DNA from: Massalongia carnosa
Lineage: Eukaryota
Direction: 5' to 3'
NCBI GenBank assembly: GCA_965645245.1
Contig: OZ287081.1
Coordinates: forward strand, 558,001-622,000
DNA: 64,000 nt
The notes under the pieces were generated by a model. That model ran no database searches. It saw nothing but the letters and a program-made list of their open reading frames with translations, and was not told the DNA's origin. Numbering within the stretch: the first letter of the stretch is position 1; each line of letters starts with the position of its first letter. The translations under genes and the position numbers were made by a program. This document shows, one piece after another, positions 1-64,000 of the stretch.

Positions 1-944
1 CCCGGGCGAGTCTCGTCAAGCGTACACATTCCGCACTGCTCCCATAATTAGCGCGAATCCTGAGAAAGAGGTCTACAATGCCGAAAAGCCGACGGCAGGC
101 CAACCTTATGCTTTTCCAGACCCGGAAATGTCAACTCGATCTAGCGGCAGCGGTGACGATCCCCGTTCAACATCTACTATGCTCTCGCGCCGAGGCAGTG
201 ACCATACATCCATCACCAGTAGTATTTTTACGAGTGACTCGCGTTTACCTCCCGGGCAACATCGGTTGGATGATGGTAAGCAGTGCCACGCTCGTAGCAT
301 CCATGGAGATCATACTGAGGTTCTGTGATTGCAGAGGTTTCGGGCACACATCACCATTCGCTTCAGCACAAACAGGTTGGAAGCCTTGCTGGTGAATCCG
401 ATTCTCCCGATGCGGCATCTCCATACAGCCGGACGCCTGCTCTCCGGGCTAGCCATAAGATGGCCGAGCGGAAGCGCCGGACAGAGATGAAGTTTCTCTT
501 TGATGGCCTTCGAGCGCAGATACCTGCTAACCAAGGAAGCAAGTCAAGCAAATGGGAAATTCTATCCAAAGGTAAAAACTTTCCACGATTTCTTGGCATC
601 TGCTAACCGACGCAGCTTCGGATTACATCAAGAGCCTCGAAGTAACCGTCAAATCTGCAGCTGACGCCCAGGCCAAACTGAATCATGTCGCTATGGAGCT
701 AGAGTGCACCAAACGCGAGAACGATAGCCTTCGGAGTGAGAACCGCCGACTTTTCCAGGAAATGGAACACTATCGGGAGTCAGGACGTCAACAAATAGCA
801 CCTGCTCATCCACCACCCCCTCAGTACGCCGCTCCATCTATTCCGACAATGCCCGACCCATCTCGCTCCTTGCCTCCGCTAATGAACGGTGCTCCCGCGG
901 CGACATCTATGCAAGGCGTTCAATATTCGGAATCACGCCATTGA
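1..944 (+). CDS. bHLH transcription factor, Esc1/DevR-like; 5' end probably upstream of the window; introns 276-334 and 572-615
   Basis: The spliced product contains SPYSRTPALRASHKMAERKRRTEMKFLFDGLRAQIP..KSSKWEILSK-ASDYIKSLE (basic-helix-loop-helix). Both introns are GT..AG and keep the frame. Stop TGA at 942-944. Confidence 0.85.
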
Positions 945-3498
945 AAGCCCTTTCGTTCCTTTTGCGCGGGGGTCTAAGCGTCTTTCTTGGTCTGCTTGTT
1001 CTCAACAGGATGAAACCAAATGATTTGTCTACGATCCATCTCAAGTATGTCGAAGTACCATGATCTGCGGAGTTGGATGGGCTGTGATAAAAGTGTTTTT
1101 CAATGTTCGCCCTCGCCCCAGCCAATCCGATCTCCTTCTGTCCAGAGCTGGGTGGATTCCAGCAAACTTTGACATGGGCATCCCATTGTCTCGGTATTGC
1201 GGCGCTAAGCCGCGTGGTGGCTAATGTCTCTATTCGCATGGCGTATACTCCGTGGCATCTGTACCTTTACGCTTGAAATACCCACCGACCCACGACGTCG
1301 TCGGCTTTGTCGGATTTTCTTTCCTTTCTATTCCTCTCCAACTTTTCGGCCATATCTCTCCGATGTTATCCCAGATTTCGCTGCGATGTGTAAGAGGTGT
1401 CTAGATGCCAAACGTACTGTATTATTCTGTCATGAATAGCGGTATATTAAGGCGGCTGGGGTGGGCCAGTGAAAGCGCAGAGATGTGGAGGGGATGGGTG
1501 CTGCTTTGCGCACCATCACAACATGCCCCTCAACGGAAGGGGCTGGCTTACGGCGCTGCTTCTTCCTTTCCCCTACCGCCCAGCTTGAGCTGTCAGAGGA
1601 ACAGCAGCTCTCCTTATTTTCCTTTGCAAGAAAAAACGGCACGGTTGAAGGTTTCTTGTAACTGCTTTAGGCTATCTTCTCTGCCCGGGCTTTCATGGGA
1701 GCGAATTATTTGTCCAGATCCACTGTATGTAGCCGGAAAAACTCATAGAAAAATGACGATACCTTTTGCAATTTGGTCATGTTATCTATCGGGGCGATGG
1801 TTGGCGACGAATAGGAATTTCGCTTGAACCAAAAACAAGACCTACTACCGCCCGACACACGGAGCGCATAATGACTGAACATCAAGGGAGGGGCAGTCAC
1901 AGTTAGCAAGTTCATAAGCCAACTCAGATCATCGGTCCGACTATATTCCGCCCTACACGAATGCTTCACCGCTCTCTTTTCCATCGCTTTCCATCACTTT
2001 CCATTTCCTACCAAAAAGCATGACCTTCTTTTTCTTCTCCTTTCCCGGCTTTATGAGGTATGTATCTGCTGTTATGTTCCCTTTCGCAACTGACGGGTTA
2101 CCTAGTTAGCCAGTTGGTTACTAAATCAGAGTGGGTAGTTGAGCTGGGTAGATAGCTATCTCTCTCTCTCTCTTTCATTCACCCGTACTTTGTGGGGAAA
2201 GCTCACTGCTTGGATAGTTGGAGCTGTGTTTTTTTTGTGAAGGGGGGGGGGGTTATTACGGAGATGCGATTTTAGTGATTATCGGAGCTAACCTTGACGA
2301 CGACAGCACGGGTTATGTATTGATCACTAGTTTGCTTGGGCCCCATAGAGAGAGATATATTCTAAATTGAGAACTGCATCTTTCAGAAAATTTCCGACAA
2401 AACGCTTTTCTGGATTGGATAGAATGAACGGTAGGTAGGTAGGCTAGATAGCCTTATTAATTTTTTTTATTGTTCCTCATTCATCACCATTAACGAAACC
2501 CCCCCCCCCCTCCCCCTGTGCCCCTATTTTTTTTATTTTTTTTACCGCCACTCGAACCGTTGACGTCTTCAACACAAAAGAAAAGAAAAGGGGTATTTAT
2601 ATCCACCCCACCCTTTCCCTCCCATCCTTCGCCATCAAAGCAAAAGTCCTCGAAAACAATGGCCCTGATCCCTGTCCCTGGGAGCCGCCCGCGCGCGCGC
2701 ATGCTGACGGAGCCGGACGATCTGTAGGTGGATAACGCGCGGCTGCGCGGACAAGGCGTTTGGACTTGACCAAGCCGCTGAATAGGACGCTGAGGTGCCA
2801 GTTTGGGGAGGGGGAACTCATCCCTCCTAATGCGGCTTACTAGGTTAGCTAGATGTATGAGAAATATGATACGTTTTTTTGTATGGCACGTTTTAGATTT
2901 TCCCCTTTTTTAAAAAAACTCGGTTTTTTCTTTTCTTTTCTCGTTGAATTGGAAAAATAAAGATTTATAAAAAACCCTATCCCCATCCCATCCCATAACC
3001 ACGCCCCCACCCTTTTCCTTCTTTCCTTTCTACATACGTACATACATACTTGCATAGGTTTATGCAAATATACGAATATAAAACCAGGTCCCCTTTGCAA
3101 CCACCCCCCCCCCCCCCCCCCATCCAAGCATTTCCCTATATATCTCCAACCCGCGCATCTAGTCCTATCTATCTACTCTACTCTACCTCCTTACCCACCC
3201 AGCTATCCAGCTAACCACACTCCCTACTTACTATGTACCAGTAAGTACTCCCGAAAAAACTCGCGGCAACAGCGGTAGCAGCAGTTTTATTCCGATTTAA
3301 TTGGGGGTTTTTTCGGCGGGGGCGGTTTCCGCCAGATGATGGGTAGTTGCTGGGGAGAATGGAAGATGGAAGGGTGAATGGATGGACGGAGTGGTTGTTT
3401 GGCTGTTTGGCTGTTTTTATTGTGATGTTTCGTGATGTTTATAATGTAACGTTGTACATTAAGAATGGAAGGAAGGAGAAGGGTTCATTGATGATTGA

Positions 3499-3532
3499 TG
3501 AATGAATGAATGAATGAATGAATGAATGAATG
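3499..3532. repeat. (TGAA)n microsatellite, about 8 units
   Basis: Directly visible tandem TGAA units. Confidence 0.9.
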
Positions 3533-3675
3533 TATGTTTTGAGAAGTGGCGGGCAAAATTCCAATTCTCTTGCTCATGCCATGTATATAAGAAAAAGAAA
3601 CAGAAAAATAAGAGAACTCTGATCGTCTGATTGAGATTTCTTGGAAATTTGTGCTTTGGTTCGAAGAAAAGGAGA

Positions 3676-4482
3676 TGCAGCTATCTGGACTGATAGATAG
3701 ACCTAAGAGGAGGGGATTCACTCAAGGGGGGTCAACCCAATTTATCTACACCCAACGACCTGAACACGAAAAGTCCTATTTCCGTCGCATCTATATCTCT
3801 CAGCTAGGCCCGCGTCTTTCGGTTTCCCGAAGCCACCGTAAAGGTATGTCATTTTATATCCAGGCCTTTGCCATAATGTGGAGGACAATCCGTGTAGCAG
3901 TCGATTCGTTTCAAGATATTCTGATATTCTAATATCAGCCTGAGAGATTCGAGGGAGCGAAAATCCGTGACACTCTTTTTGGAACGGGGAAAGATATGAG
4001 GGCGGAACGCACACGAAAATCGTTGCCCCTGTACGCTTCGAAGGCATCGTCGAGCAGCGTACCATCGCATTTGTAGAAATACTTTGGATTTTCGCAATCC
4101 GGCGGTTTTGCTCGCGGCTTGTAAGTTATTTCAACGTTCAGATACGAAAGGGGGAGAAACGGAAAAAAATAATACTGCTATTGCATTTTGCAACCGTGTC
4201 GAGGACCATTTGATTAGCTTCGCAACATACAGAGTTCGATCCGCCGCATATGAAATGCGCATATTCTTGAGCCGGCAATTGCACAGCGAGGACGTCATCT
4301 TTCGACGACGCATACGGGGTCCGGAACATTGGGGTGGCGAGCAACCCATTCGTCGAATCTTCAAAGCTGCCCGCCGATGCTACAGAGATGATGCCATTCG
4401 GTGGCCAAACGTCAACGGGCAGGGTGTCGATTTGTTAAGGGATAGGTTTCTCAAGAACAGGATCGAGAAAAGTGTAGCCTGA
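3676..4482 (+). pseudogene. Possible intron-containing gene remnant of unknown function
   Basis: Protein-like ORF pieces (3651-3932, 4084-4482), a GTATGT donor at about 3844 and a CTAAT..CAG acceptor at about 3938. The frames do not join cleanly and no family was recognised. Confidence 0.25.
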
Positions 4483-5632
4483 GAAACTAGTAGCATCCTC
4501 GACAGCAATCGGCTTCGCGACAGCCGCGCCGAAAGGATTGAGAGATGAAAAAAAAGTAGGCGCATTATCTATTGTTGCAGATAAGCAACTTGAGTTAAAC
4601 TCTTCCTCGTTGTAGTTGCGCGGTCAAGCTCCTTTTTTCCTTCTTCTCTGAATCCGGGCGGAGATTGCCAGGCTATGTACCCTCCTGCACGAGACCTTCT
4701 TTACGCTATATGGAGGTATCTCGACAAGATTTAACCATGCACGGAATCTTATCTAAAGCCTACATGTTTTGGGGTGAAAATGGACCAAAACCTTCCGAGC
4801 GCTGGTGCTAGCTGGCCTAGACGGTGAATGAAACACTATATCACCATCAAAATCTGCCTTGGTAGGAGATTATTTTCGAAACCCGCTGCACGATTCCCAT
4901 TTGGCACATCAATGGAATCAAAATAAGTGCTGAGGAATGTTGAGTTAAATAGGCAGGTAATAGTATGTGTGGGAAGGATTGATTGTTCTATCTAGGTGGC
5001 TATCTACTATGTTTATATAGCTAGATAGATGAGAGATGAATAAGATAGAGAGCAGGCACAGCGGCAGGGCAGGTTTGCCTTGAATCTCCCTGCCGCCGTG
5101 TGCGGATCACTTGAGACGTTATTCCCAAGCCGTTGTGTTGCCGTCTGGCACGGCACATAGGATGGCTGTCTCATCTAACAAGGAACAATCTTGACGTTGG
5201 CACTGAAAAATGAGATAGAGAGGCGAGAAAAGCCGAGATGTGACAGATGAAACAAGTTGTTACAGAACAAAAGGATATATTTGATAAGTTGGGCACGTTG
5301 AACGAGTGAAGTTTCACAGTGTCGCCGATACCTATATGTAGTCGTCACTGTGGTTGGCATACTCTGTATTTGATGGTCTTGTAGACTGAGGGTACCTACA
5401 GGGTGCTTAAATGGATGCCTTAGGAGTCGTAAAGCGTCTCACATGTGATTCATCTTCCAAGCGCCGACCCTCGCCACAATCTGTACTTGAATCACCGGAA
5501 CACAGAACATTGTTACGTTTCTACTAATCTAACTCGACATATCGACAACTCGACACTTGTTTCTCGATTTAGATATTTTGCAAGCCATTTCAATCGTGTA
5601 ACAACAACACATAGGGGATGCTAGTCGTCGTT

Positions 5633-8060
5633 TCAATCATCATCCGTAGAAGTCGTCTCGGAATCTTCCGAATCATCGCTCTCCACACTTCCTTCCTCAA
5701 TCTCCCATACACCTTCCTCTCCTTCTCTACTCTCCTCACCCCCAACCTTCTCTCCAATCCCCTCCTCATCCTCATCCTCATCCTCATCATCCTCCTGGTT
5801 CAACACCCCGAACTCCCCGCAAATGTCCCATCGATCCCCCTTCGCCTGCCGGCTAATATACTTCACAAACCTCATCGTCCCTTTGTCCCTTAGCACGATC
5901 CCCAGCGTGTTCCAGCCGGCTGGCATGCTAAAGAGGACCGCGTCTTCGCCTATATCATCGTAGCCAGGGGCTTGGTAGATGGCCGGATCGGTTTTGGGCC
6001 GTGCTTTTTGGAGAATTGGGTTCGACGCCGTGGAGGATTGAGCGTCATTACTCATATTTGAGGGTAATATCTCTAAGCCAGGCTTGAGGTCTTGCTGTGC
6101 TACTTTATCTTCGTCGGAATCCTCATCCCCCGCCATATAAGTTACGTATCCGCCAACATCGCCTCCTATAGGAGAGATATCTATCGTGTTAGCGTCTCCG
6201 TCAGCGCTTTCTTCTGATTCCCAACCTGGGGTAGGGGTGATGGCTAGCGTGATTTCAAGCCTAGCATCCTCTTCATCATAGCCAGTCGCAAGCGTATAAT
6301 CCTTCCCACGCCGAAATCGGCGAGCAAGGATGTTGTGCGAAGAAATGGTCAGACCGGTGGCAAAGTGAAGCCATTTGAAAAACGGAAGAGATGGTAGAAG
6401 GTTTTCCAAGAGGTCCTGAAGCGGCGATTGGATTCTTCGATCCGTCATGTGGCCTTCTCGACCTTGTTGGAACAGATATCGATGCTTATGAGGAGGTCGA
6501 GCTATTGCCCAAGGAGTGGTCTTTTCAATCTCGGCAGTTTTGGTGGGTAGAGGTTGAGATTCTTGGATGGAGATGAAATCCCGTAACGAGTTCGAGAACT
6601 TTGATGAGAGGAATGTTGAAAGTGTTAGGAAACACTGCTCAGAAAAGAGGGTGGAAACTGATTCAAGCGTGTCGGGAGTTAGGTATGTTGGAGCAATGTA
6701 TTTAAGCAGGAAGGTCAAGTCAGCTTCCGACAACTCTATCTCCTCTTTTATGTCACGGGATGATTTTTCCTGAACAGCATCTTTTGACACCGATATATTG
6801 TCTTGTGTGCTAGCTACCTTCTTCTCACCTGCACCATGTGGTAACGCTGCCTCGTCTTGGGTGCTGAGAACTGATGCAGCTTCCCCAGCGGTTTTCGATA
6901 GCAGTGCGTCGCTGTGTGAACTAGGAATTGTTTTTTGATTAATACCATGTTCTGGCGATAGTACATCCGCGTGTTTGTTAGAAGCTGGTTTATTATCATC
7001 ATCTCTGGATTCGTCCTCCGGTGTGGCAGGAGGTGCTACCTCCTTACTATCGTTAGCACTGAAATCGGAATTAAAACTGGCGTTTGCAGAATGTAGGATT
7101 TGTTTAGGTAGGTCAAATAGATCTTCCTTGCCCTGTAATTGCATCAGACTACTCTTTTCGGCCAATGTCTCCTCTAGTCCTCTAACAAATCCTTCTTCTC
7201 CTGCTTGTGGAATATGGTACCACCCGCTAATTGCTGTCCGTACTCGAACGTCATCGTTAGCTTCATCATCACCCCCTTTGCTAGCGTAAACCTCCTCCAC
7301 ATCATGGAAACTCTCTCCTGGCTGGACAGCGAAGAAGCTCAATTGATTGAAGGCTGGTGGTATTGATAAGTCATGGTCTGGACTTGGTACTTTAATCACT
7401 TTCCCATCCTCGCTTGTATGCTCCACGATGGGATATAATCTCAATGCGCCGCCCCATTCTTCCTTCCATGGTATGTCTGGGTCTGTCAGGTATAAGATAT
7501 AGCTAACTCTCCGGCTTCCAATTACATCATCATGGCATAGTAGATGGCAGCCAGGCGTATATACATTGATTGCCATATCCGTTTTTCTCCCGGAAAGTGC
7601 GCCAGCCCCAGTGATGGTGGAAAGGTAGTCCCGGAAAGTTGAGGAATAGAGAGCATCACGTAGTGTAAGCAAAGACGGCAAGAGTTTGAGAGAGGAGTCG
7701 TCGAGGCCATCGAGGTTTGCAAGGTCACCCGATTGGTGTATCTTGTAAATGTCGGTCTCTTTGGGGGTGAAGGAAAGATTATCCTGGATTTCAGTGCGCA
7801 CATTGCGCAGAAGCTCTGGGGACACCAGATCTTTGATTACGCCATGCTTGTATCTACATCGTATCAGACGCTGGCCCCAACATCTTCTTTAGGCTTACTT
7901 ACGGCTTAGATTCCGTATAGCTCTTCACGAGCTTATCTAATGCCTCTTTGTTGAACAATCCATCGCGGAACCAATCTAAATGAGCAGGACCGACAGCAGC
8001 TCGCTTTTTGGGAGCGGTTGCTTCGACATCATTCAATGCGTCATCAGCTTTCCGCTTCAT
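5633..8060 (-). CDS. TPA1: Prolyl 3,4-dihydroxylase Tpa1/Ofd1 (2OG-Fe(II) dioxygenase); intron 7854-7902
   Basis: Starts MKRKADD and splices to PYKHGVI. Contains KETDIYKIHQSGDLANLDGL, LLCHDDVIGSRRVSYILYL (HxD), SFHDVEEV, a C-terminal Ofd1 domain (ARPPHKHRY, RRFRRGKDYTLA, WNTLGIVLRDKGTMRFVKY) and an acidic tail. Confidence 0.95.
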
Positions 8061-8898
8061 GTCAGCGGTAGGTTCACAGAGGCGCGATGGAGGTTTCTGG
8101 TTGTTCAAGTCATCCAGTAATATTGAGCTGTGTGTGCCGGTTTCATATACCAAGCTAATCTCATTCTAGTAAGGGAAAGTTGAGCCACCAGAATCTTTTA
8201 GCAGTCTAGAAAAACCTTCTCTGGGCATCAGATCCCGTGTGGCTCAGTTCCCTTTTCCTGCCGCTAAATCTACTCCCTTACTCAACACAGCTACATCCCC
8301 AACCTCCCTCATCCTCTCGCAGAACATGTAAAACAAACCATCATTGTCTCGGCCGCCAGATCTGGCACATACCCGTCGATATTGGAAGCATGCTAGGTGG
8401 TGTTGCATTTCTTAGCTTGGATTGAGGAGTTATTGAAGGGAAAAGAGCGGCAAAGGAGGTCGGTGGATAAGGACAGGACGCAGGGCAAAAAGGGGTGTTG
8501 GGTGGAGGATAAGAGAAAACTGCTGGTGGAAAGGGCTGACATGGACAGGACATCTATCCCGATTCTACGTATTCTGCAACAAATACCTTCATTGGAAGAA
8601 GGAAAATGAAAGCGAAAATTAGAAGAAGCGTACTAATTTATGGACATAGCAAACTCTGGGCCTAAGCTAAAATCTAGAAAGTACCCAACACGTAATTCCC
8701 ATGCACGAGATATTTATACTTACGTATTTAGACTTTCTTACGAAGTTGCAATCCCCGAAGCCAGGGAGCAAGAAGAAGAGCGCGGTGTGACGTCTTTTTC
8801 GTACTTGTAACGACTAATGCGTGCCTGACGATAAGCGCGACTGTGTTAAGCCTAAGCTCAGCCTCAGAGGTTACTGCCATATCGGTAGGCATAGGCGT

Positions 8899-9821
8899 CT
8901 ATATTAGCTTGCACATACAGAGCATCCACTCTAGATAAGATAATGAACGAGACATCACCCCGTAGGCCACCCAAAGCGTTGGCTGACGTCCCCTCAACTC
9001 CTCGATCTCCTCGAGAAACACTGCTGGCCGAGCATACACCCAGTATATCTTGAGGACAATAGCTTTAGACATTTTTGACGCCGAACCCCACTTATCCCCA
9101 TTAACTCTCACTATGGTATATCAGGCTGCCTGCCGCTCAGGGACCGTCATACACTTGCAGGAGCTTAACACCCTATACAGTTGGTTCGGGTCCATGATTC
9201 CTAGCTTTTCCTGTTCCTTCCCTTCTAAACATAACAAAGCCAAAAGCACAGCCTGTCACATAAGATATACCTCTAAAAGACTCATACTCTCCAGTATACC
9301 ATCACAACGCTAGCGCAGCATAGGGGAGAAGTATGAGAGCGCAAACATCCGGAGAAAGCAAAATGCGTGAGCGAAGTGAACTTGCTCATTACAGAAGATA
9401 TCGCACATGAGCGCCGCAGGCGATGTCTGGCTTCCACTCAAGCTCTTTAACTATGTACCCCGCGGCTTCAGGGTCGCAGACCGCGACAGCTTCGCAGTCG
9501 TTGGCACAGATATGACGAAGACGTCCTAGATACACTTCGTAGCTCTCATGGCTTTCGTTCTGATGGTTATCGCCTTTACCAAGCTGGACTGGGATCTGGT
9601 TTTCTTGTGGCAAATTGGACGCTTTCTTGGGCTTCAGCAAGGGTTTGGGCGTTGGGATAGTACGGTATATCCCTTGGGAGTATGGCGCGCAGATTCGACC
9701 GCCAGATCTCGTGCAAGGAGCGGCAGGTCAATGAAAAGAAGTGGACCTCGTGAACACAATCGTGCGCCCTGAAAATGGTTAGAAAAAGCTCTGAAGGCAG
9801 GTCAAGCAATCCGATCGTCAT
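8899..9821 (-). pseudogene. F-box protein gene, disrupted
   Basis: N-terminal LLDLPSELFLTIF...FSLTCRSLHEIW F-box signature. Coding potential continues through frameshifts (about 9620 and 9390) and in-frame stops to about 8900. Confidence 0.6.
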
Positions 9822-10538
9822 GATTCCTAGTTGTGACCAGATGCTCTGTAATCTCTAACTACCATGATATGTTTTATTCCCATTGGCCTTCAATATCTTG
9901 GAGAAACCGAAATATCGGCAATGTTAACATATGAGTCCGAATAGCAGCTTTCAAAACCGATGTATTCATTTGAATACCTATACTGGTGGGATGCAAGGCG
10001 AAATACAGCGATTCTTTTGATCGTTATGGCGTCGGTTACAGAGTACCCTAGTTGCCCAGAAGTGCTTGATTTTATTTGCAACACACCCCCTATTTTAAAC
10101 ACTTAGCAGCCCCGCCGCTTAATTAGTCATTGGTTAGCTTATCAGTTTATCTAGTTATCTGACGATGACGTCTCAATGACAATGTTGATTTAAGTCTTGG
10201 TCGATTTTGCTGTTTTGCCTAGGCCCTATCTTTTTTACTTCCCATTAATCACCTCCTTAATTACAACTCAAAAGTCCTATAACCTAAATCTCGGTAACTC
10301 TAATTTCTCAATTGTATCTGCTTCCCCATTTCCTCATCACGAAATATGTAACAAAACTGCCACCAGTCCCCAGCTCCAGGTTCATGAGCCGCGTCTGGAA
10401 TCTGCTGGTAAAACTCATGAATATGTTGATTCACATGTAGGTATAATAGCATGATTATCATTGAAGATAATTATCTATGTGAGCTATCTACCTGCTTTTA
10501 TAGCAGTCACACAGTAGTCACATAACAGTGGTGCTGTA

Positions 10539-10612
10539 GGCCTCCCATAGCTGCCTACCAGGCACCTCCATAACTACCTATTAGACACCTCTATAGGTGC
10601 CTATCAGGCACC
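10539..10612. repeat. Degenerate tandem repeat, about 23-bp unit, 3+ copies
   Basis: Units ggcctcccatagctgcctacca / ggcacctccataactacctatta / gacacctctataggtgcctatca / ggcacc. Confidence 0.6.
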
Positions 10613-11749
10613 CGTGGGACTCACGATGGATACCTATATTGATGGTAGCCTGACCATCTAACGAATGATAGCCTCACATCTAAAAAACCCCCTCTGCGTG
10701 ACCTCCAGCATATGCTGGGCCAGCCCTTGCACCAAGTACCACAGAATCACCATGTTCTAGCCAAGGCCACGCGCCCTCAGATACGTAGGTGCCCCTGCCA
10801 AATGAGAAAAGTGGTCAGCGTGAGGTTCTCCTGCCTAATGATTGCCGCATTCTCCAGCATGCGCCTTTCGAGTAACTCCAGGATGCTCGCGGCGACGCGA
10901 AGGGGGCGCATCTAGGGCTAGAAGCTGAGGTTTAGGTCTCAATTGCGTAGGAAGAAGTGGGTGGAGGCTATGTCTGTGATGGTAATATTAGTAGGGGAGG
11001 TGATGGTTGAGGGATGAGCTTTTTTGAGTTGAGCGACCTCGTGATTGATAGGATGGAGGGGGTTTGTGGTGGATAGATGGATTAATGAGAGTGGGGTGAG
11101 TAAAATGACCGCTGCTCGGATGACTTTTAATGAACGCATTTTGCCGTGCAAGTCGAATAGAATCAGTATAATGATGAATTCGTTCAGGTGTTTTCTTCAT
11201 ATGGATCAGCTTCAAGTTGGAAAGAGTTTTGGGACGAACATAATGTCAAAGGTGGTAGAATCGATTGCAAAGCATGACTTTCTTCCTGTTGGCTCAATGG
11301 TGAGCCAAGATTAATTTAGCAGAGAAAGTCCTCCTGAGATCCTATTATACCAACTCAGTCAAGCCAATCATCCCTTTTTAATATAAGAAAACGTGCGCTT
11401 CATTTTGCCGTAGGATGACGCTACAAGATCAACTCCGTGGCTTTGATAAAGATAGATAGCACGCTGCCGATGGATCTAGCATTGACCCAAAGACGATGCG
11501 AGCTTATATAACGTGCTAATAGGAGGTGGGTGAAGAACGGCAGTGATTCTGTTTAAGCTTCTAAATAGTAGCCGAAATCTTATCACTCTCAGGACTCGCA
11601 GAGTTTGAATGGAGCTGGCTGTAGGTCTAACAGCGGCTATTCATATCAGACCAGCATTAGAGCTTGGGACAACGTAGGAAGAGCGTAGAAGGTTATGCTT
11701 GAATTTTCATTATGCGATAAGTTGCATTAATTGAAATGAAGAGCAACTA

Positions 11750-13688
11750 ACCGTGCGACCGAGGTAAATCCGATGGACCGCACCCGGAGCTACGCTCCAG
11801 GTGCGGCTCACCTCCATGACGCTATCATCTCCATGACGCATTTTTAAAAATTTCTATCATCTATCATCAACCATTTATTATTCAACCACATCATGTCTGA
11901 TTCGTACAAGAAACGAGAGGCTAACATTGCAAAGGCCTTAGATGCATTTGCGAAGAACACATACAAATCAGCCGCAGCCTGTGCCAAAGAATTCGATATT
12001 TCACCTCGTCTATTTCAAAGAAGACTACCTGGATATAGCAAGCGAAAAGCAGTCAATATGAGGCTGTCTGCTGCACAAGAACTAGCCCTGAAGGAGTATA
12101 TTGAATTTCTTGATGATATTGAATTATCAATGAGATTGCCATTGATTCGCGGTGCAGCTAATTATTTGTTGCAATTGCAACATCCTTCCTCGTCTTCATC
12201 TTCTCTCACCCGCGTAGGAAAATGCTGGACCGGACGATTCTTGAAAAGAAATCCCCAATTTTTCATGCAAAAAGGCAAGCCATTAGCAGCCGAAAGGAAA
12301 AACGCTCACAATGTTACGGATATTCAAACTTATTTCTCTTCATTTCAATCGACTGTAGCCCTTCTTGGTATAACTCCAGATGATATATGGAATATGGATG
12401 AGACAGGCTTTCGAGTTGGCTGTGGGGTAACCCATTTGGTGGTAACACTATCATCACATAAACGAATTATGATCGCTGATCCAGACAATCGAGACTATAA
12501 CTTCGGTCGAATGCATCAATGGAGTTGGCGGAAGCGTCCCATCCTTTTTGATTTTGAAAGGGGTCAACATACTTCACAAATGGGCCTTAGAGAATGATTT
12601 GGAAGATGATATCGTGTTGACTACAAGCGATAGCGGCTATTCGAATGATTGTCTAGCATTAGAGTGGCTAAAGCATTTTAATGCTCATTCAAAAAATGTT
12701 CAAAAAGGAGCGTTTAGGCTTCTTTTGTTGGATGGATATGGATCTCATCTAACGTATGAATTTTGGGAATATTCGAAAGAAAATAATATCTGTTTATTCA
12801 GATTACCCCCCCATTCAACCCATTTGACGCAGCCATTGGACGTTGGTGTTTTTCAGCCAATGAAACATTATCATGCTCAAGCGGTTGACAACGCCATTCG
12901 GTTGGGTGACGTTGACTTCAATCGTCTGGATTTTCTGGCCGCATTCAATCAATTTCGTACAAAGGCATTCAAATCATCTACTATCAAATCAGCCTGGGAA
13001 AAAACTGGGTTGATACCTTACAATCCGGAGGTAGTCTTGACCAAAATTCGTGCTTTAAATCCGGCATTACCACCACTACCAATATCATCTTCGGAGACAA
13101 TAATCCTACCTCATACCCCCAAAAAGCCCAAAGCCGTTGCTAAGGAAGGGGAAAACATTATTCTGCGAATGAATAATAATGAAGAAATTACTCCAGAAAG
13201 AATGCGACGTTTTATCAAAGGGTCGGTTGCAAACGCTAATTTACTAGAATTGACGCAACGCGACTTGCAAGCCACACACACAGCTGCATTAGCTAAAAGG
13301 GCCCGAAAAAAGCTTGTTGGCACCGTTGTTCAGAAGGGAGGAATCGTTACCGTTCGAGATGTGAGGCAAAATCACCTACATCGTACCCAAGAAGAGGTGG
13401 AAAGGGAGGAGGGTCGTCAAAAGCGTGCTGAGACGGCTAGACAAAAGAAAATATTTCTCTATGGAAAGCGATAGCTAAACGGTTTGGCTTGGTGGGTAAA
13501 AAGGCCGAAAGCTGGATAGATGAACGTCAGCCTTTGATTTTGAATAGCTTCATTTTGAAAGGGTCAATCAATGGATATAATGTAAATAGTTGAGAAATGC
13601 GTCATGGAGATGATAGCGTCATGGAGGTGAGCCGCACCTGGAGCGTAGCTCCGGGTGCGGTCCATCGGATTTACCTCGGTCGCACGGT
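11750..13688 (+). mobile_element. Fot1/pogo-family DNA transposon, 1939 bp, perfect 94-bp TIRs, TA target duplication
   Basis: TIRs at 11750-11843 and 13595-13688 are exact reverse complements (accgtgcgaccgaggtaaatcc...gacgcattt). TA flanks at 11748-49 and 13689-90. Confidence 0.95.
11893..13474 (+). pseudogene. Fot1/pogo transposase (CENP-B-type HTH plus DDE_1) with one frameshift at about 12497
   Basis: Motifs WNMDETGF, LLLDGYGSH and LPPHSTHLTQPLDVGVFQPMK. Adding 2 nt in the TATA run at about 12497 restores DNRDYITSVECINGVG and joins the two ORFs. Confidence 0.9.
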
Positions 13689-13938
13689 TAGAGCGATCTC
13701 AATAAATAAGGATTGCGCTCCTGGAAGTAGTTTGAAAAAACAATGACATAGTGTCTGCGGGCAGTACATCGAAACAGCGGCGCTGGTTGAATGGTACCTA
13801 AGTAACATTTCGAGATGTGCTAAACTTTGATTCGAAGGAAGCGCTGCTTTGTAAAAGACGAAGTTTGATTGTTGTTGAATTGCACTGCCCTAGTATGGAA
13901 GTTTCTATGCTTAGTCAGCTGAATGTATATTAGCCGCT

Positions 13939-15264
13939 CACGCGGGTGACAAAATAAATTGCAACGTGTAAGCGAATTTACCCCCCCTTTTTTATTCAAA
14001 TTTTCATCTCATCATCAACCATCATCTGCATAGCTGATAAAATTCATCTAAATTACATGAGATCAATAACCAGTCATCGCCCCCTTTGCATCTTTCACCT
14101 CTTTCAATCTTTTGGGCATGGATAACACCCTTTCATTGATAAATTCCTGACTGACTCGAGCCCATCCCTCCCTAATCAGCTGCTCCAAACTTGCATCGTC
14201 CCAATGAGGAAATTTACGAACATGCTGCTTTGCGGGCTGCCAGCAATTTTCAATGGGAGCTAGATCAGGAGATGAAGAACAATTGAAATAGTGCTCTAAA
14301 TCGTGATCTAACTTCCACTTTTTGACCGCGTTTCGTCTCTTGCCCGTGCCATGACCAGAGTCTCCATCTTCTTCAAGTACGAAGTCATCTCCACGCTCCA
14401 ACCAGGGCTTGACGACGGGATCAAGAATAGCGTCAATATACACCTGATGAGTCATTTTTCCATTGCTATTGCTGGGCACATCGTAGAAGTAGATATCCGA
14501 CTTGAAATTGTAACCAACTGCTGCCCAGCAGTGCTTTCTTTTACGATCTTTCTCAGGTGGTGCATCACGATGCTGAATACAATCCCAACGATATCTTGTT
14601 CCGGGCTTACGAATGATTCGTAACTGTCCTTCAGGCCCGTAGCCAAAATGAATCTCATCGCTGAATCGTACGCGATGCCAGTCTTCGGACCGAGGATATT
14701 TATTTAACATAACTGTAGCAAATTCTTCTCTTCTTTCTTCTGATGCCATTGCCAGCCACCCTTCGACACAGGATAGACATTTGTGATAATTCAAGGCAGC
14801 TGTAAGAGTTCTCTTCATTGTACGTCCCATCACGTCGGCCCCAATCTCCTGTGCTAAGGCATCCCATGTGTAGCGTTTTCCTTCCAATTGTAGATCTTGA
14901 TCCTGCAGAATGTGATCTGCCTCCTTCAGCTGATCATCACTAATCTTTCGCTTTCGACCCCGAGTCTCAACGAGAGAAGAATTGTGACGTGTGCGAGAAG
15001 AAGCTCCGCTTTTGATGATGTTATAGCCCGCGCGCTCGGCCACGCCAAATTCCTGAAAAATGGCCCGTGGATCGAATGGAATTGCATGTGAGATGAGAGA
15101 TTGATAAGCTCCTTGAACTTTGGCCTTTGTGGGAGTATCATAATGAGGCTTTTTGGGTCGAGACATTGATGATGAGATAAAAAGTTGAAAAAAGGAGGGT
15201 GTTTTGATGGGGCATTCAGGGGTAAATTCGCTTACACGTTGCAATTTATTTTGTCACCCGCGTG
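13939..15264 (-). mobile_element. Tc1/IS630-superfamily DNA transposon, 1326 bp, 46-bp TIRs, flanked by CCGCT direct repeats
   Basis: TIR cacgcgggtgacaaaataaattgcaacgtgtaagcgaatttacccc at both ends. A second imperfect inner inverted repeat reads ttcaa.tttt.atctcatcatcaa. CCGCT lies at 13934-38 and 15265-69. Confidence 0.9.
14063..15166 (-). CDS. Intact Tc1-like transposase (367 aa, DD38E)
   Basis: Probable start MSRPKKPHY. Motifs TRGRKRK, WHRVRFSDE, LEEDGDSGH and SSSPDLAPIENCW; 38 residues lie between the second D and the E. Confidence 0.9.
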   Translation of the reverse strand: MSRPKKPHYDTPTKAKVQGAYQSLISHAIPFDPRAIFQEFGVAERAGYNIIKSGASSRTRHNSSLVETRGRKRKISDDQLKEADHILQDQDLQLEGKRYTWDALAQEIGADVMGRTMKRTLTAALNYHKCLSCVEGWLAMASEERREEFATVMLNKYPRSEDWHRVRFSDEIHFGYGPEGQLRIIRKPGTRYRWDCIQHRDAPPEKDRKRKHCWAAVGYNFKSDIYFYDVPSNSNGKMTHQVYIDAILDPVVKPWLERGDDFVLEEDGDSGHGTGKRRNAVKKWKLDHDLEHYFNCSSSPDLAPIENCWQPAKQHVRKFPHWDDASLEQLIREGWARVSQEFINERVLSMPKRLKEVKDAKGAMTGY

Positions 15265-16536
15265 CCGCTCTTCTCCCTCTATAGAACAATCAACCGTCTC
15301 AAGTTTCAACAATTGTTACATAGGGTAAAAATGCAAGTATGGCTATGAGTTTTGGACGTTGAGGTTCAAATATATGAAACTGCTGATGGCCCAATACCTC
15401 CTAGCTCCGAGGTGTTGCACCTAGGGTGGTAGGGTCAGGCAGGTATCTAAGCCCGTCCCTCTGACAGGCTTTAAGGGTGATTTTGAACTCGATTGAGTTA
15501 GAATCCTATTTTACAGCGGACGATCATATTGTACGGAATGTAGAGTACATATTAATTAATCAGCCATGCCAGCTACTTGGGATACGCACGATATTCTATC
15601 AGCTTTTTTAGCGATTTAAAAACCATAGTTTCAAACCCACAGAGGTATATGGGATCATTGATGATGGAAGCAGGTTGCTATAAGGATGCCCAAATCAAAC
15701 CATCTACGCCTTACCGTGGAAGTCAAATCATCAGCCAACGTACTTCAACTTTTCTGCCTTGATCAAGCAAGAAACAGAATCTGCGGAAAACCGCAGGACC
15801 CAATCATCGCAGAGGTAGAACCATTTGCATGGTTGGAGGGTAATGAACATGGACATCTTTTTGAGCCCACCAACAGCATTATATGGCCATGATCCGTCTG
15901 CAGAAGTTGTTTTTGTTCTTGTTCTAGCTATCGTGCGTAGAATTCAAGAATAGTTTCTTAACATATTCGCACCTGTTTCAATTCATACATACTGTCTCTT
16001 CCTCATGTAATGCATCAAGCACTCATCTGTCAAGGAAATATCAATGAACCATTTCACAAAGCGTAATTATTATGGCTTTGATGTTGGAACACACCAATAG
16101 ATTGTGTTAGCATCACCTTGGTGGGTTACTTGCTTTAAACGGCGATTTGTATGAGAATTAGTTGAGCTTTCAAGGCCGACTATTACGAAAGACGGATTCA
16201 GTCACCATTCCGCATTCTGGAGAATTAAGGCAGGACCACTTGCTCGGGGGGGGTGGATTTTCTCGGATTATGGCTAGAAGGTAGTTTGTACTGGTGGTTA
16301 CGTGACCCAACTTTATACAAAGGGTGTCTCATGTCTATATGATATCCTGTTTGGCTTGAGAATCGCAGTCTGTTTGGCTATTTGGCGTCAGAGCAATCCA
16401 ATGAAAAATCGATACATAATGGAGCGATCCTCTGTCAACATGATTTCAGTCCATTTCCAGGGGTCAGCATGGAACATCCAATTCATGGTAATAACCCCCC
16501 CCCCCTTGCCTACAACTATTCTGATTAATATACTAG

Positions 16537-17520
16537 ACATCGCTGCAACTCACTCTACCATTCCAATCTATCTATTTCGAGTTCATTCTTCAGCCAGTCA
16601 AGGCTTTTTCTCTCACTCCGGCTTCTACTCTTGTCAATCGCCCTCCTCCCCCTCCCTTTCCTTTGTTGAAATTCAATCGCACCTCTCAAACCATCTTCTT
16701 TAGCGCAATTCCCTTTCCTAGTGAATATCAGCCACTAGTTCTCTACTCTGGGCTCTAGTTTTTGCTAGATATGTATAAGTCGCTACGTAGGGAGACTGCC
16801 ATTCAAATTAGCTTAATCGCTGCGAAAGAGATTGAAACCAAAACCATATACCCAGCAAACTACCTAGTGCGGGCTTACGGATTGGAAAGCACAGGAAGAC
16901 TGTGGCACGATAATCCAGAGGGCGAATACCTAACAATGGGGAAGATACCTCGCGCCGCGATACTTGGGACCATCGAGTTTCACGATGTTACTCAACCAGT
17001 GAAACTGTTACTCCCGGAACTAGCTATAATTGGTGACGATAGACCGAATCAGAGGATGAGGGCTTTAAGGCGAGATTGTTTCTATTTCAAAGAACCCGCC
17101 GCAGCAGATGATGCGGTAGAAGATATTTGCCTCGAAAGGACTGGCCTTTTACGGAAGAATGCTACCAGGCGGCCCATCAAATCGCAGATATGTTCAACAA
17201 TAGAGATGCGCTCTTTCCATTGATCACGATGTGCCTGTCCTTTCGGAAGCGGGATGTCTCATCCATCAGCCTCAGTATTCCCCAACTCCAGAAGGCTCTT
17301 GTTGGTAAGTTTCCACATGCGTATAATGAGCAAAGCTGCTACATCCAAGATTCTCTAAGTCAATTACAGGGTGCGAAATCCCAGAACACTACCTGTTCCC
17401 TAGTTGGGACGCGGCCATTTCTTTAGGCTCGCCGGAACTGAAGGAGTAGGAAATGCGGATTAAAGCGAAGCTTTGAGATCGCTTTATAGAGGGCTACTAC
17501 TGGAACGAATACAGCATCAG
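16537..17520 (+). pseudogene. Disrupted fungal DUF7587-like protein with an ADP-ribosyltransferase-like R-S-E pattern
   Basis: Motifs PIYLFRVHSSASQG ... ISATSSLLWAL ... EGEYLTMGKIP occur across stops at 16701 and about 16719-24 and frameshifts. Boundaries are approximate. Confidence 0.5.
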
Positions 17521-18065
17521 AATTCTCTCTTAAAAATAGTACCTATTGCCCCCTTTCCATGCCCTATCCCTTCATTTTCAATACAGTCCAGCAAACCATC
17601 ATTCCCGAACATTCCTCGGGTTCTCCTTAACCCCACCGGGTAGGAAGCGTCGATCCTATTTTGGGCGTGCCATGAAAAGAGGGACTTTAGGGTGCCAATA
17701 TGGACAGACACTCTGAAGATAGCCCATATATGGAACGAAGACCAAGGAAGAAATCGGCGTTGGTCGCTCACGCCCATAGACAGTTAAGCAGAGTAATGAA
17801 GGCAAACCCTATTCTAGAGAGTCGGCTGTGCATCGAGTGCTTCGTACCTATCTCGTGGGAAATACACCAGTCGCCGGACCTGCTAGTCTTATCCCGACAT
17901 TTTATGAGTTTCGACGAACGGTGAGCGATTATCTGGTTAGTCCATTCGCAATTCTATTTTTTTGACGCCTTTCTTTGTTTATCCGCCCCTCATCCTCATC
18001 CTCATCCTCGTCGACCTCAAAACACACACACCTCCCATAACCAAAGCAACAGCCCTATCGCAAAA

Positions 18066-18718
18066 ATGGGCCAAGCGATCTCCCAGACCACAGCTCACGT
18101 TGCACAAAAATGCTATGCGCTAGCCACCAACGCCATTACCTCATTGTCATCGCTGATAAGTGATGTCTCCCGTAAGGTCCAGAAAGCCGGCAAGGACATC
18201 GTTGACGCCTTCGTCAACGCCGACCTACGCCAAATTCCCTTCGATATGACACGCTGGATTAAAGGACATCCCATTCTGACGCTCAGCCACATCACTAGAG
18301 TTCTTCTGATTTTCGTACCGGGCTTTCTCTGGTTGCCGGCGCTCCAGCTTCTAGGTTTCGGTGCCAACGGCATCCTTGCTGGTAATTTCCGCCTTTTCTT
18401 TCCTTTCTAGCTTCCCCTTCCCTTGCACTTTGTCCTTAAACGAAAATAAAACAAAAGGAAATGTATCAGCAGGTGCTTCAATCTATCCTGGCTAAAATTT
18501 GATGTGAATCAGGATTTCTTGCGCCACGATTACAGGCTCGTCTCAATCCAGGGGCAGTTGTGATGGGGATTTGGGGGGCTTTCGCAAACCTCATTGAGGT
18601 GGATAATGAGGCGGAAGGAGGAGTGGGAGGGGGTAGAGTCGAGGGAGAAGTGGGAGAAGGGATCGAAGTGGATGTTGTAGGAGAAGCGGAAGATAGTAGA
18701 GATGATGGAGAGAATTGA
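18066..18718 (+). CDS. Small membrane protein with an IFI6/IFI27-like glycine-rich segment; intron 18382-18512
   Basis: LPALQLLGFGANGILAG-FLAPRLQA resembles the GFxxxGIxAGSxAA motif. The spliced frame stays open to TGA at 18716-18 and ends in an acidic G/E/V-rich tail. Confidence 0.5.
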
Positions 18719-19228
18719 AGGCTTCTTCAAACCTCAGCTGTACTAGTTAGAGCTTTGTGGCTGGCTATAGGCACGCCCACCAGAAACAGAGCTTTTCCGG
18801 TGCGCTTCAGTTGAGTACTTAACCTGGACCAAAGGAGAGAGTCTAGGTTCAGCAAAAATAGGGGCGGAAAAGGCGCAAGAGAAGGCCAGAGCTCAGCATT
18901 TGTGTCCAAACTCTAGTTATTTAGTTTTAAACCCCATGTTTTAAAGTTCTTGTAGCTGCTGATGTCTTGATGCTGACATATGGGTCATTTTTTAACTGTG
19001 GTAAGGAGTTTACGTAGTCCTTTCTATTGATCTGTTGAGAACGCATCAACGGAGTCATTTAGATAGAGAGATCTTAACAGTGATATAGAAAACCACATGA
19101 CTCTTGAACTTCGACTGACTGCTCTCGCGCCGGCCCGAATATTATCCGTAGAAGAAGTGCTGGGTTATATCCATTCAAATGGACATCCTTATTGCATCCT
19201 TTCTTAGCCTACCTACAAGCTAGCCGCA

Positions 19229-21731
19229 ATGTCCTCCATGTAAGCTTTACATTATCCTCTTAAAGCAGAGAGACTAATCAGTTATCAGCCACATTCCAAA
19301 ACGAAATAAAACAGCATGTTTTAAATGCCAAAAGCTCAAGGTCTGTAGATCTTCGCTTCAGAGTTAGCTTCAGAGGCCTATTGCTTATCATTGCAAAATC
19401 GATTTAGCGACGATGTGATGTCAAAGACGATTCGTCGGTGCCATGCTCCAGGTGCCAAAGGTTAAATCTTGCATGCGAGACTGCAGGTCCTCCACAGCCT
19501 CCGTTTGTACACCCGCTTACCCGCAGGTAAGTTACAGAAAAGTGTTCTCAAAATATTTATTGGTGTTTTCGTTTTTGGAGTCTGCAATTTTTCAACGATC
19601 AAGCACAGAAAAGGCTCAATTTGCGCGAAACCCAGGAGCTTTTGGAAGTTCAATCCTTGCTTATTTTCTCAGCTAAGGATTCTGTCTTGATTAAAAACTA
19701 TCTGGTTCTAGCAAACTTGATTTCGCGAGGATCCTCTAGGTTTATCTTCTGTAGACGAAAAGGGGTGGGGTTGTGAGGGTTGAAATTAATCTAATACTGT
19801 CAGTAGAAGAATATTAGAAGTTGAAGTAGAAACGCGTCTCCGAAAAGAGAGATTGAATTCTTTTAAACCTGATAATATCGAAACCTCAAATTCGACTCAT
19901 GATTTGGGCTTGACACCATCTATGCCCTCAAGAACGAACGGAGGGGATTACAGAACTGACGTTGACTGGAATAGCAACGGGGAATCTACAGGTGTTAGCA
20001 TTCAGGAGTCTTCAACTAACATCAATGTTAATCCTGCTCCTACTGTCCCTGTACAGTCGCCTTCAAAAACACTATATGGGCTAGAAATAGGGCCCGGTTT
20101 CATCCGACAGATCTTTACCTTGTAAGCCAACCGATTTTCAGAGTTGCAAGTTCCCGACGAATTGAATCCATCTGATGTTGCACAGTTACTTTGAAAATTA
20201 TTCATGGCTATTACCCTAGGCCAGACCCAGAAACATGTTACAACCTGTCACCGATAATTTCCTGAGCTATAGCCCTGGTTGGGTCTCGCAGATACTCGAA
20301 GAACCCTGCGTTACTGGGTTCTCTATCTCCCCGTGTACGTGATTTGGCTCTGATGTCGTTAGGGGGTGGACAGCCCTCCATACCCGCGATCATAGGGGTG
20401 TTGCTGATATCGACATGGCCAGGACCTGTCGATTCAAAGAACGTTGACACGTCCTTTGGTTTGACTAGCCTTCTTGTTCATTCAGCCATTCAAATCGGTC
20501 TTTACATCCCGGCTACACGTCAAGATTTTGCATGAATTTCAACTAAACTTATCGATGAAGAACTCGAAAAACGGTCCAAGATTTGAGCACATTGCGTCCT
20601 AGCTTATCATCGGTACTGGCTACGAAGCGAACCTCATGGGCTCTGGTTCGCTATGGATGGACAGTTCCCCTCACTTCTCAACGAAACTTGGACCAACAAT
20701 GACCATCTCATAGACGCGACGAGTACACTTCCTGCTGGAGTAAGGCTTCAGGTTAAGTCTCATAATATAGTCGCTGGAGCAATGCTCTAAATGATATTGG
20801 CCTTTCCGATGCTATCGCTAGCCAATCCAACCTAATTGGAACGACACTTTACAGCTTCAAAAAGCAAATAAGCGATCTTGAGTATAAGACGACACCGATG
20901 GGAGGTTGGTCTTCTTTGGAGATAATCCTTATGAAACACTGATCTCATTATCTCAGAAATCGATAGGTTTTACTTCTTAATTTGCCAGATGACTCTTCAA
21001 ACTATGCATTTTTTATGAAAGTGCCGAATATGTTAGTCCTGAGAACTGGGAGCAGCTTTTCGTTACAACGGACACACTGATCAACATAATGCACATCATG
21101 AATTCGAGATTTGCCCTTATCTCATCCTCAACATCATACATGTTCCACGCCTTGATGTTAGCAGCAACCAACCTTCTCAGACTGTTTCGATGTGAATTGA
21201 TACCGCAATCTTTGCAAGAAACCGAACATGGCGTACCTCCGTTCCAGATGGCTATCGATCTCATGAAGAGGATGTCTGTCGCCAAAAATGACATCCCTAA
21301 ACGATGTGCTGATATATTATCCCAATTATGGACGAGTACCAAAATATTCACACGCGCAGACGGTTCTCGATCTCCGGAGTTACGTATTCGAACACGGTTG
21401 GGCATGAGCCCCGTTATCGACTGCCTCTGGTGGTTTCGAGAGGAATTCCGAGGCCAAGAACATATTTGTCCTCAGCCTCAACTTTCTAATCAATCTGTTC
21501 AGGGTTAGAGAACCCTTCGCTAATGAGTTATGACTATCCTTGCTGACGCCTATATTAGGGGGCCCGGATGGGTTGCAAGCTTTCCAAGGTACACCGTTTC
21601 AAGGAGAGCCAACACCACCGACCTTGCGTCTCGCAATGGATGGAGAAACCACCGAGAGCCGAGATCAATCAAGCGATTTTTCGTTGTTGCCATTACCATC
21701 TTTCTTCAACTTTAATGATTTCTTGACCTAG
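19229..21731 (+). pseudogene. Zn(II)2Cys6 transcription factor (Leu3/Sef1-like family), disrupted
   Basis: Spliced N-terminus KRNKTACFKCQKLK|RRCDVKDDSSVPCSRCQRLNLAC is a binuclear zinc cluster. C-terminal motif DIPKRCADILSQLW...LRIRTRLGMSPVIDCLWWFREEF. Several premature TGA/TAG stops lie between 20170 and 20800. Confidence 0.8.
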
Positions 21732-23725
21732 GTGCTGTGGAGTCTCCCCCGGTTGGAAAGTTTAGGATCTACCAAAGAAAAACGAGGTGCACCAGGGTAT
21801 TTATCCCGGCGTAACGGAGTACAAGTTAGAGTTGTGGAGTCTATAAGTTGCTCGCACGAGGTACAAATGGCCTTTTTACGAACGAGAGCCCTCCCGAAGA
21901 TCTGGCGCGGTGGGAGCCCTTCTTTACCTCGTTTCTTCGCGGTTCATGTTGATAGCTCTGTCAGGTTAAATAGCCTTACATCCTGTCTTAATAGGCCTAC
22001 GGAGTAAAGCTGGGAGTCACGGCTTTGGCATTTCAGCGGCTCTAGGATACATCTTTGAGTATCCCATGATACTTATACGAGTGACGCAAGGGGGAGCGCA
22101 AGGCTGGCTGATCTTGTGTTGTTGCTCACTAGCGGATCGTATGTATTGTGGTGCTGAAGCTCGATCGAGTTTTTTTTCACCTTTTTTTTTCACCCGAGAC
22201 ATCTCGGTCAATCATTCGGAATTCTTGGCATTTTGTAGCCCGTGTTGATCTCAACAGATGACCTGCATAGAAGTCACTCAAGGAGCACTTGAGTCCAGCT
22301 ATCTCTCAGCAAGTGATATCCTGCGTGAGTGAACAAGAGAAACCAGTTTAGGTTAGATTATCATTCTTCTATCGTCGTCGTCGTCGTCAGCCCTAACTGG
22401 GTACCTTACCGTAAATCCCCTATTGTGGGCTGGTTAGCCTGGGTGCACCGTTCTTACACTCTCCCGTCCCCATTAGCCTTTTAAACTTAATGGCTGAATG
22501 CAAAGTTGCCTTCGAGTTACGGGAAAAGAGCACGGGGGGGAACATCAACACGGGTATCGGCACATGCTTCTTGGCTCATGGGCTGGATATCGCTCGTCGA
22601 TACGAACACCAGTTGCGGGGGTCTGGCCTCCGAGTTCACAGCCCCTTTGTTTATGTTCATGCTCACGAGTTCCTCTCCACCCCTTTAAACCTCCATCTCA
22701 TACACAGTCGCGCAAAAAAAAAGAAACACCTACCTAGCCCATGCGGCCCCTTTAGGCTTGTCTCTTCGGGCTAGAGTGATTTCAGTTCGATATGCGATAT
22801 TTACGGAAAACAGGAGAAAAGGCAAATAACTGCACTATGGATAAATACTTCAGGACAACACCCTACCTCCCCCCCCCCCCCCTAATTTCCATCTCAAGAT
22901 GCGATAAACTAGGAAACCAGATAACCCCCTCCCCCAAATGGGGACCGGGATTCGCGGTAGAGGTGGGAGTGGGGGTGGGCGAGAATCAACCAGCTAACCA
23001 TCTACTCAACCAGCCACTCAGCCAATCAGCCAGTCAAACCAGTCGAGCCCGCGAACCAAGAAAAACGGCGACTAGCCTGCCAGCCAGCGAAGCAGGAAGC
23101 AGTTAACGGGATCCGCGCAACTATGTACGACGAAACCGAACGGGATCGCCCACACTTGCTGGACTGATGCGATGGATAGGGAGCGGATATAGCATGTGAG
23201 AAGGTAGGTAGGTATTTAGGTATGTACTTAGGGTGTGCCAATAAAAAACATATATCAAAGAAAAATAGAAAGAAGAAAAAAACGAAGACATAATGATTCT
23301 TCCGGTACCCTCTAGCGTCTATCTATTATACATATCCCCAACGCCCCTTTCTGTCTTGCCGCGCGTGTCGTGGAAAAATTCCTGAGAGAAGAAAAGAAGT
23401 CCTTGGTTGGTATATCTTTACCCTCCAACAAAAAACCGCCGTTCGCCCTTCCAAGAAAAATATTCTCCCAAAGAAACGTATGACGAACAGGAAAGGAGAG
23501 GGGGGAGATCTGAACGGTATTCTCCGGAGGTGAAATCCGCTACTTAGGGGGTAGCCGACGGGAGGGCGGGCAGGAGCTTGGTGCATTTTGCCTGGAGATC
23601 TTTGGGGGGGGCGAGGGTTGTTAGTTTCGAGGCGGGTTCTAGCTTTGCGGAGGGATGACCGTGAACAACCAAAAATTTCGCTAGAAATATAATAGTTATA
23701 ATTATACGAATTGCGAACGGCATAG

Positions 23726-24311
23726 TCAGGGGACAAAAGTGTGCATTCCGTCAAGCTGCTTGTCTGCAGGTTTCCCAACGAGGTGGCAAACACATAGTAG
23801 CGTACCAGCTGATGCAGCAGCGCCTGCATCTGGAACGCCATCAGGAGCCTCCCGTCGCCCAGATAGCGGGCCGGGTCTCACCGGCTGAACGGCACGCAGT
23901 AGGATTAGGTGGGCTCCGGGGCAGAGTGAAGAAGGTGTAACAGAGGAAGATGTAGGGGAAGCATTCCTCCAAGATGGCGGCGACGCACGTGCCTTCCTGG
24001 TAGGCGTGGAAGTAGTCCAAGGTTTGCGGCTTCGCGCCTGGTGCTGTCGGTCACCGTGCGCGTCACCTCGTTCCGCTTTCACGCGCACACAAACACGGGG
24101 GCTGCTCGAGTTGCTGTTCCAGCTGGGAGGGATGGAGAAGCCTTCGGCGATCAGGAACAGGATCTCGTACACGTATGACATGTAGTGGGCATCTTTGAAG
24201 AAGGTGATAAAGGCGGGGCTGGCCGGCGCGGATTCGTTCAGGTCCCACATGCTCTGCTGGAGCGTGCCGTAGAGTTGCAGGGCGTGGATTACGACCGGGG
24301 CGTGGGTCCAT
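23726..24311 (-). pseudogene. GC-rich fragment of a degenerate zincin/M35-like protein
   Basis: Pieces in three frames: SPAFITFFKD..YVYEILFLIAEG, PRVCV and FQMQALLHQLVRYY (a degenerate HExxH). Frameshifted. Confidence 0.35.
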
Positions 24312-25794
24312 AGTTTCGGAAGGTGTAGAGACTCGTTTTGACAGATTTGCCGGGGACTTTTTAATAGGGGGGAGGACGTTAGTAGGCGGATGGGGAAATG
24401 GAGGGAGAGGCGGGAACCGGGGGGCCTTTACTGTGGAAAGAATCTTCTACTCTGAGCGTGAGGAGAGAGCAGCGAAACAGAGGAGTAAAACATTCAGCCG
24501 AATGGCGGGCGGTTGATGGACGACGAAGCCAGAAACAGGAGAGTTTTAGAAAGGAGTGGGATTGTCATGATGAGTTCAAAGGTGTCTAAGAATAGATTGT
24601 GCATAACATGTGATTCCACAGGACGATGCGACAAGACGATTAGGTGTTCGGTCCATCAACCCGGCCAAATGCGACACGGGCATTACTTCCGTGAAAGGCT
24701 TGCGCCATTACTTTGTAAACGTGTATGACGTGCGGATGTTCAACTAAAATAAGTAGTGAGATGCTTTCGAGCGTTGGGGTAATCCAACAGGCTCAGAATA
24801 GGAATAGCGACCTCTTTCCAGCCTTATGCTTAGAACACCGTGCGTTATCAATGGGTTTTGTTGGAGTTGTTCAATTTTGACACTGTGTCAAGTAATAATT
24901 CATTCCTGTGATTTTTTCTTCAGAGTTAGTATGCGTGCAAAAGAACATACTCGAGAAATCATAGCCTGAAATACGCCAGCACCCCAAGAATGGATACATA
25001 ATCCTTAACAAAAGTACAGAGTGACCAGATTTACTATACCATAGCATCAAATGGCAGATTGGACCCCTTTCGTTCGGTTGGGCCGGGAGGCTAGTCACGA
25101 GAATAAGTCGTTCAAACGACGATACTACCGCTCCTAGAAATAGAAGCCTGAAACAAAATCCATGCAGGAAAATGCCGATAAAGGCGGCGACATCATCGAT
25201 CATATCATAGCGAAGGGAGAAAATTGACCGAGCGGCTTCAAGCCGAACTATTGCTGGATGCTTTAAGCACTCCTTGTCGTTATTAAAACCTTCTCTGCTG
25301 GAAATGCCTGGAAACCAATAAGAAAGGCAGCAAAACCCCAAAGACTAGGGAACTTATCATAATAGAGCAGCCGAGCTTAGTATCACGAACAGTAATGACA
25401 CCGTGTTAGTCATTAGAAATGGAGGCGAGATAGGTATAGGCTCGTGGGGGTTTCAGCACAAGGAAATAGGACATGTGGCTATTAGAAAGGCGAGCCAAGG
25501 CTACTTAGGCTGACGAATTCGTCCGGAAACGCAGAGGTATATTAAACTGACAAAGTATGAAGGGTGGACTCAGGTTCCTTGAAAACCGGTTTTTGGAGGA
25601 CCCTATGAATGGACTTCCCTCAAAGCCAACCATTGTTCCTAATTCTTATTAGTGAGCTTGATATCTACAGTCGCCAGGTTCGGTCTCTTAGAGAATGATG
25701 AAGCAAGTCTCGTAAACCAGTACTATGCAGGCAAACGGGCAGCGGGGTTAAACTTACACCAGAGACAAACGGACGCCCCCTGCTACGTTCTCCT

Positions 25795-27262
25795 TCACAT
25801 AACCACGCACAACGAGCCGCCGCTCGTAGCCAAAGCAAGCCCTCCCATGCTAAGCTGCGCCAGCGAAGATGCAATTTGGTTATTTTGCTGGTAGTCTGGC
25901 TGCGGATAGATTGGTTGATAAAAAGGCTGTTGATAAGTCTGATGAGGTGGCTGAGTATAGTTGGGGGTTGGAGGTGATCTCAGAGCCAGGTTTTGTGCAT
26001 GCAAACCGGCCTGGAGATTGCTCAGCCGTTCCTCCTGCTTACGCATGATTTCAATGTAGGCCTGATCCATCTGGTTGATGGTCTCGGCTGTCTGCTGCAG
26101 AAGATTGTCGCGAAACTCTTTCGAGCCCTTTTGCATCACATCCTCAGCTTCACGGGTGACTTCGCGTAATCTGGAGACCTCGGCGGCGTGGGCTTTGCCT
26201 TGGTTCTCGGCTTCGACGCGGATGCGCTCCATTTCCTTGCGAGCTTTTTGGATCTGAACTTCTTTTTCTTTAAGAAGCTTTTCATTGTCAACCTGTAGCT
26301 TGAGCTGGTTTTCTGCAAGGCGTTCCATATCCTTCTGAATCTTATCTTGGGCGTCCAGGACGACCTGAGCATATTTCATGTCATTTTCTTGAAGAGCGTC
26401 CTTCATCTCCTCCTCTTGCTCCTTGAGCCTTTTCTCAAAAACTTCTTTTTGCTCGTTCATTTCCAAGTTGAGGGCTTTGCCCGCATCTGTCTGATCTAGC
26501 GCTTTGTTGCCATCAGCCATTTCTCTTTGGAGAGTCAGCACCACCTTTTTGTGTTTGTCAACAAGAAGACCTATTATTCCCAAGGCAGAAGTTTTATCAT
26601 TAGAGAATCGCCTCATTATGCTTCCATTTCGAAGCATGGAGCCCCAGAAATCATCCGTCGACACCATCTCCGCTTCTCTGGTTTTCCCGACCTCTTGGGG
26701 TGTCTTGTCCCACATAGTAGTGACTAATACTACCGAGTCTAGGTTCTCTAAGCCAGCCAGTTTTTGAAACATACGCAAATTAGTTCGGTGGGAGCCTTTC
26801 ATCCTGGTTTCACTGATGCTATGCAAGTACACCAAGCCGCTTAGTCTGATATCATGGCGATAAGCAAGCAGTAGCCAACCGGCAATATCCCTCAAAACGT
26901 CCGTATCCGACTTTCTCGTATCATCAAATCCAGGTGTGTCGATCAGATGAACGGTGGAGTCCCGATACTTAAAGGAGTAGCTTTCACATTTATCGGTACC
27001 TTTCAGATGAGCGAAGCATTCGGTAAGAGAAATAGTTTCTTACACGAAGAAAGAGTATCCCCAATGATGCCTGACAGGTCTTCACAGCATTTGGAAATAA
27101 AGGTTGATTTGCCAGAACCAGTCACTCCCATTACCGCTATGAATATATCATCTCTTCTAATTGACGGTTTGATCGTCAGTTTCCGTGAAATCAGGCTCAC
27201 TCTAGTTTACATTTATGGAAGAAAGTTGAAACCAACTCAAATTGTTTCAGTGGTAGATGCAT
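25795..27262 (-). CDS. AIG1/septin-like P-loop GTPase A with a long coiled coil and C-terminal CaaX (CVVM); introns 27157-27236 and 27000-27043
   Basis: Spliced motifs are IAVMGVTGSGKSTFI (G1), SCT (G2), LIDTPGFDDT (G3), LSGLVYLHSI and VTTMWD (G4). An E/K/Q-rich helical region and a Q/P/Y-rich stretch follow, ending SLCVVM*. Confidence 0.85.
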
Positions 27263-27737
27263 ACCGTCGACTCCAGAACGAGTCGTGGCAACAACAAGAG
27301 AACGAGAGGTGGAGCTCATCGTGGGTAGAATGGATCAAGCGGGCTGATCTCAAGGGACTGGTTGTTTAAATGTAGTCCTACCCGTGCAGAATATCAAAAT
27401 GATGTTACATGAGGCAGTGCTAAGACTCAAATACTGAACTCGGGAGAAAAAGTTTCCTCGTTGCAGAGTACGGAGTATAAGCTTTGAAGACAAGGCTCGC
27501 CCCCAAACATTTCCTTTCGGGACCGACCCAAGTGTGCATGGCGCTGCAGGGTTTATGCAACGTTATTGAAGGATAACCTTTGCACTAAACCTTTAGCATC
27601 CGCTTCGGGAGAACTCACCCGATCTTCAAATAACCGTAATTGCAACTAAGGGCGCGATCGAAACCAACATCAATTGCACAATCTTGCTCTTCTCTTCCAT
27701 ATTTGATCGTTGATGAGCCTTGCACAAGGACTGGTCA
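27263..27737. promoter_or_regulatory. Putative bidirectional promoter between GTPase A and GTPase B (475 bp)
   Basis: Inferred from the divergent ATGs at 27262 (-) and 27738 (+). No specific sites identified. Confidence 0.5.
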
Positions 27738-29597
27738 ATGGATGATAAGAGTTTAGTCACCACACCGTAAGTTATTGAGCCTGGATTCACTGAAAAATGT
27801 CCTGATGATGTTGGCAAAGTGTTCGTCACAGGCTCAAGGCGGACGAGGGGCCAGCCTCGGCTGGCTGCCATCAGGGGGCTGATGATATTGTCATCGCTTT
27901 CATGGGTACAACTGGGTCAGGGAAAAGCTCTTTCATTCAAGCCATCACTGGTCGAGATGATATTGTTGGTAATAGTCTTCAATCAGGTACTCTTTCTGCG
28001 GGAATGCTCCGAGGTCTTGGAGCGAATTCTCGTTAAGCTGAACCCAGCACAGCGACCGAAGTGGTCAAACCATACAGGACAGTCATCGACTCAACAAACT
28101 TCGTTCTTGTTGATACTCCGGGCTTCAATGATACGCGAAGAAACGATGGTGACATCCTCAAGGAAATCGCAGACTGGCTCAATGCTACCTATCGAGAAGG
28201 ATTTAAGCTGACTGGAGTCGTCTACCTACAACCAATTAATGTAACACGCATGGAAGGTACAGATCTTCTTAACTTCCGCGTTTTTCGGAAACTGTGCGGA
28301 AAAGATACCTACAAGCACATTGTCCTTGCTAGCACTTTCTGGGATCTTGTTGATGAGGTAACTGGAGCCCGCCGGGAGAAAGAGCTCTGCGATACCCCCG
28401 AATTTTGGGGTAAGATGATTGACCAAGGATCTCGAGTGACGCGAATCCAGGATTATGCCGACTCTAAGGAAATCCTATTGTGGCTGGCCGGAAAATCTAC
28501 TGTTACGCTAGGTATACAAAAAGAAATGGTGGACCAAAAGATGCTACTATCTGATACTGCGACTGGTAAAACTATCAGCCAAAAGATGGTTTTGCTTAAA
28601 GCTGAGCATGACGCGAAGATTATCAAAGCAAAACGGGAAGCAGCTGAGCTTGTGAAACAACGAGACGAAGAGAATCACAGGAAAGCAAAAGAGTACCTTG
28701 ATCGGCACAATTCAGTAAGCGATCTAGCCAAGGCGCTTGCGGACAAGCAGAGGCTTCAACAAGAGCGGATCCTCATAGCTCGCTTAAAAGATGCTGAGAA
28801 GGAAGCTGGGATAAAGAATCAGAAAGAGATTCAACAATTGCGCCTTACTCAAGAGGAAAACAAGCGGCTTGTAGCAGAAAAAAACCGTCTCGCTCGCGAA
28901 CTGGAAGTCAGAACAAAGGAGAGAAATGCCGAAGAGGAAATGACCCGAGCATTCCTATATAGAAGCTACAGGGCCGAGTTTAACAGCCAATTTCGGGTGT
29001 TAGAACAAGCTCGATCTCAAAACATTATCCGAGCTCATGCCTATGGTTTTCATCAACAGTCGTCACTATTTTCGAGATGGTGTGACAAATGTTTCAAGTT
29101 GATAAGCTTCGAAGGGTTTTATCGTACGTGATGAGCTGCGACAATGCGTCCCATATTTCTCTGGTTGAGTTAGAAAATCGGCATGCATGCTGACCTGAAT
29201 ATAGACTGTGAAACCCTTCAATTATATATCTGTCGTACATGCTGGACAGAAGCTCGACGCTGTTGCAGTCCAGAAATACAACACACACCTACTTACCGGG
29301 AGATTAATCGCCCACCGTTTTGCTGCCGTCGATTAATTGCCACTCCCCACATATTGAGATGTGGTCGATGCACAGGCTTCTGTCATGGGCTCTATTTCCG
29401 TACGTTTTGTTATGGTTTTTGTAACATTCAAAGGGAAGAAGGAAGGTTAATCCAGAGCTGATCGAGTTTCCATTGCAGATTGCTGTGGCTGTAACAACGA
29501 TGCCTTCGACATTTGCCTCCAGTGCGTTACGGCAGGTCATACATGTCAAAGCCCGACACACTGGCTTCATCCCATGGTAAATTGGCCTACAGTATGA
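27738..29597 (+). CDS. AIG1/septin-like P-loop GTPase B with coiled coil and C-terminal ZZ-like zinc fingers; introns 27767-27831, 27987-28052, about 29124-29204 and about 29400-29478
   Basis: Motifs IAFMGTTGSGKSSFI, LVDTPGFNDT, LTGVVYLQPI and STFWD. After the coiled coil come WCDKC..FYHCE..YICRTC and LRCGRC..YFHCCGC..FDICLQC..GHTC. Stop TGA at 29595-97. Confidence 0.8.
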
Positions 29598-30438
29598 GAG
29601 ACTATGCCAGTCTTCTGGAAATCAGTATTTATCAACAGTCAACGATAATGAATATAGAACGGGGAAGCTGTCGTGAAGTTAACGGTTTAAGCTAATGCTT
29701 TTTCCGGTCCCCGGGAGAGCTGCATTCGAAAACCATCTCATGATTTAACAAGAATCTCTCGCTTTTGCAGAGACAAACCTTGCGATGAGTCTCTCAAGCT
29801 TCTAGCCTAGCGCTGGGTCGCGAACTGATCCCTTCAAATAATGCTTTGAAGAGATGGGAGCAGGCACAAGGCTTTGGGCCTCGGTACGAACCCTTATGCC
29901 AATATTCTTCCAAAAAATAAGACATAGCTTCGATTGGCCAAAAGGCTAGCGGAGAGGTTTTGGTAGGCGTAGACTTGGAAATAGGTTCTTCTCTTTACCA
30001 ATACTACTACTTGTGGATTGTTTTTGATTTAACCAAATGTTGAAGGTGATTACCATTAGATTCAAGAACAGTTAATAGATGATGGATGATTTAGTTCTGC
30101 GAGTGCCTATTAGCATCACATTGCTCAGCGATAACTTAATATCTTGTTTTGTGATCGTCTTCAAGAATCGTCATTGACATTCCGCAGTATTCCTCTTCTA
30201 CATGGTGCCTGCCGACTCAATTTAAACTGCTTTTTTTTTCATCGAATAAGACCTTTAAGAAAAAGCCACGATTAGAAGGCGTTTGGGCAACCTCGCAAAG
30301 TGGGGTGGAAAAAGCTTAACTAAGCCTTTTCCACATCAGTATCTCTCAACCACCTGAAGAACGCTCTTCCTCAACCCTATTTTGCATGACAATAATATCA
30401 TTTACCATTATACAAAATTTCTTCGTTCAAGCATCGTA

Positions 30439-31150
30439 ATGAAGTACTCAGATGGACGGCGGATGGATAGATTCCTCCGGAAAAACTCAACATCTACGGC
30501 TAGCACGCGCCCATACCTACCATCGGAAGAGCCTCATGAATCATCATGGCGGACTCTTGAGCTCATCACCCGACCAGCGGGAAGATCGCATCGCATGATT
30601 AACAGGCTGCGAAGGGGTAGATCCTCCAACCAAGAAATTCCGGCAATGCACAAATTGGATCCGATCGCTCACTGGGCCATTAAAGATGGTGATGATTACC
30701 ACGAACTTCTTCGAAGCCCGGACGGGAAATCGCAATACAGCTGCAGGAAATGGTCTCGCGTGGAGCAGGATGAAATCCAGAGTCGGAGTACCTTTACACT
30801 CACAGATCGTCCCAAAGGCGACCTTGCTCGAGTCGGTAAGTCGAGCCATACACCAGCACTCAACAGCTACGATAAAGATTGGTTATCATTTTTAAAACGC
30901 ATTTTATCTAAATGTGTTTATAGGGCGAAAGGTTGTGGATGAAATGAATGCCGATGGCTCTTATCACGCATCGAATAATAATTGTCAAGACTGGGTCGAG
31001 AAGGTCCACAGTCAGTATTCATCGCCACAACTGAACTTTATCCAGGATAGACTTAACACGAGGGGCGCATTTGATCGCGCTACCGGTGGTAGTAGGTTGG
31101 GGAACTTGCTGCTGTCAAAGACTGCAGCCTTGACACACACATCATCTTGA
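30439..31150 (+). CDS. Permuted papain-fold (PPPDE/LRAT-like) protein; intron 30836-30923
   Basis: AHWAIK..YHEL precedes YHASNNNCQDWV (His-before-Cys dyad, NC motif). A GT..AG intron joins the two ORFs in frame. Confidence 0.6.
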
Positions 31151-31560
31151 AAGCACAGTTTCTAGTATATTTTGATGTGTTGAGCCGCCCTGTAGCAAGA
31201 GTGGATTATATAGCGATAACACGAAGTACAATATAATTCAAGCTGACTTTTGCCCCTACATGTGAGTGTGATCATGCTTGAATATACTATTGCCAGATAA
31301 ATGCTTTTATGAGATTGTTGATCTGCCTTGAGAGCTGCAAAGCCTTGTGAAGCGACGATCAAGCATTAGATCCGAAACTCGCGATGAGGCTGAAAACTTA
31401 CATCAAAGCCCCTCCCGGGCAAAGGATTGTCATTTTATTCAGAGAAGATGATATCTCAGCAAATAAACCTGGCGATTTTTTGTCTACAATTGACGAGGGA
31501 AGCTAAAAAAAACAACCGAAAAGCATAGCATCATAGCGGCATAGCTCAGAAAGTTTGCGG

Positions 31561-32400
31561 ATGAGTCGTCATGGCTTGGCTTCATCAAAGAGCGCCTATC
31601 CATTCAGGGTTTCCCATCACGTAAAGTCTCTTGCTTCCGTTTGTTCAGATCCCTATCCTGAGGAAAAAGCACTTAGTATCTTGGCTAGGATAGCCATAAT
31701 TCTTGCCACATTCCCATACTTCCAATGTTTCGAGCGCAACACACAGCGGCTCGCCAGCGAGACCCAAGAAGCTCGGATTATCGCCCACCTCGATGCATGG
31801 CGAAGGTTTAAGATTCAAGAGGCTCATTATGTACAGGTTGTCGTACGTTGCCCCTCCCTCCCAACCTACATTACACGTATTCGTCTGAGATTGGGAATGC
31901 TTCGAGCGTGTCTAGTCTGCGGTAATCTTTACATCCGGGATTAGCTGCTTCTCATGGACGAATCTCGAGGGCCGGCATTGGGTAACTCCTGCACTGTGGT
32001 ATGCGTGCATCATCCTCACCCTCACCGCTATAACCATGGTGCTCGAGACCGCTAATATGGATGACTGGCGATCCATTCGCGACCGTCTGTGCCTGCTGAT
32101 TCCCCACGGCCCAATTGGATGATGCTATATTTCTGGCAGTGTCCGATGATGTTTCTAAGCTGGGCACTCCTCTGCTTCGTGGCTGCTCTCGTGGCTCATA
32201 TTGTCAGTCCTGTTATTGTGGCTCGAGCATGAGATAATGAACCGAAGGTAAGAGAAACACTCTGGATAAGATGATCTTGTGCTCAACGTCGGAATAGATG
32301 GCAGTTGTGTTTTTGCTTGCAGTGGGGTATTGCCTTTTGAACTTCATCTGGTGTTCGAGCAGAATTCATGAATCGATAAGGGAAGGTAGTAAGTGAGTTC
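31561..32400 (+). other. Hypothetical intron-containing membrane protein gene, possibly disrupted
   Basis: ORF 31555-31944 is protein-like up to a probable GTACGT donor. Downstream hydrophobic segments and further GT-AG signals are present. The exon structure was not resolved. Confidence 0.3.
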
Positions 32401-32712
32401 GTAGTTTGATAATTTAGGAGATGTTATCCTACATCATAGTGAAACACGAAAAGCTCAAATAAGAACTGTTAGAAGGTGCACCAGGACGTGTCCTTTACCT
32501 ACCGAGTACTCTAGACGGGTACTCTGTATAGAGTATGTACATGGTACGTACACCGCTGGGGCTTGAGGGTGGTGGGAAAGTAACCGTGGACTACTAATTA
32601 GGTATATATCGATCAATCGGCGAATGGCCCCTCTCTGGTTTCAATAATGTGTAGTTACATATCTAAGGGTTGCTAGGTACTCGTACTATATTTCCCCGGT
32701 CAAATCTCAAAC

Positions 32713-32768
32713 CTCACTACCTCACTACCTCACTACCTCACCACCTCACCACCTCACCACTCACCACC
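32713..32768. repeat. (CTCACTAC/CTCACCAC)n short tandem repeat
   Basis: Visible 8-bp tandem units. Confidence 0.75.
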
Positions 32769-33559
32769 TTCATCTCAAAAACTTCAACAGCCAAGTCCCA
32801 TCCCTCCATCTACCCCACCAGTTCCCTTTCTCTTCTTCGTGGCCCGTTCCCTAATTTTTAAGTTCCCAGAAACCGCTCTCCGAGTCGCTCACTCTCAAAC
32901 GAGTCCTGAACCCTGTAAACAGGGGAGGGTCAAACTAGTAGGTTAGGTCCTCAGATCCAATTTCTTTATTCGTTTTCTTCGGCCTGGCGACGGCTTAGCT
33001 ATTTGGCACCTACCTACCTAAGAGGCCCTCATTAGCACCCCTCCGCAGTGGGAGCCGCAGAGGGGTTGAGGGGTAATAGCGGCGAGGTGAGTGCGGAGAT
33101 GGCAGGGGATGTCGCAGGCTGGGATTTCTTTTCTCCCATGAGGTCTCGGGAGTGGTAGCTTTTGACGGTGGGGTTTTTGGTTGTGCGCGTGTGTCTAGAA
33201 GAGGTTACGGAGGAAAGAGGGATGGAGTGGTGAGTGCTGTAGGATTTTCTCCATTGTTATTTCTAGATTTATTGTTCGCAGCACCTAGGCCATAGATAAG
33301 TTAGTGCGGGTGTGCTAGAAAAACTCGTTTTTCTCTTTCTCTCAAGACAGGATTCCCGAGGTGAAGAGAACCAATCTTTCCGGCCGTAGTTTGTAAGTGA
33401 GTGCCATGGTCTTCCTCGCTTCTCCACACTGCTCTCAATTGATTGTAAGAGGACTCGTTCCGCTCTCATTGGCCTTGACAATTGCGGGTCCAATCCGAAT
33501 GGTCCGCGGCCTTCCATCAAACAAGTGTAAACATCTCAGGGCCGACATCGCGACCAGGG

Positions 33560-34239
33560 AGCAGTAATCACACCGGAAAAGAACCAGGTCTTCGAGTCAT
33601 CGGACTCAGGCACAGTAGCCTTTTGAAAAATCCAGGTTCGCCGCCACCATTTCTTTCTCATGATGGTGAGAATACCATCCCAATCTTGCCGGCATTCGGA
33701 GCCAGGGACGTCAAAAACATCTTTATTATCGCCAGAGATGGTTGTATTGGCCGCTAACGAGTCGCCATTTGAGCGTTGTGAAGGATTCCGTTCAGCTCCC
33801 GCATTTTCGCTATTGCCAGCTCATTCTCCTCGTCATTCTCGAGCCAGACGCCAACGCTCGCCGCCCCTTCATAGATTGCTTTCATCAGCCGCACTTGAGA
33901 ATTTTGTTCAGGAATGTCTTGCTGATTAATGCATATTGCGTCTACCCATAGGAAGCGGTCAATCTTCTTTAGGCGACCTCCGATTTGCATCAGAGCATCA
34001 TGCAGATTTGTGGTAACCGGAAGAACTTGAGAGTCTATGTGAAGCGATTCTGGATAGATTTCGTCATTCCATGTATAGGATAAGGCTGAATAGGGGGGAG
34101 CCTTGTCCAATTTTACGTTATGAAGCTCACATGTCAAACTCTCTATGTTCTGGATTTTAAGAGACGAAATTCACCAGCAAGTAGTGGTTGGTCCACGAGC
34201 CTCTCCATTTCGATCGTACTATATAGACATCGAAACCAT
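33560..34239 (-). pseudogene. HET (heterokaryon incompatibility) domain gene, truncated and frameshifted
   Basis: Motifs PYSALSYTW, VTTNLHDAL and LWVDAICINQQDIPEQNSQVRLMKAIYEGAASVGVWL. Stop at 33754. The WWRRTWIFQ motif is in another frame at about 33620-33650, and no full C-terminal half is seen. Confidence 0.85.
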
Positions 34240-37200
34240 GGACAGATTCACTGGTAAAGATTAGTTAGGCCTGCATCGTGGTCGCTTTTTTTCATCTTCC
34301 TCTTGGTTTTATGATCAATCTCCACAGATCCAAGGCTTACTACAAAGTTTCCTCGAGGCTCAAATCCCAGCCTATATATGCTGTGAACAGACAAAGGTCC
34401 GGCGTGTCAACTTGGAGGCACCTCTTCATTTGCGTTTACTCTGTAGATTCTCAAGATATTGCAATGTATTGCTGCTGAAGCTGCAGGTAGCTATATATTT
34501 TTCATTGTCAAAAACGTTGAAGATAGCAGACAGCCATGTAAAAAAGATCCTTATGATATCAGACGTCGTATCTTATTTGAATTTGTTGATTCATACTGTC
34601 TTGGCGTTATGTATTTGCTTTTGCCACTATACCGAGGTTAATTGTCTTACCCGATATGACTTCACCTTACAATGGGAATCTATAATTCCGCTATTATCGC
34701 ACGACAAGGTCCCTGCGACGAATCGCGATGGAAGTTTCTCGAAGACTCCATGACAGCGATATTCGGTGTATATATTTGGGCAAATAATCCCACCTTCTTT
34801 CTTTCTTATACAGTTTAGTTAGTTCAGTTCAATTTAGTTTTTTCATTGATTCAGTGCAGCTCCCTCAGCCCCTTTTATTTCAACAGAATTACTCCCGATA
34901 CATGGGAATAGTAAGTAAAGATAGTGCGGGGTTTCCAGATTATATCGATGATGAATCAGTTAATCAATGATCAACTAGAGTAGTCCAGTTACTCTATACT
35001 CCGTGCTTTATACTCCGTGCTCTGTACTTGGTTATTCATACAAGGTACTGTTGGAATACTCGCTTAGCCCCATTAGATCTAGCTCAGCCCTGCAGGCTGC
35101 CATGACTGCTATAAGCAGTCATCTCCGTAGTAATTTCAACATTATGCCGTCAACTGTTTATTTAACAGGTACCTTGTACAAGCCCTCTAACGAGAAACAT
35201 AAAATACGCATGCGACTCCTGAAACCGAGTTGTAATCACGTAAGGGACCTTCTAGCACTGTTAGTGACTCCAGTAGCTTGAGGAGATATCAGAATTGATT
35301 TTCTACCCATCGCGGCCGGCCGTCCGGACTAATTGAAAGCGAAGATTCTTGCACTCATAAAGCAGCCTGTGTCTCTATCCTCGTTAGCAGCACGTATGTG
35401 GAGGGAAGTTTGTGAAGATTTAGATCTATTGCACCTTTCATGTGCTCGGGTACATTCCTCCATCAATCGTATCCTTCAACCGAAAGATGACGAAGCCCCC
35501 TTTCCAGCTTCCCATAACGCAGATTTCAACAACTCTTTTTGCCAGTCTGAAAAGGGTGTCCAATTTAAGGGCTCGGTTTATGAATGGAGGATGCTCTCTG
35601 CGCGTCATTGAAGGCGTACTTTCGATGGTGATTAGGCAGGGTGGATTGCGCACCGGTAGCCGATAAGCAGTAAACATCGCTGCCAGAAATGGTGTTTTTC
35701 TATCTTTTGGCGTGTTACTCACCGTCTGAATAGCAGAGTGGCAAATAAATGAGGGAGGTTAGAGTCTCTCTCTGGAACCCACTGATAGCGCAAATTTGCG
35801 ATCAGCATGGGGTGCCTACCCAGGGGCATTGCAGCCAAGGCAGCGAGATAAGTGGCTACCTCCAGACGTTGCCCGTACATTTCATGACAATTCAAAATTT
35901 CTGGTCGCCTTGGGCTTGTACAAGTTGCAGTAAATGCATGGCCAAAATGAAGCCAAACGAATTACCTCTTTTCAGATTCATGGCTTTTTGGCTTTTTGTA
36001 GCATCAATATTTCAACGAACTTACTTTGCTTGCTAACATGAAGCATTTGGGTTCTTCGCAACCCATGCTGCATTTATGATGAACAATTCCTCACGAAGGA
36101 TCGAGACTCAGATCGGTCAAGAAAAACCTTCCACCACTGGGCGATCTAGATGTTTCAAATCTGGCCGCTATTCTTGCGCGCCTAGCAACGAAAACTCACG
36201 ATTGATTGGATATATATCCGTGCGAAATAGCGCTTCCAAGCATCTTTGAACAGAAACTTTTCTATGATTCTATCAAAGATTCAAGGTCTGTTTCTTCACT
36301 TCTCAGCCGGTTTCTCTTCCTTTTTCTCATGAAGGATGTTTCTGATACTATTTCTGAGAAAATGTCATTCCCAGCTATCTTCGCCTACGTTCTGTCTTCT
36401 CAAGTTTTCCTACACGTTACAATGACAGGATACTAGAAGATGTACAGAGCAGGCTAGAACAAATCTATTCCCCCTTTACTTCCTAGAACGTTTTGATATT
36501 AGCTCTGCTATAGTAAAGAAGGAACACTTCTATGCTGTTATTTTTTTTAAAACTTTTCGGTCATTTTATTATCTCATAATAGCGAATATGGTGAAAAAAC
36601 TACTAAACACTATCAAAGATTACACTACTCTAGAATTGAATGCTCTAGCGGTTATCAGTTTCCCTGCCCTCCCCATTCCTAACTATCAAGGCTGCCACGT
36701 GATTATTTACCCAACAGAAACTGCTTCCCCTGATACTGATTTCCCCAAAGGGCTTATGCAGGGTGCAAGTTGCATTACTTTTTGTCTTTGCTAAACACTC
36801 ACCCCGTTGTTGAACATCATCAATCATCTCCCCAACTATTCTCCCTTTTCTCTAGATGTCAATACTGCTTAACTTTTAATTCCAAGTTATACAATTCTAG
36901 CCAAAGCATCCCTCTGCTCACTTTACCTTAGATTTATACGTTTCAAGTTCAGTGGTAGCTGTATGAGACTATCTAAGCAAGTGGGAATCTTAGAAGAAGG
37001 AGAGGTTTAGGGGGCGGGGGGAGGGGAGAGGGAGTGGGAGAGAGAGAACTGAATGAAAGAGGAAAAAGTTATGTATTTGGTTTATAAATCCTTTTGAGTA
37101 AATAGATAGTATTTTCTTTCTTTCTTTCTTTCCGCTGGTTTCCTCCCACCTTTTTGTCCCCGTTCTTCTTAGTTGTTCTCTTTGTCTTTCCCCACCGCAC

Positions 37201-38151
37201 CGGTCTCCCATCACGCTCCAGCGCTAAGTTCTGGAATCGCAGAATCTCGGAGACGGGTGTGGGTTTGTTGGTGAAAAGGGCGAGGGGAGGAGGGGTTCTG
37301 GAAGAGTAGGTAGATTGGTAGGTGGGGAAGGAAGAGCTCAGAGAAAGTGAAGGAGAGTCGGGATAGCGATAAGATACATATGAGGTATCAGGGTAGCGAG
37401 AAGAGGGAAGTGAGTACGGTGGGATCGGTGGTGGTTTTTTCGGATAGGCAGGGAGGAATTTGGCTAGGTCCGTTTCTGTCACCGTCAACAGGCCGTGTTG
37501 AGCTGGAATCCGGACGGAGAGCAGGGCGAAGAATGAGAGAGAGGGAAATGGAGTGCGGCCGGGTGGGATTTCCGAGTTTGGATGGGATCTGGGGTGGGGT
37601 CGATTGGAAGGGAATGTGATAAATTGATGGCCGGTGTGCAGAGTATGTCGAGTACAAGACCGTTATTGATTGAGAAGCCCAATTACCACCGGCACGTAAA
37701 GTGTTCATCGTTCTTTGGCAAAGGTAAACTAGTCTTTTTTCATTGGCCTTGCAAAGAAAAAAAGGCAAATCATATCTTCTTCTTGACTTCATAACTTCTC
37801 CTGTTCCTCCTGTAAAGAGGAGATCCAACGAATAGCCAAGACAACCCCTTGCAAACCCAGCGCCTATGCTATGCAAGAAGAGTAAAAAACAACAATCATT
37901 GTCAAGCGGACCAAAAACAAACCCACCATCAATCAATCCCAAATCTGAGTGAATTCCATGAAAACGCCTAGTCGCTCGATGAATGCGGAATTTCTGAGAT
38001 GACGTGTTTGCCTAGATTAGCATACATCCCCTGGAGGATGTTAAAAGCAAAAAGTGATGGCCCATGCTAGGACCTTTCCAGCCTCATTATCCATTCCATT
38101 GCTGAAACCATGATTTCTCAATTTCCACTTTCGCCCCGCTTCTTGTGCATT

Positions 38152-38876
38152 TCATGGCAATTTAAATCTTGTTTCCCTCAAAACTCTTTTAACATCCCTT
38201 CTCCGCCTCGAGCTCATCGCATCTGTCCAGCCACTCCTCCACTCGACCAGTCCCACTCCCCTCTTCACCATCGGATTCCCCTCCTCTGTCGCCACCGTCA
38301 TCGGCATCGTCTTCGAAACATACGAGACACCATACTTTCCCCTCCACACCAACTTCCACGCAACATTTCCCACATATCGATTTTCCCTTGACAGCAAACT
38401 CCATGCCAGCGGTATCTTGACGCCCATAGCCGCACTCTTTGCCTGGAAAAGAATCCCAGCTTTGTTGCTGCCGCTGCTGAGGGTAATGATAGTCGTACTC
38501 GTTCTCTGCCCCTCTTGCCGTAGTCATCGTAATATTCGTCGAAGCACTAGATCGACAACCCGCCCCCTCACACACCCGCATGCAGATAAAGCATGTCCGC
38601 CGTTCACACGATTCGCAACTCGAGTAGCTTGGAAGATCGGCGTGGGCGGTGGGTCGCCGGTGGCAGATATGGCACGGAGCAAGGTTAGGAGGCTGCGAGG
38701 TTGAATTTGTAGACGAAATGGTCGGGGTACTGGGTGGCCGGAAACGAGGTTTGGGGGCGAGGGGGAGACGACGACGTTTCGACGTTAACGACGTAGTTCC
38801 TGAGAGGAGGGATGGCTGATGGTAGTTGGACAGAGGGTCGGTAGGGCTCAGGAGAGTTGGTGAAAGTATAGGCCAA
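38152..38876 (-). pseudogene. Hypothetical gene remnant
   Basis: Protein-like reading from YTFTNSPEPY to RFKLP is interrupted by stops. No family recognised. Confidence 0.25.
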
Positions 38877-40773
38877 GGAGAGGGTGGGTCTGATTGTGAA
38901 GAGGACAGCGAACTGAGGTTGGCAAGGTTAGACCTGTGTTCATAGCAAAGGGTGAGATCAAATACCTCTGTAAATCAAGAGTTTCGAGCGTTCTCTTTCG
39001 TTTCTTGGAGCATGTTGCAGATGGATCAGACAAAAAATTTTCTCTCCGTCCTTGGTCTTCCATTCCTGGGTGAAGATTATGCTGCTGACTAGCGGGGCCG
39101 GTGAGATTAGAGGGCTGAAGGGGTATATACATGATTTAAGAAAAGAGCATGTACAGAAGAAGTATGAGGAAGTGAAGCTTAGGGCATGACATGGGACGTC
39201 AACACATGGCTATAGACTGTTCAGTCGAAGCAATTGCTGCTCAGTACGTTGTCAAGTCATCACAGGTAAACTAGGTGAGGTTGAGAGTTACGAACACGAG
39301 ATGTAAGTAATTAATTCTTCGGGTAACCGGTTATCGGTAATCGGGGCCCGCAATCCGTTGTAAGCGAGATTCCACCAAACGTTCTAGCCGTGCCGCCTTG
39401 ACTAAGGGAGTTCTGTGTTATCTATAGAGTATAAGCGGTGTAAGCGCAGGATTGCCTGGCATCCTCCAATTCGCCATGCTCCATGTCTTCGGTACAGATC
39501 TATTATTGTGAAGCAGCTGATGAGGAATGCTAGGAGGTTCGGTCAAGGAATCATAAAGGCTAAGTTTACAGAACACAAATACAATCAAATGAGCTAAATT
39601 TAAATCTTGACCTCTCAGCATTTCCTACATGATCGCTTTATGCGTTTCCTATTACATAAAAGAACTTAGTCTTCTGTGAATCAGTTCAAATGAGCTGAAG
39701 CAATATTCACCATAGATCGACAGCTTCTGAATGGTAAGAAATATAATAACAAGCAGGATATATTAAAACAAAATGCCTCTCAAGCAAACAATACTAAAAA
39801 ACAAGTTCTAGGTGGTTGTTCACGCTTTTCGCTCTAAAGGTTGCAGGATCAATATATTGAAATCATTACCCTTCCTACCTTCATTGAAGCAGCAAAGCGT
39901 GGTTCCGAGACTTCGATTGTAGTTGATCTTCAAGTTATTTTAAAAGAAACATTCTAAACCATCTCGTTGCAATAAGAAATTGGCAAAGATAATCTCAACT
40001 CTACATGATTCCGGTAAAGTATAAGGAAAATCAAGCCTCCCAGAATAAGAAAAGAAATATGATCTTCATTCGGAAGAAACAGCGGCCAGAGGAGTACTCA
40101 ATGGCTGTACTTTCTCGATGTATTTATTAAACAAACTGCAAATGCTCTACATATTTTCAGCGCAAACACAGCATGTCGAACAACCGTAATGAAAACTCCA
40201 TCCCAGTTATCCCATTTGAGGTGCCTAACAGACCAAACTAGAATAGACAGGGCAGATATTGCGTCAAACCCTGTCTTTCTTTGCGGAAGAGAAGGGTCGA
40301 TTGGGGTGTGTTTCTAACATGATGAAAACGAATGAGAAGAATGACAAAGAGGAGAGCGTTTAGGCTGATGAAGATAGTGTTAGAATATGGGTCTAAAGAT
40401 TTCTAGGCATGGAATGTGGGATTTAGATAAGCAGAGTGGGGAGAACCTGGTAGTGGTCGGTCAGCCAGAACTTAAGAGACTGGTTTTTTCCTTTCCATCT
40501 AGAGTAAAGCCGGCTAATCATTGAACACGTGGTGATCGAGTGGAAGTGGTCATAATTTACAACCCGATGAATGGATAATGCTCGATGCTCAAAAATAGTC
40601 TCCCTAGACTAATCCAGATAGCCCTACTCTTTCTTTCCCTCTAGATTTGGTATATATTACAGCAAACCAGCATTTGGTGATACCTGTTGTACCCCCTTTA
40701 TCCTAAGTGAGGGTTGAAGAATGGTATCCAATCATCGGGAATCCTAATTGGAGGTATGAGATTAGGAAACTCG

Positions 40774-41564
40774 TTAGGTGCCTCTATTGGGCTCCGGGAA
40801 CCGCCGAATGCTGAATCGCATTTTGTACCAGCCATCGCAGGCTTTTAACCAAAATTCCTAGTTAGCTATCTTGGTTGAAGCAGGTGAAGCGGTTGGGAGT
40901 GATAAGAAACACATTTAACTGACATTGATACTTTCACAACAGTACTGGTTTTCCGGGTGTGCACATCTGCCACGACTATCGTCCTCACTCCCTGCGTAGC
41001 AGCAGCGTCAGTGGATATTATCGCATGGCGCTGTCGCAATTATACATCCAGCAGAGTTGATGGGAAACACTAGATAGATATATAAAACTCACAAGCTCTA
41101 CAACCCGACACCGTGAATGACCGGGCCTCAAGATTCCGTCTGCCAATACCGAGGCCCCGATGTATGATCTTACCCACGCAACAAGATGGATTCTTCCCCG
41201 AAACACATGCCCAAGGGGCCAAAGGAGGCTGTTCTTTACCAGGCGAGTCAATTTGGTTCCTTTGGCCGTTTGACGCAGGATCTCCGGAATCAAGTGTTAC
41301 ACGGGCAGAAGACAAGGGTGTATCACTGAAACTGTTCGTGCTCGTATCATCTGTGTAGGTATCCCTAGCACCATCAATTAGGCTGATGGCTTGTGTTGAA
41401 CCTCTCCGGAGACCAATATTGGCTAATTCAAGATCCCCAACAGTGGCAAGGTTTAGGGAATCCAGACCAGGAGGTCCAACATAGTCGGAGTTTTGTGGGA
41501 AAGAATCGGCATTTATCACGTTAAAACAAACTAAAAGCATAAGAGAAGAGAAAAAGGAACGCAT
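40774..41564 (-). CDS. Small secreted cysteine-rich, hydrophobin-like protein; introns 40992-41092 and 40858-40923
   Basis: Signal peptide MRSFFSSLMLLVCFNVINA. After splicing, the Cys pattern is C-X7-CC-X25-C-X11-C-X7-CC-X10-C. Confidence 0.6.
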
Positions 41565-42520
41565 CGTCGATATGGCAAGACCGGTCTATGTATGCGACCT
41601 ACGGTATTATGGCATCGCAGGAATTTATTGAAGTCGTGGACGTATTGCTGCAGTAATGGAAGCTTCGAGAGTCCGATCATGCTACTTATGCATTTAACAG
41701 ATACGGCACGCAATCAAAACTCTTCAGGGGAAAGTAAGTTGCTATGGAAGCTGTGTTTCACCATCGGAAAGGCTTTTGGATTCATACATTGCCTGCTTAG
41801 CATCTAGATAAGGTCTCTTAGTATACCTTATTAGTCTCCCTGTAGAGGAATCGATGAGCGGGATAGGCTTGCAGAACTTTGAGGGAGCACACGGGTGACA
41901 AAAAAAGACAACGTGTAGATATATATTCACGTCTTAGATTTTCCGATTTCGCAAGTGAAATTGTAAGTGTGTTGTTAAAAACATCAAACCTTACTCAATG
42001 TTATTAGTTTCATGTTGACTTTTTTAAGTGACTTTATTGTGATTTAAGCATGGTTTAATTATGAGTAAGGAGTGAGGCGAATAAGATTTTGGTATGGTGT
42101 TTCGCTTTCGCGGGGAGGAAGTGGAGAAGAAGCTAAAAGGAAAATTGTTTTCGCTCCCGTCCGTTGTGTTTGATTCTTTTTTTATCGGTCAAATGCGGAA
42201 ACGGGATATCAAAAATCGTACGATCGCTTACCCTTCCACGCGCTTTCCAAAAAAACCGCAAGGTGCAAGATCCAACACCACTGATTTTCAACTTTCTCAT
42301 CTATTTTCTAGTTCGTCTATGGCGAGAGCTAGTGCGGGACCGATGCTATTCGGCTACCAGCGGATTCGGCCATCTCGGATTCGGAGGTAGCACTGCATAG
42401 TAGTTTTTGAGTCCGATCCAACAATCCTCCAACCTAACGAACAATCCATCCTTCTTCCCTTCTTCATCTTCGATAAACACGTATAAACCTAGCTCCGCTC
42501 TACTCCCTTCCATAAACAGA

Positions 42521-43599
42521 ATGCCTACTACCCGCCGCATTGCGTCCACCGCCGACGATAGCGGCCCTACTGGCCCCCTCACCCCCCTTGTGCCTGACTC
42601 TCAGCCGACCTCCGCAACAATGCAGGCCGGCCAGCCAGCGGAAGAAGGGCCTACACGCCCCGGTACCCTGATGAGCTACTTGAACTTCGCGTACAACGCG
42701 ACATTTTGGTACCAGAGGGGCGCCAGGCCGAAATGAGAAAGCTTAGGAAGGAAATTGTCGACAGACAGGCCGCGTTGGAGGTGGAGGAGGCCCCTACGGG
42801 ATTTCAGCATGGGGGATCCCAACAGACAAATCAGGCCTTTCAGAGCGAAGGTACGGATGACCCAAGAATCCTCCCTCTGACAAGTGACTTTCCGGCCATA
42901 AACCAGCTGTATTTCAAGCAAATTTTGGAAAATAAGTTTGACCCCATCAATATCGCCAAGATGTGCAGCGACGTTACTCTGAGCAAGTCTACGAAGAAAT
43001 CTATCAATATCAGCAAAGGTCTGGAGGTCATTACTGGCGAGGATGACGCATCGTTGAGCGACATCAAGGGTATCACCCACCTAATTCGTTGTCTTTTGGT
43101 ATACTGGCAAGCGGTATTGCACTTTGCACAACCAAGTCTGTTCAAAGATCTAGTAAGGGCCTTCATGAAATACGAGGACCGGCTGATTTTGCTTCACAAT
43201 ACCTACACATGGGAGTCGTTGCTGCAAGTTCATATGCTATTTCATAGAACGCTGTGGTATCAAGGAGTGGACGACCCCGTAAAATGGAGGCAAAGCTACC
43301 TAGACTTGGAAAACACATACCTGGTTAAACGCGAGAGGCCCCTCAACAACCTTCAAACCCGGACCGGATTTGGGGGATACACAACCAATTCAAACAGCAA
43401 TACTCCAAGGCCCTACCCTTGCCATCGGTATAACACAGGCAAGGACTGCCGAGACTGCAGATACCAACACGTCTGCAGCAACTGCGGGAGACAGCACCCA
43501 GCACTTAGTTGCAGGGGCAACACCCTCAATAATAGCACCCAAGTAGCCAATCTCGTAACAATCCTAATTGGACACCGGTCAATAGGAAGGATTCACTAG
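42521..43599 (+). pseudogene. Ngaro gag-like ORF (frameshift at about 42710)
   Basis: ORFs 42407-42736 and 42706-43599, with a C-terminal CCCH/CCHC-type zinc finger. Confidence 0.75.
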
Positions 43600-43643
43600 C
43601 CGGCCCATATGACCATATCGCGGAAGGTTTTCCGTACAGACTG

Positions 43644-46600
43644 ATGGACAAACTCGAGGCTCTTCAGCAAGGACCATTCATCCTCGCCGGCTGGAAGAAG
43701 CACCTAGAAACTCATCCCGATAACGTGTACAAGCAGGCTATTTTTGATATTATTCGGTATGGGGCCAAGATTGGGTATACCGGCCCAGAACAATTCATCC
43801 TCAGCCCCAATCTGCTATCAGCAAAAGAAGCTCCTGATATACTCACTAAAGATGTCGAGGAGCAGAGGGATAAGGGACGATTGACGCGAGCAGATATTCT
43901 TCCCTCCAAGTTGATATCATCCCCATTAGGTCTCGTACCCAAATCAAATGGTACATGGCGCCGTATCCATCATTTATCTCATCCTGAAGGATCGTCGGTA
44001 AATGACTTCATCCCTCAGGAATGGGGGGCCTTGGAATACCCCACATTCGATGACGCTGTCGTGCATATTAGTAAAAAGGGATTTCTCCGATGCCTTTCGC
44101 CATACAGAGTATACCCGTGGCTAAAAGCGACTGGTGGTTGCTGGGATTTCAATGGGATAATGTTTACTGGATGGAGCGCTTTCTACCTTTCGGCTTGCGC
44201 ACGTCTCCTTTTCTATTCGATTTGTTTGCAAAGGGGATAAATTGGATGTGTTTACAAAAGGGAATCAATACCGGGACACCCCTTTTCACTACCTTGACAC
44301 TCCATTTCACTACATTAACACCCCCAAGTAAGCTAACCAAATCGGGTACAAATTTCCCTCAGGCGCAGAAATAACTGGAGAAAACATGCTCGATTTGATG
44401 AATTCAGGTGTGTTTTAGACAGTCGTTTAATGCTTTCTCGATGATTGTTTCATTGAATTGGGCTTCATTTCGTGTTTACATTTGAAAGGCCTGGAGCAAA
44501 CCCACTCCATCTACTTCAATCGATTGAATAGCTTCACCGGAGGCCACCCCTTCACCTTGTGACTGCCCTCTGCCCCGTCCTCGCCCTCGCCCTCGCCTCG
44601 GAGGCCCATTCAACACCTCCTCGACATGTTCGAACCCTGATAACTCACGTTGGGTAGAGTTATCAGCCTCCCATTGAGCTCTTTCCGATTGTAAACGCAT
44701 CGCGATTGACGGACGCCCTCGGGGTCGGGCTACTACCTCGGGGTCGCGCACCAATAGCAAAGGATTGATGAAATTTGGAGGTGGTGATTCGTGGCGATAA
44801 TAAGCCCGATCAAGGGGGCGCTGAAACCACCATTTGATGTGAATGTCGTCGCGCTGAAGCACATTGGGGGCCGGGCCAGAAAGTCGAACCTACTTGCAAT
44901 AGAATTAGTATGTTTTCAGGGCTATTTCCTTCAGTTTATCAACTTTCCTGGATTTCATGAGCACATGGTAGCCCCATTGTTGCTCGAAATGCCCCGGTGC
45001 ATAATGAAAGAGGGGTTCGTTTGATCCAAAAAACGTTCGTACTGACTATGCACCTTTAACAATGCAAAAGGCGTGATATAAGCCCTTACATCGCTGTAAA
45101 GAGGTCTTCGTAGTCGGGTAGGAAAGCGCATTTTAGCCTCATCCAGTTTTATCACGTACTCTTGATGCTGATTCTTTAATAATAAATCAATGTTGTCAAC
45201 CACCGTTTTGAGATCACCGGTAGAAAATCCCAACTGATGTTTCAAGATAGCATGGCCCCCCTACACCCTAGAGGTAGCAATATTGTCGAAATGAAGAACT
45301 TTGTCGAGGAATGCCTTGACGAATTTTCGTTTATATGGGGCTAGCCATGTGTCTACCAGGTACTGCACTTCCGCTGAATGATCATGTGAATAAGCATCAT
45401 TCAGAGCGTCCCAATTGACCTCGTATTCCTCTTCAGTCTTTGAATAAACCACCGCATGCCACATGCTTTCGAAGGCCATCCAGTCATCGTCGGAATGAGC
45501 ACTATGTCTAAAAACAGGTTTCCAATGCTCCTGAACATTCCTGTGAATATGCCACAAGCATAACAAATGACGTGTGTCAGGAAACACACTGTAAATAGCG
45601 GCCATGAGGCCAATGTCTCGATCGGTGACTACTACCTTTGGATAGGAAATATTCAGCATTCGATAAAGGGTTTTTAATTGTTGAAGAAACCAAACATAGT
45701 CCTCTTACGTTCTTGACGAAGAAAGGCAAACCCCTCATAAAATGAGGTGTTTAGGGCCGTTGTTCCCATTGTTGATATCAATGGTAATTTGTATCTGTTG
45801 GTTTTATAGGTGCAGTCCATGATTAACACGTCGGGGTTGGTCATCAGGGTGCTTTGACAGGAATCTTTGCTGAAATAAAGATGTGTTATGCGATCGAGAT
45901 TGTCTTTGAGATAAAACGAATTCCTACTGCAATTTAGTATGTAAAACATTGCATCTTCTCCGTACATACCAATGAGGCCGATTTAACTCCTGCATCAACG
46001 CCTGAATGGGAGTCAGTCGTCCTAGTGCCTGTGTCGAATTTCCGCCTTCGCATTGTAAATATCTTGTCGCTTGAAAAGAGGATTATTGTCATTTATATCG
46101 TCAGTCTGACCGAGCCGAAGAGACGAAAGGATTTAACTCGGTTTCATTTGCACCTTCGTTGCGCGCACAATTTCATCAGCTATAGCTGGGGTGATAGCAA
46201 GTTTTCTGAGCGATGGATGAGAGCCTTCCACGGTAGCAGAGTGATTGTGGCCTGGATTTCGAATATCGCGAACTATCCATTCATCGTCTTTAGACTTGAC
46301 CACTACAGAGAAAGGACAGTCAATGGTCCTGGAGGTTCCATGTAAGCGTTTCTGTCCTCGAGGCTGACGGTTCTTTCGTCCTCGGTCGCAACAAATATAA
46401 CATGTGTCTATCAATCCAGTGGTCGCACACTTTTTGGTGCGAAGCTGGCAGACAGCATACCCCTCAGGGCCTGCGTGTTTTTGCATGGCGACAAGAAGAT
46501 TGAGCGATCCATGTTTCGTTCAGCAGGGTAGGGGCAAGATTCATATTGATAGCTGATTGGTTAATGTGCATACAATGACGAATGGAATGCATGCAGATAT

Positions 46601-47648
46601 GCCGAAGTTCCAGCTTCGGAACGGATAAACAGCCTGATTTGGTTAGCTTACTTTGGGGGTGTTAATGATTTCTTGGCAGTTTGCCGCACTAATCCCGAAG
46701 CGGAAGCTTCCACTCGGTACTTCTTCGGAATCGCAGTCAACGAAAAGAAAAATAAAACTGGTCATGTGATCGATTTCTTAGGCATTGAATTGGATACTAT
46801 GCTCATGGAAGCACGGCTACCACCAGACAAACTGCAGAAAGCCAAAGACCTCGTCAAACAGGCCTTGCAAAAATCATCGATTAGAAGGGAGGAATTAGAC
46901 TCCTTGGTGGGAATTTTGTCATTCGCAGCTAAAGTGGTAGTGCCAGGGAGAGCTTTCCTCCGACGTCTTTTTAGCGACAAAAGCCATGTCTCGTGGGCGT
47001 CATATTCATATTAAGGAGAATATCAAAGCCGACCTGCAGTGGTGGCATCTTTTTTTACCTAAATGGAATGGCATTCGCATGTTAGACCGTCCTCGCGAGA
47101 CATTTCGTCTTTGGACGGACGCATCAGGGTACGGCATTGGGGCCTACATCCTAGTGGAGGATCATACCAATTTCACCATGCCCGCTGAGCATGCACTTTC
47201 TTAACGTTTCACGTCTCGGCTTAGGCCAACTCACATCAATGTCAAAGAAATGACAGCAATATTACACGCTTTGCGTAAATGGCTCCCCGTTTGTGCAGGG
47301 AGCCATGTGATTTTCCACTGTGACAACTTTGCTGTCACGTCAGGAATAAGGAAATCATCTATTCGTGGAAACGCTATGCGGCGTCTTCGGGCAATCGCAA
47401 TGCTGACCGCTATTCATGATATTCGGATTGAAATACGTTGGATCCCAACAAAGTCAAATGAGCTCGCTGACCTCCTATCGCGGGGCAAATTGGAGGAAAT
47501 CGCTAACAAATGGCCCAATTTACAGGAACTTCTACTCAAATCCTATCACGCGACCCTCCCGAAAGCTGGTATAGCGAAATACCTCTATCCCGACCAGCAG
47601 CTAGATACCTGTGGTGGGCTTGGCAGTCAAAACCCGCAGTCTGTATGA
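43644..47648 (+). pseudogene. Ngaro RT/RNase H, split by the Mutator insertion and frameshifted
   Basis: RT N-half at 43644-44260; RT C-half and RNase H at 46667-47648, in several frames. Confidence 0.85.
44260..46667 (-). mobile_element. Mutator-like element (MULE), decayed, nested in the Ngaro RT
   Basis: Fragmented transposase at 46486-44476 with a FAR1-like N-terminus (CDRG..SRTIDCPF..HNH), LIMDCTYKTNRYKLPL, VVVTDRD..LMAAI..VFP..HLLCLWHI and TSRV*GGHAILK. Inverted repeat cattaacacccccaagtaagctaaccaaatc at about 44313-44343 and 46636-46667. Confidence 0.85.
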
Positions 47649-48087
47649 CACAGGGAGAAGAAGCTATGTAACACACTGCAGAATATCAATGAACGCGACT
47701 CCATTTCCGGCAACCATACAGACCTTGTCATCTTGGATAGCGATGCTAGGAGAACACAAAATACAGCCCAAAACCATCAAGGCCTATCTAGCCGGAGTTC
47801 GGTCCAGCCAAATCGACACGGGCTTTGAGGATCTAGAAACGTTTCAACATCCCGTACTAAATAGAATCATTGCCGGCATAAAGCGAAAGAATGGCGAAGC
47901 CGACAAGAAAGAGCGAATGCCCATTACGAAAAACATACTCCTTCGTTTAGTGAAACGATTGGACTTAGCCGACAACGCGCAGGCCACTCTACACGCAGCA
48001 AACTGTTTGGCATTCGCAGGATTTCTTCTCGCAGGCGAATTTACGTGTGCCGCCCGTAGCATGCGTAGTCAGCTAAAGGGCCGCTAA
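47611..48087 (+). pseudogene. Ngaro tyrosine recombinase, C-terminally deleted
   Basis: The N-terminal SAM-like part is present. GFLLAGEFT has L where the catalytic R of GFLRxGE is expected, and homology stops immediately after it. Confidence 0.8.
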
Positions 48088-50090
48088 CCCGAAGAGGCTT
48101 AGCGAAATAGCTAACCCGGAGGGGCTTAGCCGGCTCATAGAGCCACGCACGTCTGAGGTACTGAGGCAAGACCGAGCCCCCTGGCCCTCGCTACTGATGT
48201 GTGACAAATAATCGTCAGGAAGGGGATTGAACTATGCCTGGTGTTTCGAGTAGCAGACGTATGAAGGTAAACTAGAGAGAAAAGCTTCACTTCCGTTCAA
48301 AGGTTCGTGTGTACAGAGTAATTTCAAAGATATTAGTTCTGATAAACCGGGATTCGAAACTTCTCTGCGACTGATTACATGGATGGAGCGAGATATGAAC
48401 TTTAGATAAAGCCGTTCTGTATAAACTAACAACTATCAAGTCTTCATAACAATACCTGTCGTCGTTGATGACTTTCTCTTCTCACTGACTACAAGGCATG
48501 CTTAGCAAACTCATCCTTTTTATCACCACATCTGTGCCTGCAGCTTCAAAGCAGACTCTATTATGATACGAAGTAATCACATCTTCTCTATACAGCCATT
48601 GGTTGCCAAGTCTCAATCCCGCCACTAAATCCTCGGGTTATGTAAAGCAAAAGGATCGCACTGTTGGCCATACGAACCTAACTATTCGAGCCATAGGTAG
48701 TGTTTTGTCCTACTGCTACTTACAATGCGATTGCGGAAGGAACTGAAGAGAATAGGCCTGCCTTATCTAGCAATGAAACCATCATCGAACACTATGTAAT
48801 GGTTCATCTGGTTCCCAGAATTCACATATTTCTTCCAGGAACCACTTAGGGAAGGTCTCATAAGCGAGGAATTCAATCACAGAGCCGCCGCTTATAGAAT
48901 TAGTGGTCTGCTTGTGGATTTTGTAGACTTGGTTCAAAGCCAGCCATCCTTCACGATATTCCATAGTTATTCCAGATCCCTGTGGGCGCATGCGCAAGGT
49001 GTGGTCGTTCCAGCATGGGTCGGGGGGGACTTGAACGAAGAAGCCGGCTGTAAAAGTGACGACGGTGATAACATAAGGAGGTGATATGCTTGGATGTTAG
49101 AGTTTGGTCCAAAATGAAGTTGGAGAGTGGACGTACAGGCGGACAGGATTGGGTGATATACGGAAGGCAGATAGGTGAATGGGGTCAAGGTTATTGAGAT
49201 TGGAAATGAACCACTTTCTCTTGGACTCAATGGGGTCAAGGTTAAGTCTTAGAGTGGAATGTTCAGATGAATTGCGTCACAGGTACAATCGAGCAATACT
49301 TGGCTTAATTGAAACTTTCGAGAGACATCAAGAGCTAGTAGATTCATTGATGCGCAATCAAGATTGGCTGAAGAATATTCCTCTGCAAGACACAGCGGAC
49401 TATTGTGCAATATATATCCACTAGCTAGTGTGGATAGATTTCGAAGTGCTGTGCAGCTGTTATTCACAAGATAAACGACCCGTTCCACGGCGAGGAGAGA
49501 GGATTGCGGGCACTGGCCCCCAACAGCGATTTTCATGCCATAGTGAGAGGGATATTCCTAGCCTCCACTCAAGATGAGTATCTACATTGCCCTTAGCATA
49601 GTCCAAAACCACCATCCATTTTATTAGGCGGATTGCGGTGATTTTTTAAACAGTATCGTGACTCCTTGGTTGCCTTAAACCCGAGGCTGGGCTAAATCCT
49701 CAAGGCGGAGAAGCCATATAAGGTTTGAGCGAGGCGAAGATATTGAATAACTCCATTAATGAAATTCATGACCACATCAGCCGATGATAGTAGTGTTAGC
49801 TACCTCAAGCCTAAGCGGACCAATTTTGAAGTTTCTTATAAAGCATCATGGCTGTAATAGTCTGCTTGTCTAAAAGAGTATCACTTAGGCATCAGGCTAA
49901 ACAAAACAGAAGTGAATTGGGCATAGCGATAACAAAATACCAGAATGTAAGGTTTTTCTTACCATCCAACTCGCCGATTAAGAATCTCTTGCTTCAAAAG
50001 ACATCGTCACTCCCTTTTCCATTCAAGGTCCAACCTGCTCATGGGTTTTTAGCAAAGGAGCCTCAATTATAGAGATATTTGGCAATAACA

Positions 50091-50804
50091 CTATATCTCC
50101 GAAAGTGGGCTACTTCCTGAGCTGACGATAGCAGAGCTGGTGTCGGGGACGGATGCTTGATTCGGGAAACCGCCGCCATGCGTGTAGATGTTTTCTTCCC
50201 AGGCACGTAGGTGTTCAAATTGCCCACCCTCAACAATGATTAGTTTGTCTTCAGCTGGTATTCCCAACAACGTTCCTTGGAATCTTGACTCTTCACTTGT
50301 CTTGCTATGCTTTTTTTTTAATACTGTCAGTTAATAGCATTAGTTCTGTGCAGGTCGTTTAAGAATCGATAGATTTGGCAAACCTGTAAGGAAATCTTCC
50401 CGTTCCTCAAGCGCTGCCATGTCAAGAGCTTCTCCAGGTGTAACGGCAAGCCCGGCAATCCTCCGAATTTCATGGTTTCCCTCACCCTTCATCCACCCGA
50501 CAAATGCTTCAACTCCCCTCAAATCTTCTTCATCTCGGCACTGCTCTTCCATCGTACTCATCTGAGGCCACAGTGCTCCCACATCTTGCAGTGCCATACG
50601 CACGTCGGTAATAGTAGGCGTGGGATCTTTATGATTGGCCAGCGCATGTGAAGCTGTTTTCGTTGCTAATAAGGTAAGATACCGGGCAGCAAGATCCACG
50701 ACCGTGTCTAAGACAGCTGGTCGAGTAGTAGTGAATCCGGCTGCACGAAGAATGTGCAATACGGGAGGTCTCAGCAAAGAGTTGTAGAAGGCGCTCGAGG
50801 ACAT
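50091..50804 (-). CDS. TAF3: TFIID subunit Taf3-like, bromodomain-associated (BTP) histone-fold protein; intron 50324-50383
   Basis: LLRPPVLHILRAAGF..TRPAVLDTVVDLAARYL...TITDVRMALQDVG. The second exon VLKKKHSKTSEESRFQGTLLG is in frame to TAG at 50091. Confidence 0.8.
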
Positions 50805-51088
50805 TATAGAGCTATTGAAATAAAGTTAAGATGCAAGAAGAATACATTTTTATAGTTCATATACTAGAAAATTATTGCCGATGTTCTAAAGGCTAAGCTA
50901 AGTGAGTTGATAAATGCATTAGAACTCATGTCTAATCGATTGAATGAATTAAGACGCTAGTTTAAGCCTATGTATTTTATTCGTTTCAATGACCATCAAT
51001 TCAACCTAACCTCAATATAATGGTTAATGTGGTATTGCGTTGATTTGCATAATCGCCTCATTCTAATTCTCATCACATCTCAAACAAC

Positions 51089-52627
51089 ATGTCGCAACGC
51101 CCAACGATAAAACTCAAACTTACAACAACCTCAAAACCACCGGCACCTTTATCAGACTCCACTCCCTCGTCAGGCATTCCCAAACTAAAACTTAAATTCA
51201 ATAGTACCTCCAAGCCCTCTGCTGTTCCGACATCTACCCCTACGAGCGCTCCAAAAGCTAAAGCAACCCGTAAACCCAAGAAGGAAAAACCAATTCGCAT
51301 TAGCACCCCAACTTCAAAAAAGCGAGACCTCGCTGCTTCAACCCTAAGTGATGAAGAAGACGACGAGACTACTTTAGTATCAAAATCTGCTTCATTTTCA
51401 AAACCCACGAAGTTGACGGTTAAACAAACACGGGGTCCTTCCATTCCATTTATCCGTCTTAAGGCCATCGGCAAACCTCCCATACGCCACTTTGGTGTTG
51501 GGTACGACAGTGAAGCTTCAGATCGCGAAGACGATCCTGCCGAAGAGGATGAATTCATATTGCGCATGGCGCCTGGCCCAGATTGTGACTATCTACGACA
51601 AGCTGTCATCGATAAGCGATTTGGACCGAAGTCCGAAGGGGGAGCGGACGTGCGGATGCGGTTCTTAAGAGCCGATGGGCGTAGAGCGGTTGTTACTATT
51701 CAAGGACGACACTATGCAGCCTGTTTGGTTGACCTACCCTGTATTATCGAGGGGATGAAAAGTTGGGATAAGAGGGGTTGGTGGAAGAGCGCTGATATTT
51801 GCCAGATGCTGCTTGTACTAGGGAGGATAGAGAGGGAGGAAGAGGCTCTCGTTTATTCCCTACCGACGCGAGATTTAGACGAGAAAACCTGGCAATATGC
51901 GCATGGGTTGACCCCGCCAATGCGATGGGTCCGGAGAAGGCGGTTCAGAAAACGGGTTAGTAATCGAACCATAGAAGCTGTTGAAGAAGAAGTAGAAAGA
52001 TTATGTAAAGAGGATGACGAATGCGAAGGCGAAAGCCGCTATGAGGTTCTTGACCTTGATCAACTAACCCGGGAGCAGAGCGCGGTGGAGGAGGAAAATG
52101 GAGGCTATAATATACTCAGCAATTCTGAGACGCAAGGGGCCTTTGAATACGGCGAGCAGGATGCAGAAGGGGAAGTGGACGATATTACTGAATTCTTCCA
52201 AGGCACTGGGGATGATGACTGGGACGACGGTTTAGAGGCCGACCTCGAGCGTGCAATGATGATGGACTATGAGACTAACGAACCTTCCGGATCCACAGCT
52301 ACCCTAACTCAGCCTCCGCTCGCACTGGCAGAATCCCCTTCTATGATTGTTACGCCTTTGAAGGACGACAGCGGCGATGAGGAAGAATCATCCGATGAAG
52401 ACGCCGAGGCCTCCGACATTGATGAGGACGCACGGGAACGGCAGCAGGACTTGCAGCGGCAGCAGGAAGAAATCGCAGATTTGGAGGCTGCTATCAAGAG
52501 CCAGGAAGTGGAGTTGGGACGGCTACAAACCCCTATTCTGAGGCAAAAACTCGTGAAGAAGATACAGGGGTTACAAGTAGACTTGGGCCTCAAGATGGCG
52601 GCAATAGGACAGGGCGATGATGATTAG
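51089..52627 (+). CDS. TAF7: TFIID subunit Taf7 (TAFII55_N domain)
   Basis: EDEFILRM, LVDLPCIIEGMKSWD..WWKSADICQMLL and HGLTPPMRWVRRRRFRKR, followed by an acidic region and a C-terminal coiled coil. Single exon. Confidence 0.92.
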   Translation: MSQRPTIKLKLTTTSKPPAPLSDSTPSSGIPKLKLKFNSTSKPSAVPTSTPTSAPKAKATRKPKKEKPIRISTPTSKKRDLAASTLSDEEDDETTLVSKSASFSKPTKLTVKQTRGPSIPFIRLKAIGKPPIRHFGVGYDSEASDREDDPAEEDEFILRMAPGPDCDYLRQAVIDKRFGPKSEGGADVRMRFLRADGRRAVVTIQGRHYAACLVDLPCIIEGMKSWDKRGWWKSADICQMLLVLGRIEREEEALVYSLPTRDLDEKTWQYAHGLTPPMRWVRRRRFRKRVSNRTIEAVEEEVERLCKEDDECEGESRYEVLDLDQLTREQSAVEEENGGYNILSNSETQGAFEYGEQDAEGEVDDITEFFQGTGDDDWDDGLEADLERAMMMDYETNEPSGSTATLTQPPLALAESPSMIVTPLKDDSGDEEESSDEDAEASDIDEDARERQQDLQRQQEEIADLEAAIKSQEVELGRLQTPILRQKLVKKIQGLQVDLGLKMAAIGQGDDD

Positions 52628-53502
52628 TATCGCTGCTTTGCAAAAAACTAATGCTGGAAGATGGCCGGCAGACTATATGGTCCGCAAGCCATTGTATACC
52701 TGAAGCTTCAGATTTAAGAGTCTAGAATACCGAATATCTTACTATCCATCGTATTCACATTTGCAGCATCACCAGTCTCAACCATGCATGACCACAATAG
52801 CCTTTCCTCTCCTCACCATACCCCTCTTTTCACTATACTCTCATCAAAATTTACTCAGCCACAGCTGCATGCCCTGAAGTATAATAGCTCGAAAACCAAG
52901 AGATTCTCCTGCATTAGCACAAGTGAGGGGTGAAAACTAATAAGTGAGAAGCCAACCAATTGGCTAGCAGAGTCTGGGAAAGTTTGCCATAAACCGCTCG
53001 CTTTATTGCCGTGCCTATCTTCTTGCCGCCGAGGTTATGGTCAATAGCCTCATTCGCGACATGTCTTAACAGCTGGACAAAACTGTATAATTTGAGTCTT
53101 GAAGATAAAAGAGGCTGGCAAACCTTGATCATTTTCTGTCTAAAGACTCACTAGTCGCTGTATCAACGAAAAGTTACCTGTTCAGGCCTTTCAGAGTTCG
53201 ATAACCGATGTTAAGGTCTATGGCATACTTATCTATCGTGCTTTCTAAGAGTGACTGATTGATTTGAGAAATTACGGTTGCCGAGTCCAGATACTGTATC
53301 TTAGAGATCTTGGCGCGCAGTTGTTTCATGCCATGTTGTTATCATATATACAGAACGGTGCTTTGAGGTGAAGGATTTTCACAGTATCAATCACTCTGAA
53401 GATCATTTCAGGGGTCGACGAGACCCCACAGCCAGGGCAACTAGTTGCAGACGCAACGACTGTTTAACAGCGTCTATCAATTTTTTCTCTTCCTTTTTGC
53501 AA

Positions 53503-54871
53503 ATGTCAGGATTATCACCACCACCATCTGGTGCAAGTACTGGATGGAATGCCCACACCCCGTCTGAAGGCAGCACCAATGGCGGTAGTAGCAGTGGTAT
53601 GAGCTCGCGCCTAAACACCAGCTTTCCGAAGGGGCTGATAGACAGAAATACTACCAAAGGTTGTTACGCTGCGCCTGCGATTTTTGAATCCGGTTCTGAT
53701 CAATGAACAGCAGGGCAACCTCAGAAGCGGCGAGGCCCAAAGCCAGACAGTAAGCCCGCGGTAACAAGACGACAGGAACTGAACCGCCAAGCTCAACGGT
53801 CAGCATACAGGGTTTTATTACGGAGACTATATAGTGATCTAGGGGCTAAATTTTCTGTTTAGAACTCATCGGGAACGGAAAGAGTACCATATGAAAGAGC
53901 TTGAACTTCAAGTCGTGCTCGCTAAACAGGCTCATACGGATGATATTCAGAAGAAAATCGCCGTTGAAGAAGAGAACCGAATGCTGAAACAGATTCTTGA
54001 TCTCCATAATATTCATTACCTCACTCGGCCTAGGAAATCTACCTCCTTGCAAAGTAACCGACAAGATGATGACAGCATGGAAATCAATGCCTTTGACTTT
54101 AGCCAGACTCCAGCCACTACGAACGTCTCCACACATACTTCTACCTTCATGCCTGAAGAAACCCTTACTCAGGCCCCCGCACTTGCTTCTCCCTTAATGC
54201 GTGAATCGACAGCGTATACGCCCGAGTTCGAGAAAAATGTACAGACACTAAACTTGCAGGATACCCTGGACTACAACGAGATCGCGTTGACATTCATCTT
54301 AAAGTCAGTTTTTGTTGTTAGCCAGGAAAACTCCTTGGCCCAATCCACTACTGGAGTCCCGTGCTAATCTAGCGGTGAATAGGCTTGAAGAAACATGCGC
54401 AGACCACGTTGACGACGTATGTGTCCCAGCCCAATACCATCCACATGGTTCGATGAACGGACATACGTTGATGGTTTCCTCTGGCAACGTTCAAGACCGA
54501 GAAATTTTGAAGGAAAATCTTAGGAATTTACTTGATCTTAGCCTGAAGCTACCTCTTGAAGGAGAGATTACTCCTATCATGGCTTGGGTACTCATTGCCT
54601 CAAACGCACGATTTCATGAATTGACGCGAGCTGACTTTACGGCGCTTGGGATTGAATTGAAGCGAAAGACAAGGTGTTATGGGTAAGTATTGGCGCTCCG
54701 GTCTCCTGGCCTGTTCATTTATTATGCAGGCGCGGGTCGATCATATTGGTCTGTAACTCTGTCATAACTAACTCGTGTAGGTTTGGATCTGCTCTCGAAG
54801 ACTTTGAAGTCCGAGACGCCCTCAGTAACGTATTTGCCACCAAACTGGAGAGCTATGTGAGATTCACTTAA
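53503..54871 (+). CDS. flbB: FlbB-like bZIP transcription factor, multi-exon
   Basis: Spliced basic region GQPQKRRGPKPDSKPAVTRRQELNRQAQR|THRERKE. C-terminal LEGEITPIMAW and KTRCYG|FGSALEDFEVRDAL, as recalled for FlbB. Confidence 0.7.
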
Positions 54872-55915
54872 ATCTTCCTCTACGTTCTTGAAATTGCGCT
54901 TTGTTTTTGCAGCTTGTCCTTGCGACGGATCTCCAGTATTTGCTGACGTGATTGCAATTTGTTCAGTAGACCTTGTTCTACTGGCAAGGCTGCGTGAAAC
55001 GCATGAGCGCGAGAGAATTCATATGTCAACGTAGCCATGTAAGGCTACTGTTAGCCAGGGCTCCTTCGCTCCATGTTTAGGTATTCTTTGAGTCTGGTCC
55101 CATGTATCTGTGGCATTCAGTCTGGAAGAGTAAATGCTATCATCTTCCCTGGATCATTCTCTCCACCACAAATCTAGTCCTGCGGCAGCAGCAGCAGCAT
55201 GCTGGGACACAGGTACCATATGGAGTCCGGAGTACTCAATACATGTTCACGAAAGTTCTTACCTTTTGCAGAATCGGGGCCTTGCAGAATCGGGGGCCTT
55301 TGTGGCACAGCTGGCCCTGAATAAGTTTTTATTCTGTAACCAATGATCATCATGATGCGTGCCTCGTGCCTCGTGCCTCGTACCTTTTATCTTAGCCGGG
55401 TCATGATATGGCACGATATGATCACCCAACCGATAGTTGTTGGTACGTACGGATACGAACCAGCACTTCCCAGCAGTGTGGTTTGCGTGTTAGATTCATA
55501 GGATGGCCCCTCATCAGCCTTTAAGCCTGGGGCATATGGATGAGCTCTTATGCTCGATCTTGTCCCTATATAGCTTAGTTCTCCATCTTCTCGCTACGGG
55601 ACGATCTTGATGATTTATTTTTCCTACAAAATTTCCCTACATGTCCCATCTCTGTCCCAGAGAGGCTTGGGAATCATTGCTTTAGGTCTAGAAGTTCGCT
55701 AACCCAAGTCCAAGAAGATAGTGTCCCAGCCCCTAGTTTACTCAACGAGGAGCTCAATGGGAAGCTTGGTTATGCTCTTGTGCTCTGGCTGGTAAGACGA
55801 CGTTGCTCTATAAAATGGCGGTTGGGTCCTGAGCATAACGATTTATTCTTCATCCGGTTAATTGTACCTTTCTGTAACCTTTCCTCGTTGAAGCGATATT
55901 TCCTCGCTCTAAGCT

Positions 55916-57570
55916 ATGGGTATTCTGCGCTTAGGAACAGTGCTGTTGTCCGTTCAGTTGGGCCTTGAAGCTCTCGCTCTGTCGACCGGCAAAATTTTCT
56001 CCAGATATGATTCCAAGCATATTGTGAACGAGACTGTCTGTGATCATGGACACTATCAGTATCGAGGACTTGCCGGATATGGCTTGATTCCCTCCAATGC
56101 CCGCGACAAGTTCGGGGACACGATAGGTGGCATTGGGAGTGCCATTGCACTCGAGCGCAAGTCTTGGAAGAAGACGAAGGGGGGAGACTACACGGGAATC
56201 CTATGGGGGCTGACAGATAGAGGCTGGTACGATCCTGCAACAGTCAGAACGGGATTGATAAGCAAGAGCACTAACCATCTTCAAGGAATACCCAAGGAAC
56301 CCTCAATTACCAAACTCGTGTCCATAAGTTTTGTATAACCTTTACACCAAAGCCCGACGCTACCGTCGCCCATCCCTGTGGTCCAAACTTGCAACTCAAA
56401 TATCTTGACACGGTGCTATTTACTGGTCCTGATGGTACCCCAACTACCAGCCTCGACCCCGACGCAGCAGGGCACATCACATATCCAGGCTTTCCCGAGC
56501 TCCCTGTGGCCACCTATCCGGGAGATGGGTTTGGCCATCCTGGCCCGGGCGGCAAACGTATCCCTATCGACGGTGAAGGCCTAGTTCTCAATGCAGATGG
56601 GGGATTTTGGGTCAGCGATGAATATGGCCCCTATATCTACAAGTTTTCCGCCACCGGCCGTATGGAACGAGCCATCGCGCCGCCAGGAGCTTTTCTACCA
56701 CAAAGGAACGGTAGCACGAGCTTCAGCGCGGATTCACCCCCAATCTATGACCCTACGCGAATCGTCATCCCCGCCGATACTGTCAGCGGTCGCAACAACA
56801 ACCAAGGATTCGAAGGCGTGGCTGTTACCGATGGCGGCCACACCCTCTATGCCCTCATGCAATCCGCTCTAGACCAGGAAGGCGGCCCTAGCAACCCTTT
56901 CCGTCGTCAAGCCCGCTTGGTGGAGTACGACATTAGCCACTCCGATTCCGATCCACGGTACGTGGCCGAGTACGTCGTCACCCTCCCTCTCTGGACCGAC
57001 CCTACCGCCAGCCCCGATAAAGCCACCAAAGTTGCCGCCCAGTCGTCAATCGAGGCCCTCGGCGACGGTGTTTTCCTCATTCTTGCCCGCGATTCCGGTG
57101 CCGGCCATGGCCAATCCTCCAGCCTGAGCATCTACCGCCATGCCGACATCTTCAGCATCTCTTCCAACTCGGACGCGACCAACATCAAATCTTCCACAAA
57201 CGACGCCGTGGGCGCCGCCATCGCGTCTAAGACTGGCGTGCTGAACCCAGGGATCAAAGCCGCCACCTACTGCTCTTTCCTCGACTTCAACCTCAACAGC
57301 GAGCTCGGCAAATTCGGCCTGCATAACGGCGGCGCGCAGGACCAGATGTTGCTAAATGAGAAGTGGGAAAGTTTAGCTCTAGCCCCTATCGATGGGGAAG
57401 AGGGCAAGGATGGCGAGTGGTTCCTCATCAGCATGAGTGATAACGACTTCATCACTCAGGACGGCCATTTTCAGGGGGGGGCTTTCAAATACGCGGATAA
57501 ATCTGGGTATAATCTGGATAACCAGGTACTGGTATTTGATGTTACCTTGCCGAAGAGTTCGACCCCATGA
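55916..57570 (+). CDS. Secreted 'esterase-like activity of phytase' family beta-propeller protein; intron 56227-56285
   Basis: Signal peptide, then TIGGIGSAI, LTDRGW|NT, IDGEGL, WVSDEYGPYIY, NNQGFEG, LNEKWESLAL and SDNDF. Confidence 0.9.
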
Positions 57571-58848
57571 GTTAAGTTTTTCTATTTTTATTTTTAACTC
57601 CAACTTGAGGTGAGTAAAGAATTTTGACAGAAGCGATGGATTTCATTTATAATCTTACTCCCGCTGCTTGCGTGTGAGTGGGGGTTGCATCAGTGGGGCT
57701 GCCTATCTCTGATTTATCCATCGCTCTTTTTCTCCAGGCGAACTGCTTTCTGCCAGCATGCAGCAATTATGTAAATCCAAGCCTAGAGCGTATTTACGAG
57801 TCAGGTATGGTCTATGGGTAGTTTTTGATTAAGATAATGAATAACAAAGGAAATAATCGTGCGGATCTCTCGTCTTCTTTGCTGATATGTATACTTTGAC
57901 CTCTTTCCTCAATTCTTTCCTCCTTTCTCATCTCCATCGTCATTTCCCATTCCCTTCCTCTCTCCCTATCCTTTTGTGCTCAAGAACCCCCCCCCCCTCT
58001 CGGCTGTTCCGAGTACCTAATCTTCATTTTTTTCTTCATTTTCATCTCTACTTCTACTTACATTCGCCAACCGAGCCGGCAAGAACGAGTAAAGGGAGCA
58101 CAGTGACGGTTGAATTGCCAGTTTGATCAAAGCTTCGGATATCAAATACAGGCAGAAAGATTTGCGCATCGAGCAAATAACAAATCCACCAACGCTCCCG
58201 AGAATGTTTGGGAGGTTGCTGATCGGATATCCTAAGAGTTACATACTTACTCCAGGCATAGCATGCAAAACCTCCAGGTCCACTCCGCCACACCATCAAA
58301 CACACTGATCCGCACCCCTGTTGTTGAGGCCACTACTTGTGGGTGAGAAGTGAGGGCGAAGATGGGTAACTAGCTTATTTGGACATAAATCTGTACTCTG
58401 CTCACGTCATGATCAATTCTCCGCTTAATGCCCTTAGATAATCCCATATTTTTTAAAGGCATCCATCTTACTCTATACTTTTCGTATCTTGTCTTCATCG
58501 TCGAAATCAACCTCTATCAAAACTCAAGAGTCTCTGTAGAGTGAAGCGCCACCTGGCCCCAATCTTGTTCCATTCTCGTCACATGATGAGGGTGGCCAAC
58601 ACCATGAACTTCGATTTAACTCACCACATTCTTTATCCAAAAACCCCCATCGGTGAAACTAGTGTCCGACATGGAGATCTATATGCACGAGTAAGATTCC
58701 TTTCTCGTTGACAAGGAATCGAAATGAAGGGCATTCGTTGAAGAAAAGTAAACCACCGGAATACGCAAAGACCTTGATGAGGGATGTAAAACTCCGGGGG
58801 AAAACAAAGCTCTAGTCATAGAAAATTACGCCCCTCCACCCTACCCAG

Positions 58849-59544
58849 CTATTCCCCAGCCCCCACAAACCCTCTCCCCTCCCCTCTAACAGCACCTTCC
58901 ACATCCACCCCTCCCCATCGCCCATCACCACCCCCCTTCCCAATTTTTCCCTGCCGTGTTCTCTCTTCCTTAATCTTCTCCTGCTCCTCTTTCTTCCGCT
59001 CCAAATCTGCGGCCAGATCCTCCTGTTCGCCGAACCCGGACTTGTTCTTTTGCGCGTGGGAGACTTCGGCTTCGCCGTAGGTGGCTAGCTGTTCGCCCTC
59101 GGTGGTTGATGCGGGGGTAGGGGAGATCTAGGATAGGTGGAAAGAAGGATGGAAAGGGATGTTAGTTGGACGAGGGGTATTTTTGGAGCGTGGAAGATGG
59201 GATGAAGATAAGGATCGAAAGTTCATGCTGTGCTGGAATTTCCCCGCAACCAACGCTCTTCCTCCTCACCAAGCTCCATCAAGAGGCAAAAGGACACCGA
59301 AACAGACCTCATCTCCACGATCCCCTTTGTCGTCCCTCGCTCCGTAGGCCAATGCGCTGGGCGTTGGATCGATTCCCCCATCCGAGGAGTTGGGTGATTG
59401 CAAACCGTGGGGTGTACGAGTTTCAGCCGTGGGATCTGAGGTGGAGGGGGAAGCCGAGGTCTCATCAGGCTTGTGGGTGGCTGGATTGGAGTACTGCTTG
59501 TAGGATGCGCTTAGTGGGGGTTGGGCTGGGTGAGGGGAAGACAT
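58849..59544 (-). CDS. Small hydrophilic fungal hypothetical protein, probably 2 exons
   Basis: Exon 1 is MSSPHP..PSALAYG..DE before a GTCTGT donor. Exon 2 is ATYGEAEVSHAQKNKSGFGEQEDLAADLERKKEEQ to TAG at 58849. Confidence 0.55.
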
Positions 59545-60125
59545 TAGATATTTTGGAGAAAGGTGGAGGAGAAGGGGGAGGTTGGGATATGTTGTTGTGG
59601 AAGTAAGTATTTTGACCGATGGGGATTAATTTTCTTCAGTCACACTTTACGAAAGCCAAATTGCAAATGGGTAGTTCGGTGAGTTATAACGAAGTAGAAA
59701 TCCAGGATGCTAGGTGGTGGATATCTAAAAGATGCTTAAGGGTCAACCCGCATCAACCATTTGACATGACATCATGTTAGGCTCCGAATCAATTGAAATC
59801 GACCAGAGTATGCGACTAGATAGACAGCCCCCCTAAGAACGTTCTGTCAGCAACAAACCCCAGTATGTAACACGTCCAGAGTTTGCTTGTCAGCTACAAG
59901 CAGCATGCCAATCCGCATAGTTAAGTCGGAAGCGAATTCACACCTGAGAAGTCCCTTGACAATTTAGTCTCGTCGGGATGGATGGGATGGGGTGATGGGG
60001 TGAGGGGAGTGCTATTTGTAGTGATGTCTAGGTAAATATTGGGATTTGGAACCCTTCAGTTTAGGGGGTATTTTTTAATTTCCAAAAAAAGGGGCTCTCT
60101 TAAGATAAGTACGGGAGACAAGGTA

Positions 60126-60210
60126 ACCGTGCGACCGAGGTAAATCCGATGGACCGCACCCGGAGCGTAGCTCCGGGTGCGGTCCATCGGATTTACCTCG
60201 GTCGCACGGT
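60126..60210. mobile_element. 85-bp palindromic mini-element made of the Fot1-element termini, TA-flanked
   Basis: Two 41-bp perfect arms identical to the outer 41 bp of the TIR at 11750, a 3-nt GTA loop, and TA at 60124-25 and 60211-12. Confidence 0.92.
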
Positions 60211-60677
60211 TAGGGGGAGATTTCTTTCTGTTTTGGACGCTGCTAGCATATGTCTTGAGGCGCCTGATGGATATGGGAAATTTTATCCTTTTCAATGGTA
60301 GTCTCGTAGCGAATGGGTCTGTAGGTTCATTATCAGGGAGCTTTCTTAAGGATTGTTTACTTTTGAAGCTGCTTGTGTATGCTGCCGAGTATTCCAACAC
60401 ATACTACTCTACGTATTGTGATAACAAATGAAATCGGTTCATCGTTACTAGCGAAGAACTGAGGCACTCTGAAGGATGTTTGATAAAGTGACTCCATAAT
60501 GCAGAATGAAATTATCTACGTCGATGATGAAATGATAATTTAGTTCCACACATGACACTAGCGAATTCTTATTCGCCGAAGTAACCAGATCATGCCTTTT
60601 ATGGATCATTATGTTGAACCTGGACGTAAGTAAACAAAAACATCAATAAATTCTGTCCACCTCTCTTATCGCTAGAT

Positions 60678-60975
60678 ATGGCCGCTCAATCTGATTTCGA
60701 GCGACTTTCTGAAGCGTTTACCACCGCTTCTACAGTATGTAATACTGCCTCTCATGAAATAGCTCACATCCCAAATGTTCCTACTTTCAATGACGGACAG
60801 CGTCTTTTCGAAGCGATCAACAGCTTAACTACTACTGTTGAAAGCCTTAAACTAACATCGAAGCCAAGTTCAGCACTATCGAAGCCAAAGTCACCGCTCT
60901 CGAAACCAGGTTCACCGCTCTGGAAACCACCATTGATCGTCGGTTTGGCAAGCTTGAGGACCGTATAAGTGCAGA
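60678..60975 (+). pseudogene. Small coiled-coil protein with 21-bp (heptad) tandem repeats; 1-nt frameshift at about 60850
   Basis: The corrected frame gives TNIEAKFSTIEAKVTALETRFTALETTIDRRF after an EIAHIPNVPTFNDG motif. The frameshift lies in an A-run, so it could be an assembly error. Confidence 0.45.
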
Positions 60976-62495
60976 GTAAAACCATCTTCACATTTTCCCA
61001 AAATATTATACGTACTTGCTTCATCATTCCCAGTCTTTATTTTCCATCTTCTAACAAAGCCGAACTCCTGTATCTCTAATATATATATCGTCCCATTTTT
61101 CCTTAGCGATTTGGAGTTTCCACACCCGCAGCTAATTTACGCCCACAAAATCTCCCCATCGTAATCGGTCAAAAGGACTGTGCACATAACTAAATCTCAA
61201 AGCTCTGAATCCCTCACGCCAACTTCATTCTCCAACCCTGCCTACCTCTCCTCACAACCTTGGAATGCCAACGTCACCACCTATACAATAAGCTCCCCCT
61301 CTTTGTGACAATATTCATTCACCTTCACGTTGCGCATGAGTGCTCCAGGCCATATGCACCAAAAGGGCCTTCTACAGCCATTGACTTCCTCCAATTACCC
61401 CTACCCTCCCTAGCTTTTATGATACAGCAAAAGTCTTATAAAGGAGGCGATAAGGTATGAGGAGAGGTGGGGGGTGGGTATGTGGGGGAAGCAGCATCAC
61501 GTTGGGGGATTTCAGGCGTATGGGAGCATATATTGCTGTTTCGTATGTACCTAACCTGTTCAGCCTCGCCGGACTCAGGGAAAGGGGTGGAATAGGAATA
61601 GAACCCGCTTTGTTGCATAATTATCAGGAGTTATAGGGCTTGCTTCTTTTCTTTTTATTGAACGGCCTTGTCTAGGCAATTAAAGTCTCACGTTTGCATC
61701 ATCTGGATTACAATTAATTACCCTCGTACCGTGACAATGAACTCCAACGTTTTTAAACCAGTTCTTGATTTTTATGCGAAATGCAATCGGTTTACTTTGT
61801 CACGATGTGAGGACAATTGTGATTCAGGTGGTGCAAACGTGAGACATGATTGTCTAGTTAAATAGACAAGACGTTTGACAAGAAAAAAAGAAAGCAAGTG
61901 AACAAAAAGACGCGCCAATAACTCCTGATAGTTAATCTCATGACCGTATTCGTTGTACCGACAAGCCATAATTATCGCCCGTGACACTTAGCGGCGTTTA
62001 AAATCCTAACTCCCGCCTTAGTAACCCGAAGTGGTAGTCTCGCGCAGCGAGAAATAATTCTATTTTGAAGCAATTTAAACCGTCAAATAGAGCATCCTTC
62101 AACGAGTAGACCCGTGCCTGAATTGTCTGATTTGATGTGCTGTGAAGTGTAGGATCGCCGTGCAAAACCGACGCGCTTGGCCCTGGTCGTTGCGAAAGTC
62201 GACATTTGCGCTTCGCAATCGAACCACAAAGGGGTTTTGCTAGAATTTTGAAACTGGGTTTGCTGAAAAGAGCTTCTTCTGAATAGAAGAAGCATCTTAC
62301 CCGGAGTAGAATTAACGTAGCGCTGGTGGCGCGATACGTGGTGCAGTTGCACGCCTCGTCACAAGATGTCCCACCCAGTCACAGGAACGAGAAGGAGGTA
62401 CTACGGGCACATTACGAGTGATCGCTTCTTAGTAGGAACGGTGTTACAGGCCTCCATGGCTAGTACTCGTAGAGAGAAAGAGAGGTACCATTGGC

Positions 62496-64000
62496 CTATC
62501 TACAAAGCAGATCCTCTCCAGCGTCAATACGCTTAGAGATCTGATGTCCAGAGAGCCCCAAACTGTCAACTTCCCGCGCAATATCCCACGGATCCCTCCC
62601 CTGCTCATTCGCCTTCCCCTGAAGGTACCGACGGATCCGTCTCTTGACGTAGAACCGCTGCCTCAGGGCAGGAGTGTACCTCCACTTAGCCCCGAAGAGG
62701 CGGTCCAACTCGTCGAGAGACGTACGCCGGACCCCCTCCACCAACGTCCCCACCGCGAATTCCTCCAACACCGCCTCCGCCGAGGTCACGCCGCCGAGAA
62801 TGGGCTCCGCCGGGCAGCCAGGAGGACGTTGAGGCGGCCCCTCTTGGGGGAGGGAGCCACAGGGCGCAGAGACCGTAGACGCCTCTCCGGGGACGGAAGT
62901 GAGGACGACAGAAGGTGTAGGAAGGAGAGAAGCGGCTGCGTCGACGTACGAGGACGCCGACGCAGCAGGCTCTTCACCAACGGAGTGCGCCGCCGTCGCA
63001 AGAGCAGTCGCCTGCCCTCGCCAAGAAGCCTCGTCCAGCAGCCAGTCCCTCCGAACAGCCTCCACAGGAACCGTCAGAAAGGATCGAGGTAGCATCGAGA
63101 CCGTGGCCTGCAACTGTGAGAGCTGCGAACCCAGGACTCGAGCTATCTCCTGGGCATTTGCCGCCGGCAGCGCACTCAAGGTGGTCGTCAGCTGGCTCTG
63201 CCCGGAGAGCAACCTCTCCACAGCGTTGAGCGTGCGATCTTGCTTGATCGCAACACCGCCGACCTTGTTACTGACGCCATCAACGGAGTCAGCAACAAGA
63301 GGCAGCACGCCGTGGATGGCCACGTGCAAAAGTTCCTTTTCTACGGCCTCCAACTCCCGTATCTTCGCCGCGAACGGAGGCCAAAGGGGATCTCTGAAAA
63401 CTTGGTGTCTCCAGAGCGAAAGCTCAGGAAACTGAGGCTGTAGAAGCGCCGCGTCTTGCAGGAAGACACAACGCAGCCGCAGCAACATCTCCAGAACCTT
63501 CTTCCCTGCCTTATCCGCATCAGGAAAAAGACCGCCTTTGTACGCCGCCAGAGCGTCATCCACCCAAGGCCACACCTGCCGCTGCAGGGCCAGATCCGGT
63601 GAGTGTTCTCCTCTTCTCAAAAAGTAACTCCCGGGGGAGTTGCCAAAGCCGGCGGCGCGACGCATGTAGACACGCGGCAGGCGAGTGAGGTAGTTAGTGG
63701 CCCAGACGCCACGTTCCCATCCGCCTGCTCTCATGATCTATAGTATTTGGTATAAGGGTAATGCTAGTAAGTATAAGGGGCCATGAATCGTAGACTACTT
63801 ACCTGGTCCGCGGGGACCTTCCACATGTCGGCCAGCCGTGACGAGGACTGCCGCATGGTGTGGACCGTCTTGGAGCTGTCGACGCCGACAGCATCCAAAG
63901 CCTGCTTAATCCATCGGGCCTGTGTTTTGTCGGAGATCTCCTCCTTAGATCGCGCCAGGCTCCCGGAGATGACCTTCGTGTAATACCACGAAGATCGATC
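62496..64000 (-). mobile_element. CryptonF-type tyrosine recombinase gene (Ndc10-like YR plus GCR1_C domain); 5' part outside the window; intron about 63739-63802
   Basis: HTMRQSS..(intron)..IMRAGGW..NYLTRLP..AAGF..YFLRR, VWPWVD and LRCVFLQDAA. C-terminal GCR1_C-like segment EEFAVG..SLDELDRLFGAKWR. GC content is higher than in the flanks. Confidence 0.85.

What the first reader, a model, noticed from the sequence alone, without database searches (positions are those of the whole stretch)
25795..29597. Head-to-head pair of paralogous AIG1-like GTPases, one with a CaaX box and one with ZZ-like fingers: candidate two-component fungal immunity or membrane-remodelling module
Seen in the sequence: two intact, spliced GTPase genes start 475 bp apart on opposite strands. 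Both have G1-G4 motifs, a long coiled coil, and an intron at the same position and phase just before the G2 Thr, consistent with an old duplication. Their tails differ: A ends in a Q/P/Y-rich stretch plus CVVM, and B ends in two Cys-rich ZZ-like fingers. Established knowledge: AIG1/GIMAP/IAN GTPases act in plant and animal immunity, animal GBPs combine GTPase, helical stalk and CaaX, and head-to-head sensor/helper pairs are known for plant NLRs. Inference: co-expressed partners in which B senses through its zinc fingers and prenylated A anchors or acts at a membrane. Both look intact in a region where many neighbours are decayed, which suggests selection.
Basis: partly seen in the sequence, partly recalled or inferred. 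Interest (0 to 1): 0.75.

Follow-up and report, generated by a model that had tools for sequence, protein, structure and literature searches.

The report
Conserved paired fungal GTPases, NLR-like design
Two related GTP-binding genes sit back-to-back here and in many other ascomycete fungi, one ending in a membrane-anchor motif and the other in peptide-binding-type zinc fingers, and they likely work together as an undescribed sensor-plus-anchor surveillance module resembling paired immune receptors.

Summary
Two intact spliced genes (A, 478 aa; B, 522 aa; 35% identical) diverge head-to-head, share a phase-1 intron before the G2 Thr, and end in a CaaX box (A) or two ZZ-type fingers (B).

The pairing is conserved. 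All 15 of 15 finger-class genes with at least 2.5 kb of upstream DNA have a divergent partner of the other class. The two classes separate on a tree (95/93) and co-diverge, while flanking genes change. This genome holds a second pair.

New features: A orthologs carry a PPxY motif (16 of 16), a hydrophobic helix precedes the CaaX, and both classes keep a putative arginine finger. Family members are fused to ANK, WD40, SH3, WW, PNP_UDP and HET domains, as fungal NLRs are.

Best reading: a GTP-gated, membrane-anchored heterodimeric surveillance module.

The parts
25795..27319 (-). Gene A: anchor-class GTPase, 478 aa (3 exons; alternative start at 27262)
   Evidence: Gene model; homologs; tree
27201..27319 (-). 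A exon 1
   Evidence: start codon choice not verified
27157..27200 (-). A intron 1 (44 nt, phase 2, GT-AG)
   Evidence: inferred
27044..27156 (-). A exon 2 with G1/P-loop
27000..27043 (-). A intron 2 (phase 1, just before the G2 Thr; shared with B)
25795..26999 (-). A exon 3: G2-G4, putative arginine finger R143, coiled-coil region, tail
25987..26484 (-). A predicted coiled-coil region (about residues 250-415; borders approximate)
   Evidence: proline-free, 40-60% E/K/R/Q; no structure model
25876..25977 (-). A P/Q/Y-rich tail; orthologs begin it with PPxY, this copy reads PPTPNY
25810..25875 (-). A uncharged hydrophobic Gly/Ala-rich segment before the CaaX box (likely membrane helix)
   Evidence: mean hydropathy 1.0-1.75 and at most 1 charged residue in 19 of 19 tails
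25798..25809 (-). A CaaX box CVVM
   Evidence: sequence; C-x-x-M in 18 of 18 selected complete relatives
27320..27737 (.). Shared intergenic region, likely a bidirectional promoter
   Evidence: sequence; G1-to-G1 distance 777 bp here and 784-1919 bp in other pairs
27738..29597 (+). Gene B: finger-class GTPase, 522 aa (5 exons)
   Evidence: homologs; tree
27767..27831 (+). B intron 1 (phase 2)
   Evidence: inferred
27832..27986 (+). B exon 2 with G1/P-loop
27987..28052 (+). B intron 2 (phase 1, before the G2 Thr)
28053..29123 (+). B exon 3: G2-G4, putative arginine finger R127, coiled-coil region, first half of finger 1
29078..29285 (+). B finger 1 (degenerate ZZ type, split by intron 29124-29204); one Cys of the orthologs is Leu here
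29360..29572 (+). B finger 2 (ZZ type, split by intron 29400-29478); two Asp of most orthologs are Gly and Ala here

Best explanation
A and B are the two halves of an ancient, co-inherited gene pair of one large fungal GTPase family, and they likely act as a GTP-gated heterodimer in which A anchors at a membrane and B binds a target peptide, most likely in non-self or damage surveillance. Shown: paired divergent genes of two separate classes, conserved motifs and tails, pair kept while neighbours change. Inferred steps: (1) the shared promoter co-expresses both; (2) A is prenylated at CVVM and inserts its hydrophobic helix; (3) the G domains dimerise through the conserved arginine, as for GIMAP2-GIMAP7, and the coiled coils build a scaffold; (4) B's ZZ fingers bind protein N-termini or act as a bait; (5) A's PPxY motif (lost in this copy) would recruit a WW-domain protein such as a Nedd4/Rsp5 ligase, leading to removal of the target or to membrane damage. 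My odds: functional unit 0.85, physical heterodimer 0.6, defence or non-self role 0.5.
For: Linkage: 15 of 15 finger-class genes with at least 2.5 kb upstream have a divergent partner (12 of 12 after collapsing at 80% identity; the counts include the window and L011). Each partner scores as the other class. Comparison: 43 of 57 other-class and 2 of 7 basidiomycete-like genes. Ten longest-contig lengths are shared between the 120 A hits and 120 B hits, against 0-2 at offsets of 1-5 bases. Adjacent accessions: KAL5326312/13, KAH6692748/49, B0A55_10019/10020.

Flanks differ except between near-identical loci. Finger and CaaX classes are separated by one branch (95/93). A and B identities co-vary over 29 pairs (rho 0.83, 0 of 2000 permutations). 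An Aureobasidium gene model joins an A-class and a B-class domain (P0363).

The Arg is kept in 43 of 43 CaaX and 25 of 31 finger rows. PPxY follows the coiled coil in 16 of 16 orthologs, 1.1 expected from shuffles. All 13 PDB hits of the finger-bearing profile are ZZ domains.

Family members carry PNP_UDP-GTPase-ANK (P0428, P0458), WD40, SH3, WW, HET and PF17111 domains. PNP_UDP, HET, ANK and WD40 are typical of fungal NLRs (PMC4986451), and ZZ occurs in them too (PMC12258605). Birth and death: broken copies in L012, L016, L017, L062.
Against: No expression, binding or structure data. dN/dS is low: 0.03 and 0.16 (A), 0.09 and 0.12 (B) for L018/L020, and all 20 estimates are below 1 (highest 0.71), so there is no sign of an arms race. 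F. endolithicus alleles fall in single 90% clusters.

Only 1 (L035) of the 10 finger-pair loci whose flanks were scanned has an NLR-like neighbour. CaaX genes persist without a finger partner in L036, L037, L039-L041 and L043-L045, and B is open in L016 while A is disrupted. Single-finger B proteins carry their own CaaX, so a division of labour by anchor is not general.

Co-divergence is expected from shared descent alone. NLR-type fusions come from automatic gene models, some of which clearly fuse neighbours (P0055, P0247), and they are not in this pair. In Podospora, 11 of 12 MMR_HSR1 genes fall during incompatibility (PMC4835503); that set probably includes ribosome-assembly GTPases. The window copies lack PPxY and some finger residues.
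Confidence: 0.45

Rival explanations
1. The pair is a heteromeric membrane-trafficking or protein-disposal module with no non-self role: B's ZZ fingers select endogenous cargo, A's PPxY and lipid anchor send it to ubiquitin/ESCRT-dependent vacuolar delivery, as fission-yeast Nbr1 does.
For: ZZ hits are Nbr1 and p62; Nbr1 ZZ binds cargo N-termini and uses ESCRT (10.1101/2021.02.07.430097, passages); PPxY in 16 of 16 orthologs; purifying selection.
Against: 3252 family clusters at 50% identity, frequent pseudogenes and relocation and NLR-type domain partners fit defence genes better than housekeeping genes.
Confidence: 0.27
2. The two genes stay together only because an old inverted duplication left them on one bidirectional promoter; each protein works as its own homodimer.
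For: Both keep every catalytic motif including the Arg; head-to-head layout is common across the family (43 of 57 non-finger genes); CaaX genes survive alone.
Against: Finger genes were never seen without a partner of the other class (15 of 15) across several fungal classes while flanks changed; one gene model joins both classes.
Confidence: 0.15
3. The pair is a toxin-antidote or heterokaryon-incompatibility locus, one product killing unless the matching partner allele is present.
For: Tight two-gene linkage; B diverges faster than A in most close comparisons; a broken HET gene lies 4 kb away.
Against: Each gene occurs with an open frame without an intact partner (CaaX alone in L036-L045; B with disrupted A in L016). 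No variant was seen in 4 runs from at most 3 samples (weak). No deep allele classes in F. endolithicus.
Confidence: 0.08
4. The module is real in relatives, but this genome's copy is decaying.
For: Loss of PPxY, of a finger-1 Cys and of two finger-2 Asp; transposon-rich surroundings.
Against: Both frames, all six introns' splice sites and all G motifs are intact; terminal branches (0.098 and 0.12) are like those of the sister sequences (0.069 and 0.15).
Confidence: 0.08

Closest known systems
GIMAP/AIG1 GTPases, especially GIMAP2-GIMAP7 (PMC8201404, passages)
   Same: Related G1-G3 region (GIMAP4 E 9e-10, GIMAP7 E 6.5e-9), coiled coil, clustered paralogs, an anchored member plus a partner, dimer-dependent control.
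   Different: Similarity covers only G1-G3 and is no better than to Der/EngA; unusual T-T/F/M-W-D G4; CaaX instead of a transmembrane anchor; ZZ and NLR-type domains; fixed head-to-head pairs.
Guanylate-binding proteins (GBP1/2/5) and IRGs
   Same: GTPase, helical stalk and CaaX order; weak G1-G3 similarity (GBP5 E 1e-7).
   Different: Smaller G domain with different G3/G4; no ZZ partner in GBPs; not homologous beyond the P-loop core as far as tested.
Plant head-to-head sensor/helper NLR pairs; fungal NLRs (PMC12258605, PMC4986451, passages)
   Same: Divergent pair of paralogous NTPases, one with a variable binding domain; shared domain set (PNP_UDP, HET, ANK, WD40, ZZ).
   Different: The switch is a TRAFAC-type GTPase, not NACHT or NB-ARC. 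Head-to-head NLR pairs are rare in Sordariales (13 of 225 two-gene clusters), whereas they are the rule here.
Bacterial double-GTPase conflict systems (PMC7159879, passages); Eleos LeoA/LeoBC
   Same: Two paralogous GTPases, zinc ribbons and membrane segments, predicted dimers in defence. LeoBC matches 69 of 90 members weakly.
   Different: No GAP1 component; for the member shown the LeoBC match covers only the G1-G3 stretch; no full-length prokaryotic relative was found.
Nbr1/p62 ZZ cargo receptors (10.1101/2021.02.07.430097, passages)
   Same: ZZ finger with acidic positions aligned to those of p62 in most orthologs' finger 2.
   Different: Fused to a GTPase and coiled coil; finger 1 lacks the acidic pair; the window copy has lost two of three acidic positions.
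Neurospora doc-1/doc-2 (PMC4831770, passages)
   Same: Linked paralogous pair in fungal kind recognition, one at the plasma membrane.
   Different: 828-839 aa, no GTPase domain reported, limited to Sordariales; rejected as the same family.

Membership tests
AIG1/GIMAP GTPases | AIG1 domain (PF04548) at or above the curated cut-off | tested here: inconclusive
   Window A exon 18.5 bits, cut-off 27 (exon lacks G1); full-length orthologs 23-25 bits; a few relatives 29-34 bits; 46 of 90 match at E<=0.001 against 74 of 90 for MMR_HSR1
AIG1/GIMAP GTPases | G1, G2 Thr, G3 DTPG | tested here: met
AIG1/GIMAP GTPases | Best structural or sequence match is a GIMAP over the whole G domain | tested here: inconclusive
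   PDB profile hits: Der first, GIMAP4 third, all limited to G1-G3; no fold could be predicted
AIG1/GIMAP GTPases | Arginine finger after the fourth strand (paraseptin trait, PMC11238149) | tested here: inconclusive
   Conserved Arg in 106 of 115 rows; equivalence to the Toc34/GIMAP residue is recalled, not aligned structurally
AIG1/GIMAP GTPases | C-terminal coiled coil | tested here: met
   composition and heptad scan only
GBP family | GBP N-terminal domain (PF02263) | tested here: not met
   3 of 90 members match weakly; none for the window exons
GBP family | C-terminal CaaX | tested here: met
   CVVM in A; prenylation itself untested
ZZ zinc finger | Cys/His ligand pattern and similarity to solved ZZ domains | tested here: met
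   13 of 13 PDB hits are ZZ, weak (E 0.016-0.4); ZZ_ADA2 E 0.01, below cut-off; Atlas leads 0.84-0.87. Finger 1 of the window lacks one Cys
ZZ zinc finger | Three-residue acidic pocket for N-termini | tested here: not met
   Window finger 2 keeps 1 of 3 aligned Asp; 7 of 8 orthologs keep 3 of 3; finger 1 lacks the pair
Fungal NLR | NACHT or NB-ARC domain | tested here: not met
   no such hit
Fungal NLR | Effector-switch-repeat architecture | tested here: inconclusive
   Seen in relatives (PNP_UDP-GTPase-ANK), not in this pair
Paired sensor/helper system | Conserved head-to-head linkage of two classes | tested here: met
   15 of 15
Paired sensor/helper system | Co-expression, physical interaction, joint response | not testable with these tools
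   no RNA holder listed; complex prediction not available
het/vic allorecognition locus | Divergent alleles under balancing selection | tested here: inconclusive
   no variants in at most 3 samples; low dN/dS between species; no population data
doc-1/doc-2 | About 830-aa non-GTPase proteins of Sordariales | tested here: not met

The most novel reading that the evidence does not exclude
Fungi have a second, overlooked class of intracellular immune receptors built on a GIMAP-like GTPase switch instead of NACHT or NB-ARC. It is deployed as head-to-head sensor-plus-anchor pairs with swappable binding domains (ZZ, WW, SH3, ANK, WD40) and, in some members, NLR effector domains; this locus is one such pair.
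Probability: 0.35. Interest if true: 0.88.

Novelty: new variant of a known kind. Interest (0 to 1): 0.7.

Why it matters
Known fungal immunity rests on NLRs, HET proteins and gasdermin-like effectors. A 2025 review of fungal cell death never uses the word GTPase, and a 2025 NLR survey met a large orthogroup with these same Pfam hits and set it aside. A family of over 3000 clusters, arranged in conserved two-class pairs and sharing NLR domains, would add a fungal counterpart to GIMAP, GBP and IRG defence in animals. It gives direct tests: two small genes, one promoter, and mutable CaaX, Arg, PPxY and ZZ motifs.

Tried and rejected
doc-1/doc-2 identity: rejected.

No RNA holder was listed. Four DNA-type contig runs showed no variant and no splice joint.

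A single-protein PDB search gave only chance hits. Rfam: 0 matches in 22-36 kb. RIP indices are flat across the window.

Prokaryote scans: 0 of 49 candidates, then 27 loci. Of these, 25 match only the G1-G3 stretch, L079 is an intron-bearing contig that looks fungal, and L080 is a partial match of unclear origin. Viral contigs: 0 of 40 candidates. Each scan used one or two patterns, so they are not exhaustive.

Earlier scan findings: none. A 1-nt micro-exon model for the 5' end of A was considered and dropped, because a single 44-nt intron gives an open frame.

The dN/dS script stopped before the window-versus-L016 comparison, so no estimate involves the window's genes. Literature searches found no paper describing this family's pairs. 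The library lacks most subscription journals, and 5 of 17 supplements of PMC12258605 were not searched.
Full report
1. Observation. The window lies at C15:558001-622000 of a 52-Mb, 25-contig genome. Splicing at GT-AG sites gives two open genes. A (minus, 27319 or 27262 to 25795, 478 aa) has G1-G4, a long proline-free charged region, a P/Q/Y tail, an uncharged hydrophobic segment and CVVM. B (plus, 27738 to 29597, 522 aa) has G1-G4, a similar region and two Cys/His fingers. They are 35% identical over 352 aa and share the phase-1 intron before the G2 Thr. Each finger of B is cut by a phase-1 intron at the same place, so the two fingers most likely arose by internal duplication. The gene models rest on splice signals and homologs; no RNA run was listed.

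2. The family. Homolog searches gave 200 (B) and 255 (A) proteins, 120 listed each; the named ones are all fungal. A profile search found 3252 clusters at E<=1e-30 among 1.84 billion 50%-identity representatives. The G domain matches MMR_HSR1 in 74 of 90 and AIG1 in 46 of 90 aligned members, mostly near or below the AIG1 cut-off. PDB hits are Der, GIMAP4, GIMAP7, GBP5, septins and Toc, over G1-G3 only. So 'AIG1-like' is fair, but membership is unproven. An Arg after the LxYLH motif is present in 106 of 115 rows. I read it as the arginine finger that PMC11238149 (passages) describes for septins, Toc34 and GIMAPs; the residue equivalence is recalled, not shown. No full-length prokaryotic or viral relative turned up in limited scans.

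3. The pairing is conserved. This genome has 10 matches: the window pair, a trio on C5 (a CaaX gene head-to-head with a one-finger gene, plus a third paralog), three single genes and two broken ones. In 63 metagenome loci plus own-genome loci, 15 of 15 finger-class genes with at least 2.5 kb upstream have a divergent partner (12 of 12 after collapsing at 80% identity). Counting shorter contigs that already show the partner gives 19 of 19; three finger-class genes on contigs too short to tell were left out. The partner is always of the other class. Other-class genes are paired in 43 of 57 cases and basidiomycete-like genes in 2 of 7; these two counts are biased upward, because neighbours of found genes are included. 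The class profiles were built from the same sequences, but the class split is supported by the tree.

Further support: ten contig lengths are shared between the A and B hit lists. Accessions are adjacent in Leptodophora, Leptodontidium and Friedmanniomyces simplex, and two apart in F. endolithicus, where orientation is unknown. L079, found by a different scan, holds another divergent pair with the same intron. Flanking genes are shared only between near-identical loci. One exception: L016 keeps the order Ofd1-A-B seen in the window, where 18 kb of transposons and broken genes now lie between Ofd1 and A. On a G-domain tree of 115 rows, finger and CaaX proteins are split by one branch (95/93; bootstrap not fully settled). 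A and B identities co-vary over 29 pairs (rho 0.83), which shared descent alone would also give. Four-gene clusters of two divergent pairs occur (L028, L035, L046, L047, L052), and a three-gene form lacks the finger gene (L036, L037, L039-L041, L043, L044).

4. Tails. A orthologs end in a hydrophobic segment plus C-x-x-M and start their tail with PPxY in 16 of 16 cases, against 1.1 expected from shuffles; related sequences are not independent. That PPxY binds WW domains such as those of Rsp5 is established knowledge, recalled. The finger-bearing profile hits only ZZ domains in the PDB, weakly. Finger 2 keeps the three acidic positions in 7 of 8 orthologs; in Nbr1 and p62 such a pocket binds protein N-termini (10.1101/2021.02.07.430097, passages). 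The CaaX/ZZ split is not general: L011, L025, L028, L029, L035 and L047 single-finger genes end in CaaX, L052 does not. The window copies deviate: A reads PPTPNY, and B lacks one finger-1 Cys and two finger-2 Asp.

5. Signs of a defence role. Of 132 new representatives, 33 have two or more G3 motifs. Of 48 proteins that I picked for a Pfam scan because they were long or unusual, several carry ANK (4), WD40-type (5), SH3 (2), WW, C2H2, HET, PNP_UDP (3, related to each other at 48-74%) or PF17111 domains. PNP_UDP-GTPase-ANK mirrors the tripartite fungal NLR layout (PMC4986451, passages), and ZZ occurs in Sordariales NLRs (PMC12258605, passages). That paper excluded an orthogroup with MMR_HSR1, RsgA, Septin, AIG1 and Dynamin_N hits; it is probably this family, which I could not verify. 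Pseudogenes and relocation are frequent.

Against a defence role: dN/dS is below 1 in all 20 estimates, none involving the window. An NLR-like neighbour was seen at only one finger-pair locus. Some fusions in this database are gene-calling artefacts. The Podospora data point the other way, though for an unspecific Pfam family (PMC4835503, passages and supplements searched). B's G domain changes faster than A's in most close comparisons, as a sensor might.

6. Mechanism. Most likely: co-expression from the shared promoter; A anchored by prenylation and its hydrophobic helix; G-G heterodimer with B, by analogy with GIMAP2-GIMAP7 (PMC8201404, passages); target binding by B's fingers; output through a WW-domain ligase or membrane scaffolding. 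Only the anatomy, linkage and conservation are shown. A trafficking or disposal role without non-self input is the main rival. Passive linkage, a toxin-antidote or het locus, and decay of this copy are less likely.

7. Novelty. Heteromeric GTPase pairs and head-to-head sensor/helper genes are known elsewhere, including bacterial double-GTPase systems (PMC7159879, passages). I found no description of this fungal family's pairs in searches. Term look-ups in PMC12881547, PMC6652019, PMC13557503, PMC4986451 and 10.64898/2026.06.16.732702 gave no 'GTPase' hit. PMC8857920, PMC8195603, PMC4831770 and 10.1101/2024.11.26.625400 were seen as passages only. Subscription journals are mostly not covered. 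Verdict: a real, conserved and apparently undescribed two-gene module; new variant of a known kind; interest 0.7.

Noticed in passing
window 33200-34200 (-): Broken HET-domain gene (PF06985 E 7e-24) with stops and frame changes, 4 kb from the pair
   Followed up: partly
window 16278-17220 (+): DUF7587 gene split across frames
   Followed up: no
window 11848-15253, 44900-47700, 62496-63737: Tc5/pogo and Tc1-type DDE transposases, MULE and RT-RNase H remnants, and an NDC10_II/GCR1_C (Crypton-like, name recalled) gene; RIP indices flat across the window
   Followed up: no
window 1-938, 5633-7888, 50340-52627, 56275-57570: Core genes: bHLH, Ofd1/Tpa1, Bromo_TP, TAF7, phytase-like esterase; bHLH and Ofd1 also flank the pair in L016 in a different order
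   Followed up: partly
L011:2586-8150 (G000:C5 about 2245.6-2251.1 kb): Second head-to-head pair in this genome, both members ending in CaaX, plus a convergent third paralog
   Followed up: yes
L028, L035, L046, L047, L052: Four-gene clusters made of two divergent GTPase pairs; L035 lies next to a SesA/NACHT-like/ankyrin gene
   Followed up: partly
L027, L050, L054, L064: Other divergent pairs: membrane-tail plus zinc-ribbon member; hydrophobic-tail plus SH3 or long-domain member
   Followed up: partly
P0428, P0430, P0458, P0411, P0464, P0480: NLR-like or unusual architectures on this GTPase: PNP_UDP-GTPase-ANK, GTPase-HET, GTPase-WW-WW, GTPase-finger-SH3
   Followed up: partly
L015:500-3300: TPR gene ending in a ZZ-like motif and an F-box gene beside a single family member in this genome
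   Followed up: no
L079: Contig in a bacterial MAG carries spliceosomal-type introns and a divergent pair of this family; likely fungal contamination of the bin
   Followed up: yes
L016/L017: Two near-identical loci with differently broken A genes; B is open in L016 and has a stop in L017
   Followed up: partly
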